Of a stretch of DNA of 64,000 nucleotides, positions 1 to 64,000 are shown one piece after another. Source of the DNA: Yuukianura sp. NJ FZ-2021 (taxonomy: Eukaryota); the NCBI GenBank assembly GCA_046563655.1, contig CM102285.1, positions 7,750,001 to 7,814,000 on the forward strand, read 5' to 3'. Both the position numbers and the translations under genes were made by a program. Positions within the stretch are counted from its first letter, which is position 1; the number at the start of each line of letters is the position of its first letter. The notes under the pieces were generated by a model. It had not been told where the DNA came from. It saw only the letters and a list, made by a program, of their open reading frames with translations, and searched no databases.

Positions 1-2
1 TT

Positions 3-446
3 ATGGACGAAATTTCGCGACTCCGAAAATTTAAAAAGTATTATTGCAAATACATGCAATGTTCTGGATTCATTTTACGAAAGGGGAAGAAAGCAACAGC
101 CGACCCACATTCCCTAGTTCCTGGTTATGACTTTTCCAGAAGCAAAGAAGCTCCTTATACCTTACCATGCAACGGCTGGAACTGTGATACAACGGCGTTT
201 GCAAAGTACATTATCATTGCGGCTTTAGCCCGTGGATATTTGGCTCCAACGTATTCTCTTCGAAATAATCCACTCATCATCCTGGAAAAAGTGGGGTGGA
301 CGGCAATGCTGAATGCAACTCCTCATGAAGCACATAAAGAATTTATTCAAAATTCAGAAAACTGGCTTGCAAAACAATGGGAGTTTCTGTGGAGCCCTGA
401 CGTTCTCTACACTGCGCGTCAACAACGAATATCTCATTTTGCTTGA
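3..446 (+). CDS. Polinton accessory protein of unknown function (may be 5'-truncated by the window edge)
   Basis: 147-aa ORF with coding-like composition, co-oriented with the downstream viral genes; no motif recognised. Confidence 0.55.
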   Translation: MDEISRLRKFKKYYCKYMQCSGFILRKGKKATADPHSLVPGYDFSRSKEAPYTLPCNGWNCDTTAFAKYIIIAALARGYLAPTYSLRNNPLIILEKVGWTAMLNATPHEAHKEFIQNSENWLAKQWEFLWSPDVLYTARQQRISHFA

Positions 447-489
447 AGTTTATTTCGAGAATGTCGTTTTGAAGTCGATGAACTTTTAA

Positions 490-720
490 CCCTTTTTCTA
501 TAATTTGGAAAAGGATCGTTTCTGATGAAAATCGTTTCGAGTTGTTCGTTTAATCCTTTTTTCCAAGGAAATTTAAGTCGTTGGAATTGCTAAAAATAGA
601 AAAAAGGGTCGTTTCTGTTGAAAAACGTTTCGAGTCGTTCGTTTAATCCTTTTTTCCAAAGAAATTTTAGTCGGAACGTTTGGAACGTTTCCTTTTTTCT
701 ATAATTTGAAAAAAGGGTCA
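490..720. repeat. Imperfect ~95-100 bp direct repeats in a Polinton intergenic region
   Basis: GTCGTTTCTG(A/T)TGAAAA..CGTTTCGAGT.GTTCGTTTAATCCTTTTTTCCAA at ~515 and ~608; CCTTTTTTCTATAATTTG at ~492 and ~691. Confidence 0.75.
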
Positions 721-834
721 AACTTCTACCTGAAAATTTGAGATAAAAAGGCCGTTCGACTGCTCAACAAACCATCAGTCTCATCACAGCTTCAGTCGGA
801 ACTTCTTCTCAAAAACTACTCCTCAAACACTACA

Positions 835-1257
835 ATGGTTGAAGCATACGCTGCAGGATTCGTAAGCAAGACTCTTGAAGATCGGGTCAAATGCTGGTGG
901 AAGCTGGAAGATGGAGAATACAAAGTCTTTATCAAGAAGGATCGCTACTACACCACAATTGAGATGAAGGAAATTCCATTCCTCGTCTCAAAGCTGATTC
1001 TCTTCTTTCTGTCTACTGGCCATCCAATGAGTGAGCTGCCAAACTTTGAATTATTGCTGCTAGATTGCAAGGAGCGTTACGAGGATAAGCGTCAACCAGA
1101 AAAGAAACCGAAGATGGACATTGTGGCTGAAGCGATGAGCAAGGCTGTCTGGAACCGAAAATCTCCGTCGCTGAAACCTCGTCTGAATACTATCCCCGAA
1201 GAAGACTATGACGAAGTTGATACACAAAAATACTGGATTGAAGACACAAAATTTTAA
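835..1257 (+). CDS. Polinton accessory protein of unknown function
   Basis: 140-aa ORF with ACAATGG start context, upstream GATAAAA (~742) and TCAGTC (~775), and downstream AATAAA (~1315). Confidence 0.75.
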   Translation: MVEAYAAGFVSKTLEDRVKCWWKLEDGEYKVFIKKDRYYTTIEMKEIPFLVSKLILFFLSTGHPMSELPNFELLLLDCKERYEDKRQPEKKPKMDIVAEAMSKAVWNRKSPSLKPRLNTIPEEDYDEVDTQKYWIEDTKF

Positions 1258-1394
1258 GCCCTTTTAGAAATATTTAAAAAATTTTACAAACTTTGTTAGT
1301 TTTAAGAATTGTAAAATAAAATTTTTGACTCAAACCGAAAAAGTATTTAAACGCTCGTCCTTCATTCTAAACGTTTAGTCTAAATCTAGCAGCC

Positions 1395-2099
1395 ATGGGA
1401 GACTTTTACGTGACTCTCCAGAGTGATTCTTCCTCAAATCATTATCCAGAAAACACAATTACAAATTTTAGAAATCATTTCGCTGAGACAATTCGATTAG
1501 AGGGTGTAAAATACGAGGTGGCGTTAGTAGAGTGTACATATGTTCATCACGAGTATATGCTGCACAAGGAAGGGTGGCTTCGACAAGTTGGTAGCGGGTC
1601 AATCTTTGATTTGCTCAGCATTTCCTCAGAAGACGCTGCATTGATTCGGACTGCAGACGATCTTGCAAAACGTGTATCAGATAATATCGTACAAATTGAA
1701 ATTAGAAATTCGAGGGCCAGGTTTGTCAAGAAACCTGCTAAATCCTTTGTAAGGTTTAACGAAGAGGCTACTAAAATTCTGGGATACGACGAAGGAAAAC
1801 AGAGTTTCGAGTATGAAGTTTTTGAGCCTAGTGGACATACACAACTTTTCATCTACTGCAGTATAATTGAAAACCAACGTGTTGGAGGCGACCTTGCCCC
1901 ACTATTGAGAAAAATTTCAAACACAGGAGATCACAAAAAGGTTGTGACCCGATCGTTTCAACATCTGCAATACATAGATGTTGTATTTGATGACATTGAT
2001 CATATATGGATGTACATCATGACGGAATCTGGTGATCCACCAGCATTTACAGTCGGAACTTTTTCGGCAACTCTCCACTTTCGACGGAAGCGATACTGA
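1395..2099 (+). CDS. Minor capsid protein (penton-like, single jelly roll)
   Basis: N-terminal FYVTLQSDSS..YPENTITNF..YEVALVE and C-terminal LFIYCSIIE.Q.VG...APLLR...ATLHFR, typical of Polinton/adintovirus penton. Confidence 0.88.
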   Translation: MGDFYVTLQSDSSSNHYPENTITNFRNHFAETIRLEGVKYEVALVECTYVHHEYMLHKEGWLRQVGSGSIFDLLSISSEDAALIRTADDLAKRVSDNIVQIEIRNSRARFVKKPAKSFVRFNEEATKILGYDEGKQSFEYEVFEPSGHTQLFIYCSIIENQRVGGDLAPLLRKISNTGDHKKVVTRSFQHLQYIDVVFDDIDHIWMYIMTESGDPPAFTVGTFSATLHFRRKRY

Positions 2100-2165
2100 C
2101 GAGTATAAAACCAGCTCTCTCAAAAAATTTGCAATCATTAACTCTTCAAACGTCAAACTGGCAAC

Positions 2166-2621
2166 ATGTACAAATGCAACTTGAGCGAGGAAGATTTTTT
2201 CAGAATATACAATCCCCAGAGAGGAGGGGCTGTGGGATCAGACGGAGCCGTTTTCTTCAAAGCCAATCAGTTTCGTCAGCGTGGTCATGGAATTGGCGGA
2301 ATTTTTGGCTCAATTTTTCGAAAAGTTTTACCATACGTGGCCAAATTTTTAATGCCTCATGCTAAAACTGCCGTCGCTGGTATTGCCTCGGATGTGATTG
2401 GCGGAAAAAAATCTGTCAAGGAAGCTATTTCTGAACACGGCACGACCGCCTTGAAGGGAGTACTTAAAGGCGTCACGGACGGTATTCTTTCCACTCAGTC
2501 TGGATCTGGACGTTCAAAGAAGAGGAAGCTAAACCAAACTATTGTCTCTAAGAAAAGGAAGCTAAACCAAACTATTGTCTCTAAGAAAAAGAAGCCAAGA
2601 AATATATTTGAAGAACAATGA
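2166..2621 (+). CDS. Basic core/virion protein with adenain-type cleavage motifs (pVII/pX-like)
   Basis: QRGG, QRGHGIGGIFGSIFRK amphipathic segment, QSGSG, then a Lys/Arg-rich tail. TATAAAA at 2104 and TCATT at ~2135 upstream. Confidence 0.85.
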   Translation: MYKCNLSEEDFFRIYNPQRGGAVGSDGAVFFKANQFRQRGHGIGGIFGSIFRKVLPYVAKFLMPHAKTAVAGIASDVIGGKKSVKEAISEHGTTALKGVLKGVTDGILSTQSGSGRSKKRKLNQTIVSKKRKLNQTIVSKKKKPRNIFEEQ

Positions 2622-3919
2622 GTTCCAAACACGCCCCCCATCCAGAAGTAGTGAGAAGTGAAACTGACATTTTCAGTGAACCCGAAATGGATGTTAGTCT
2701 GCAAAGTAGTGGAATGTTTGAATACCACCCCTTGTCAACGTTAAGTGAAAATGGAGGCCCAATTTCTTTTCAAGTGAAGGGCAATGACGTTCACTATGTG
2801 GATCTTAGTGAAACTTTGTTATATGTTCGCTGTAAAATTTTAAAAGCCAATCAAGATCCACTCGATGATAGAGCTACAATGCGAATTGCTCCAGTCAACA
2901 ACTTTTTACATTCCTTGTTTCAGCAGTGCTCTGTGTTTCTAAATGAAACACAAATTACTCCAACCATGTCACTCTATCCTTATCGAGCATACATTGAGAC
3001 TGTGCTTGCTTATGGTGGAGACTACAAAGATACACAAGCAGTTACAGCTCTTTATTTGAGAGAAGAAGACAATTTGACTGACACTGACGCTTCCCACAAA
3101 AAGAGACAAGAATTGGCAACCAAGGGGTTGGATATGATTGGACGACCGTTTGCAGACATCTTTGCACAAACTCGATACTTGCTTCCTGGAATCGACATTA
3201 GAGTTACTTTCAACCGCTCCACCGAAGAATTTGCACTCCACTCTCAAACAGACAACACAAATCGCTACAAAATCAGCATGACTGAAGCAAGACTTTTAGT
3301 TAAAAAACACACACTGCTGCCGAATATTTTGAATTGTCATTTGAAAATGTGGGCAAATGGACAGCCAGCATGCTATCCAATGCGACGGATTGAGATGAAA
3401 ACGTACAGTCTACCCCTTGGAACTCTGTCAAATGTCAATGAAAACTTGATTAGTGGACTACTCCCCGACAGAATTATACTTTGTCTGGTTCAAAGTGAAA
3501 AAATGAACGGAACTCTGGCTACAAATCCATTTGACTTTAAGCCACCAGAGTTGAGACAAATTTCTGTGACAGCAAATGGAGAGCAACTTTACCATCAAGT
3601 TTACCAATACAGCAGTGATGGAGACGTTCGCGTTTCTGAAGCATACTATGGCATGTTTAATGGACTTGGACTGAGCGCTAGCAATGAAGGACCTGCCATT
3701 AGCCTGAGCGAGTTTACTAATGGAAAAGCTTTTTTCATTTTTAACCTCAGAAACATGAATCAAGGCTACTGTCCTCCAAGACACGGCAGTATAAAAATTG
3801 TTGTCCAGTTTGCAAAAGCCATCACTGAAGCCTGGAACGTCATCTGTCACGCAGACTTTCAATCGACTCTCTATATTGACGAAGGAAAGAACGTGTTTTT
3901 CAAGGACTATTCTCACTAA
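2618..3919 (+). CDS. Major capsid protein (double jelly roll, hexon-like, PY)
   Basis: 433 aa; PISF.V.G....YVDLSETLLYV, PVNNFLHSLFQQ..V.LN, YPYRAYIET.L.Y, LP.RII...V, NPF.F motifs. Confidence 0.93.
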   Translation: MSSKHAPHPEVVRSETDIFSEPEMDVSLQSSGMFEYHPLSTLSENGGPISFQVKGNDVHYVDLSETLLYVRCKILKANQDPLDDRATMRIAPVNNFLHSLFQQCSVFLNETQITPTMSLYPYRAYIETVLAYGGDYKDTQAVTALYLREEDNLTDTDASHKKRQELATKGLDMIGRPFADIFAQTRYLLPGIDIRVTFNRSTEEFALHSQTDNTNRYKISMTEARLLVKKHTLLPNILNCHLKMWANGQPACYPMRRIEMKTYSLPLGTLSNVNENLISGLLPDRIILCLVQSEKMNGTLATNPFDFKPPELRQISVTANGEQLYHQVYQYSSDGDVRVSEAYYGMFNGLGLSASNEGPAISLSEFTNGKAFFIFNLRNMNQGYCPPRHGSIKIVVQFAKAITEAWNVICHADFQSTLYIDEGKNVFFKDYSH

Positions 3920-4443
3920 TGGACACGACGCAAATTTACAAGTTTTTGTCAAATATGACTCGCGGAACAAGAGCATATTTCAATGTAATTCCATGTGACC
4001 TGCTTGGAAAGCTAACAATTGCTCGCTTTCCAGCCTACTTGGTTGTAAATAACAAGCCTTCTAATCATCCTGGAGAACACTGGGTGGCAATCTACCTTGG
4101 AAGCAGGACTGGACCCATCATCTTCTTTTGCTCTTATGGACTTGGACTGGACTTTTACCCGCTCGACTTTAAAAATTTTGTAAATAAGTTTTCATGTAAA
4201 ATTTTGGAAAACACTAGACCATTGCAAGCTCTTGAATCTGATGTTTGTGGGCAATATGCAATTTACTTTTTGTATAAAATGATGCATGGCTGTTGTATTC
4301 TATCTACTTATTGTCACTTTTCTCCCAATAGAAATTTAAATGATAAAAAAGTACGCAAATTTGTTACATTGAAAAATCATTTATTGAATTCAAACTGTAA
4401 ATTTAAACACAAAATAATAAATCAATGCTGTATAAAATTGTAA
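3919..4443 (+). CDS. Adenain-like cysteine maturation protease
   Basis: VVNN...HPGEHWVAI (catalytic His), FFCSYG, LQ...SDVCGQY (oxyanion Gln, catalytic Cys). Confidence 0.93.
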   Translation: MDTTQIYKFLSNMTRGTRAYFNVIPCDLLGKLTIARFPAYLVVNNKPSNHPGEHWVAIYLGSRTGPIIFFCSYGLGLDFYPLDFKNFVNKFSCKILENTRPLQALESDVCGQYAIYFLYKMMHGCCILSTYCHFSPNRNLNDKKVRKFVTLKNHLLNSNCKFKHKIINQCCIKL

Positions 4444-4466
4444 AATTTTTTTTGTTTTGTTGAAAT

Positions 4467-5111
4467 TTATTCCCAATTGGCTGGAGTTTTCCACTCTTCC
4501 AGAAAGGTGTAATCTAATCGAGGCCGTTTCCTAGGGGAGCTTTTTCGAGTTTTTCCAGGAGTTGCCGAGTCGTCTTCATCAAAGTGGTGAAGATGTGTTT
4601 TTGGCAGAAGATTTAACGGAAATCCTTTTGAGGTTAAAAAGTTTTTGATCAGATCGAGCTCAGCCTTTGAAATTTTACATCTTCCATTTGACAATTTCTT
4701 TAGAATTGAATCAAATGTTGAAAGTGGTAGTGATCCACCGTCAAATTTTACAACGCCTGAAGCTAGCGTTGCTCCATTGTCAATAAAAAACTGTAAAAGA
4801 TGAACTCCAACTCTAGTTCGGCCGCCAAAGTCAAACTTCTCATCTGGCTCGGGTGGGGTCTCCACTGATGGTACGTCTACTGGCGGATCTGGTACAGCTT
4901 TAACAAGAACATCTGATTTCTCACGTTTTTTCTTTTCTGCTAATCGTCGTAGCACATCTTGAAGTAACATGTTTTGAATTTCTTCCGAATCGTTAAGATT
5001 AAGCAAATGGTTTTTTTCATTTTCAAGTCGTCCAGCTTCAGTTGGTTTTGAAGTTTGAGACATTAGACGCTCAAAGTCCTCATTGCTAATGACCTTCAAT
5101 TTTGTAGGCAT
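4467..5111 (-). CDS. Polinton protein of unknown function (likely start MPTKLKVIS, 214 aa)
   Basis: First ATG of the long ORF is at 5111, 2 nt after the stop of the upstream minus-strand gene. Helical N-terminus, Pro-rich linker, basic C-terminal PRKRPR (NLS-like). Confidence 0.7.
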   Translation of the reverse strand: MPTKLKVISNEDFERLMSQTSKPTEAGRLENEKNHLLNLNDSEEIQNMLLQDVLRRLAEKKKREKSDVLVKAVPDPPVDVPSVETPPEPDEKFDFGGRTRVGVHLLQFFIDNGATLASGVVKFDGGSLPLSTFDSILKKLSNGRCKISKAELDLIKNFLTSKGFPLNLLPKTHLHHFDEDDSATPGKTRKSSPRKRPRLDYTFLEEWKTPANWE

Positions 5112-5113
5112 GT

Positions 5114-5449
5114 TTAAAACAGTTCGCCTAGAAGCTCTCCTATAACTGGAATTGCTGCACCAAGTAACAACGGTAGGAATCCGCCTTGCTGAACAAGAAG
5201 ACGACGCTTGTGATCTGCTCTTCCTCTGTGTGATATCAGACGTCTGATGTGTTCCTGGTGAGGCACAAGGCGTTTTATAGCTTTGGCTGGGATCTCCAAG
5301 CGGCCATTGTAGACATTGTGAACGCATTCACAAATTGCACCAATTTGCTCAGGGCTTGCACAATTCAAATGAAAACCTCGTTTCTTTTCAGAACGAGAAT
5401 TCAAGTTTTTTAGAAAATTGAGATGCTTGTCGATTTTGGTTCTGACCAT
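5114..5449 (-). CDS. Small basic virion protein with QQGG cleavage motif and amphipathic C-terminal peptide
   Basis: I.AICECVHNVY.G.L.I...KRRLLVQQGGFLPLLLGAAIPVIGELL, a pattern I associate with small Polinton/adintovirus virion proteins. Confidence 0.82.
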   Translation of the reverse strand: MVRTKIDKHLNFLKNLNSRSEKKRGFHLNCASPEQIGAICECVHNVYNGRLEIPAKAIKRLVPHQEHIRRLISHRGRADHKRRLLVQQGGFLPLLLGAAIPVIGELLGELF

Positions 5450-5467
5450 TTTGATTGCTGGAAAGTG

Positions 5468-5508
5468 AATGATATAAATTGCGCTGTACAGTGTCCTTTT
5501 ATATCATT
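5468..5508. promoter_or_regulatory. Palindromic bidirectional TATA promoter (predicted)
   Basis: AATGATATAAA (5468-5478) and its exact reverse complement TTTATATCATT (5498-5508) around a central CTGTACAG palindrome, between divergent ATGs at 5449 and 5515. Confidence 0.7.
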
Positions 5509-5514
5509 TACTCA

Positions 5515-6434
5515 ATGGATCTGAAACAGCAATGGCTAGACACCTCGCTGCCTGGAGGCTTCTCTGGAGCGGCTGGGTTTCAAAAAGATTCAAAAACTAA
5601 GGCATCTCTACACCGTGTCAAGAAAATTTTAAAACAAATTCCAAGCTATCAACTCCATCATCCAGTTCGATATAAGTTTCCACGTCGACGGGTATATGTG
5701 GGAGGTATGCATGAACAGTACTGTGCAGACTTGAAAGACATTCAAAGCATGTCAGGATATAACAATAAGAAGAGGTACTTGCTGGTGGTGATTGATGCAT
5801 TTTCAAAACAAGCCTGGATCGAAGCAATTCCAAACAAGACGGGGCCAGTAACTCTTGCAGCATTCGAAAAAATTTTACAGCGAAGTGGTGGAAAACCTAG
5901 ATGCTTGCAAGTAGATGAAGGTTCAGAATTTTTAAATAGACACATGAAAGCTTATTTGAAGCGTGAAAATATCAAACTCTTCTGGACACATTCTCCACTA
6001 AAATGTGTCATTGTGGAGCGTTTTATTCGGACACTATTTATGAAAATTCAGCGCTACTTGACACACTACAAAACAAAAAAGTTTGTTGATAAATTGACAG
6101 ATTTTGAAAATCTGTACAATCATGCTTATCATCGAAGCATCAAGATGGCGCCATGTGAAGTGACTAAAAGAAATGAGGATAAAGTACGCCAAAACTTGTA
6201 CCCAGAAGTAGCAGTAGACTATAAAAAGCCAAAACTCAAAGCAAACGATCTTGTGCTTGTTGCCAGAATTAAAAAACTTTTGAAAAGGGCTACTCGACAA
6301 ACTATATTGACGAACTTTATCGCATTGTAAGGATTAAAGCGACTAAACCATACGTTTACAAGTTAGAAGATCTCGAGGGCACCCCTATTCTGGGTAGTTT
6401 TTATGACAAGCAACTACTGAAATTGGACCAGTAA
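5515..6434 (+). CDS. Retroviral-like (RVE) DDE integrase with a one-base frameshift near 6271-6276
   Basis: CADL / VIDAFSK / QVDEGSEF / IVERFIRTL / YNHAYHRSIKMAP motifs. The conserved C-terminus TFEKGYSTNY..Y.I......Y.LEDLEG.PILGSFY continues in the -1 frame to TAA at 6432-6434. Confidence 0.92.
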
Positions 6435-6458
6435 CTCTATAGAACTCGATCAGAAAAC

Positions 6459-6635
6459 ATGTGTTTTTTCAAAGTTTGTGAGTACTTTTTGACCAAGATG
6501 TTTGGAAGCAAGGAAGATCCCACCATTTCCGTTTGCGACGAGAACAAGATTAGCTGCATGTGCTGCTCAACCACTGCAAGACGAGACTCGACCAAGAAAC
6601 AACATACTAAAACTATTTTAGTTACTGAATTGTAA
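6459..6635 (+). CDS. 58-aa Cys-rich microprotein ending in VTEL (not in ORF track)
   Basis: AAAACATG start; MCFFKVCEYFLTKMFGSKEDPTISVCDENKISCMCCSTTARRDSTKKQHTKTILVTEL*; AATAAA at 6636-6641. Fills the gap between integrase and ATPase. Confidence 0.6.
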   Translation: MCFFKVCEYFLTKMFGSKEDPTISVCDENKISCMCCSTTARRDSTKKQHTKTILVTEL

Positions 6636-6705
6636 AATAAATTTAATTCAAAAATTTCTGAATAAATCAATTCAAAATGCACAAAATTTTTGTTTTAAAT
6701 TTTAT

Positions 6706-7617
6706 TTAGTCGTTGACATAAACATAACAATTTTCGGGGAAAATGCTACTTCGAATTCGATAGTCGTCCTTTTGTGATTGAGTTAAATCAATCAAGAGAT
6801 ATCCATATGGCTTTGCCATGCTTTCCTTGTATGCCAAGTCCATTGTCGCGTTCTTCTTTCCTCCATTCATTTGTCTTCCAAGACAGGAAACAAAAGCAGA
6901 GTCTCGTGGATTCTTCATCAGTACCAAGTACTGGCAATTGAGTGTAATTTCTCTCAAGTTTTTATGGAAAAAGTTTTGAACCAAGATGATCAGCGACACA
7001 TTTCGGTGATGAGAAGTTCTCGTAAATGCTGCTCCGACTTCTCCCTTTTTTCCAGCTTCATGCATCAAATCGTCCAGAACCATGATCGAAGGTCGATCTG
7101 TACCGTCATGCCATTTCTCGGGTAGTCCATGAACAAACTGAATGCCAGGAATTTTAGCTTTAAGTTCTCCAAAGAGCCCGCTCTGCCACTCCGTGTAACA
7201 ATACGTTACATTTGCAATTCCACTTGAAGATTTTACAATTTCGTTTCTCCGAATCAAAATTTCTTTGACGAGTGTGCTTTTCCCCGTGTTTGTCATTCCA
7301 CTCACACACATTGTAAAAGGAGCCACAAGTTGCAAGTCAATATCGTCTCCAGATAATGGATGTTGAAGCAGAGCGTGACTCCTCCAACCTGCCGCTGTGG
7401 CGGCGGCGGCGGTGGAGTCCCAGGGCATTGCGGCGGCGGCGGCGGCGGTGGAGTCCCAGGGCATTGCGGTGGCGGCGGCGGCGGCGGTGTGGGCGGCGGC
7501 GGCGGTGGGAGAACCCAACAGTAATGCTACCGAGAGACATTTTGAACAAGTTTTTTCGTGACGTTTAGCAACATCTAAACGTGAAAATAATTTCCCACAG
7601 CGAGAGTACACACTCAT
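6706..7617 (-). CDS. A32/FtsK-HerA family DNA packaging ATPase with N-terminal extension
   Basis: PFTMCVSGMTNTGKS (Walker A), IMVLDDLM (Walker B), SHHRNVSLIILVQN, PYGYLLIDL. ATG at 7617 with TATATAAA ~50 bp upstream on the minus strand. Confidence 0.93.
   Translation of the reverse strand: MSVYSRCGKLFSRLDVAKRHEKTCSKCLSVALLLGSPTAAAAHTAAAAATAMPWDSTAAAAAAMPWDSTAAAATAAGWRSHALLQHPLSGDDIDLQLVAPFTMCVSGMTNTGKSTLVKEILIRRNEIVKSSSGIANVTYCYTEWQSGLFGELKAKIPGIQFVHGLPEKWHDGTDRPSIMVLDDLMHEAGKKGEVGAAFTRTSHHRNVSLIILVQNFFHKNLREITLNCQYLVLMKNPRDSAFVSCLGRQMNGGKKNATMDLAYKESMAKPYGYLLIDLTQSQKDDYRIRSSIFPENCYVYVND
7395..7510. repeat. (GCC)n-rich repeat with an internal ~39-bp duplication inside the ATPase ORF
   Basis: Four GGC/GCG runs and two copies of GGTGGAGTCCCAGGGCATTGCGG; encodes poly-Ala and MPWDST twice. 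Confidence 0.9.
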
Positions 7618-7746
7618 AGTGCAAAGAGCAAATGACAACTAAACTTCAACTTCAGAAATGACTTGGTTTATATACAAAAAATTTTTTATTATACAAGTAT
7701 TTTAAAACTATTTTTTAAATTTATTCTAACTTAAAACAAAAAATTT

Positions 7747-10700
7747 TTATTTTGGAATATCTTTGTGACCAAAAGCTAAAGTGTTTACATTATCTACAGC
7801 GTATCTCTTGGTGTCCAATCCGTTGAGGGCCTTCTTCATGGTGACCTCTGTGAAAATTCGATGTTCGACACTTCTGAAACCGCGCATGGTGACCATAGTC
7901 TGAACATTCTCCTTGAGGACTCTCTCATAGTCTTCAAACTTGACTTGACCGTTAACAGCTGTTTTTGTGATTCCCTTTGCCTTCTTGGTATACTCATCCT
8001 TCAGGAGCCATTCACCATCCGGCTTCTTTTGGAATTCTCCTCCGACTTGTGCTACCTTTAGGGATCGAATTGTGTACATCTTTGGCCGCGGGCAGTAGAC
8101 ATGAGTGATCACCGATCCGGCAGTCTCGTCCTTGAATTTTCCCAGAACTTTCTTATTCGTCGGATCGTGAAATCTTCCAAACAGCGGATGATTTTCTGGG
8201 TATTCACTCATATCATAGTGCTCCCTTTGCTGCAGCATGTCTTCATAAACATCATTGGTCTGGATGTGATAGATGAATGAATCTGAAACAAAATATAATC
8301 GAAATATAATCAGAAACTGAAAAGCTAAGACTTGAGAGTTAATAAAGTACCTGTGTCAGTGTAAATCAGACGGCACTTGTCGCCATATCGAGTCTGCATC
8401 ACCGCTCTGTGATGCCGATACATAATACTTTTAGCAAAGTCCAAAATGCTGACTCCTGTGAAGATTGGCTTGTTGAGGGTGACTTGAAGCCGTTTCATCA
8501 TGAAAATACATGTTGTTTCGTTAATGGGGATCACATTTTGAACAGTAGGCTTCTTGTTGTAGTACAGCGCCTTCTCCATTGTTGTGACTACCCGAACGTT
8601 TTGTCGTTTTCTAACTTGCTCAATGGTTTTACCGAAAGCAGAGTTGTTTAGCAACTTCCAAAAGTCTTTTGCAAAGTCACTTGTGGCCTTCTTCCGCATT
8701 TCAGTATTAAAGTCAATGAATTGCTTCATCCACGGCCCTTGGATAAAGGAAATTCCACGGTGGACCTTTGTAACCTTGGCCCCCATTTTGAGGTATTCTT
8801 TAAGCACCTCCTGGTGCAGAATGTAGTTTTTCTTGTTATTTAGATCTGCAACCAGCTTTTTGACTTTGAAAAGTCCAGGTCCTGACTTGAGATCCTGTAA
8901 GAGTTGATTTTGATGTGCAGAGAGCTCTTCCATTGGAACAGTTCTGGCAACTGGAGCCGGAGGGTAATCATTCAATTTTTCATGAAGACTGGCATCAATT
9001 TCCAAGTCGACTTCCAACATGTAACCAATGACTTTCTTCCTTTCTGTTTCGGCAACAAAGTCGTCGATATTGCTGGAAATTTTCTCGACTTCTTCTTCTG
9101 TGAGCCATTTAAATTGACCAAGAGGAAGTGCAATACTCATCGATTTGCCCTATAAATATCATAATTGTGAAAACTGAAACAATACATTTAACTTTATAGA
9201 CTTACATATAAGTTGTTGGCATCAATGTAAAGAATGTAAAATAACGCTTTCGTTGGATCGAATTCATCACCCATATACGGATTGTTGGCGACGGCTTCCC
9301 GTCTAGAGCCAACACTGACATAGCCGCCTAAAATAAAAATTTATTAGACCGGGATCGATTTAAATGTAACACAATTTTCTTACCTCGAATTCCGTGTTCT
9401 ATCCAGCAATGCATCGTAGGATCGGTGATCAAGTCTAGAACGACCCCTGATTTCTTGAGAACACAGTCCATCGCCATCATTGGCAGGGAAAAATAATGGC
9501 CCAGTTCCAGCCCGTAACTGTCCATCATAAGTTTTCGAACACCTTCCATTACGTCAGCTAGCAGGGACACGTCCAGACGAACGTAGAGGTCATGCCACTC
9601 CCCCATGTTTTGAATGTTAAAACTCTTCCAAACCTCCTTTGCGTGATTGTAAACAGCGTCTTGAATTGGTGTTTCGGTCATGTCATTGAAGAACGCTTCT
9701 TTCGGAGGTAAACTTGTCATTTCAAAGTCTTCACAGGATTTCATAAGTGAGTATGGGTAGGCGCCCTTCTTGAAGAGAAGATCAATGTTGGCACCATTTT
9801 CAACTTCTTTCTGAAACTCCTGTCTAGTTATGTCAAATTTGGCATTTGGGTCTTTGCGCATAACTTCAACCAGCTTGTCCAGTGATTTCAATGTGAAACC
9901 CAGACTGTCGGTAAAACGGAGCTTATATTTCTCACGTCGTCTCACGTTTTCTCGCGTGATCTCCTCCTCTACGTTTTCTTCTTCGCCCGAACGTTCCGGT
10001 GATACGGTGACACACAAATACTTCTCGCTACTCTTTGGGATCACTTCAACGTGACTGATGATTTTATCTTCCGTTAGCTTTCCCATGGCCTGAATCAAGA
10101 AGTGCACGTCGTAAGATGAGAAGTTGTGTAGAAAGACTGGGAACTCTTTTTTAATTTGAGCCTGGAGATTGCAGTCTTGATGAGCCATGCCGATATAGTT
10201 GAATGGAGGGAGATGGGAATGATGACGCACTTTCCAGTCCGTCTTCTCAAAAAGCTTCTCACAGAAACAGCAGAAACGGGCAGTCTTTTTCTCTTCCCGC
10301 TGTCTGGGAGTCATGTTTCTTTCCAGCATATCAGGAGCAATTCGCTCATACTCGTCCACTTCGTCGCCAAGGGTTTTGGAGAAACGAAGGATGCTTTCCA
10401 TGAAGTGTGCAGCAATGTCTTCATCGTCTTCTGTGGCGTGATAGTATTCGCCATGGCGGCGCTTCCCCTCGAAATCCACACAGACCCATGCATAGCCGCA
10501 GGGCTTGTGAGTATGCGTACAACGATGATTTTCTGTTGGCTTACTTTTGATCCCGGTGACGCGTTCTTTAAGTTTTCGACGCTCGTCTTCTTGCTCGGCT
10601 GAGGTATGAAATTTTGGCAGAAAAGCTTCGAAGTCAGCGTAGAATCGAAAAGGTACAGGCTGAGTTCTAGCCCACTTGTTAAAGTACAGTTCGTTTTCTT

Positions 10701-12207
10701 CTGGTTTGGGATACGTGACTTTCTGGAGACCAAGTGCAGCACAAAAAGGTTTATGCTCTTCCAGAGTTTTTGGCTGTTGGAAATTGGAAAGGCAGTTGCG
10801 ACAAATATGCTTCATTCTGTGGTCGTTTGGTGCTCGCATGAGTGTCTCGAGATTTCGAATTAAAACAAAATGAGCGTTGTTACCTTTCATCAGACACATT
10901 AAATCAACGTGGATGTCCTTGATTTGTTTTGAATTGTATAGGATGGAGATGTTGCTTTGAATGTATTTAAAAAGTTCCAAATTTTCCTTCCTTGACTTCT
11001 TCCCTTCTTTTCTCTCTGGAGCTGATGGAACGTCCATGTCGTAACCAAGCACAGTCAATGAAATGTTAGGATTGAGCGCTTCAAATTTCGGGATTTGCTC
11101 GAGAGTCATTGGAAAGTGAAGCCCCGTGGTGTTGACCTTGTGAGCGTGAGGCGCATATGTCTTCACCCGCTTATCAAATTTACTGCGGTTATTGTTTCTT
11201 CCGGCGGGTAACCCAGCGAGTTTTTCATGTGCAAGCACAGACCAAAGGAAGCACTTGTTATGTGAATTCGTGATTGAGATTTCGCTGTTGTCGACATTGA
11301 GTAGTAACTTTTTGTGCTCGGACAACGGAAATGGTGTCTCAATATAAGTTCCCACTTTAGTAAACTGATACTTGGCCGTTACAAACCTGAATTCTGATAT
11401 GTAATCAAGATCCCATCCACTGCCTTCATGCGTAAAGTCTTCAATCTGATCAGACATTTCATGACACATGATTGACCACACACGAGATAATGACGCTGGG
11501 GTGAAGACAAGATGGCGGTAAGAAGTAAAGCCTGCATCCTTGGTTTCAATACTGCCATCTGCGTGTGTTTTTGTGAAGCGACATTTCATGGAAAAGAAAA
11601 CTCTCACATTCTTCCACTTTTTGAGATCATTTTCAATGTTATCAAACGATGATTGTTGTACACTGTTGAAAAAGTCACGCTCATCGAATCCGCTACCACA
11701 CTGGAATTTCTCAAACTCTGCCAAGTACTTTGTACACATATTAAGGGAAGTAAGAACAGGCTTCACCAAAATTAGTTCTATAGCCGACGGCTGAAGTCCT
11801 CCAGTTTGTACACTATAAAAGTCTGGATGCATATTGTGGAAATGTTCTTGAAGTTTGTCTCGACAGTTGAACGATAGACCACAAGGTGGACACAAAAGTT
11901 CTCGATATACTTGAAGAATTTCATGGTTTACTGGAAGAAAGGCAGGTTCCTGGAAATCTTGATCGTGACGCTCCATGAAGTGGTTGTCCAACTCTTCTTG
12001 AGCGAAGAATACAGCAAAACAAACTGGACACTCAAAATCCGCCATTTTCCCACAAGGTAACTGACGAAAGTCCTCGTCATGGCTACTAACATGAGCTGCC
12101 AAGTCTTTCTTCTTGTAGAACTTTGCGCCACAAATTGGACACTCGTGATTCCTGACACAAATTTGCTTCGACGAGCCAGCCACTGGAGATGCTGTTCGCT
12201 TTGACAT
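7747..12207 (-). CDS. Protein-primed family B DNA polymerase (pPolB), 4 exons: 12207-9384, 9327-9206, 9149-8351, 8282-7747; ~1426 aa
   Basis: Splicing restores GIRGG, YIDANNLYGKSMS..LP, KLLNNSAFGKT, YTDTDS and KKAKGI. Exonuclease motifs YADFE, HNFSSYD, Y..LDV. Three N-terminal C2H2 fingers, CFLWSVLA..HFVLI segment, and an EndoVII-like C..C..HH.H..AH..CN insert. Exon lengths 2824+122+799+536 = 4281 nt, in frame. Confidence 0.95.
8283..8350 (-). other. Spliceosomal intron 3 of pPolB (68 nt)
   Basis: ACAG|GTACTT...TTTTGTTTCAG|AT; removal gives YTDTDSFIY. Confidence 0.92.
9150..9205 (-). other. Spliceosomal intron 2 of pPolB (56 nt)
   Basis: TAT|GTAAGT...ATTTATAG|GGC; removal gives DANNLYGKSM. 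Confidence 0.92.
9328..9383 (-). other. Spliceosomal intron 1 of pPolB (56 nt)
   Basis: CGAG|GTAAGA...TTTTATTTTAG|GC; removal gives GIRGGYV. Confidence 0.92.
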
Positions 12208-12339
12208 CCTTAGAAATAGTTAAAATAAAATAGTTATTAAAAAACCTAACGTAACATTTGGTGCTAACCATAATAAATAGTTAAATACTTTAAAATGTTA
12301 AAATCGTTCAAAAAGATGAGTTAATTTTACCCATTGAGA

Positions 12340-12890
12340 CTGTGTTTTGTGCTGATTAGTATAAAAGTTTATCAAAAAACCGCTTAAATGCTTTGTGACC
12401 AGATGGACAGACATACAGACAATATTATAAAGTAGCTTCCGCCACTTAATGACTGTTTTCATTAAAGAAACGTTTTACGGACAGACACATAGACAAGACC
12501 GTAAAGTAGCTTTCGCTCCTTCATAACTACGTTCTGAGTTGTTTAGTGAAACATATAATTAAAATAACGCTTAAATGCTTTACGGACAGACGGACAGACA
12601 AGACCGTAAAGTAGCTTCCGCTACTTTATAACTACGTTCTGTTTTGTTTAGTAAAAAGTTAATTCAAATAACGCTTAAATGCTTTACGGACAGACAGACA
12701 GACAGACAGACAGTTAGGTCCTAAAGTAGCTTCCGCTACTTTATAACTACGTTCTGTATTGTTTAGTAAAACGTTAATTCAAATAACGCTTAAATGCTTT
12801 ACGGACAGACGGACAGACAGACAGTTAGGTCTTAAAGTAGCTTCCGCTACTTTATAACTACGTTCTGTATTGTTTAGTAAAACGTTAATA
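12340..12890. repeat. Subterminal tandem array, ~5 units of mostly ~105-115 bp, each with a (GACA)n tract and a hairpin
   Basis: TAAAGTAGC-TTCC-GCTACTTTA at ~12607, ~12722 and ~12833, degenerate at ~12428 and ~12502; each preceded by GGACAGAC(AGAC)n. Confidence 0.92.
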
Positions 12891-15189
12891 ACCTTTAGCG
12901 AGTTTTGCTTACCTTATTGTAGTAGTCCGTATTGTTGTAAGTGCTGATTTTGTATAGTATATGCTACTGTCTGCTTTAATTGAGTTTAAATTTAAGTGTC
13001 TTGATTTTCGACTAGTGAATACGTCAAATGTTGGGAATGAACTGAACAATTTTTTAAAAACTCTTTGAATTAAAAGGACAGCTGAAGTCTGAAATACAAA
13101 TTCTATTTTAGAAAAGTATTCGTTTTGCCTCGGGTGTTGGAGAATTCTAGGAATTGACAAGTTCAAACAAGAACTTTTTCGTTGCAGACACAAATAAGGA
13201 GTTTTCAGAAGGACAAAAATACAATTCTTAATCCGGAAAAAGGTTGGGGTTGCATTCCAATACAATTTACAAGAATACAGGGTCATTTGTCGAACATTTT
13301 TGACAATTAACTAAAAGGCTTTCTTGTTCTTTTTAGATTTTGAGGAACCCTTTTCCCCCTCCCCAATATTGCGCCCGACTAGCCCCCGCGGCTGAGCTAA
13401 AAATAATTTACCGCAAGATCCGATCCTAGCCTCTACTACTAAGCCTAAATAAACCTAAGCCTAATGGTGACATTTTGACAGCCTGACTGCTCAAAGGGAA
13501 AAGTCCGCAGTGACATGATATTTAATTCCTTTTGTGCCTTTTGTTACAGTTTCTTTATGTCTGATAGTTCAAAACCGCGTATTTCTTGCTTTACCAAATA
13601 AACGAAAAATATTTCAAAATTAAATTTTTTCCATGAGTTAGTAAAGCAATTCTGCTACAATTTTCCAATTGAAGATTCATGATTTTGTCACAAAATTTTT
13701 GTTTCTAAGTTTTTTTTTTATTATGCGAAATCTTTTTTTATGTGTTATTTGAACTGCCCTGCTGCTTTCGGAATGGCGGGATTTCTAGAGTATGGAAGCC
13801 CTTAAGATGCCTCTTTTCTCGTCTTCTTCTGTTTGTGGTCAAATCGAGAGTTAAAGATGCACAACGTGCATTAGGGATTAAGGACGGAGTTCAAGTCCAT
13901 TCCCAAAATAGTCAGATCGAGATCATGGTCTTTCCTCAGCGTCGTGCGGTGCTTTCTCTACTTGCTTCCAAGTTTTATGACTTTTGGGCGCTTAGTCGAC
14001 GACAGAAACCTTTTAGAGTAGGTAATAGGTTTCTAGTTCCAGTATCCGTTCACCATTAATTTGATTCCTTTGCGTCGTTATGCTGTTTTCACTTCCACTA
14101 TAAGATTTTACAAACCATTCATTTACCTATCCACTTAAAACTAAATCTTGTTGCCTCACCATACCTAAATTGCTTATGCTTAGGTTATGCAGTCGATGAC
14201 TTCATAAGATCAGAATAACCTAATCAGGTTACAGCATACTGTTGGAGGTCGGCAGAATTATAATACGTTCAACCGTTGAAAAGAAATACATAAAAACGGA
14301 GTAGGTTTTTTTAAGTTGAGTTTCTTAGAATGTTGCGTATTTTTGGCGGATGTTCCGTTTAACAAGTGAAAGCAATATGTCTCTTATGCCACCGTTCTCT
14401 GTTGCGACATGCTAAGTTGGGAAGAAGGCTGGAAGCAATTTCGTTTGGTTCCAGAAGAATCCTATTAACATAAGCCTAACATATCTCTTTCCCTTCCTCC
14501 GTTTTCTGGAAGCACTCGTAGGAACCAGCACAAGGGAAGTATCATCCAATTTTCTCCTCCCGAATTGGAATTATTAACGCCCGTCTCTCAGGGATTGACT
14601 TGCTTCTCTAGTGAATTCAGATTTTGCTTTTTTTTTTTGTTAAGGTACATAAAATAAAAAAAAACCAACAGTTGTTTTTCAAAATTCGGTATGTCAAGAA
14701 TCAGGTTTGCAAAACCTTCTTCAATTATTGCAAAAGCAATTGCTTGATACGCCAACTCATAAGCATTCTAAAAAAAAACTCCGCCTTATATTTATAATAT
14801 TTTTTATATATTGTTTATACTTATATATTATACTTATATTTATTTATATATGTATACAGAATATTTCCTGATGTAAAGGAGGTGGACCAAAAACGAAACT
14901 TTTTTTATTACCTTTTATAGGAAATATCTCGAAGAATACATATTCACATGTTGCATTTTGAAAGTATAACTTTTCCTTGTGCAAACTTTCTCTGTTTTTT
15001 CCTTCTCCGTCTGCTGAAAAGTTGGTTCGTCTTGCTCAAGTCCGATTCAATTGTCCGGATTTCCTGCTTATTTTTGGCTTCAAATGCAAATTCCTATTTG
15101 AAACTTTTTCTTTTCGTTCAAGCAAAAGAAGAATTGAGTTTCCTTTTCACAAAAGCAGGAACTTAAATAAAATTCGAAAACTATTTCTA

Positions 15190-18100
15190 CTACAGACTTA
15201 GCTACACTTTTCTTCTCTTCAAAATACGAACACTCATTTTTAAACTTTCTTTTGTAAACTATGCAATCGAATTCAATTTGTCCCTTCACTTCACTAAATT
15301 TTATTGTTGATGAAGTTTATTTAAAGAAAATAATATATGATTTTAAGTCAAGCTTGAACCAGGTTGTGTAGTAAATTAAATCATCTGCTTGAATTCGATA
15401 GATTATTTCAGTTTTTAAATTCGGCTTTTCTTTGCATGTTTTGCATAGAATTCCCAAAGATAACAACCCGAAAAGCCTTTTCGGTTTTAGTTACTTGATT
15501 GATTTATTACGCAAAGTAGCTGGCGGCGATGTTGTTACTCGTATCGTGGAGATTGTGAATTGCTATGTTCCAGGGTAAAAGCGGAGGGAAAAACGCTTGT
15601 TTGCAGGGTTACCTGTTTGAATAAATTCAAACGTTAACAATCCTTTAGGAGTCCTTTCCAAACTTGAAAAAGTTTTAGACTTTGAACAAGTTTTGAAACT
15701 GGAGGAACAAAGAAAAAATTGGAAAAAGAAGGCAGGAAAAAGTCAACATGGAGAAACGATTCTTAAAACACGAACGTAAGATCGGTTTTCTCTTCTATAA
15801 GAAATTGGAGAGCTTAAAAGCTTTACCGTTTCTTTACCTTATTGCACTTGAATTTTCCATCTTTAAGAATAAACTGTCTGCAATGACTACATAAACAAGA
15901 ATCCTGTCAGATCAATTTTTGAAAATTCCCTGCAAAATATTGATGACATTTACTTCTGACCTTGTTAGAGGTCATTTGAATTTGAACAATCGAGATTTCT
16001 GTGTCGTCAACCATCCATCGCCTGAAACACTTCCTGAATCGGTTCATTTGTTTTGGATTGTAAAAATGACGATAACCTTGACATTTTACCGTGTTAAAGG
16101 TTAGGTTAGATTACCGTGTTAAAGGTCACTCAAGGTTAAAAAAGTACCATAATCTTATTCGCCGTCTCATCAAAAATCCTACCCTGCATACCGCTTCAAA
16201 ATCTGTTCAATCATTTCCGGATTACATACAGAACGTTGACCTTGGCCTCTGACACTTAAAAGTTTGACGTCAATTGGAAAACAGATGTGTGTCATCAGGG
16301 CAGCAGCTACTAACGAAAACCGGTTGCAGGTTCGTATACTAGCTCTCAAGTTCCAAGCATTACAGATTACACGGACGAACGGACGGACGGACAAATACCT
16401 TATACGTATGTGACGACACTTTACAAATTACAAACCGTTTGATTTTATTTTTGAAATTTCAGGAAATAAGTTAGCTGTTCATCTTTGTCGTAGTAAGAGT
16501 TTTACAATTTTGATTTTTATTGGTAGAAAAATATTTGGAAATGTTTTTTTTAGATTGCTTTGTATCCGTCGTCCTTTCTTTTTCATAAAATATGAGAAAC
16601 GTATCAAGAAAGGGATTCAGATGTGTGGAGAATTTTAAATTTAAAACGTGTGTGTCGAAGTCCGGGGAAGTGGAAAGCGTGGAAATGTGGAAACAAGATT
16701 TCTCCAGTTTTACCTGGGATTTTACAATTTTAACCAAGAAAAAATCAAAGGTTGATCTCTATGTAATCTCATGGTGAGAGGATGAGAAATGAAACTTTTT
16801 TTTTTCAAGGAAATGGAAATTACGTGTCTCTTATGCTAAATTTCCAACAGGGGTTCCAAACCCAAAACAACTTCAGACGTCGTTCTAAAAGTGAAAGTAA
16901 CAATTTTGTTTCAAAAACAAAGAAAGCCTTCTCCCGGGTTCTCCCTTCTGTTTGATTTAATTTTGTATGCACGGTGTTGTCCTGTGTACGCCATTCACCC
17001 CTCGCAAGAAGTGAAAGCGATAAGAGCAAAGTTTTAGAATTGAAAGTCAACTCAAATGAAACAATAAATCAGGACCACAGAAAGTCAACTTTACATTTCA
17101 TTATCCTAAAAAATATAAATGAGATTCTTTTTAATTTTGAATTGAATTGTAAATGAAATAACTATACACATTGGCATCACAATGACATTCAGAATTGGCC
17201 AGTTATATTTTTCCATATTATGATTGGGAAGGTAGCAGTCTGGAAAGTAGAAATACTTTTGCCAAAAACTGAAAAAAAACTCGTGTTTCGTTTCATGGCA
17301 TGAGTATTACCAGAGGTCATGTCAATTGAAGTTTTTGATCTGCGCAATGCGGACTGCAGGGAAACACAACTGCCCAGGATGTTAAGCCCAATTCTGTGAC
17401 TCAAAGAATAATTTATAAGTAATAATCTTCCACCACTTATACTTTCACTGGGAACGACCAAATGGAAACTGTGAATTTAATGTCAGAAAGTTTCTTGTCT
17501 GGACACGAAACGAAACTCGACTCCCGTGTTCGTTTCCTCATATTTTGGACACAAAAAGAAACGTTTCGTGTCGTATCGTTTCTGTGTCTATATGTAAGCA
17601 CGACACGAAACAAAACCCAACGAAACGAGACACAATCAGAGTTCACATGACACAATTTCGGCAAAACTAAATCCCACATTTTGACTTTTCAATTTTAACA
17701 AATCCCTCTGAGTCTTTCCCAAAGTTAAGTAGAGTTAGTTTTCGGTAATTGGTGAACTCCAAAGCGCATATGAATGAAACCTAAGAAAATTTCAGATTGT
17801 GTTTCGTTGAAAAACTGGCATTCAGTTGAATTTATCTAAACTTGTTACATTTTGCAACACTGTTATAGATAAAGCACTAGTTCTTACGGGCAATTGATTT
17901 GAATCAGCATTAAAATAAAACCCGAATTTCACGTCCCGTGTCGGCTCGTTTTGTGTTGGTATCGTGTCCGTTTTGTCTCCGTATCTATAGAAAACAGGCC
18001 GTGTCGTATCGTGTCTAAACCTCTCCGTTTCGTGTAGTTTCCTTGTGTTGGAAACGAAGTTGCCAAGTCTAGTCGTCAATTCCAATAAAAATGCTTTTCT

Positions 18101-18530
18101 CTACGTTACAATCCTCATCAAATGTTGAAGCCAAAGAAAGAAAAATGGACCATAAAATTCTTACTGCCGCCGACTAAAAAGAAAGTGAATGATTTCTATA
18201 CAAAAAAACCAAATCCAACTGCTCCAAATGGGTTGTGGTCTAACTCCTTTAAAAATCCCTGTGTTGTTTTCAGCAGGAATGACTGTCAACTTTATGTTTA
18301 ATATGTTTAGTTCAAGAATTGGAATTCAGGATTGGAATCCGAACACACTGGCAGAACGAGATTGGGTTAGCGGTGTTAGGTTTCACAGATTCTGGGTTTT
18401 AAATTCTAAAGATGTGATTTGAAAATAGTCATTTAGTTTAGACTTTTAGATCGTGAGATAAAAGTTTATTTTTATATGAGGTTGACAGTGCTATTCTCAC
18501 AATCACTGTTATGTGTATTACCACGCCAGC
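15190..18530 (+). repeat. Local segmental duplication, copy 1 (copy 2 at ~41275-47650)
   Basis: Colinear similar blocks: TTCTTCTCTTCAAAATACGAACACTC (15210/41293), GAGTCCTTTCCAAACTTGAAAA (15649/42669), CACAATCACTGTTATGTGTATTA (18498/47615). Confidence 0.9.
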
Positions 18531-21456
18531 TTACAACGAACTTACAATCCAAATCACAGTTATTCGACGCTTTACTAAACCCTCTACTTTCTATGTGTTC
18601 AAATATTCGCTTTGTTCCATTTCGTTCGATTTCACAGTGTGTTCAAAATAGTTATTGGCCAATACGAAAACTGCAATTCTACCAACACAATTGTAAAAAA
18701 ACGGACATGGACTTACCAAAGAAAAAACTACAAAAGATGTTTGAATTCTTTAAGACTTTTTTTAGTTCAACCGTTTGCAAGAAAAATCTACAAAATTCAT
18801 TTCGAACGTGTGGGCCTTTTACTATTGATTCATTTTAAGGCTTCAAAAAATGTTAGAAAAATTAGTCAACAGCTCAGCTTAAAACCACTTCACACCCAAG
18901 TTGAATATCAGTAGCAAGGAAAAACTACCAAAATTTCTGTTCTTTTGTTTTGATGCAGCCAAATCTAGAGCATGGTCTACTACAGGTTAAATATTTATCG
19001 TAAGGATATCGTAAAAGAGTATATTGGAGAATTTGTTTACTACTTTTAGCGTAATTTTTTAGAATCCATTTTCCAAGTTTTGTCTACTTATACCTACTGA
19101 TCCAGGTAGATACAAATGGTGCGTTTTTATCCATTTCTTCCACTTTTAAACATTGCCTTTAATGTCATTTGCTCATTTGGACTCTAGAGAATCCGGTTCC
19201 GCGGTGTCGGTTAGTTCTGGAGAAAACGACCAATTTGTCAGAAAGAACAAGCCCGTTTCGATTCACTGGGAACCTGGAGAGCAGTCGCTATGCAACTTTA
19301 AGCTCAACTTAGGCAAGCTACAAATACCTTTGGAGAACAATGAATTTGTGTGTTAGCAAGTACTGTGTCGTGGTACTAATTGAGTCGTTTCTCTTCTGTT
19401 GACTAGAACTAACCGTCCCCGGTGAGGCAGAGGCGAGAAAGCTCAGGTGAAAGCATTAGGACTACTTGGGGAATTCTAAATTCAATTTCACTTTCCCATT
19501 TTTCACAAACCAGAAACATTAACGACTCCTGCCTTGCCTGATTTCCTGACTCTGCTCCGTTGACCTCTGACCTGTGCCTAATCCTCCCAGAACTTTTTTT
19601 TAATAATTTGTTCCACAAGCTCACGTTAAAGTAAGGAATCAATTCCTTTCTAGACCACAAATATTTTCTTCACCCAGGAGCACTATACTCGCTTTGTAGT
19701 TTTTTTTTTGAAGGTCCTTTAAAGTGGACCGAATCTAAACATTTCTCTGCAGTTAAACATTACGCTTAATAAAACTGTGCAATCTTTTTACTGTTTTAAT
19801 GTTCAATTTTGTTCCATTCGTTGGATTTAAACCTTTTTTGGATTTGTAGATTTCAAACGAAAAAGTGGCTTTGTTTTTGAGAAAGGAAATTATTCCACAA
19901 GCACGACCACTTCTGCCTATTTTTCTATTTCGTTGGTTGTGTCAAGTAACATGTGGATTTTTGTGAAAAATCCGATTCACAGTGAAATGGTGTAAAAGAG
20001 ACAAAGACAAAGAAGATGCCAGATCGTATTTGCCAGTTCAAGTAGTTTCTCCTTCAACGAGAAGATTTATGTCCCTCTGTCCTCCTGTACTGAGATATGT
20101 ACTTTGGTCTCTGGAACTTCTTCAAGGAACCATATGAGGAGACTTCTGGTAGTTCTGGACAAAGGAAGTGTGATAGAACGTTCACAAAGCGAAAGTAGCT
20201 CAAAGACCAGTTTCACTCTCACTTCTCCTAGAAAAACACGATAAGGATATCCGTCTATGAAATTTCTTACCAGGAAAGTTCAAATTCCAAATCCAATTCC
20301 ATCCATTGAGAAAGTAAATCCACTACCTAAATCCTAACCTAACCCTTTTCCCCAGTCTATCTTTTCCAAATCTCATTCTTCTTTTTGTGCTCTTCAGACG
20401 AAATGTGACACCCTTCACTTTGGGCACTAAGTGCCCATCTCAAGGGGTCGTGTCTTTTTTAGGACTTGTACATAGGGAGAATAGACGGGAAACATATGCG
20501 TTTTTTTTGGCACATCCCAGCCCTTCAAGTTTCTCATTCTTTGAACGTTTTCTCCTTTTTTGGAAATAATTGGTTCCTTATCCGTACGAAGTTGACTAAA
20601 AGTTTTGCGCGATGTTTATGCTTCGAACAAAAGCTGTGAAGTTTTAGGGTGAAAAATTTTTATGTCTATTTTTCGTGCGAATGATACGAGCTTTTTGATC
20701 TGTGACCTGTTTGACTGTTTGATCTTTTTGACCTACTTATTTAATGAAGGGTACAAAACTTTCGCTTTTGCCAATTCTTGAACACAATTTATTTTTGAAA
20801 AAAAAAAAGATGAAAAGATCATCGAATTCTATGCTTGTACGAAAATAGCGTTTGTGTAAGAAAACTGGTTTTATTTGTAAAGCCTCAACTGTCTTATACA
20901 CTGTATTCTCAATACCCACTTCTAGAATTACAAGCGTTTTGTTTCTGGATGACTCCTTAAGATACCTTCTCCATTCCTTCAATTCGAACATTCTTTATCA
21001 TATGGACTTTGCTTTTATGTTAACTTGAAAACATGAATTCTTTGGAAGTGAATATGAAAGGGAGTTGTTAATAACTATTAAGTAAAATCACCGCAAGTTA
21101 TAACAATACTATAGAAGATACTCCAGGGATAATGATCATTTTAACTTAAACGAGACAACCTTGAAGAAACATTTGCCATTTGCTTTAGTAAATGAATCAC
21201 ACCAACTACTGTTTCGCGAACTGCTATATACAAATTAAACTGACGCGAGTTAAAATATATTTGGTACTATGCGAGCACTACTGAGTGAGTCCATTTTAGT
21301 TTTGATACATAGGTTCAGGGGTAACCGAAATTACTAAAACAAGCGCTTCAAAAAATGGAGTAGAATTGGTTTATGATTTTTGATGGGAGGCAGCCGTGGG
21401 GACTGTGTAAAGTTAGGTGAGCGTTTGGGTCGTTAGTGTTCACACGCAGAAATATA

Positions 21457-21573
21457 CAGGGTGGGCCTTTAATCTCCTTACCCTCTTTCTTTTCCTCTCA
21501 CTATTGTCATAAGAAACTCATGTGAGAGTTTCTCTTTCTTTCACTTGGGTAAGGAGATTAAAGGCCTACCCTG
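21457..21573. mobile_element. 117-bp Tc1/mariner-type MITE
   Basis: TA|CAGGGTGGGCCTTTAATCTCCTTACCC ... GGGTAAGGAGATTAAAGGCCTACCCTG|TA. Confidence 0.85.
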
Positions 21574-24500
21574 TATATTGCTCTTTTGTGAAACATGAAT
21601 AGCTACAAAGCGAAAAGTTACACATAGGTAGAAATGAATACTGAACATTGCCCTTGTCACGTAGTTCTGTCACCCACTTTCACGTCTCCCTCTCTGTGTT
21701 TCAATTTCCTTTAAGTTTCCAAAGTTAGGTCAATAACTTTCTCCACGAAAATCCCTAACTCAATTTCCAACCACAAGAGGTGGAACCCCATCCTTAGGTT
21801 ATGTGTACTTCAGTCAGAATTTCAGTTTGGGTAACTCAAAACCACCGTGACCTAAATTTTACAACATGAGCACAGTTGACGTGACCTCTCCCTGAAATGT
21901 TTTTCCGTTTTCACAGTTCTCCTTCACTCAAGCCTACATCGTGTTCTTGTGTTGTTTTACTTCAAGATGAAAGCACACTATCAATTCCCACTTGCTTTCA
22001 TTCAACTAAAGCTAAAGGTTTATAAACAACTCTAGTCGCTTCAAATTTTGCAGAGAAATTAAGTTATGTCATGTTAGGTTATGTACTACAGATGAGCTGT
22101 TCTCGGTTATGCTTGACTGTTAGGATGAAAATAGTAAACTGTTTTCGCTTAGCTGTTCGGGGTTGTTAGCAGTAAAATTATACTGGATACTCAATTGTTG
22201 GAAGGCCTAATTTGGAATAATGTGGTTATCAACTCAAACTTTTCTCTGGGCTTTTCAAACTTCAAGAAAGCCGCTTCTAATCTTGAAGCCTTTGGAAATT
22301 TTGGAAATTTGCAATGTTAGAAATCCTAGCTCAATTTTTTGCTTTAGAAAAACGTTGGAGTTCTAATCCACAACTACTGCAGAGGACTAGAAACTAATTA
22401 ATTAAAAAAGATACAAAGGAAGGCTCTAAGCGTCTAGCATCTAAGAACTTTTTTCAAAGGAAAAGACCGGCAACAGATTGGTCGCCAAAGAAGGGTTCAA
22501 ATAGGCGAAACTAAGACAAGCGAAGAAGAGAAACTGAAGTGGGGCAAATTAATTCCCCTTCGAGACAGAGACACTCTAAATGGACGCTTCCGTTTTCTGA
22601 AAAGAGATTAAACATAGAATGGTTTTTTCAAACGAGGTTTTGAAAAACCGCCTTACCGTGCCGAAATTGGTTCCGAACTGACGTCAGAGGAGCAAACGTG
22701 AACCGGCAAACACTTGTCGAAATGACTGAGCGAAATGGCATTGAATTTTCAGGAAAATTTCCAAGACTGGTTTTTTGAGAAAACATTTGGAAAAAAGTGA
22801 AAGTATTATTTGCATAGAAGAAAGTAAGATGTCAGGAGATTGGTAAGAGGTTGGCGTTAATCAAACACTTATCCTGTCTGCGCTTGTCAAATTCATCTTG
22901 AGGATGCTCCTCTGCCTAACGTTAAGTTGTGCATGGCATTGTCTCATTTTCAATATTTGAGTAAGGTGAATCCTGGAACTTCCTGGAGGGGCTAAGGGTT
23001 GTGCCTGTTCCTGCAGGGCCTCATAACTCCATTGTTTGACATTCATTAGAGAGACTGACAGGAGTCATTAAAGTTAGGAATTGCTGGGCAAACACCAGGA
23101 TTCAGAGGCTGGAAGAAAGGGCTTAAAGAGAGGCAGAGGCTGGGGTGTACCGGAGGCCATGAGATTAAAGGCACGCGCGAGACAAAATCATCTTTGAGTT
23201 TCTGATTTCATAATTACAAATTCCAGGAAGTTTGAAGTAAACCACTCTGAAGACTCTTCAAACCCACTGATCTTTTCATTACCATTAAGTAAATGATAGC
23301 GCATCAGAAAATACACACACAAAAAACGCAGCAATGTTTTTTTATGGTGAAAGCAAATGCTTGAAAGGATTACAAAGTTACTTTGGTCAACTAAAAATCA
23401 AATCAAATCTACTTTTTGGAATTGTCACATTTATCATCGGCTTTTGCTTAATATAAAAATTGAGTTTGTAATCGCTCTCTTTTCCTGTATTCCTTTAAAG
23501 TTTTGGAATTTTGACAGAAATTTCATTGTAAGGAAAGTGGCAAGTTAGTAGTTACAAGACGCATCAATTCTTTTTAATGATTTATAACTCCCAATTTACC
23601 TGTTTGCTCTTTGGGAAAAGAATTTGAAAAAAAAAAAACAAGAATTTTGTTGAAAGAAGAACAAATTTTTTTGAAAAAATTTTTGAAAAAATGTGCCGAA
23701 CGGGTTGGTGCAACCAGTTTAATAGTGTTGGCATAGGCCAACAATAAACGTCTTGCCAAAATAGAGGTATTTTATGTACTAATTAGGTTTAATTTTAATT
23801 AATAATTTTTAACTAATTTCAAAAGTTAAGTCGGATCAGAGACCAGACTTACAAAAAAGTGAGCCGAGATTCACCTCATAGTGAGATGAGTTCGGCTTTT
23901 TTCATTGCGAATACCAACCCTAACTCAAACTTATTTCACGAAAATAAAATTGAGTCGTACTCAACAAAGACTCATCTCAAAAACAAAAGTTCATTGGGAA
24001 TATCAAAAACGAGAGACGACACTCATCTCACGCAAAATCTGAGATGAGACGGCATTAAGAATACTGCAGTTTGAGAGTCAGGGGTGAGTGACCTCTTGGT
24101 TTTGAAGAGGAATCGGGGATCCAGAATTTGATTCCCAGGGGACTGATTTACATTACACATTTCTCCGAGTCGTTAGGCATGGAGACAGAGCTGGGATGAC
24201 GATCAGTAGCTCAACCCGCTTCTTCGGACCTCCATTGGGGTCCTTCGTCGCAAAATCTTACGCATCTCTGAGTCATCCTCATTCCGTACATTACTTTCTC
24301 CAACAATTTTCTAGGTTGAAGCAGGAAAGAATCGGCGACTTGTAACGTTGACTAATCGAAACGTCCGAAGGTTCGCGTATAACAGCCGGATAACAATGAC
24401 GTCATAGCCGTGGAGTGGGTATTTTTTGATGGTGGTAAATTTAGCTGATGCGAAACTAGGTTTGGGTCCTGCGAGCATACGACAATCAACTGTGTTACTA

Positions 24501-27500
24501 TACATGGCTGCAACGGGTGGATTGGTTACAAATTCCTAGAATTTCATTACTCCAACCCTACTTTCTCCTCAGACCCAGACTTTCTTATCTTGCTGAATAT
24601 AAAAACGGGCTTGGAGGAACAAAATCCCTCACTTTGCTTAATGCGCTTCACCGCTTCACATGATCTTAATTTACAACATATCCAGAGTCACGCGTAGCGT
24701 TCGAAAGTGGATCTGAAAAAGATGGAGCAGGATATGAAGCTTTCACTTTCAATATTTCGTTACTGATAAACCATTTTCTGAAGTTCCATTTTTATGCAGT
24801 TTTGAGACAGAAGGGAATCTTCTAAAGAATAAGTGCAGCTCAATTTTTATTCCAACGGGTTTTCGTATTGACTATTCCGTGGAATAGCCGAATTTAGACC
24901 AATTTGCCTCTCACTACTCAAAATTTTATTGGCTCATATTTTGTCATGAAACTTTAGGTCAGAACAATCGGTATTCCAAAAGCTCGATTCTTAAAAAAAC
25001 TAAAACTTTCCTAATTTAATATCACGCAGACTGAATTCAGTGTACCGAATAACTCTCCAAACACAAAATCAAGATATTTCACACATACCAAAATGTAATT
25101 TTACAAATGTGAATTTGTGATTTCCAATGTGAAGCAAAGTGATAGTGATTTATTCTCTCTAACTTACCCAAAATAGCGTGTTCAGGTTTAACCGTTGAAA
25201 TTTACTATAGTGTTTAAGGCCTCCTCCAGTGTAAATTAATACCAACGTAGTCTCGTTAGGCTAATTTTCAATCTTATTTAACCTAACCAATTGTAGTCTT
25301 TGTAATCCCAAAATTAAAGGTTCACAAGGGAGAGAAAGAAGCATTATGATTAATCATTTAAAGAGAGTCCTTTGTTTCTCGGTTTCCATTTTTCCCTTGG
25401 CTCATTCCTCTCATTTTTTCGCTACACAAAAGCACTCTGTGGAGCTCCTAAGGAGACGAAAAAAGAGAAAGTGCTTGACTTGGCACAATGAAAGTATCAA
25501 GCATAATTAGAGATTTCCGTCTGGAATCTCAATGGACCGCCATTATATTTCATCAGGTAAACGCCTTTGTGAATTATTCACAGCATTAATTTGTACTAAA
25601 TTTCAACCCATCATAACCAACAAAGTATAGAAGATGCTTGGAAAACTTTAGATTTTGGAAGACCATTTCGACAGATTTAGGCGTGCGATGGTCTCGAAGT
25701 TGTGGTTGTGATGCTCTAGATTGTTTGGGTTCGAAGCAGCGTAACCGCTAACGTTATGTTGCCGAAATAGTTGCATTGCGCAAGTTGGCTTATACTCAGC
25801 ACCTTTAAACTTCGAAATTGAGAACCTGTAATGGCTCAGCGAAAGTTTCCTTGTTTGGCATTCGCCGAGTAGATTCAATTGTTACGATTTCTTTCCGTAC
25901 AGCTCGACCAGATTTCCATCTGATTTGAACTTCTTTTTCCTCAGAAATTTTTTCTTTAAAAATTTAAAAGTAAAAGGAGTATAGAATTTGGAGAACAGAA
26001 GTTTCTCTTTTTCTTAGAAAACTTTTTCTCACTTTTCCTCTACCTTCCTTGTCAAGCACAATTTATCTAACTTCACATCTTCTACACAATGCCTCGCTTA
26101 CTTACACTTTGATTTGTGCTTATTGCGCAACTCCGCGTTGTTTTCTTAATACAGTCTGTTTGTTGTTCAAAAAACAAGCTAAAAGAAAACAGAGTTACGT
26201 GTTTTATTAGAGAAGTAGGGAAAGTAGGTTTCCATTGCTTTGTAAAATGTAAAGAATGGGGCGCCGGAAGTGATCTAAAGATCGTGCCGGTAGAAGCCTT
26301 GGAACTTTGACATGTTCGTGTACTTCTAAATTAGACTTTCAATAAGTCATGGCTGAAAGCCTTTCCCTTTTCCGGGAATCGGCGATGGAAGTAGTGAAAG
26401 CAGCGGAGAAGGCAGTGAAAGCAAAAGGAGGAAATAAAATTCCCGCCTGTCAAGAATTAGCAGTAAATTGAGAAGCTTTGGAACCGAAGACACTCATTAG
26501 ACTTTCCTTGGCAGTGGAAATGCTTTCACTTCCTCGTTCCCTTTTTGTCTTATTTTTTCATTGTTTAGATGGGCAATTCTGTAGTATTTTCTATTTGGGC
26601 TAACAGGCACATCTACTAACAATTTGAACTTTGTGGAAAGTAGAAGGAAAACAACAGACAATTCTAGTTCTCATTTGAAGTCGGAGTTTTTTCGTTTTTC
26701 TGAGAAAGAAAAAGCGGAGTGTTACTTGCGTGCGACTTTTCAAACTAAATTCGCAACAGCAGAAAGCAATCAATCTCCATACTACCTTTGGAATTCTGTA
26801 GTTGTAACGCCCACTTTCTTCTTGTAGTTCAGGTTGTAAAAGTAATAATCCTAAAACTAGCGACTAACCTACTAAGATTTCTTGCAAATTGTTAAAGAAA
26901 CAGAATGCTTTTTAGGTCGATACTGGAAATTGAAAAAGCAAAACATAACGCACTAGAACAATAAACTTTTTCTCAACCGGAAGGAAGAAAATACATTTAC
27001 AACGTTTCGGGTTAAAACTTTTTCTGAATTAAGGAGGTATAAATATTTGCTTCTTCACGTTTGAGCTGTTCAATGTATTAGACAAAACGAAAGAAGAAAG
27101 TTCGAACTGGAACATAATCTATTACTTTACTAATTTTCGAAATCCTTTTCTTTTTCGATAATGCCGTTTGATGAACGGTTTTTGTCGTTGATCAGGTTGA
27201 GCTCAAGAGTCATCAAAGGAACCACATGAAGAGGAATCATAGCAAATACTTTGGGTTGTGGCTTAAAACCAGATTGAGTGAATTTCAGACAAGTTGCGTA
27301 GTCTTTTCCGCCAAAAATTTTAATCATAGCTGGAATTACTGCATATAGAATACATATAAAATAGGAATTAGCAGTTCAATTATTCAACGTCGGATGACAT
27401 AATTTGCTTGGATGTGGGTTGAAATCATTTTCCAGAAAAGGCTGGATTAGTACCATTCTTCCAGATCACTTTGGTCACACTGTTCCTCTTATTGCTCTAC

Positions 27501-28371
27501 ATGTGCCACAGTGAAATGCTGGTAATTATAATATAAATGTTATAAACATATTATATATAGCTGAATTATTATATATTGAATATATTAGGGTCATTTAAAG
27601 GTTTGCACATTTTGTTTAGTTCAATTTAATAATTTAAATTTGAAATTTGACTTGTCATTTTCACATAAAAGTGTCCACTTGAAGTAGTGTTTGCAAATGG
27701 GCGAGTAGAAGACTTGTGAATTCTAAAGATACCTATACTGATAGAAAGAGCGAAAAGCAATTAACGCCTGGTTTTTTTGAGTTGAGGTTTCAATGGTCCG
27801 AGATGTTTATGTTTTTAACTCATTAAATTAGAAAATTGTTTCTTGAGTTCGTAGAAGAACATTTGGCGAAAACACATGAGTCAGAACCCAATGTAATTGA
27901 ATTTTACGACCCCACGCTATGGTCCCGAGCAATTTGCAATGTCAAGAAATTGCAAGTTCCAAAGAACTCATTTTCCTCTCAAATTGACAGCTTCACGAAA
28001 ATCAATATTTGCCAACTTACACAAAAACAAATTCACAGAAAGTCCATAAACTGTTTCAATTGCTTTAAAATAACAAAGTCCGCTTTATTGGCTTCTCCAG
28101 AAGCTTATTTTGTTTGTCCAGATCATTCGAGTGACCATAATCACACGAAGGTGCTAGAAACAGATTTCAACAGAATTTTGTTGCGTCATTTCTAAAATTT
28201 ACCTTGACCACTACCATTTGTAAGCTGAAAAATATATAAAAAGCGGCTCATTTGTTACGAACTCTTCACACAACAAAACGATTGCTTGACTCCAAGAACC
28301 ACATTACCGAATCACCCAATTTTCATAATTCTCTGAGGGAACGAATTTTAAACGTTGAGATATCCGCTAGC

Positions 28372-29064
28372 ATGGAGTGCTTTACGACGGTTCTGGCTTT
28401 GGTTTTTGCGGTTGCTGCGACAGTAGCGAATCCATTGGCGACCTACTCGACCTCTCATACAGACGATAATTCGCGGACATCAATCGTGGAGGGCAAATTG
28501 TCTATCTTGGCGCAGGCGCTAAAATATGGAGACTCATGTGACCAATCCGTTGAGGACTACCGCAACAACCTCACGCGCGTCATGATGGACTACCCGACAA
28601 CTTCATTAGCGACAATGCTTGACGAATCAACGGCTTTTGCAATCAAAATGACAGCAAATAACGATCCGATGTGTAATGCCAAGAGGCAGCTTATTTGCGG
28701 ACCAAGCTCAACGTGTGTCTGCGGTGATCCGGGAATGCGATCCTTGCGATTACGTCAACCGCTGCAGTACAAACGCGACGGATCCCATTGCGTGCGTCCC
28801 AAAAATACTGCATGCCTGCCAAATGACAACGACGGAATCGAAAACTGTGAAGCTGGTAGCATGTGTCGCGTGAAAGCTGACGGAAGAACATGTACTACTC
28901 AAGTATGGAAGTCCTTCGGAGTAAGTCGTGTCTTAAACGGAAAGAAGATTGGCGGAGCGATGAAGGAATTTCTAGACAACAAGGTTTGCACATGTGTTCC
29001 GCACGACGAAATCCGCAACAGGCATCAAAATACTGATGACTTCGCTGTTGGGATGGGACGATAA
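28372..29064 (+). CDS. Intronless secreted cysteine-rich protein (230 aa), unknown family
   Basis: Signal-peptide-like MECFTTVLALVFAVAATVA; a dozen Cys in the mature region; TATATAAAA at ~28233; GC-richer than its flanks. Confidence 0.8.
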   Translation: MECFTTVLALVFAVAATVANPLATYSTSHTDDNSRTSIVEGKLSILAQALKYGDSCDQSVEDYRNNLTRVMMDYPTTSLATMLDESTAFAIKMTANNDPMCNAKRQLICGPSSTCVCGDPGMRSLRLRQPLQYKRDGSHCVRPKNTACLPNDNDGIENCEAGSMCRVKADGRTCTTQVWKSFGVSRVLNGKKIGGAMKEFLDNKVCTCVPHDEIRNRHQNTDDFAVGMGR

Positions 29065-29750
29065 AAGACTTTCAAGGTTCGCAGGATACCAACTTTCATG
29101 ATATCAGGGAGCAGAGTATGATGGATTCTCGGGGCAGCGAACTTACACAGGGTCTGGCTGACTACAATCAACCCGCGCAAAATCACTTTGATGAACCCAC
29201 GCCAAGAAGCACTCAAACGTTCCGTGGAAATATTCTAGATGGGCAAGGCTCTGGCGACGCTAGCCGAGAAACTTTCTAAACGAATGAGCGAGAATTTCGG
29301 GAAAATGTCACCGTCTGAGTTTTTACGTTTAAATTCTTATTATAACAATTAGATATAAAATCCTTTTTCTGCACAGATTTATTAGCACTCATGACATGTT
29401 TACAAAATAGAGTAGTGCTGTAAGTGCTTGTAAACTGCAAGTTTCGAACTGCATTCTTATGACGTTGGCAGATTCCATTTAGTAAAGTGAGTACATTGTG
29501 TTTAGAATGGTGGCTTTTCAATGACTCATTTAGTTTTACGGCGAAAAATTGGAAATAAATAAAAAAAAAAGGTGTTGTGTTCAACCTGCATCGAGTATTT
29601 CAAAAATTACTTGTGCAGAGGGTAGTTTATACCAGAAAAGCATATCTTGCAAACATCATGAAAATTGTTCTTTGGTAAAAATTTAGAATTTTTTCAACTT
29701 AGCAATGGAAAAACCTGTTGGTTTTAATACTCAGAGCTTTTCAGAGGCGA

Positions 29751-29752
<2 letters not shown>

Positions 29753-29804
<52 letters not shown>
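29753..29804. repeat. (AT)n microsatellite
   Basis: Pure AT dinucleotide run. Confidence 0.98.
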
Positions 29805-29806
<2 letters not shown>

Positions 29807-32800
29807 AGACGTCAAGACGCAGTCATCAATCACTCTCACAGTTAATCAGACTTTTTACAAAACGCAGTCGTTCTAATAATCTGCAGGACAAAATTCATCA
29901 AAATAGAAAAGGTGTAATTTGTGTATTCTCCTTGCAAAGAAGTGAATGAAAGTCAAACCCGTTTGGCCAACAATTATTTCCACACCCCGAGGCACTTAAC
30001 TTTTCTTGCTTTCTCCGCGTGTGTAAATTACTTTTGCTTCTAAACTAATTTTATTTTTACAGTTCAACACCAATAAATTATCAAGTAGAGGCGTGACTCC
30101 TGTTCCGCTCCTATATTGTGTATTTCATCTCGTGCCAATCGGGACTTTGGTTGTTAATTTTTCATTATGGGTTGATCTCATTCATGGATGGAAGCACAAA
30201 CAGAACGCTGTTTTGTTGAGGCGTGAATTTTAGTAATTTGTCAAGAAATAATTTCACTTTAACCACTTAGCATCAATAGCAGAAATTAGAATTCGATCGT
30301 TAATCAACACTTACTTCATATCATTTTCTGCAAATCAGTTAGGACGTTAAAAAATCAAAGGGTGTTTTCGAATACCCAAGGAAAAAAGTGTCGTTGGAAG
30401 TTTGTCAGGTTCTAAGTAGCTAATATAAACGAGAACAAAAGGAAAGTGAAAACTGTTAGAAAAAGTAAGTATCATGTATTCTGTGTAAAAGCAATCGATA
30501 AATTCAATTTCCACTGAAAGGGTCGAATTTCAAAAAAGAAAAATTGACATTTTTTAGTCTAGATTAATTGAACGTTGCTTTTATGTATACCTGGTTAAAA
30601 TTAAAAAACGAGGTTTAAAATATGGTGTTATTTTGGAGGATAAAAGGAAAACATTCAAAACCCGATTTTTCGAAAACTGCAGAAAGGTTGGAAATGTTTG
30701 AGAAGAAGAAACTCTATTTTTAATGACACTCAATGGCGTTGAGACTGTTGAAAGCGATTCTTAGAAGGATTTTTTTGGATTTGAGTGGAAGTGGGGCCAG
30801 TGACGACAAAGAAAGTGGAAAGTGAAATGTTTTTTATTAGACAGGAACAGAAGCCTTTTTGTCCTCCATGACAGGAAACGAAATCATCTTCAAATTCAAT
30901 AGCTTACTCCATTAAAACATCACTGATACTTCAGCTATCATTTACAATTTAAGTTGAAATTACATTATACTATTATATCAACTGCGACAATCCAAATTAT
31001 AGGAGAAAAAAGGTCAAAGGCTGTCATTCAAATCAGTGTTTCACAAAATCCGAAATTCCAGAATCAAAATGCAATCGGCTGGCAAAGGCTGTTTTCAGTT
31101 GCGCTTCAATACAATACTTTAACGGCCTTTGCATCTAAACTTCATTTCCCATCTTCCTAATTTTTCACTGCTTACCGCGCATGGTTATGAAAGCTTGGTT
31201 ATGATCGGATGAAAGCTTTTAGCGAATATGGAAGCAATCCTTGTTCCACTTCGCTGAGCTTAGTCGCACTACAATCTAAGTTCGCTCTGAGTAGTACCCA
31301 GATATTGCAGCACAGATTTTTTAAATATTCTTCGTTAATTTGCCAAACCTAGATATCTTGTTAAGTTTGCGCTACCAAATAATACGAAAAAATTACGGAA
31401 GATTGCCACCAATCTTTATTGGCACTCAAAACTATTTGAATCCGTCCGGGTCTACTATGTTGCAGCAAAGAATCGCCCAGAACAAACTAGAAATAAATAT
31501 AAGGTTAAGGTTACTAAAATTATTGAAATGAGCAAAAGAAAACGAAACTTTTCTTATTGAAAAAAAATCTCAACATTAAAACGAAGGTGTTAATATTTCT
31601 TCCGTGAAGGCGACAGACTAAAAGAATCCGCAATCGGTACCTAGCAATTAATTAGTACTTATTATATTTATTATGAGAAATCCACTCATAAACCACTTAA
31701 ATTTGTAATATCACGAAGTTCACGGCATCACGAGCAAAATTTATATGCTTCTATTTTAACTTAAATTACTGAAACTTAATTGCAACTTATGTTAAAGAGA
31801 CTTGCTTTCTCTCGCTTGTTTTATTATTTCACGTGTTTGTGTTAATTATAAATAGTTTTTATTACTTATTCGTTTTATTTTAAATTAGAAGCGGACAAAA
31901 GCCGCTTCTTCTTTGACGCCAATTAGTTTCGCACTTGAGTTTCTTTTTCGTTTCATTTCAGTTGAAAGTCTCATTCTTCGTCGACTAAATTTTCTTTCCT
32001 TGTCCCAATCTTATTAAGATTAGAACATATATGTGTCTTTCTTCTAGTTTGGAGGAATGAAGCTGAATTGTGCTTTTGTTAGGTTAGGTTGAAAAAGGAA
32101 ATATAACCAAAAAAGAATTGAGGGCGCCTCGTCTCATTCAAGCTCAGAGATGGAAGTAGGATTTAGTTGAGGATTTAATACCCTCTGACCTTGCAGTTAG
32201 CACAATCTATTTCGTCGTACGCAGTCGTTTTTCAGTGAAAGAACTGGATTTGCAGCTATATCGTTTTTATTTTAGAAAGAAACTAATTCTTTTTCCTCAG
32301 TGTTGAGTAAATTCGGAAGAGTTACTTTAGAATCACGGGGCACGGGGCTTAAGATTAAATTAGTTTTCAGAAAAAGATTAGGTTTGGGTTTTAGATATAT
32401 AACTGGATTTTAAGCATTCGGCTTGAAAACTCTAGTTAAAACAAGTCGTAAATCTTCTTTTGGACAAACTATGGGAAGTTTGCTGTAACAACAGCGGTAG
32501 ATTTAAAAAAATTGTAACGACCGGTAAAATGACTACTAGTCGTAAGGGCAACAATAATGGCCACCATCGTGTCCACAACGTCTTGAGCAAACGTTTGGGA
32601 GACAGGGGAGGGGAGGGATGGTTCAGATTCCCGTCACTATGGCCCTAAATAAATTGTAATAGCCCATTCCAATGTTGTGTAACTTGCCTAGGATGCAGCA
32701 GGATGAAATTAAGTTAACCTTTGATGACCCCTGGATATCAGTGTGCTGTATTATTACTAGAGCTGCAAAACATATAATTCTAAATATAAAATATTTTAAT

Positions 32801-33984
32801 ATTTAAAAAATATTCGGGGAAAAAAGAACGTTAGAAATATTTACGAAAATTTTAAATATTTACCTACATTATTTGGCGATTTCTGAAAATATCGAGTAAT
32901 TAGCATGATTTTTTTCCAATTTTTGAAAGCAGCTTGAAAATTATGCGGCTAATTTTGGTATCTTGGCAAAAAGTTTCACTCCGAAAAACAGTGACGTTTT
33001 TCCTTTGTGTGAATCTTCTTTTTTATAGGTTTTTCTCATAAGAGAGTCAAGAGAGAGTATGACCTTACACTCTGTCTTCCGATGTAATTGAGTAAATAGC
33101 TAAATTCTTGAAAATTTCGGACCTTACTTAACGCAAATTAAACTTTTTTGCAATAAATGATGCACATTTTAGTAAATATTTAGATACATATTTTCGGGTT
33201 TTGATAGTAAATAAATATTTCACCGGTTTTTAGCACATATTTTTAGCAGCTCTATACAATGAAAAACGCGACAGTAAAATCTTTTAATGAATTTTGGATC
33301 TGCTCCTAAAGCTTCAGACGTTTGCCAAAATAAAATATAATATAAAAATAAAATTTTGCACGAAAAAGCGAACCACATATTGCACAACGCAGCAAATAGA
33401 CTTCTAACAAAATATATCGGGTGTACCATAAGTCCGTTGGATGCTTCTTCTCCATGTGTAACTCCATGTCATCTCCTATCTCTCGCTGTGGAGTTTTTGT
33501 AGCTTATGAGTTTTATGTAGAGAAAGATCCAACGGACTTATGGTACACCCGATATATGTATTTACCTCATAAGGTAAGCCTTATCCGTACTTTATACGCT
33601 TAAACTCGAATACTTTTTGGTTCGAAATTCCAATTGTGGAGTAAACAACAAAAAAGTTGCTTCATGTTCAATTTTTCTTTCTGTAAGGTTTGTTGATTTT
33701 TATTCGCTGAATTTTTGAATTTTTGCGTGACGTCATGACAAAAACAGTCTGCGCCCCATTACAGCAAATTGGTTGTGAGAGGTTATGTTACCCAGAATTT
33801 GAAACAAAAGTACTCGAACTCGTCAACTTCTTTTGTTTTCTGTATTGCTTTTTCACTGCAAATGTTTTAACGCTGCTTACATTAATTTTTTAAACTTTTG
33901 CTATGAAGTGTACGGAAAACAATGAATTATAATCAAAATATATTGGGAGTACCAATCTCATCATCAAAGTTGTTTAAATTAGCG

Positions 33985-34185
33985 GTTATGTCATTGTATC
34001 AACTGGAATTGTATCAGCACTCAAGTGTGTCAACAGCCAGTTGTATCAACAACTAACGTAACCAAATCTAAGCTAAGGAAATTTAGCCGTTACGCACGCT
34101 CGTTGATACAATTGACCAGTTGCCACAATTCTAGTCGACACAATCAGTTGATGCAATGTCAGTTGATACAATTCAATTTGCACCA
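33985..34185. repeat. Small foldback element with ~15-bp subrepeats in inverted orientation
   Basis: TTGTATCAAC-type units on the left, GTTGATACAA-type units on the right. Confidence 0.5.
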
Positions 34186-35854
34186 TGGCGTGCTCCGAGA
34201 TTCTGGTCTCATTACTCTGGCCTGAGAAATGATCCCGAGGGATCCCAGTGTTAAAGATGTTTAGGTCGCAGACTGTTATCAAATTTCGTCCTGTTGCCTA
34301 TGACAACTGCCTCAAATATTCCTAAAAAATCAGTCAACAAACCTTACAGAGAAAAAATTGAACATTAGGTTTTGCTTTTGTCATTGTCTCAATTTTCTCA
34401 GAAAAATATAAACTGTAAATGGACAGAAAGATATTTCCGTTTTGTATAATTTATAGCAGGAAGAAAACAGGAGACCACGATGCGTTTCGAACCGTGGAGA
34501 AAGGAACATCTCCCTCGTTTTGAAATCCAAGAATTTTCTGAATCAAAATTTTGAATAAAAATAGTGGCCCGCTAGTTCTTCCACTTCCTCCAGAGAAAGT
34601 GGATATCTCGGAATTTACCAAGTATTGAGTCCATGTCTTTTTGTCCGAAGGGGAAGCCGAGATTTGAAGAAAGAAGAAAAATGAGGCCATAAATCATGGT
34701 GACCGTGTCGACATGAATATTAACCTCAGCATGACGGACCATTTACCATGTCGCCATTACCGCCATGATCCAAATGTTGTTGGCAGACACCAAGCAGAGA
34801 GTTAAAAAACAACAGGGCTATATACTCAAACATCAGTTTGAACGTACATTATCTCCTTTCCTTCTTCCGCAATGCAAGCAAAATTGCCCACTTTTGAGGG
34901 TTCCCTCCAAATTTTGGATTTAGTTTTTACTGTTTTGACACAAAACTTTCTGAAATCCAAAAATAGAAGTAAACATCATACAGGATTTATGAATTATTCA
35001 GCGATTTGACTAATGTAAAAACTTGATCAAAATTGAAAAAAAAAAACAAGCCCGTGGATTTTAGTTGTTGTTAAATAAACCAACCAATTTCGTGAAAAAA
35101 CCACAATTAAGAATGCAGATTTCTGGAACTGAAATTGCAAACATCAGTCGGCGTCAAATTCCACATTGCTCTTTCATTTCCTAATCGTGCCATGTAAACA
35201 ACGGAATTGTTTCCTCAGATATGTAGGGCTTACCTAATGCTGCTAATATTACCAAATATAGCCTAACCCTCAACATCTATCCCGGGTTGGTATAGTCATA
35301 AGGAAACACATTTGGATTGGTGAAAGGACGTCGGTGAAAGCTGGACTTACCTGCGGTAGTGGACTGTAAGCGGAAGGCGGCACGGTTTCTCTGATGAGAT
35401 GATTTTATTTACGATCTCGCTTCCGCACTTTCACTTAAACGAGCGCACCAATGGTGAAAAGACTTAGACTACTCACGGTCAGAGAAGCTGTTCCGTTGGA
35501 GGTAAGAAAGTAGACGGAGGAGTAAGAAAGTGCTATTTTCCCAGTTGGATCCTGTTGGCTCTGTATACTTTACAGGCAAACAGAACAGTAATCCATCTCC
35601 CCAAACGTAAAGACTAGGCAATTGTACCCTTCGTTTTGAGATGCTGTCGAAAGTGATTCAATCATAAATGAACAAACTGCCGATTCATCTTCAAACTTCT
35701 TGCTAATGTAAATAAATTTTAACTGTCTAAGCCCAATTTTCCCCAAACCCCGTTAACACAAAATCAAAATTAACTAAATCACATTAAAAAACGTGACATA
35801 TACTGAGTATAAAAATTCACCAGCTTTTTATTCTTATCTCCACATGCTTTTTTC

Positions 35855-36385
35855 TAATTATTATTATATTATTATTATTCTTTATGTTTATATTATATTA
35901 ATATTATTATTATTCTTTATTTTTTATTATTTTTTTTTGCGGGATTTATTGACTTTAGCATATACTCTATCAACAAGGGTTAGGGAATTTCTGGGTTGGG
36001 TTGAGGTCCTATGGGGTGGGGCGGTGGTACAGTCACATAGTTGGCGAGAAGTTCTGAGGGAAGGACGAAAGGCTTTCTCCTAGAGCTAAACGGGCTAGGG
36101 CCCTACCACATATCACAGCTCCAGGCAAGTGACAGGAACAGCATCGTACGCATACCGGCCCATGACCCCCCTCCACAACAGCAACTACTGACCTCTTCAC
36201 ACGCACCCATAACCCCCCAAACTGACCTATCATCCGAACACCCCATCTGGGCTAGGAAAGTGGAAAAACCATTTCTGGAAAACGACTTTCGTGTCGGCGA
36301 CGCCGGGACTCGAACCCGCGCCCGTCCAAGGTGTTAGTAGGATAGAGCCGGAGCTCTAGTCCCCCCGGCCTACGGGCCTTGGACT
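35855..36385 (-). mobile_element. tRNA-derived SINE with (TAA)n-like tail
   Basis: Minus-strand head GTCCAAGGCCCGTAGGCCGGGGGG...GGGTTCGAGTCCC (A-box-like and B-box), ~450-bp body, A/TAA-rich tail; second head copy at ~50790-50882. Confidence 0.75.
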
Positions 36386-36940
36386 ATTATTATTATTTTT
36401 TATTATCATTATATTATTATTATTATTGTTGTTGTTATTATTATTATTATTATTATCCCCAGCAGCAAACAAGAAGTTCCAAGAATTCTGTGGAATTGAT
36501 TTTCCGGGAACACAATCAATTCCTAAGAAGGTTCATTTTGGGAACTGGGTATTCCTGGAAACCTCTTCAGGAATTCCCTGATGTCGGCTATTAGGTATCC
36601 CTTTCGGAGATCCACCAAAGAACTCTTTGGAATACCTCTCGAGGAACTGCGTTGCTCATCCAAAATTAGGACTTCCTAACCCTTCTCTGCGAAGAATTCC
36701 GTGGAACACCAAAGATTGTAAAAAGAAGGCTTTTGAAGTCTTTCAAATAACGTTTTTAGAATTTATTGGAAGTTCTACAGTAACAGTTTTACTTGAGTAT
36801 TAATGTAACTAAATGCCACAACCTACATTTGCGAATCGATTTTTCACAGTACGAAGAATTACGCTATTATTCAAGAGTTGGATTATTGTTGTGACGCAGC
36901 TTTCCTTTGCATGTGACCAGTTAGTTCCTATAAAAATAAT

Positions 36941-37860
36941 ACAGTGCTGTTATAGAAAAAGTAGACACCAACAAACTCGAAAGTTTGTTTATTTGCAAAA
37001 TTCTGGGGCGTGATTAGTACCAAATTAAAAAAAAACTCTGCGCAACATAAATTCGCTTAAATGAGTTGCTCAAAATGGCTTCCATCCGCAGTAAGACAAT
37101 AACCTAATCTTTCGTAGAATCCTTTGCGAGCATTCTGTAAAGTTGACAGTGGCAATGCGGCGAAAGCGTCTTCAATTTTTTGACCCAATTCATCTAACGT
37201 TAAGCTTCGCTCTTTGAACACTTCGTGCTTGATGATGACCCAGTAACAAAAATCCAGCGGAGTCAAATCAGGGGATCTTGCTGGCCATGAAATCGGTTTC
37301 GATCCTCGTCCAATCCATTTACCAGGAAAACAGTCGTCCAAAAAATCACGCACATTTATCTTGAAATGAGCGGGAGCGCCATCTTGCTGATAACATATTT
37401 CATCTTGCGCTAGTTGCTCAATTGCTCGACCAATCTATTTTTGAAGCATATCCAAATAGTTGTCTCCTGTAATGTTCCCATCAAAGAAAAACGGACCAAC
37501 TATACGATCTCCAAAAACCCCAGCCCAGACGTTCAGCTTTTGTACGTTTTGCTTCTTGCTGTCTCTCATCCATCTTGGATTTTCTTTTGCCCAATACCTA
37601 AAAAAGAATTATGATTATAAAAGATGATTTTAATTTCATTTTTACAGTTGCATTTTAAAGTAAGTTTTTTTTAAAGTAAGATACCGATAATTTTGATGAT
37701 TGAATTTGCTATTCAAATAGAATGTTGCTTCATCGCTGAACAAAATGCTGGAGACAAAATTTGGGTCTTGGTTAATCATATCCACCATAGTTTCGCAAAA
37801 TTCCATTCGCTTCAGATGATCATCTGGATTGAGTGTGTGCTTGAACGTCGTTTTATACAG
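36941..37860 (-). pseudogene. Tc1/mariner-superfamily transposase remnant (DD41D/rosa-like), one intron (37598-37684) and one in-frame stop
   Basis: ILFSDEATF..NYR|YWAKENP..KLNVWAG..GPFFF..QQDGAPAH..WPARSPDLTPLDF; TAG at ~37436; probable end TA|CAGTG near 36941; 5' part missing. Confidence 0.85.
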
Positions 37861-38049
37861 AGGGTGTTCGGTCCTATTTGGCCCACTTTATAATTTGGCC
37901 TCACTCGGTCATGGGATAAGCTATGTAAATTTTTTGAGGGATTCATTGTATGGCGCTTACCAAACACTGTCAATTTTTTTCACAACTCCAACTTCCATAT
38001 TGCCGGAGCAACTAGCACTGGAAGTCGAGGTATGAAAATAAAAGTTTTC

Positions 38050-38480
38050 CAGACACAACTCAAATCCTTCGCTCACCGAAGATGATACCGTTTTTTCAGT
38101 ACGCCAAGGCCCAACAAATCCATTCTACTTACATCAGCGCTCTTACCAGGGATCTCTGAGCTGGGAATGACCTTGATTCCTTTTGTTTGCTCCGAATACA
38201 AAGCGTACCGCGTTGTTTTGCTTGACGTGTCGGACGCAGGGACATAAAAACTTTGCCCAGCACTCCCTGGTACATGGATGGAAGGTAAATTTCAAGTAAA
38301 CGCTTGAAAGCATAATTGACAACCTTTTCCGAGTTAATCTTCGTGTTCCGTGTTACTGGGGTAAACGGGACGACGCCACGGTGAGTCAGGTACCGACGAC
38401 CGTCATGTTCACGAAAAACTTTCACAAGTGGCTGTTTTTCCTCACCCGGAAAAACCGAAAGTTGGTGTTTTTCGAGCGAT
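38050..38480 (-). pseudogene. Highly degraded second mariner-like transposase fragment
   Basis: Frame-broken pieces (TKINSEK.VNY.FK.LL, PSSPD, MDL..LGVLK) resembling a DDD domain. Confidence 0.35.
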
Positions 38481-38781
38481 GGGAGGCCGAAAAATTTTTA
38501 ACTGTGACGGATTCTAATGGCATCGAATACATTGATACGGACACCCCGTTTCGATGGTATCCGACCTCTCACAGGAGTTGTACGATTTTTTGTTTGAAAA
38601 TCGGCCTCCGGAAACTCTATTTTTCCATACCACGACTTCCGGTGCTAATTACTTCGGCAATATGGAAGCTGGAGTTGTGAAAAAAATTGACATTATTTGG
38701 TAAGCGCCATAAAGTGAATCCCTCAAGAAAAAATTTACATAACTTATACCATGACCGAGTGAGACAAAATTATTATAATTA

Positions 38782-38815
38782 TTATAATAGCGAAGCTATT
38801 ATGATAAAAGTGGTT

Positions 38816-38846
<31 letters not shown>

Positions 38847-39769
38847 CTGTCTGTCTGTCCAGATTAATTATCTCAGAAACTACTGGTCCGATTTGATTCC
38901 GGTTTTCACCAGTGACCATGTCATGACCCGGACTAGGTCACTATTGAATATGACCCCGGGTGTCAACTCCTTCCGGGTCAAAGGTCAAGGTCAACCGGTT
39001 TTATCCCCGGTAACCGGGAAAATGACCTCTACAAAAGTTGTTCATCTCATCGAGTGGAACAACTTTTGTGTTTAATGTGTGACCCTAGGTCACCTCCTTC
39101 CGGGTCAAAATTGATTTCAAAGGTCATTTGTAATGCAAGTGCGGGTACAAAAAACTCTGCTTGTGAGACTGGAAAGGCAATTGGCATGGGACTTGATTCT
39201 CTGCTTAGCAAAAAATCTATTACGCAGTTGACAGATACACTTCACACACTCATGCACTGTGTCCACCGGGTGTCACCTGTCACCTGCCGGGTGTCATCTG
39301 TCACCTCTCAGTTGCCGGGTGTCACCTGTCACCTGTCACGTCTCAGCTGTCACGTCTCACCTGTCACCTGTCACGCCTCAGCTGTCACGTCTCACCTGTC
39401 ACCTGCCGGGTGTCACCTGTCACCTCTCAGTTGCCGGGTGTCACCTGTCACCTGCCACGTCTCAGCTGTCACGTCTCACCTGTCACCTGTCACGCCTCAG
39501 CTGTCACGTCTCACCTGTCACCTGTCACGCCTCAGCTGTCACGTCTCACCTGTCACCTGTCACGCCTCAGCTGTCACGTCACACCTGTCAACACCCCCTG
39601 GGGGGGGCGGGAAAGTGGGGGAACACACCTCCACTCCCCCGGGGGGGGGGGCGGGAAAGTGGGGGAAACACACCCCCACTCCCCCGGGGGGGGGGCGGGA
39701 AAGTGGGGGAACACACTGCCTTCCCTATTGCTTCGCTATTATCATTATGGGCGGTTTACAACCGGTTTA
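38782..39769 (+). mobile_element. Non-autonomous Helentron (DINE-1/HINE-like), copy A1
   Basis: 5' hairpin ATAATAGC-GAA-GCTATTAT, (GTCY)n microsatellite, conserved core, central TGTCACC tandem repeats, 3' subTIR GCTTCGCTATTAT and terminal hairpin CGGTTTACAACCG followed by T-rich end. Confidence 0.88.
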
Positions 39770-41262
39770 TTATAATAGCGAAGCTATTATGATAAAAGTG
39801 GTTTGTCTGTCTGTCTGTCCGTCTGTCTGTCTGTCTGTCCAGATTAATTATCTCAGAAACTACTGGTCCGATTTGATTCCGGTTTTCACCAGTGACCATG
39901 TCATGACCCGGGCTTGGTCACTATTGAATATGACCCCGGGTGTCAACTCCTTCCGGGTCAAAGGTCAAGGTCAACCGGTTTTATCCCTGGTAACCGGGAA
40001 AATGACCTCTACAAAAGTTGTTCATCTCATCGAGGGGAACAACTTTTGTGTGTAATGTGTGACCCTAGGTCACCTGCTTCCGGGTCAAAATGGATTTCAA
40101 AGGTCATTTGTAATGCAACTGTGTGTAACAAAAACTCTGCTTGTGAGACTGGAAAGGCAATTGGCATGGGAGTTGGTTCTCTGCTTAGCAAAAAATCTAT
40201 TACGCAGTTGACATAGCATACACTTTACAAACTGTTGCACTGTGTCCACCGGGTGTCACCTGTCACTTGCCAGGTGTCACCTGTCGCCTGTAACTTGCCG
40301 GGTGTCACCTGTCACCTGTTAATTACCGGGTGTCAGCTGTCAGATACCGGGTGTCACCTGTCACCCTCACGTGTCACTTGCCGGGTGTCACCTGTCACGT
40401 CTCACCTGTCACCTGTCATGCCTTAGCTGTCACGTCTCACCTGTCAACACCCCCTGGGGGGGGGCGGCAAAGTGGGGGGAACACACCCCCACTCACCCTG
40501 GGGCTCGGGAAAGTGGGGGGAACACACCCCCACTCACCCTGGGGGCGGGAAAGTGGTGGGATCACACCGCCACTCACCCTGGGGGGGGCGGGAAAGTGGT
40601 GGGAACACGCCCCCACGCCTCCTGGGGTGCGGAGCAAAAAAAGCGGGAAAATACACCCCCCTCTCCCCTGGCGGGGCGGGAAAGTTGGGGGAACACACCC
40701 CTGCTCACTCTTGGAGGGGGGGGGGCTTCAGTGTGATTTACAAAACTGCCCTATTCTTCGCTATTATCATTAGGGATGCCCCGATTCTTGGTTTGGCCGA
40801 TACCCGATACACCTGTTTTTTTCCACATGTAAGAACAGGCAAACCTATACATCGGCCGGTTTTTTTCCTACACACAGATGACTCGGCGTCGTTTTGTCAT
40901 GTTTTTTTTAACACGGGAACAAGCGCTCACTTGTGTAATTTAAATTAGTTAACCTTTTATACCGTTTTAACTTCTTCTTTTGACTAATTATTAACACTAA
41001 ATATCGAAAACAGCATCCTAGGTTAGCTAAATCTTGTTTATAATTTGTTAATTCAGTATTTTTCGATGAAATTTAGTGAAATTTCAAATAAATTTCTGAG
41101 TAAAAAGAATAGGTAAAAACAGGCCAGTTTAACTGGCCAAAACTTTTTTCAGCCGATCCACCTATTCTAAAAAACAGGCCAAGAATAGGCCTATATGTAT
41201 CGGCCAACCGATGTATCGGGGCATCCCTAATTATCATTATGGGCGGTTTACAACCGGTTTAT
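39770..41262 (+). mobile_element. HINE-like copy A2, head-to-tail with A1, interrupted by a hAT MITE
   Basis: Same ends and core; junction ACCGGTTTAT|TATAATAGCG; 3' end resumes at 41230. Confidence 0.88.
40771..41229. mobile_element. hAT-type MITE
   Basis: TIR TAGGGATGCCCCGAT / ATCGGGGCATCCCTA; 8-bp TSD ATTATCAT (40763-40770, 41230-41237). Confidence 0.92.
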
Positions 41263-41727
41263 TATTAGTATTATTATACTTCGGTTACACTATTCTTCTC
41301 TTCAAAATACGAACACTCATTTTTAAACTTTTCTTTGTAAGCTATACAATCGAAATCAATTTGTTCCTTCACTTCATTAAATTGCCATTGTTGGTGAAGT
41401 TCATTTAAAACAATATTATATGTGATTTTAAGTCAAGCTTGAACCAGGTTGTGTAGTAAATTAAATCATCTGCTTGAATGCCAAAGATTATTTCAGTTTT
41501 TAACTTCATCTTTTCTTTCTATCTTTTACGTAGAATTCCCAAAGGTAAAACCCGAAAAACCTTTTCGGTTCTAATTATCCGATTACGCAAAGTAGCTGGG
41601 AGCGATGTTGTTACTCGAATCTTGCAGATTGTGAATTGCTACGTTTGCCGATAAACGCACAGGAAAAAACACTTATTAGCCTGGTTACCTGTTTGAGTAA
41701 ATTCAAACGTTAACAATCCATTCAGGA

Positions 41728-42662
41728 CATAGAGTTACCAAGACGATTCGATTTTTTTTCTTTTAACTAGAGCGGACATTTGGCATTTTTTAAACAAAAT
41801 TTTTGAAGCAAATCCAAAGCGGGTCAAAGCGGAAAAAAAACCGATTTCATCTGAACTTTAAGCCCGGTTCTCACAACGAAATCCGTACGTCCATTTCTTA
41901 AACTTTCTAAAATTGTTAATAAAAAAAAGTTAAAAGTATTACTCTCAGAAAAATATCTGCCCAAGGATGCACAAGCAAATTCAAATGATCTTTCTTCAAA
42001 ATTTACCTAGCTATATTACTGCTACTGACTAGATCTGACTGTTGGGATATTGACGAGGATCGGGAAGTGACAAGAATCGGAAGTGACAAGAATCGGGAAG
42101 TGAGTAGAAGTAGGAATGGAAGAAGAACAATTATCTGAAGCTGCAACAACTACATCCAATTTTTAATGTAAATTTAAATTTTAACTTGTTGCTGTAGATT
42201 ATATCTTTGATGAAGTTGATGAAACGTAATTTAATTGCTCGGCAAATCTTGGTAAATTTTAGCCAGTATATTGGTATTCAACTTAACTACATAGGATAAG
42301 ATATTTGGGTCAAAACTTACTTCTGTTCACTATTTCTATCATGTGAGATATCTGGGTGAATATTTTTCTCAAAACTCTGTTCCTAACATTTTCATGCCGA
42401 TTTTTCGAAAAGAACATTCGAATTTGCTGGTGCATCCTTGGGCAGGTATTTTTCTCAGAGTAATACTTTTAACGTTTTTTATTAACAATTTTAGAAAGTT
42501 TAAGAAATGGTCGTATGAATTTCGTCGTGAGAATCGGGCTTAAAGTTCAGATGAAATCGGTTTTTTTCGGCTTTGGATTTGCTTCAAAAATTTTGTTTAA
42601 AAAATGCCAAATGTCCACTCTAGTTAAAGGAAAAAAAATCGAATCGTCTTGGTAACTCTATG
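41728..42662. mobile_element. P-superfamily-like MITE with long (~270 bp) TIRs
   Basis: CATAGAGTTACCAAGACGATTCG ... CGAATCGTCTTGGTAACTCTATG; 8-bp TSD ATTCAGGA; empty site at ~15645. Confidence 0.9.
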
Positions 42663-42954
42663 ATTCAGGAGTCCTTTCCAAACTTGAAAATGTTTTAGAC
42701 TTTGAACAAGTTTTGAACATAGAGTTACCAAGACGATTGTGATTTTTTTTTCTTTTAACTAGAGGGGACATTAGGCATTTTTTCAACAAAATTTTTGAAG
42801 CATTTTCAAAGTGGAGTGGAGTGGAAAAAAAAACCAATTTCATCCTAAGGTTAACCATGCTTCATACACAATCTTTGAATATTCATTTTGCAAAATTTCT
42901 AAAGTTAAGGTTACGATGGGCAGATTCGTTTATACGCAATTTCCCATAAGACTT

Positions 42955-43585
42955 CAGGTGCATTGGCTGTATGATTGGCTAGGCGCTCAAAAAACTACGA
43001 CCACACTTTTCGTATTAGCATACGCTGCTCCACATCACGAGAGTTTGCTATCGAACGAATACAGGACCCTTCGTCCAGGTTTTCTGGAAGACGTTTCAGA
43101 AATCTTCGGAGTTCTGCGTTCTTTTGCTTCGCACGGCAAAACAGTTGAAGATTCGTCAGATAGCAAACTCTCGGGGTGTTGAGCAGCGAAAATACGAAAA
43201 GTGTGGTCGTAGTTTTTTGAGCGCCTAACCAATCATACAGAAGATGCACCTTAAGATTGGGTCAGAGTTCACGAATTTTGTGTTTACAATTGACAATTTC
43301 GTATTACGTCACCAAGAGTTGGGGCAACCTGAGAATTGAGGCTAAGAAAAGGCTCACCCACTTCGCCATACCTATTTAGAAAAACTGCGAATGGTTCTCA
43401 AATTTGAAATTTTACGCAGTGATTCGCGAGTTAGCATGAGTTGTACAAAATTTCAATCGTAAAGAATCCACCTGGCCGGGTTTTGCATGATAACGTAATG
43501 TGGGATTTCTCAATTCTCAGTCGTTGCCATGTCTACAAAACGTTATTTGGCGTTATTTTTATTGACCTGCTGTCTCTCCTTAAAA
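42955..43585. repeat. Dispersed repeat with a ~295-bp internal inverted-repeat module (second copy ~49605-50255)
   Basis: AAAACTACGACCACACTTT / AAAGTGTGGTCGTAGTTTT arms in both copies; both end ...TCTCTCCTTAA. Confidence 0.7.
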
Positions 43586-44279
43586 GTAAATAAAACTGAA
43601 AAGTATGTTTTTGAAGCAAATTATCTGCCCATATCTGTTAGGATAGAAATGGTGACTAGTGGTGTGCCTAGAGGATGTGACAGTGTCACATTGTGACACC
43701 AACCCAAAAATTTATTCTCCAAGATAACATCCAAAGTAATGTGTTTTTACTAAAACTTAAATTTAATCTACAATGTAGATTCTACATTTAACGGAATCGA
43801 ACGAATTACCTAATTGTCATATGGATTAGTAATGGTAATCGTGTTATAACGATTACTTTTCACAACGTGGGGATACTGTTGGCATAAAATGAGTGTAATT
43901 TTCTGAGAAATGTAGGGTTTTTGTGGGAATGTTGGTTTAAACCGAAAAAGCCACGTAAACCATGGTTTAAACCAAAAACTGTTTTTTTAAACGAAGAAGT
44001 TAGCCACCCTTTCGGGGTACTTACCTAGACAGCAGGGCCCACCAAGTTCATGTCACCCACTAATTTGTAATAATATGACTACAAATACAAAACTTATTTT
44101 CAGACAGTAGTATTATCTTTAGTATATATCGAATTCGCGAATTTAAACTCTGACGTGAAATAAAATGTTGTGTGAACCAGGCTTAACTTTCATGAAATTG
44201 GGTCAGTTGTCGGGAGAAACGTCGCAAAACATTTGTTTCAAAATTTTTGTTTAAAATGGTCCTAATGTCGCATCTAGTT

Positions 44280-44769
44280 CAAGGTAACTAAACATAAATA
44301 CACATGATCTTTCTAAGGTAGTCTCACGAGCAGGTTTTTAATATTTTTTTGCGATATTTTTTGGTGGGGCGGATTGTTCGGTTTCCAAGGAACTAAACTG
44401 TATAAAATTCATGCAAAGGTTGGTTGAGGTAACAATGATGTGTTAGTTGTTCCCAACTATCAGTATTTTAGGCAAATCAACTATTTGTCATTGAGTTGCA
44501 TTGAATTCGTAGTATTTATAAGCGTAAAATTTGTTTACTCCATTTTCCAATCCTAAAATCAATGCAAACCACTAGCCCGATGATTGGGTACCTTGGATGG
44601 TCACAATGGAGGAATTTGATTTTGTACTCCGACCGAAGGAAAACGTTGTCAGAGGAATGTTTAAAAAACAAACAATCCGCCCCACCAAAAAATATCGCAA
44701 AAATAGCTGAAAAAACCGCTCGTGAGACTACCTTAGAAAGCGCATGTTTGTTTATGTTTAGTTACCTTG
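44280..44769. mobile_element. P-like MITE (CAAGG ends) nested in the 42718-44812 element
   Basis: CAAGGTAACTAAACATAAA ... TTTATGTTTAGTTACCTTG; 8-bp TSD ATCTAGTT (44272-44279, 44770-44777). Confidence 0.9.
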
Positions 44770-47700
44770 ATCTAGTTAATAATAATTTTTTTGTTTGTTT
44801 TAAAAATCTTTGATTTTGAAAGTGGAAGAACAAAATAAAAATGGAAAAAAAGGCAGGAAAAAGCCAACACGAAGAAACGATTCTTAAAGAACGAACTACG
44901 ATCGGTTTTCTTTTCTTTAAGAAATTGGAGAGCTTAAAAGACTTTGCCGTTTCTTTACCTTGTTCTTCGCTAAAAATAAACTCTCTGAACAGACGATATA
45001 AATAAGTATCGTGTCATCAATTTTTGTGAATTCCCTACAAAATATTAATGGCATTGACATCTGACCTCAGAGGTTAGAGGTCATCTGAAACCAAATAACA
45101 ATCGGGATCTCCGTGTCATTAACCATCCATCCAAAGACACCCCTTCCGAATCGTTTCATTTGTTTCCGATTGTAAAAACGACGATAAAATTGGCATTTGA
45201 CCATGTTAAAGGTCACTCAAGGTTAAAAAAGAATAACCTTATTTTTAGTCCCCGTGCCGTCAAATATCTATTCGTGCAAACCGCTTCCGAATCTGTTCAA
45301 TCATTCCGAATTGCGTAGAAAACGATGACCCTGGACTATGACACTATACAGTCTGACGTCAATTGCACAGCGGAATCTTTTTCATCAGGTCAGCAGCTAA
45401 CGCCACCAATACTAAACTCGGTTGGAGGTTCGTAGAGTGGCTCTCGACTTATAATCATTAACAGGACGAACGTACGGAACGCCGGACGGACCAAAACCTA
45501 TTATGTATCTGACGACAGTTAGAAATCGTTGTTTGATTTTATTTTTGAAATTTCATGAATTAAGATAACTGTCTTGTTTTTGTCGTGGTAAGGTTTTTAT
45601 AATTGATTTTTATGTTTAGCAATATTTGGAAATGTTTTTTTTTGGATTGTTTCCCTTGTCCTTTCTTTTTCATAAAAAAAGAAATAGTGTGAAGAAAGGA
45701 ATTCAGACATGTGGAGAATTGTAAATTTAAAACGTGAGTGTCAAAGCTCACGGAAGTGTAAAGCGTGGAAATGTAGAAACAGGATTTCTCGAATTTTACC
45801 TCGGATTTTACAATTTCAACCAAGAAAGAATCAAAGGTTGATCTCTGTGTAATCTTATGATGAGAGGATGATAAATGACTACTACTACAAAACTTTTTTT
45901 TTCAAGGAAATGGAAACTACGTGGCTCGTATGCTAAATTTTCAACAGGAGTTTCCAAATCCAAAAGAACTTCCCACGTCGTTTTAAAAGTAAAAGTAACA
46001 ATTTTGTTTAAAAACGAAGAAAGCCTTCTCCAGGGTTTTCCCTTCTGTTTGATTTAATTTTGTATTCAGGGCGTTGTCGTGTTTACTCATTTCTTCCCTC
46101 GCAAGAAGTGATAACGATAAGAGCAAAGTTTTAGAATTGAAAGTCAACTCAAATAAATCAATAAATTAGGACCACGGAAAGTCAACTTTACATTTCATTA
46201 TTCTGAAAAGTATAAATGAGATTCTTTTTACTTTTGAACTGTTACTACTATAAATCAAATAACTATTACTACTATAAATCAAATAACTATATACATTGCA
46301 TCACATAGGCATTCAGACTTGGGTAGTTGTATTTTTCGATACTATGATTGGGAATGTCTCAAAAGTAGAATTACTTTTGCCAAAAACTGAAAAGAAACTG
46401 CCGTGTTTCGTGTCGTGGCATGACTATTACTAAAGATCAACTGAACCTTTTGATCTGCGCAATACGTACTAAAGAAACAGAGACTGCCCAGGAAGATGAG
46501 CCCAATTCCATGATTCAAAGAATAATTTAGAAGTCATAATCTTGCTCCACTTTTACTTTCACTGGGAACGACCAAAAGGAAAGTGTGAATTTAATGTTCA
46601 GTTATCAATAGAATGGGCAACGTTTCGTGTCCAGACACGTTTTCAGACAACCTAACCTAACCTAAACTCGGATCCCTTGTCGTTCCATGTCTGTTTCCTC
46701 ATATTTTGGACAGGATAAGAAACGTTTCGTGTCGTATCCTTTCTGTGTATATATGGAGACACGGCACGGAATGAAACGAGGCACGATAAGAGTTCACATG
46801 GTAAAACGGCAAAATTAAATCCTACATTTTGATTCCTCAATTTTAACAATTCCCTCTGAGTCTGTCCCAAAAAGTAAAGCAGAGAGTTTTCGGTAATTGG
46901 TGAACCCCAAAACGCATATGAATGAAGCCAAAGAAAACTTCAGAGTGTGTTTCGTTGAAAAGCTGGCATTCAGTTAAATTATGTAAAGTTGTTACATTTT
47001 GCAACGCTGTTATGGATACGGCACAAGGTCTCACGGGCAATTGATTTAAATCAGCATTAGAGTAAAATCCGAATTTCGTGTTCTGTGTCGGTACGTTTGG
47101 TGTCTGTATCGTGTCCGTGTTCATACAAAAAATACCGTGTCGTATTGCGTCTAAACGTCTCCGTTTCATGTCGTCTCCGCATCTTGGAAGACACGAAACG
47201 AAACGAGACATTCCCAGTCTAGATGAATTCCAATAAAAATGCTTTTCTCCACGTTACAATCCTCATAAAATGTTGAAGTCAAAGAAAAATGGACCATAAA
47301 ATTCTTACTGACGCCTACTAAAGTGAAAGCGAATGTTTACTACACAAATCCTATTTACCTAAAAAATCGAAATCCAACTGCTCCAAATGGTTTGAGATCT
47401 AACTCTTATGTTTAATATGTTTAAGCTCAAAAATTAGGATTCAGCTTTTGAATTTTAACAGACTGGGACAACGAGATTGAGTTAGCTATGTTAGGTTTTA
47501 AAGATTTTGGGTTATAAACTCTAAAGATGTGATTTGAAAATAGTCATTAGGTTAGACTTTTAGATGGTAAAATAATAAAAGTTTATTTTTATATGTGGTT
47601 GACAATGCTATTCTCACAATCACTGTTATGTGTATTATTACCACGCCAGCGTACAAAAAACCAAGGTGGGTAAACAATCAAAGCTACACAAGGTTATCCA

Positions 47701-48432
47701 GCACCTCGGGTTTTTCAATTTTATTCAAAAATTTTCGAAAATGAAACCGACTCATCTTGATCACCATTTCTATGGCAATTTTATTCTTTCTTTTTTTAAA
47801 TTTTGGATCTTACTTCCGGAAAATCGTTTCCAATTGCGCCCGATTGGAGCGATAAACAAAATTGGTTCAAAAAGTTGTTTGCAGCAAGATTTTTGAAAAC
47901 CCTGAGGTACTGGACAACCTGGTGTAGCAAATACAATTGGTTGCTATAGCAACCTTGGTTTTTCTGTAGAGTTGTCTGATGTAACTTTAGTCGTGAAAAT
48001 CAAATATTTGGCAAACAAAATTCTGGAAAAGTGCGTTTTGAATTAAATGATGCCGCCGCCTTCCTAATCTCCATCACTGATGTGTGTGGATGAGTTTGTC
48101 CTGATCATGAGGCGACAATAACATTGCGTTGTTGATTTTTGGATTCTACGCAGAGTGTACTTGAAAAACCCCGTTGACACATTTATGTTGAAGTGATTGT
48201 GCTAAAAACGTTTCCTCTTTACTCAAGTGGGAGATTTATTTTGCAAATCCAACACTGGCTTTATTGGACGAGATGAGATTTTTATTCAACATTGTTTTTG
48301 TAGCATTTTGAATTCTGGCAATGTAGTTTTCAAAACTTTATTAAGTACAGCCATAGTGACAGCGTTGTGGGATTGTGAGGAAAAAATAAGCTTCGATTGT
48401 GACTCGATTTCTCTGCAAACTTTTGGGCGATA

Positions 48433-49345
48433 TTAATCGTCCATTTCGCAATCTGAGGCAATCCGAGGAGTATGTGACCCGTTCAGGAATTGTTGATTCC
48501 AAATTGAGGCATAGACGCCATCTTTGTCCAGTAAACCTTCGTGTCTGAAATATTTAAATAAGCATATTTTGAAATAATTGTATTTGTAGCGTTTTTGAAC
48601 ATTTTCTGGTTCTTACGATCAGGATTCAACAACAGATCCTTCGTCAAGTACAAAGATAGTGTCAACATTGACAATAGTTGACAGGCGATGGGCAATGATG
48701 TTAGAATTACTTTAAGAATCATATGGTAATTCTAAATGGATCTTTTCAAGTTTTGGCAATAAGTGTGTTTTATTAAACCGAAATCCCGACTGAAAACAAA
48801 TCGGTAGAACCCTTAGTTTTTAAACCAGGTCAACTCCGTAGTTCTAAAAGAATATTCTTGAAGGATTGAAATTGATTCATCCTTAGAAGATTCTGTGTCC
48901 TCCAGATCTTTCTGGAAGGAATCTTATCTTAATAGCGTTAACTTAAATATTGTCATAAAAACAAAAGAAACGCTCCGAGTCACGTAGACTCTTTGAGCAA
49001 AGGAAATGATGAAAAAGAGAATAAAGGTCAAAGATTGACCTCCTTCAAATGATAATCGAAGTTCTACTTTTGTAAAGTAATTCTAAGGTTCCCTGAATTT
49101 GTTTTTCTGTTTCAGTGCCCAACGATGATGTTGCTTCATCCAGAACCATAATTGGCGGGTTTCTTAAAATTGCGCGCGCAATGGCGACTCTTTGCTTTTC
49201 ACCGCCGCTGAGCTTCAGTCCTCGGTTTCCGACTTCAGTTTCATATTTCTCTGGAAACGAAGTTATGCGGTCATGAAGCGACGCTGCTTTGGCGGCCTCT
49301 GCAATTTCTTCATCTGTGGCATCCATTTTTGCATACTGAATGTTT
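48433..49345 (-). pseudogene. ABCB6/HMT-1/ATM1-like ABC transporter pseudogene, 3' portion only
   Basis: [49 protein letters not shown] [insertion] AHRLSTIVNVDTIFVLDEGSVVES*S, then an intron, then HEGLLDKDGVYASIWNQQ..* (last exon 48544-48433). Confidence 0.88.
48699..49047 (+). mobile_element. Solo LTR (349 bp) inserted in the ABC transporter exon
   Basis: TGTTAG...CCTTCA ends, 5-bp TSD AATGA (48694-48698, 49048-49052), AATAAA at ~49020. Confidence 0.8.
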
Positions 49346-50789
49346 GTTCTAACAAAAGATTTTTTTACAACTTTAGAAAAGTCCGCAAAGTGAGCTCTGT
49401 TTTCCCAAATTAGTACGAAAATAGTACGACGGATGAGTACAAAAATGGAATATCTCTAGGAAAATTTGTCCCATCAGCTTCTTCCACCACTTCCACTTCC
49501 ACCAGTCAAGGTCAAGCAGAGCTCAACGTTAACGTGTGGTTGGAGGAATTCGTTAGATACGATTTTCTGTAGGGCTTTTAGCTAAGAGCTTTTAACCTAA
49601 CCTAGCACTTCCTGCGTGATTGGTACGACGCTCAGAAAACTACGACCACACTTTCCGTAGTAGCAGACTCTGCTAACTAACGCAGCAGACACCTTTTCCA
49701 CGAAAACTTAACTTTTCCTCCAGAAATCAAAGGATTTCTGGAAGATATTTGAGAAATCATGGAATTTTGCCTTACTTTGCCTCCTACGGCAAAGCATCTA
49801 AAAATTCGTAAAAAAACTGCCTGCTGCATTGATTAGCAGCGTTAGCTAATGCGAAAAGTGTGGTCGTAGTTTTCTGAGCGTCGTACCAATCACGCAGGAA
49901 GTGTACTAGAAGAATGGGTCAAAGTTCATGATTTTGTTGTTTACAGTTTACTGTTTACAGACTGCGCAACTGTAAGCTGGGCGAACTGAGAATTAAGTGG
50001 GAATTTTGATTTTGAAAATTCAAAAGGAGGCAGTTTCGTTCTTTGTTCTTTTATTCATTCTCTCGTCAGTCAGTTGTCAGCTAGACAGCGATTGGCGAGT
50101 TATCATGGGTTGTGCAAAATTTCAGTCGTAAAGAATACATCCGTTCGGGTTTTGCATGATTACGTGATGTGTAAATTCTAAATTCTCAGTCGTTGCCATG
50201 TCTACAAAACGTTTTTTGGCGTTATTTTTTATTGACCTCCAGTCTCTCCTTAAGCTTAAGTAGAGGCTCAATCATCATCTCAAGGAAAACAGCACAACTT
50301 GTGTTTAGTGTTTAGGGCATTGGAAGAGGAGCAGTGTTGATGGATATCCACTTTTCCACATTTCTTCCACGGCTGGATATCCAATGGAAGAAATGGACGA
50401 AATGGATGAATCCAAAGGGGGCGGAGTTTTGCCCTCGGGGTTTTATAATTTGAGAAAAAACTGGAAAGAAGAAATGAAAGACACTAAAAAAACCTATACA
50501 ATTCATGGACTGACACATATGGACGGACACGGACACTTATGGACATGCACCCTTATTGGCATGTACCCTTATGGACACTTACCCTTATGGACATGAGAAG
50601 GAGAAGATCGTTTAGTTGGTTTTTGAAATTTTGAGTTTTTTGAAATTTTATATAAAAAATTTTTGTTAATTAGCTGCTAAATGTTAAAAGAAATTATATG
50701 GGTACATTGCTCACTGCTTCCTTCTTTCAGCCGACTAAGTTGTCAATGGCAACTTTGCGCTCCGAACTTTTTTTAAAGATCCAAGCATA

Positions 50790-50882
50790 ATGCGGCGTCG
50801 CAGGGACTCGATTCTCCGCCCGTCTAAGGTGTTAGTATGATAGAGCCAAAGCTCTAGTCCCCCCGGCCTACGGGCCTTGGAC
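50790..50882 (-). mobile_element. SINE head fragment
   Basis: Near-identical to 36295-36384 (GCTCTAGTCCCCCCGGCCTACGGGCCTTGGAC). Confidence 0.75.
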
Positions 50883-51140
50883 CCTACAATGTACTTTTAT
50901 ATGACGAACTATACTTAAGATTAAGGTTAAGAACTATTCTCTTTAGGCATGGGTGGCGAATATCCTCTTTCTTAAAAACCAATATAAAGAGTTCCAGTGC
51001 AACAGGGTCTTTTTAGTTCCGTCTCATACAATTTTAAGTTTTGGTGCTTTGGGCTATTCAATTCGAAAAAGAATTGTAAGGTAATCATCATTTATTAATT
51101 ATTTTCTAATTTATAAAATTACTTGTTAAACATTATTGTA

Positions 51141-52091
51141 AATAAACCGGTTGTAAACCGCCCATACTGATAATAGCGAAGCAATAGGCCCCCCGAAGAG
51201 GGTTTGTTCTCCCCACTTTCCCGCCCCCCCCGGGGGGAGTGGGGGTGTGTTTTCCCCAGTTTCCCGCCCCCCCCCCCCGGGGAGTAGGGGTGTGTTTTCC
51301 CGCTTTTTTGCTCCGCACCCCAGGAGGCGTGGGGGTGTGTTTCCCCCACTTTCCCGCCCCCCCGGAGTAGTGGGGGTGTGTTCCCCCAGTTTCCCGCCCC
51401 CAGGGGGTTTTGACAGGTGAGACGTGACAGCTGAAGCGTGACAGGTGACACCGGGCAAGTGACACTTGAGGGTGACAGGTGACACGCGGCACGTGACAGG
51501 TGACAGGTGACACCCGGCAAGTGACAGGTGACAGGTGACACCCGGCAAGTGACAGGTGACACCCGGTATGTAACAGGTGACACCCGGCAATTAACAGGTG
51601 ACAACTGACACCCGGCAGGTGACAGGTGACACCCGGCAATCAACAGGTGACAGGTGACACCCGGCAAGTGATAGGTGACACCCGGTGGACACAGTGCATG
51701 AGTGTGTAAAGTGTATATGTCAACTGCGTAATAGATTTTTTGCTAAGCAGAGAATCAACTCCCATGCCAATTGCCTTTCCAGTCTCACAAGCAGAGTTTT
51801 TGTACCCACACTTGCATTAGAAATGACCTTTGAAATCAATTTTGACCCGGAAGGAGGTGACCTAGGGTCACACATTCCACACAAAAGTTGTTCCCCTCGA
51901 TGAGATGAACAACTTTTGTAGAGGTCATTTTCCGGGTTACCAGGTATAAAACCGGTTGACCTTGACCTTTGACCCGGAAGGAGTTGACACCCGGGGGTCA
52001 TATTCAATAGTGACCAAGCCCGGGTCATGACATGGTCACTGGTGAAAACCGGAATCAAATCGGACCAGTAGTTTCTGAGATAATTAATCCG

Positions 52092-52122
<31 letters not shown>

Positions 52123-52165
52123 GGACAGACAAACCTCTTTTATCATAATAGCTTCGCTATTATAA
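51141..52165 (-). mobile_element. HINE-like copy B2
   Basis: Reverse complement of the A-copy architecture. Confidence 0.88.
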
Positions 52166-52940
52166 TAAACCGGTTGTAAACCGCCCATAATGATAATAGC
52201 GAAGCAATAGGCCCCCCGAAGGGGGTTTGTTCCCCCCACTTTCCCGACTCCCCCCCCCCCCGGGGGAGTGGGGGTGTGTTTCCGCCACTTTCCCGCCCCC
52301 CCCACGGGGAGTAGGAGTGTGTTCCCCCACTCTCCCGCCCCCCCCCCAGGGGGTGTTGACAGGTGAGACGTGACAGCTGAGGCGTGACAGGTGACAGGTG
52401 AGACGTGACAGCTGAGGCGTGACAGGTGACAGGTGAGACGTGACAGCTGAGACGTGACAGGTGACACCCGGCAACTGAGAGGTGACAGGTGACACCCGGC
52501 AGGTGACAGGTGACACCCGGTGCACACAGTGCATGAGTGTGTGAAGTGTATCTGTCAACTGCGTAATAGATTTTTTGCTAAGCAGAGAACCAAGTCCCAT
52601 GCCAATTGCCTTTCCAGTCTCACAAGCTGAGTTTTTGTTACACACACTTGCATTACAAATGACCTTTGAAATCCATTTTGACCCGGAAGCAGGTGACCTA
52701 GGGTCACACATTACACACAAAAGTTGTTCCCCTCGATGAGATGAACAACTTTTGTAGAGGTCATTTTCCATGTTACCGGGGATGAAACCGGTTGACCTTG
52801 ACCTTTGACCCGGAAGGAGTTGACAGCCTGGGGTCATATTCAATAGCGACCTAGTCCGGGTCATGGGGTGTTGATAGGTGAAAACCGGAATCAAATCGGG
52901 ACAGTAGTTTCTGAGATAATTAATCTGGACAGACAGACAG

Positions 52941-52971
<31 letters not shown>

Positions 52972-53005
52972 AACCACTTTTATCATAATAGCTTCGCTAT
53001 TATAA
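52166..53005 (-). mobile_element. HINE-like copy B1, head-to-tail with B2
   Basis: Junction GCTTCGCTATTATAA|TAAACCGGTTGTAAACCG. Confidence 0.88.
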
Positions 53006-53084
53006 TAATTGTAAATAACATTGTATAACACTGTAAATAACAACAAAAACTCTTTTCATGTTTAGTTTTTCTTTTTTGTGTTAG

Positions 53085-53306
53085 ATGACCAAAATTTGGA
53101 CGTCGGTTTTTCTTGTTATGCTGCTCGTTTGTTCAGTCGTTGATGGTGGACCAGCGGCGGCTGCACTGGTTGCTGCGGGGTGTCAAACAGCGATGTCCGC
53201 TTGCTTGCCAGTGTTTTGGAACCCATTTGCAGCTGCTGCTTGTTCGGCGGCTTATCTGACATGTATGGCGGGTGCAACGGCGGCGCTTCTGGTTCCAGGC
53301 CCATAA
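53085..53306 (+). CDS. Small secreted hydrophobic Ala/Cys-rich peptide (73 aa)
   Basis: Signal peptide ending VVDG; mature GPAAAALVAAGCQTAMSAC...CSAAYLTCMAGATAALLVPGP; polypyrimidine-TAG acceptor right before the ATG; AATAAA at ~53478. Confidence 0.8.
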   Translation: MTKIWTSVFLVMLLVCSVVDGGPAAAALVAAGCQTAMSACLPVFWNPFAAAACSAAYLTCMAGATAALLVPGP

Positions 53307-53535
53307 AGTTTTTTTAAACAAAATTGTCAGAAACTTTCAAGGTCAAAACGATTGGCTAAAACCATCGGTTTCAAAATTTGTAGTTCTTAAACTGAATTTT
53401 TTTTTGTTGTGACTTGAGATGTTAATCTTCGTGACCTTTATTGCCATTGTCCCTTCCACAGACTCTTACTTTGAAAGAATAAATAGATTCATCTGTTCCT
53501 CAAATCCTTTGTTATTGTCTAATTTTTTGTAATTT

Positions 53536-54072
53536 ATATAAACCGTTGTAAACGCCGTAAATAAGTAGCCATTAAAGACGCAGCGCACAGTCCGGACGCT
53601 GTCCACTTCCGTCAAGCCGGAAATGGGTTAATCACCCTCAGACCAGGTGAAGTTCATCTGTGCAGACAGATTGAAAATCGATCCAGTAGTTCTGGGGTTA
53701 TAGACGCGCGTAGCTTGAGCGACGCCATTTTGCAAGATCTAAGGTCTGTATCTCCGGAACCCTAGGACAAAGGTCAAAGACACCTTCATAAAAGTTGTCC
53801 AACTCAATGAGATTCAACTCAATCAGATCCAACTCTTTTGTGGAGGTCATTTTCACGATTTCCTTCAAACATACATTTCACCTTGACCTTTGACCCGGAA
53901 GTTCTCCACTTACGGTCAAACCGGAAACCGATTAATCATCCCTGGAGTATGTGAAATTCATCTGCGAAGAGAGATTGAAAATCGGCCCAGCGGTTCCAAA
54001 GCTAGCTTCACCAGCAGACGGACAGACAGACTCGCGGCAAAATATAGAGTAGCTCACACTTTCGCTACTAAA
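53536..54072 (-). mobile_element. Related, second-family HINE-like element
   Basis: TAAACCGTTGTAAACGCC end, CCTTGACCTTTGACCCGGAAG core motif, (GACA)n and AGTAGC..TTCGCTACT hairpin. Confidence 0.65.
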
Positions 54073-54284
54073 TATACGATTTATCATTTATTTGTTCGTG
54101 AATAAGCCAAGTACGACTTGTGTAGTTCAATTTTTCACCGGTGATTTGTGTACCCCAAGCCGCAGAACGAATTAAGTGTTATTGAATTTGATTCTTTAAG
54201 TCCAAGGAAACTCTGGATGCTTGTCAACCCTGAAATTCAAAGGAAGAAATGCATTAACTGACATCAAGTAGTAGTTCATAGGCT

Positions 54285-54683
54285 CAGTGTTGCTGGATGC
54301 TTAAACGTCCAGTGGCTTAATTGCCACTTCCACTGGATATCCAGTGGATGAAATGGGGCCCTACTGGACGATGGATGGAAGAAATCAGCTGAGTTTGAAA
54401 ATTCAGCGCGAATTTCAAATAAATTTAAATTAAATAATAGGAAACACTTTAATTAAGTATTTAAACCGCTTTTACTTAATTGGGGTTGTTATTAGAACTT
54501 ATTTTACCACAATTCCCGGTTGTTTTTGTTTTGTTTTTGATTTCTTCCCGATCTTTATTATCAAATTATGCATACCCTGCGGGCAAAGCTCCGCCCCTTT
54601 GGAGTCATCCATTTCGTCCATTTCTTCCACTGGATATCCAGCCGTGGATGAAATGTCGAAAAAGTGGATATCCAGCAACACTG
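54285..54683. mobile_element. hAT-type MITE (partial second copy from 50331)
   Basis: CAGTGTTGCTGGAT ... ATCCAGCAACACTG; 8-bp TSD CATAGGCT. Confidence 0.9.
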
Positions 54684-54714
54684 CATAGGCTATTAAAAAT
54701 TTTAAGAAGAGCTT

Positions 54715-55300
54715 ACCCAGAGAATATTTCGGAAAGAATAGCTTTGCTCATTATGTGTTTTTGTTGGATCGTCCAATTTCCGTAGGAGAGTCATGTCTTC
54801 TGGTTCCAAATTAAAAGAGCACGGCTAAAAAGTTAAAATAAACGGATTGAAAAATGTTTTCAAATCCAGGCTATTCCAAAGTGGACAATTTCCTGGAATA
54901 CCTTGATGGACGTTTCGATATCATACGGGTTTAGAAATTTTGGAATGGCAATAATTCCCGACTGAATGAGAAAGCGGATTACAATTTGTGTCGGCGTCTT
55001 GCCATATTTTCGACCAATTTCCTGCACGACTGGATCTTTTGCGACTTTGTGTTGATTGTGATCTCTAAAATCAAAAATAAGGGCCTCTCGAAGGTATTCG
55101 TTCACACGGTAAGCCCACATAGCTGTTAAGGGTACCTGAAAAAAAAAATCAGTTTTTGAATTAATATATTTTCAATAATTTTGCTAAACTTTTTGTGGAA
55201 TTTTGAATTTTGTAATAGTTTCTGACCTTAGACACAATGAAAAGTTCTTCTCGCTTGACTGTTCCACTTTGAATCCACGATTTGAGAGCACTGCCACAGC
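54715..55300 (-). pseudogene. Aldo-keto reductase gene fragments
   Basis: GSALKSWIQSGTVKREELFIVSK|GT and DPVVQEIGRKYGKTPTQIVIRFLIQSGIIAIPK exons; middle and N-terminal catalytic exons not found. Confidence 0.75.
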
Positions 55301-55339
55301 TATTCGGGTTACGTTTTGCGAGGAACATTTTTATACTCA

Positions 55340-56508
55340 AATAAACCGGTTGCAAACCGCGCATACTGATAATAGCTCAGAAATAAGGGGTTGCCCCCAG
55401 GGGGGATGGGGGTGTTCCACCCGATTTCCTGCCCCCAGGGGGAGTGGGGGTGTTTCCCGCGCTTTTTTGCTCTGCACCCCAGGGAGCGCGGGGGTGTGTT
55501 CCCTCCAATTTCCCGCCCCCAGGGGGAGTGGGGGTGTTCCCCGCACCCTATGAAGCGCGGGGGTGTGTTCCGCCACTTTCCCGCCCCACCCACGGGGAGT
55601 GGGGGTGTTCTCCACACTTTTTCGCTCCGCAGCCCAGAGAGCGCGGGGGTGAGTTCCGCCACTTTCCCGCCCCTCCGAGGAGAGCGGGGATGTGTTCCCC
55701 CTATTTTCCCGCCCTCCCCCAGGGGAGTGGGGGTGCGTTCCCCCACTTTCCGGCCCCCCCGGGGGCAGTGTGAGTGTGTTCACCACGCTTTCTCACACCC
55801 CCCCCAGGGGGTGTTGACAGGTGAGACATGACAGCTGAGGCGTGACATGTGACAGGTGACACCCGCCGCTACGTGAAATGTGGCAGGTGACACCCGCCGC
55901 TACGTGAAATGTGGCAGGTGACACCCGCCGCTACGTGAAATGTGGCAGGTGACACCCGGCATGTCACAGGTGACAGGTGACACCCGGCATGTCACAGGTG
56001 ACAGGTGAAGTGTGACAGGTGACAAGTGAGGAGTGTGTGACATGTGAGAAGTGAGGTGTGACAGGTGACAATTGAGTGTGTTAGTCAACTGCGTAATAAA
56101 ATTTTTTGCTAAGCAGAGAATCAAGTCCCATGCCAATTGCCTTTCTAGTCTCACAAGCAGAGTTTTTACCCACACTTGCATTACAAATGACCTTTGAAAT
56201 CGATTTTGACCCGCAAGCAGGTGACATAGGGTCACACATTACACACGAAAGTTGTTGGTCTCAATGAGATGAACAACTTTTGTTCATTTTATTTTCCCTG
56301 TTACCGGGGATGAAACCGATTGACCTTGACCTTTGACCCGGAAGGAGTTGACACACGGGGGTCATATTCAATAGTGACCAAGCCCGGGTTATGACATGGT
56401 CACTGGTGAAAACCGGAATCAAATCGGACCAGTAGTTTCCGAGGTACATGATCCGGACGGACGGACAGACAAACCACTTTTAGCATAATAGCTTTAATAT
56501 TTCGCTAT
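55340..56508 (-). mobile_element. HINE-like copy C (more diverged)
   Basis: Same ends and core with variant internal repeats (32-bp CAGGTGACACCCGCCGCTACGTGAAATGTGG x3). Confidence 0.85.
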
Positions 56509-56692
56509 GGTAAAATGCTGCTGGTGGACACTCCGTTGTCACAAAATTTTGAAGAGCACCTTAAGAAGTTTCTGGAACCAAGGTCTTACTCCGTCCCAGG
56601 CTTCTTAGCTGCCGTGACAAAGGCGTATGTCAAGGGACGTCACCTACGCTGGCGACACAGACGGACCTATAGCGACACAGATTCAGATTATG

Positions 56693-57541
56693 ATAAACCG
56701 GTTGTAAACCGCCCATAATGATAATAGCGAAGCAATAGGCCACCCGAAGGGGGGTGGGGGTGTGTTTCCCCCACTTTCCCGCCCCCCCCCGGGGAGTAGG
56801 AGTGTGTTCCCCCACTCTCCCGCCCCCCCCAGGGGGTGTTGACAGGTGAGACGTGACAGCTGAGGCGTGACAGGTGACAGGTGAGACGTGACAGCTGAGG
56901 CGTGACAGGTGACAGGTGAGACGTGACAGCTGAGGCGTGACAGGTGACAGGTGAGACGTGACAGCTGAGACGTGACAGGTGACAGGTGACACCCGGCAAC
57001 TGAGAGGTGACAGGTGACACCCGGCAGGTGACAGGTGACACCCGGTGGACACAGTGCATGAGTGTGTGAAGTGTATCTGTCAACTGCGTAATAGATTTTT
57101 TGCTAAGCAGAGAATCAAGTCCCATGCCAATTGCATTTCCAGTCTCACAAGCAGAGTTTTTTGTACCCACACTTGCATTACAAATGACCTTTGAAATCAA
57201 TTTTGACCCGGAAGGAGGTGACCTAGGGTCACACATTAAACACAAAAGTTGTTCCACTCGATGAGATGAACAACTTTTGTAGAGGTCATTTTCCCGGTTA
57301 CCGGGGATAAAACCGGTTGACCTTGACCTTTGACCCGGAAGGAGTTGACACCCGGGGTCATATTCAATAGTGACCTAGTCCGGGTCATGACATGGTCACT
57401 GGTGAAAACCGGAATCAAATCGGACCAGTAGTTTCTGAGATAATTAATCTGGACAGACAGACGGACGGACAGACAGACGGACAGACGGACAGACAGACAG
57501 ACAGACAAACCACTTTTATCATAATAGCTTCGCTATTATAA
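56693..57541 (-). mobile_element. HINE-like copy D
   Basis: Near-identical reverse complement of copy A1. Confidence 0.88.
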
Positions 57542-58876
57542 TAACGGAAGTAGTGACGACGCAGATGCAAATGACAATTAATGGCTCAATATTTCTAACA
57601 TAAGTTTATTTCCTCTCATTCAGTTCAATTTCGTAAAAAATATGTGTCTCTTGTGGAATGTAAAAGGAGTCCAGAGAAAGATCTCTAGGAATGAAATGAC
57701 TTTGTCAATCTACAATTTCTGTCACTTGACGCAACTCTGTGATGAATTCCTCCAAACCGTTAACAGTATCGACGTAAATGAGTGGAGTTTCTTCTAAAGT
57801 TTTAAGGGCTATCGGACTTTTAGATTTCTCCACCATCATCCAATCTTTCCCTTCGCCACGACCGGTGATAACAATGTTAAAAGTTAAAGAGTAGACATTT
57901 TTCTAGATTTTTTGAAAGAAAAAGTAACCGAAACCAAGTGTTGATTTTACCCAATCTGAGTCACCAGTAACTTTGAACTCTGGTCTCTGATTCACTCGGT
58001 TCGACCCCTCGAACTTTCGCTAAGAAACTTTTTTGGTTTTTTGAAGATTTGTTCTGTTTTAGCTGTTAAGGGAATCATTGTTTTAGTTCCTCTACTAAAT
58101 CTGGTACTTTAGTAGTACTTTTAAGGATTTTTCTTTTTGTGCAAAAGACCAGAATAAGCCAATTCACTGAGCAGAACACCAAGCAATAATAGTGCAAGAA
58201 TAACGTTCAAAATGAAACGAGTAAAACAAATTTGACGCCATTAGTCTCACGATACCACAGTGCAATTTCAATAAAATCAAAAGTGGGAAAATTGATTATT
58301 TTGAAATGGAATGTTTGATAACGAAAACAAAACAGTGAACAGAGGAATTCAATGTGAACGTTGAAGTTGAATTAAACTGAAACTACGTTAATCGATTACT
58401 CTACAAAGTTTGTGTGCTGTTCCATATTAAGTTCATTCTTCAATTGTGACTACAAAGATTAGTTACTGTTTTGTTCGTTATTCTGGAAGGACAGCTTGTC
58501 CTGCACAAGTTTGGTAAGTTTGGAAAGTCGGGTCGGTTATAGTTATAGTAAAGCGATGTGGTCCGTTTTACTTTTCACCCATTATATTAATGTGGTTTTA
58601 TATTATAAACATTGAAACCAAAAATTGCAAAGTCAGTTGAAAAGTCTAATGCTAAAGTACTAAAATTATAAAAAATTAAACTCTAACTTGCTAAAACTAT
58701 AGAAAATTTAACCCCAGGCTATAATACTGAAAGTTGCTCATTTTTAAATGAAAATATTAGAACATACTTAACTCACACTCAGCGACTTTACAAGCGCTGA
58801 TAAGGCTAAGTGTCGACCCTTGAGCCTAATGAGTTGGTTCCCACCAAAATTAATTGTTTGCCCTCCATGATTAATG

Positions 58877-58953
58877 CATAGAGTTGTCAAGACGACGATT
58901 TTTCGTTTTTTCGTTAAGAAAAAACGAAAAATCGTAGTCTTGACAACTCTATG
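58877..58953. mobile_element. 77-bp hairpin P-like mini-MITE
   Basis: CATAGAGTTGTCAAGAC ... GTCTTGACAACTCTATG; TSD GATTAATG. Confidence 0.9.
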
Positions 58954-58980
58954 GATTAATGAGGCCTAGATTCTAATACT

Positions 58981-59047
58981 CAAGGTTTCTTTTAGCAACG
59001 GTTGCTTCATATGAAGCAACAACTATTCCGTTGCTATAGAAACCTTG
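58981..59047. mobile_element. 67-bp P-like mini-MITE
   Basis: CAAGGTTTCT ... AGAAACCTTG; TSD CTAATACT. Confidence 0.88.
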
Positions 59048-59145
59048 CTAATACTATTTACAGATTAAGAGTGCCAGACTACTGATGCATTTAAGTTGTG
59101 AGATGCCCTTCCAGAATTGGTTCCCAAAATGAATACATTTTCTAA

Positions 59146-59607
59146 CAAAGATTTTTTAAATAACAAATTTTCTTAACTAGATGCGACATTTGGACCATTT
59201 TAAACAAAATTTTTGAAACCATTGTTTGCTAACGTTTCTCTTGACAACTGACTCAATTTCATGAAACTTAAGCCTGGTTCACACAAGATATTATTTCACG
59301 TCAGAGTGTAAATTCGCGAATTCGATATACATTGGAAATAATACTACTGTCTGAAAATAAGTTTTGTAGTCATTATTACAAATTAGTACGTGAGATGAAC
59401 TTGGTTGTGCCCTGGCTAGGTAAGTACCCATAAAGGGTGGCTGGTTTTTTCGTTTGTTGTATGAACCATGCTTAACCTGGGGATGAAAACGGTTTTTATT
59501 CCACTCCTGTCCACTTTGAAAATGTTTCAAAAATTTTGTTGACAAAATGCCAAATGTCCACTCTAGTTAAAAGGAAAAAACCAAAAAATTGTCTTGACAA
59601 CTCTATG
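59146..59607. mobile_element. P-like element with dissimilar ends (462 bp)
   Basis: CAAAGATTTTTT ... TTGACAACTCTATG; TSD TTTTCTAA. Confidence 0.85.
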
Positions 59608-59654
59608 TTTTCTAACGCTCAAAATTAGATTTAGCTCACAAAACTTCAAAAATT

Positions 59655-59960
59655 ATTTTTTTGAGAATGACATGACCTCAGACAACCCGAAAAATGACCT
59701 CTACAAAAGTTGTTGGGCTTGAAGAGCGGATCATTTTTTGTCCTGTGACACATGGCGCTGTGACCTTCCGTTGAGGTCACAGGTCAATTTGAAAGTGAGT
59801 TAGGTTAGGTTAGGTTACAACTTCAAATTGACCTATGACCTCAACGGAAGGTTACAACTTCATGTGTCACAGGACAAAAAATGATCCCATCTTCAAGCCA
59901 AACAACTTTTGTAGGGGTCATTTTTTGGGTTGTCTGAGGTCATGTCATTCTCAAAAAAAT
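59655..59960. repeat. ~140-bp-arm palindrome centred on (TTAGG)3
   Basis: TTGAGAATGACATGACCTCAGACAACCC..AGGTCAATTTGAA / TTCAAATTGACCT..GGGTTGTCTGAGGTCATGTCATTCTCAA; TTAGG x3 at 59800-59814. Confidence 0.9.
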
Positions 59961-60021
59961 TCAAAGTAAAACGGACCACATCGCTTTACTATAACCAGTC
60001 GGGTCTTCTTTTGATTTATAT

Positions 60022-61045
60022 CATAGAGTTGTCAAGACTACGATTTTTCGTTTTTTCTTAACTAGAGTGGACATGAGGCAGTTTTTCAACAAAATTTTTG
60101 AAGCAAATTAAAAGATGTAAAAAAAAACCATTTCACCTGAACTTTAAGCCCGGTTCTCACGACGAAATTCAAACGTTCTTTCAAACTTTCTAAAATTGTT
60201 AATAGAAAAAAAGTTGAAAAGACAGTCAAATAATTTTTGAATTCCAAAGGGTGGATCTTTGGTTGGTGAATCGTGGAGCCAAATAAACTTCTTGCTAATT
60301 AACTTTACTGCAAGTGAGATTTGTAGAGAACGGTTGTGGCAGTACTTTAGGTACTTTAGAAGGATATCCATAACTTCTGAGCTACAGCAGCTTGAAGTCT
60401 CAATTGCAGTGAAACTAATTGGAAGTTAATTTGACTCCAGGGTTCACCAATTGAAGATGCACACTTTGAGCTTCAGAAACTACTTGACTGTTTGTGTCGC
60501 CTCAAACTCCAAACAAATCAGTGACACCCGTGTCAGATCCATAGTTCCTAAATGGGAGAATGACCTGGTGATTTCTACCATTGATGTATACTTAGATAGT
60601 AAGTAGATAGTAACTTAGATGTAGATGGGTTGTTTAGATGTAATTAACTTAAGTATCAGTAATTTAATTAGAATTAGTAAATAGTAACTTCAATTTAACT
60701 TTTCGCCAAAGCAATTTCAGCAGCAGAAGCAATTGTTGGGTTGCTGCCGCTGCCACCTCTTCTTGGCACACTACTAGTCACCATTTGTATCATGACAGAT
60801 ATGCGCGGATATTTTGTCTAAAAGAAAACCTGCTTTTCGCATTTTTATTCATAATTTTAGAAATTTTGTAAACTGAAAATCTAAATTTCGTCGTTTGTGT
60901 GAACCGAGCTTAAAGGTCAGGTGAAATCGGTTTTTTACCTCTTTTAACCTCTTTTAATTTGCTTCAAAAATTTTGTTGAAAAAATGCCTTATGTCCACTC
61001 TAGTTAAAAGAAAAAACGAAAAATAGTCGTCTTGACAACTCTATG
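60022..61045. mobile_element. P-like MITE with long TIRs (1024 bp)
   Basis: CATAGAGTTGTCAAGAC ... GTCTTGACAACTCTATG; TSD ATTTATAT. Confidence 0.9.
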
Positions 61046-61129
61046 ATTTATATACCGTGCCTGATCTGATTTACCTTGTCCATTAAAAGAGGAATTCGGT
61101 TCATTCCAGTGACTGGTCAAGAAGCACTA

Positions 61130-62872
61130 ATGGACTTGCCACGACGGTCAGCCAGAGTTTCTGCTAAGAAGCGACGTGTGACGACGGAAGGTAGCAATGA
61201 AACCGAAAACGTCGAAGACTTACGCCGAAAAATATGTAAAATATATATATATATTATGTTGAAATCGTATTTCCTCAAAGGGTAATTTTTTTTCCCCATT
61301 CTTAGCCAACTTGGAACGAAAGTATACAAAATTCTATCACGATAATTTAGAAGATCGCAAGTCTTATTTGGAAAAAGCCTTTGTGTTATTTAGAAAAGCA
61401 ACTGAACGAGTAAAACAGTAACTTAATTGGAATTGGATTAAAGGAGCCAATTATGACCAATTTATACTTTTCAGGCCACAAGTCTGGAACAACAACTTTT
61501 GAAAATCAGGACAAGACATGGTCATAAAACTCGAAATTTTCAGACTCGAATTAATTCACAGCTGAAAGAAAATTCCAAACTCGCCGCAGCAATTTCCAAA
61601 CTGAAGAAGAAAAATGAAACGCTCGATCTGAAGTTGGCGGAGCAATCCACAAGGGAAAAGAACTCTGTTCAACAATTGCAGCAACGAGCAGAAGAAGCAG
61701 AAAAGGGGGCTGCTAAAGCTAAGCAAGAGACAGCAATTCTGCAGAGTCAATTGGCAGAAACGGAGAATCGGCTGTCCAAGTCACAGGAGCTCGCAAAAGC
61801 AAAGAATCAAGTAGCTCAAAAACAAAATGACTCTTACAAGAAAGACCTTGAAGCTGCACGAGAAGCCCAAGTTAATTTGAGCAACGATTTGGTCACACTG
61901 CAAACAAATCTTACAAAAGTGGAGAATCTTCTTGTGACGGAGCAAACCCAGTGTCAGAATTTGAGCGCAGAGTGTCGAAAGTTGGAACAAGAGAATGACA
62001 TTTTCCGAACGTAAGATTTTTCGAAATTCATTTTTTTTTTCAAATTCAAAATTTTCATTCATATTTTTCAAAAGTGTAATTTTTTGTTTGTTGACCTTAG
62101 GTCAACCGTCCAGCGAGAGAATCTTTTGAAAAACCAGTTGCAATCATCCCAGACAGAAATTACTGATTTGAAGGGACAACTGAGAGAAAAGGGAGCCGTT
62201 GAAGAACAACGGAACAAGTTGCGGAGTCAAATCGAAGCGTTGTTTGGAATTGCCACTAAATTGGAACCATCGTGTCGTACACCACTGGAGTTTGACATTG
62301 CATTTAGAACAACACAAGAACATCTAGTCCAACTACAACATGACAACTCCACTTTGAAACACAAGTAAGCTAAATTGTACTTCTTGGCTTCAAACTTTTA
62401 ATTTCCCATTGTTTCAGAGTTCAAAATAATGATGAGAAAATGAAAACTTTGGAAATGGAGGTGAACAAAACTACGGAGTCTGTTCAAACGTTGGCCTCTG
62501 AAAAAGAAAAACTGAGCTTAGATTTGACAAAACTCTCACGTCGATTGGCTATGATTGTTGAGGTAACTTATTACTTGAAGTATTTATTTCATTTATACTT
62601 AATTAACTTAAACTAATAACTTAATAAATTATTAACTTAGTTAATTAATTGTGATTTGTCCAGGAGCGTGATTGGTTACAAAGACTGAAGACATCGTATG
62701 AGAAGAACTTTGAAGAAAGTTCATCGGAGATTAATCCACGGCAAGTGCGGATTTCTGACGTGCAGACTCTTGTTTCACTTTACGAGGAAGCTCTGGCAGC
62801 GAATGCTTCACTAAGAAATTCTTGTGAAGACTGTGAACGACATTCTGCAACTATCGAGAGGCTGCAGTCAGA
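61130..62872 (+). CDS. Coiled-coil host protein, exons 61130-61235, 61306-61409, 61475-62010, 62101-62364, 62418-62562, 62664-62872; probably continues beyond; weak MAD1 resemblance
   Basis: Five GT-AG introns join the exons in frame without stops; heptad-rich; N-terminal KKRR NLS-like motif. Confidence 0.8.
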
Positions 62873-62925
62873 GTTAGTTTTCCAAAAATTCAAAATTTTG
62901 AAGTTTGCTCTAGAAATTATCCAAG

Positions 62926-63320
62926 TAGTGTTGCACGGTTCCGGTTCTTTGGCAAGAATCGAACCGGAACCGGAACCGGAACTGTCTCTCGGTTCCCAAA
63001 ATTTCGAAGAACCGAACCGGAGCCGGTCTGAGAGTTCCGTTCTTGGCTTGGGAATCGAACCGGAACCGGAACGAACCGAGAACTGCGGTTCTGGGAACCG
63101 GTCGATTTTAAAGGTATACTCCCTCCCGTAGCTTTCAAAAAAAGCCTTCCAGATCATGCGGCGTAATAGTTTCGTCAATGAAACCCGTTTGATTAACGTC
63201 GAACAATTAAATTGTGACTTATAATTAGGGGTCCGAATCCGGAGAGAGTTTCTTAAAATCCGGATTTCGGATTTCGGCGGATTTCAAAATTGAAATCCGG
63301 ATTCGAATCCGGATTTCCAG
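62926..63320. mobile_element. hAT-like MITE fragments with GAACCG and CGGATT subrepeats
   Basis: Starts TAGTGTTGCACGG (~62926) and TAGGGGTCCG (~63226) with short subterminal repeats; partner ends not seen. Confidence 0.5.
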
Positions 63321-63424
63321 AAAAAATTTTTTACAGAGTTATCAAAAGCAAAACGCGTGTTTTTAATAACCGTATTCATATATTTACGAACAAACATGCA
63401 GCGCGTGATACCGTCTGGTCATGA

Positions 63425-63620
63425 TTCCATGTGAAATGGCCAAAACAACTTGGCGAAAAGTGAAATGGTCAGAGGTGAAAAGGCCAGAATTGAAATGGCC
63501 AAAAAATGAAAAGGTCAAAATGTAAAAACGCCAAAAAGAAAATGGCCAAAAAATAGAAAGGCCAAAAAGTGAAAAGGTCAAAATAAGTCAAGGCCAAAAA
63601 GTAAAAAGACCAGAATTAAG
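63425..63620. repeat. ~15-bp tandem repeat array (GAAAAGGCCAAAAAGT-like), probably a TE subterminal region
   Basis: About a dozen degenerate units. Confidence 0.75.
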
Positions 63621-64000
63621 GAAGAAAACTACTTTCAGTGGGTAACTCAATTCTTCTTCAATTCAATTCAATTTTCTTCAATTTTTAAATACAAATATGA
63701 CCCCCTGCCGCGAAAATACATTTTCTTCTGCCTTAAATATTTCGAATTTTTAGAAGACGTAGAAAATGAGAAATACTTCATGTTAACTTTTTCTAAACAA
63801 ACAAATCCCATTTTTTGAAGGTTAAAAAAACCTAATCTAAACGCTATAACAAAATTGTTTAAGCACTTAAAAACGTAACCTAACCTAACAAAATATAAGT
63901 TGAACCCAGTATTACCCTAGTATTGTACCTAGTATAGTAGTGAACCCTAGTATTCTATTTACCTTGAGTTGAACCTATTTTGAGAAAAAATTAGCGAGAG

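Follow-up and report, generated by a model that had tools for sequence, protein, structure and literature searches.

Intact core genes of Polintons/Mavericks in vertebrates and nematodes are described as intronless, and this property has been used as a criterion of intactness, in the relevant passages of several surveys (Barreat & Katzourakis 2021, PMC8097293; Widen et al. 2022 preprint, 10.1101/2022.07.12.499685; Jeong et al. 2023, PMC10748475). Where introns are mentioned in the corresponding parts of the preprint by Widen et al. (10.1101/2022.07.12.499685), they are confined to cargo genes. In dinoflagellates, introner-bearing eupolintoviral elements have been described (Gozashti et al. 2025, PMC12166617). 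Here, we analyze a 64,000-nucleotide stretch of a Yuukianura sp. NJ FZ-2021 genome assembly (contig CM102285.1, positions 7,750,001 to 7,814,000; hereafter, the window), containing an element that its pPolB polymerase and rve integrase identify as a Polinton/Maverick (adintovirus-like). The polymerase gene of this element is interrupted by three short segments, which are most likely real, maintained spliceosomal introns subject to turnover by gain or loss.

Structure of the polymerase gene and its neighborhood

The pPolB gene occupies positions 12207..7747 of the minus strand and reads as four exons separated by three GT-AG segments of 56, 56 and 68 nt (Table 1). The exons joined by script form a sequence of 4281 nt, divisible by three and encoding 1426 aa with a sole, terminal stop, in which polymerase motifs A, B and C are all legible. 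The segments fall between R and GG just upstream of motif A (GIR/GG), inside motif A (NNLY/G) and, in motif C, within the Asp codon that opens its DS half (YTDT/DS). Both the gene model and these three sites, proposed in a first-pass annotation, were confirmed by the joined exons, by collinear tblastn matches and by direct reading of the sequence. Indeed, each of the nine full-length homologues used in the tblastn comparison, all intronless at these points, aligned as four collinear pieces in three frames, abutting or overlapping by a few residues at all three junctions (e.g., 171-826, 824-864, 865-1122 and 1113-1275 in query coordinates for homologue P0012), and exon 2 was matched in its own frame by a piece of every one of them. 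Across the junctions, the sequence common to ten relatives is RGG, DANNLYG and YTDTDS by consensus.

Exon 1 encodes the exonuclease, the beginning of the polymerase and, ahead of them, an N-terminal region whose C2H2-type zinc fingers give weak Pfam matches (residues 21-132). None of the separate exons reached the threshold for PF03175 in the Pfam search, which returned only the weak C2H2 matches, while homologue P0013 matches this family with an E-value of 7.6e-18; a PDB search by sequence, with a profile of ten pPolB relatives, found nothing. The assignment of the gene as a Polinton-type protein-primed polymerase, with a coding sequence that would be intact once the introns are removed, is supported.

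Table 1. Positions of the polymerase exons and introns and of other features of the element, in window coordinates
Feature	Position	Strand	Details
pPolB exon 1	9384..12207	-	ATG at 12207; 941 full codons and first base of a Gly codon
Intron 1	9328..9383	-	56 nt, GTAAGA...TTTTAG, phase 1, GC 0.25
pPolB exon 2	9206..9327	-	122 nt; ends in motif A (..DANNLY)
Intron 2	9150..9205	-	56 nt, GTAAGT...TTATAG, phase 0, GC 0.21
pPolB exon 3	8351..9149	-	799 nt; motif B and first half of motif C (..YTDT)
Intron 3	8283..8350	-	68 nt, GTACTT...TTTCAG, phase 1, GC 0.26
pPolB exon 4	7747..8282	-	second half of motif C to stop (TAA at 7749..7747)
Packaging-ATPase-like gene	6706..7638	-	uninterrupted; weak Pox_A32 match
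rve-type integrase	5473..6431	+	PF00665, E 4.5e-11
Presumed virion module, four consecutive ORFs	about 1356-2090, 2169-2495, 2615-3901, 3901-4374	+	each uninterrupted
Tandem repeats	12380..12890	.	~115-nt unit in about four copies; a short palindrome and a (GACA)n run in every copy

All three segments combine GT..AG termini and a T-rich 3' end with restoration of the reading frame upon removal, as in U2-type introns. The chance of three GT starts and three AG ends is about (1/256)^3 by dinucleotides alone, and the restoration of frame is exact besides, so that chance is a far from sufficient explanation. The introns also differ from the exons in base composition (GC 0.21-0.27 vs. 0.42-0.44). 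A host gene in the window, as judged from ORF continuity, has GT-AG introns of 90, 53 and 101 nt. An ABC-transporter fragment matched sequences of plants, rotifers, nematodes and bacteria alike and so said nothing about the host. The donor of intron 3 (GTACTT) deviates from the usual GTAAG, and this has to be counted against the intron reading.

We consider it highly probable that the best explanation is that of three short U2-type (GT-AG) spliceosomal introns, which are maintained and do not reflect decay. Transcription of the pPolB gene would then be nuclear, and palm motifs A and C would be joined only once the host spliceosome had removed all three introns. Each intron closes the reading frame with a stop within 3 to 18 codons, so that, as claimed in the first-pass annotation, an active enzyme cannot be made from unspliced RNA; retention of any one of them would end translation within a few codons. 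Both the splicing itself and the dependence on it we infer from the sequence. Two other kinds of origin were considered and rejected. A group I/II intron or an intein is at odds with the lengths of 56-68 nt, the in-frame stops and the Rfam search, in which no family reached the gathering score anywhere in the window (a tRNA scan was also empty). An introner origin was rejected given that the introns are unique in the window and unlike each other: no match longer than 15 nt was found elsewhere in the window, among the introns themselves or in the metagenomic loci L001-L080, except for one 18-nt match at chance level.

Among the genes of the element, pPolB is the only one with introns. Six neighboring ORFs map as single uninterrupted tblastn pieces onto the intronless virus-like contigs L088 and L014. 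The ATPase-like ORF, collinear in one piece with both of these contigs, is 60% identical to the ORF adjoining pPolB in L030, and its Pox_A32 match (E 0.0048) is weak and below the cut-off. For ORF 4467-5324, which is not one of the four ORFs of the presumed virion module, a PDB sequence search gave only a chance-level match. The initial view that the other core genes read through is thus correct for these six ORFs but not for the integrase, whose last ~50 residues lie in another frame, with the break within an A-run at 6271-6276 (two frames here vs. one frame in relatives). This copy is therefore not fully intact. It may be inactive, given the broken integrase, in which case its polymerase need not be under present selection. 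The tandem repeats just upstream of the pPolB start possibly represent the subterminal region of the element; no long inverted repeat was found in positions 1-20000, and the element continues beyond the left edge of the window.

Sites of the proposed introns in distant relatives

The YTDT/DS site is interrupted likewise in seven further lineages, among which identity is 32-63%, and the R/GG site in one other family (ORFs P0340, P0341, P0243 and P0246 are bounded there), as judged for these distant relatives from predicted proteins, in which intron ends and downstream exons are not visible. ORFs P0340 and P0341 open within a pyrimidine-rich stretch that immediately precedes GGYV, and they terminate in YTDT followed by GKS and a stop. 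The same ending is shared by P0242, P0338 and P0339, which lie on contigs of up to 3263 nt; a search of viral_contigs for DNA of the P0242 family found none. Another six proteins (P0002, P0244, P0245, P0358, P0399 and P0400) derail after YTDT or FTDT into Gly (G+GT) and then A-starting codons. At the intron 2 site, the expected signature was present in 0 of 246 motif-A occurrences among 361 related proteins. Conservation of the intron positions, a check suggested at the outset, is thus borne out for introns 1 and 3, the sites of which are interrupted in relatives, but not for intron 2, of which no other instance was found. Under the spliceosomal-intron reading, the motif-C and R/GG positions would be common to distant relatives, and intron 2 would be private to this element family. 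The interrupted state is that of a minority: motif C is uninterrupted in 78 of 80 metagenomic loci and in 122 of 150 cluster representatives. Some ORFs (e.g., P0009 and P0244) start at a conserved Met just after motif A, which may hint at further introns nearby; as such a break can be placed only in DNA, these starts were left out of the counts.

Clean GT-AG introns are also present in pPolB genes of two metagenomic relatives, L067 (two, of 65 and 92 nt) and L057 (four, of 88, 94, 85 and 116 nt). Both are similar to the present gene in being a Polinton-type pPolB with short GT-AG introns, but differ in the sites of these introns, with motifs A and C uninterrupted. Several other candidates did not hold: an apparent motif-A intron in the "edge" cases L046, L060 and L072 proved to reflect truncations or frameshifts, and the split in L077 is a frameshift of a few bases.

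With respect to the history of the shared positions, it is quite possible, though we lean against it, that they represent parallel gains at favored sites in invariant motifs, acquired by each lineage independently in an intron-rich host. At introns 1 and 3, the exons indeed end in protosplice-like sequences (..GAG/G and ..CAG/A). The first intron of L067 lies 3 nt (one codon) downstream of the intron 1 site and, therefore, is not the same intron, and the introns of L067 and L057 occupy wholly different sites. Moreover, the nearest relative, P0248 (82% identical), is without intron 3, and a quick tree (constructed without L006, P0358, P0399 and P0400) requires four changes of state. On the other hand, all six interrupted rows of this tree fall within one 17-row group (SH-aLRT 87), the well-supported branches permit a single origin, and the phase and codon are identical in eight lineages. 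This alternative bears on history alone and does not conflict with the spliceosomal-intron explanation. We are more doubtful about a bolder extension of that explanation, in which the introns at YxDTDS and R/GG would be old, precisely and repeatedly lost, and would mark unrecognized animal-associated Polinton lineages with obligate host splicing of the replicase, kept because splicing lets the transcripts evade the host's silencing of foreign genes that lack introns, or improves their expression.

Sister copies and the condition of the gene

Hundreds of diverged pPolB contigs are present in four DNA runs from two studies. Contigs without intron 1 (net 56 nt missing) occur in X1 and X3, and a loose end in X2 spans the intron 1 site as G-I-R-G-G-Y-V with synonymous changes; the absence of this intron from DNA is also marked by a joint of 9329 to 9389. 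In X2 and X4, about intron 3 is absent (82 nt skipped and 12 put in, joint 8268 to 8351), "about" referring to the fact that this absence was judged by net length. X1 and X4 represent DNA, because contigs of 403 kb and 275 kb are present in them. In other contigs, with 4 to 56 mismatches, the introns are retained; intron 2, for instance, is present in DNA contigs that show 4 and 33 mismatches. One diverged copy has an intron 3 shortened by an internal 10-nt deletion, and no other indel was seen in the region of that intron. Among the 40 differences listed (1232 further ones exist), 38 are exonic, 25 of them synonymous and 13 not, with a distribution over codon positions of 11/5/22. The homology between sister copies fades past about 12270. 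Read-depth dips over intron bins were left out of the evidence.

Sister copies showing the segments to be copy-specific insertions had been named in the first-pass annotation as grounds for abandoning the intron reading. Segment-free DNA copies do exist; nevertheless, the intron reading stands, because relatives that are only 32-63% identical have interruptions at these positions too. Copies and close relatives missing single introns would then reflect ongoing precise gain or loss. Intronless sister copies could, however, supply the polymerase in trans, which counts against the spliceosomal-intron explanation.

The first-pass annotation also proposed that intron retention is a regulatory device, with a 959-aa N-terminal/exonuclease protein setting the balance between a terminal-protein-like product and full polymerase. 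The frame itself exists as described (without splicing, the frame of exon 1 meets a stop at 9330..9328, which gives 959 aa counted from the ATG), and the intron 1 position is found again in one other family; no support was found for the switch, and we regard it as improbable. Nothing supports a terminal-protein role of the N-terminal part, and both sister copies and the closest relatives manage without intron 1 or 3, which would not be expected of an essential switch. Transcripts in which an early stop precedes further introns are, in addition, usual targets of nonsense-mediated decay.

It is even harder to sustain the view that the three segments are unspliced disruptive insertions in the polymerase pseudogene of a decaying copy, which we consider very unlikely. 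The frame-broken integrase of the same copy and the sister copies without the segments are in line with decay, and short Genewise "introns" are counted as signs of degradation in the part of a vertebrate Maverick survey that deals with them (PMC8097293). In contrast, all three segments have GT..AG ends and exactly restore the frame, with zero residues lost or gained; relatives as distant as those cited above are interrupted at the same positions, most differences listed between copies are synonymous, and the sole indel of the intron 3 region falls inside the intron. Finally, a host-domesticated and no longer mobile polymerase that gained its introns as a cellular gene, a view favored by the restriction of introns to pPolB, is scarcely credible given the usual Polinton neighborhood (the ATPase-like gene, the integrase and the presumed virion module ORFs) and the hundreds of diverged contigs in four DNA runs from two studies.

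Significance and comparison with known systems

Overall, the new elements of this analysis supporting short, maintained spliceosomal introns are the DNA sister copies without intron 1 and, judged by net length, without about intron 3, the motif-C site in seven other lineages, the R/GG site in one family and the GT-AG introns elsewhere in the pPolB genes of L067 and L057. If the three splices are obligatory, a nuclear, spliceosome-dependent expression of a viral-type replicase is implied, and productive transfer would be limited to hosts able to splice such very short introns. The presence or absence of introns at fixed sites would provide a discrete character for lineage tracing and for the dating of copies. 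If the proposed reading is true, ORF-based censuses undercount live elements, and surveys that require ORFs without introns would misclassify such elements as dead. The break of motif C at the same base in eight lineages offers a test case for distinguishing inherited introns from parallel gain at a favored site.

Adenovirus mRNAs for the polymerase and the pre-terminal protein are spliced by the host, with upstream leader exons joined to an otherwise continuous coding body. The present system is similar in combining a nuclear DNA genome of viral type and a protein-primed polymerase with host splicing of the mRNA (predicted here), but differs in that it is the catalytic core that the introns interrupt. 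Intron-containing Penelope-like retroelements were reportedly described by Arkhipova et al. in 2003; they, too, are mobile elements keeping spliceosomal introns in their own gene, albeit as retroelements. An element that replicates as DNA retains introns without any special mechanism.

The vertebrate and nematode Mavericks, as far as their published descriptions extend here, share with this element a protein-primed PolB with conserved polymerase motifs, an rve integrase, a packaging ATPase (putative here) and virion-module ORFs (presumed here), as well as residence in an animal-type genome, whereas the core genes of their intact elements are described as intronless and the polymerase of this element would require three splices. 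The dinoflagellate eupolintoviral elements resemble it in having spliceosomal-type introns inside Polinton-like elements, some in coding regions, and their introners are, in the pertinent part of that report, copies of multi-copy intron-generating transposons in protists (PMC12166617). In contrast to these introners, the introns of the present polymerase are much shorter, have no second copy in the window and no resemblance to one another, and occupy positions that recur across lineages.

The polymerase gene and its surroundings

ORF reading of the window places the protein-primed polymerase gene (pPolB) of the Polinton/Maverick element in four open stretches, in three frames, on the minus strand (12207-7747). 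Re-reading of the sequence, with the exons joined by script into 4281 nt (1426 codons, with one stop, which is terminal), reproduced all pPolB coordinates and numbers of the first-pass annotation. The junctions fall at GIR/GG (junction 1, phase 1), at NNLY/G in motif A (junction 2, phase 0) and at YTDT/DS in motif C (junction 3, phase 1). Left unspliced, exon 1 meets a stop 18 codons further on, giving 959 aa, and in-frame stops also lie early in introns 2 and 3. GC content is 0.21-0.27 in the three intron segments vs. 0.42-0.44 in the pPolB exons.

Positions of the polymerase exons and introns, neighbouring ORFs and host-gene introns
Feature	Position	Strand	Details
pPolB exon 1	12207..9384	minus	sequence reading
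Intron 1	9383..9328	minus	56 nt, GTAAGA...TTTTAG
pPolB exon 2	9327..9206	minus	122 nt
Intron 2	9205..9150	minus	56 nt, GTAAGT...TTATAG
pPolB exon 3	9149..8351	minus	sequence reading
Intron 3	8350..8283	minus	68 nt, GTACTT...TTTCAG
pPolB exon 4	8282..7747	minus	sequence reading
rve integrase	5473..6431	plus	PF00665
ATPase-like ORF	6706..7638	minus	counterparts in L088 and L014
Four further ORFs	1356-4374		counterparts in L088 and L014
Small ORF	5461..5117	minus	counterparts in L088 and L014
Coiled-coil gene introns	62011-62100, 62365-62417, 62563-62663	plus	90, 53, 101 nt

Exon 3 as query matched 537 longer relatives; among those with a name, the best come from the springtail Folsomia candida (48-50% identity). 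Nine full-length relatives, including the predicted proteins P0010 and P0011 (single ORFs on 5-kb contigs), each aligned to the window by tblastn in four collinear pieces, with neighbouring pieces that, in query coordinates, meet or share a few residues at each junction in all nine, and the consensus of ten relatives runs uninterrupted across them (RGG, DANNLYG, YTDTDS). The Pfam model PF03175 (organellar and viral type-B polymerase family) is matched by the homologue P0013 at 7.6e-18; the window pPolB exons, searched one by one, did not reach it. The pPolB N-terminus, ~260 aa longer than in the L088 and L014 polymerases, carries three C2H2-type zinc-finger-like units with weak Pfam matches (residues 21-132, window 12207-11800), and the intronless relative P0011 also has one such unit at its start.

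The integrase, the ATPase-like ORF, the small ORF and those at 1356-4374 have counterparts on two intronless virus-like contigs (L088 and L014), in a gene order and orientation partly unlike that of the window element. With the integrase excepted, each neighbouring ORF maps there as one uninterrupted piece, so pPolB is the only intron-bearing gene of the element. The integrase changes frame in a run of six A (6271-6276), leaving its last ~50 residues, which are conserved in relatives, out of frame with the rest; both parts share one frame in nine of ten relatives used for comparison, L052 being itself split. This break may reflect a genuine mutation, a homopolymer error in the assembly or ribosomal slippage, and it means that the window's element copy is not fully intact. 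Thus, the earlier statement that the other core genes read through holds for the remaining neighbouring ORFs but not for the integrase.

The element extends past the left edge of the window, and no terminal inverted repeat was found in positions 1-20000. Directly upstream of the pPolB start, a ~115-nt unit is repeated in tandem about four times (12380-12890). Each copy contains a palindrome of 8+8 nt as well as a (GACA)n run, and the array may be the element's subterminal region or an origin-like region. Between the presumed virion-module ORFs and the integrase, a 286-aa open frame (4467-5327, minus) overlaps the small conserved ORF and is without a relative in any compared locus and without a Pfam or PDB match.

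Elsewhere in the window, a coiled-coil host gene (61457-63131, plus) has three GT-AG introns with GTAAG/GTAAC donors (from ORF continuity only), and an ABC half-transporter (49353-48490, minus), ~60-65% identical to ABCB-type proteins of bacteria and fungi, is represented by its last two exons, with a ~340-nt intron between them; no exons upstream of these were found, which makes it a possible gene remnant. Short introns are therefore normal in this stretch, and those of the element resemble them. A GC-rich (0.45-0.49) repeat has three or more copies, with both orientations represented (38900-40950, 51100-53000, 55200-57400); its internal short tandem repeats translate in open frames to ..CHLSPVT.. 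and ..GGGKVGE.., and it has no Pfam match. By its motifs, an ORF fragment at 37057-37434 (minus) resembles the C-terminus of a mariner-type transposase.

Intron sites in related polymerases

Across 80 metagenomic loci (exon 3 identity 35-55%), junction 1 is continuous in 65, uncovered in 11, at an edge in 3 and split in 1; the corresponding counts for junction 2 are 67, 6, 6 and 1, and junction 3 is continuous in 78 and at an edge in 2. The junction 2 split (L077) was rejected as an intron, being a frameshift. The split at junction 1, in L067, is produced by a clean GT-AG intron of 65 nt (2806-2870) one codon downstream of window intron 1, and the same locus has a second intron of 92 nt (3550-3641) in motif B. 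A further locus, L057, has four clean GT-AG introns (88, 94, 85 and 116 nt; 1496-2497) in the exonuclease half. Intron-bearing pPolB is therefore not unique to the window element, although the sites in L057 and L067 are not common to it.

Other relatives were judged at the level of predicted proteins. The expected product of a phase-1 intron starting GT within the Asp codon is a Gly right after DT. Such a break (YTDT-GKS-stop) ends P0340 and P0341 (321 aa), which are uninterrupted at motif A and start with a phenylalanine/leucine-rich stretch immediately before GGYV, as a translated pyrimidine tract would give. The same end is found in P0242, P0338 and P0339, on contigs up to 3263 nt, so that the stop is internal to the contig; P0002 is uninterrupted at junctions 1 and 2 and then derails as YTDT-GKS, P0245 ends YTDT-GKN and P0244 goes on YTDT-GN. 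Among the 150 best cluster representatives, motif C is unbroken in 122 and shows the xTDT-G break in 3 (P0358, P0399, P0400), while 8 match the pattern elsewhere in the protein and 17 have no match. The codons after the Gly (K, N, M, T) are all compatible with GTA donors. The break occurs in eight lineages, including the window's, that are 32-63% identical to each other (94% for P0242/P0340). Motif C is unbroken in the closest relative, P0248 (82% identical), as well as in P0003, P0008, P0010, P0247, P0250, P0324 and P0327. A Val after motif A, the signature of a phase-0 GT intron, was found in none of 246 occurrences in 361 related proteins, so intron 2 looks private to the window's pPolB family.

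Sister copies and intron history

Diverged pPolB copies, compared over 7600-12400, are numerous in four DNA runs from two studies (X1-X4). In X1 and X3, one contig form lacks 59 nt at 9329->9389 and has 3 nt inserted there (net -56 nt, the length of intron 1), and a loose end in X2 reads across junction 1 as G-I-R-G-G-Y-V with two synonymous codon changes. In another form, seen in X2 and X4, 82 nt are missing at 8268->8351 and 12 nt are inserted (net -70 nt vs. 68 nt for intron 3, in a record with further small gaps). Introns 1 and 2 are kept in X4 record 24 (4 mismatches) and X2 record 11 (33 mismatches), and intron 3 in X2 record 7 (56 mismatches, with a 10-nt deletion within the intron). 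Contigs of 403 kb in X1 and 275 kb in X4 identify these two runs as genomic DNA; intron-free pPolB forms are present as DNA, in diverged copies. The proposal that the 959-aa product acts as a terminal protein/polymerase switch found no support. Copies and near relatives without intron 1 or 3 speak against an essential role.

The best-supported 40 inter-copy differences were classified (1232 more lie beyond them): 38 are exonic, of which 25 are synonymous and 13 not. Although the sample is small and selected, it suggests that the copies have been under purifying selection.

In a quick maximum-likelihood tree of 34 exon-3 segments (leaving out L006, with a stop in translation, P0358, P0399 and P0400), all six interrupted rows fall in one 17-row group (SH-aLRT 87) with 11 uninterrupted rows. 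The tree requires four changes of intron state, a single origin is compatible with its well-supported branches, and shuffled labels did equally well in 18 of 500 trials. The intron history may have begun with a single old gain, with several precise losses later; alternatively, there may have been repeated gains at a favoured site (..CAG/A, ..GAG/G), and the one-codon offset in L067 indicates that some near-coincidence of sites, at least, is independent.

A probable spliced replicase and published Polintons

Overall, the three segments are quite likely genuine spliceosomal introns that a multi-copy Polinton family maintains in its replicase gene, in which case production of the enzyme would need transcription in the nucleus and splicing by the host. 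Nuclear DNA viruses provide familiar examples of spliced replicase mRNAs. Decay of pPolB is a very unlikely source of the segments in view of their exact ends, the recurrence of their positions in relatives and the synonymous bias of inter-copy differences. An origin as repeat copies was rejected, there being no match longer than 15 nt elsewhere in the window, among the introns or in L001-L080 apart from one 18-nt hit at chance level, and a window scan of Rfam matched no family to the introns.

The window element would thus represent a Polinton lineage whose polymerase has position-recurrent, putatively spliced introns in its catalytic core. Both the motif-C recurrence and the presence/absence polymorphism can be tested directly and matter for the counting of "intact" elements. 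The literature searched, available in part, gave no account of spliceosomal introns in the polymerase of an animal Polinton, and an earlier one may exist. In the available portions of these sources, intact vertebrate Mavericks have no introns (Barreat & Katzourakis, PMC8097293, likewise citing Kapitonov & Jurka 2006 for their absence) and short Genewise "introns" are counted as damage (PMC8097293); spliceosomal introns are not mentioned by Jeong et al. (PMC10748475) or Starrett et al. (PMC8502044); core genes are intronless, with introns in cargo only (Widen et al., preprint, 10.1101/2022.07.12.499685); and introner transposons lie within dinoflagellate eupolintoviral elements, about one quarter of them in coding regions (Gozashti et al., PMC12166617).
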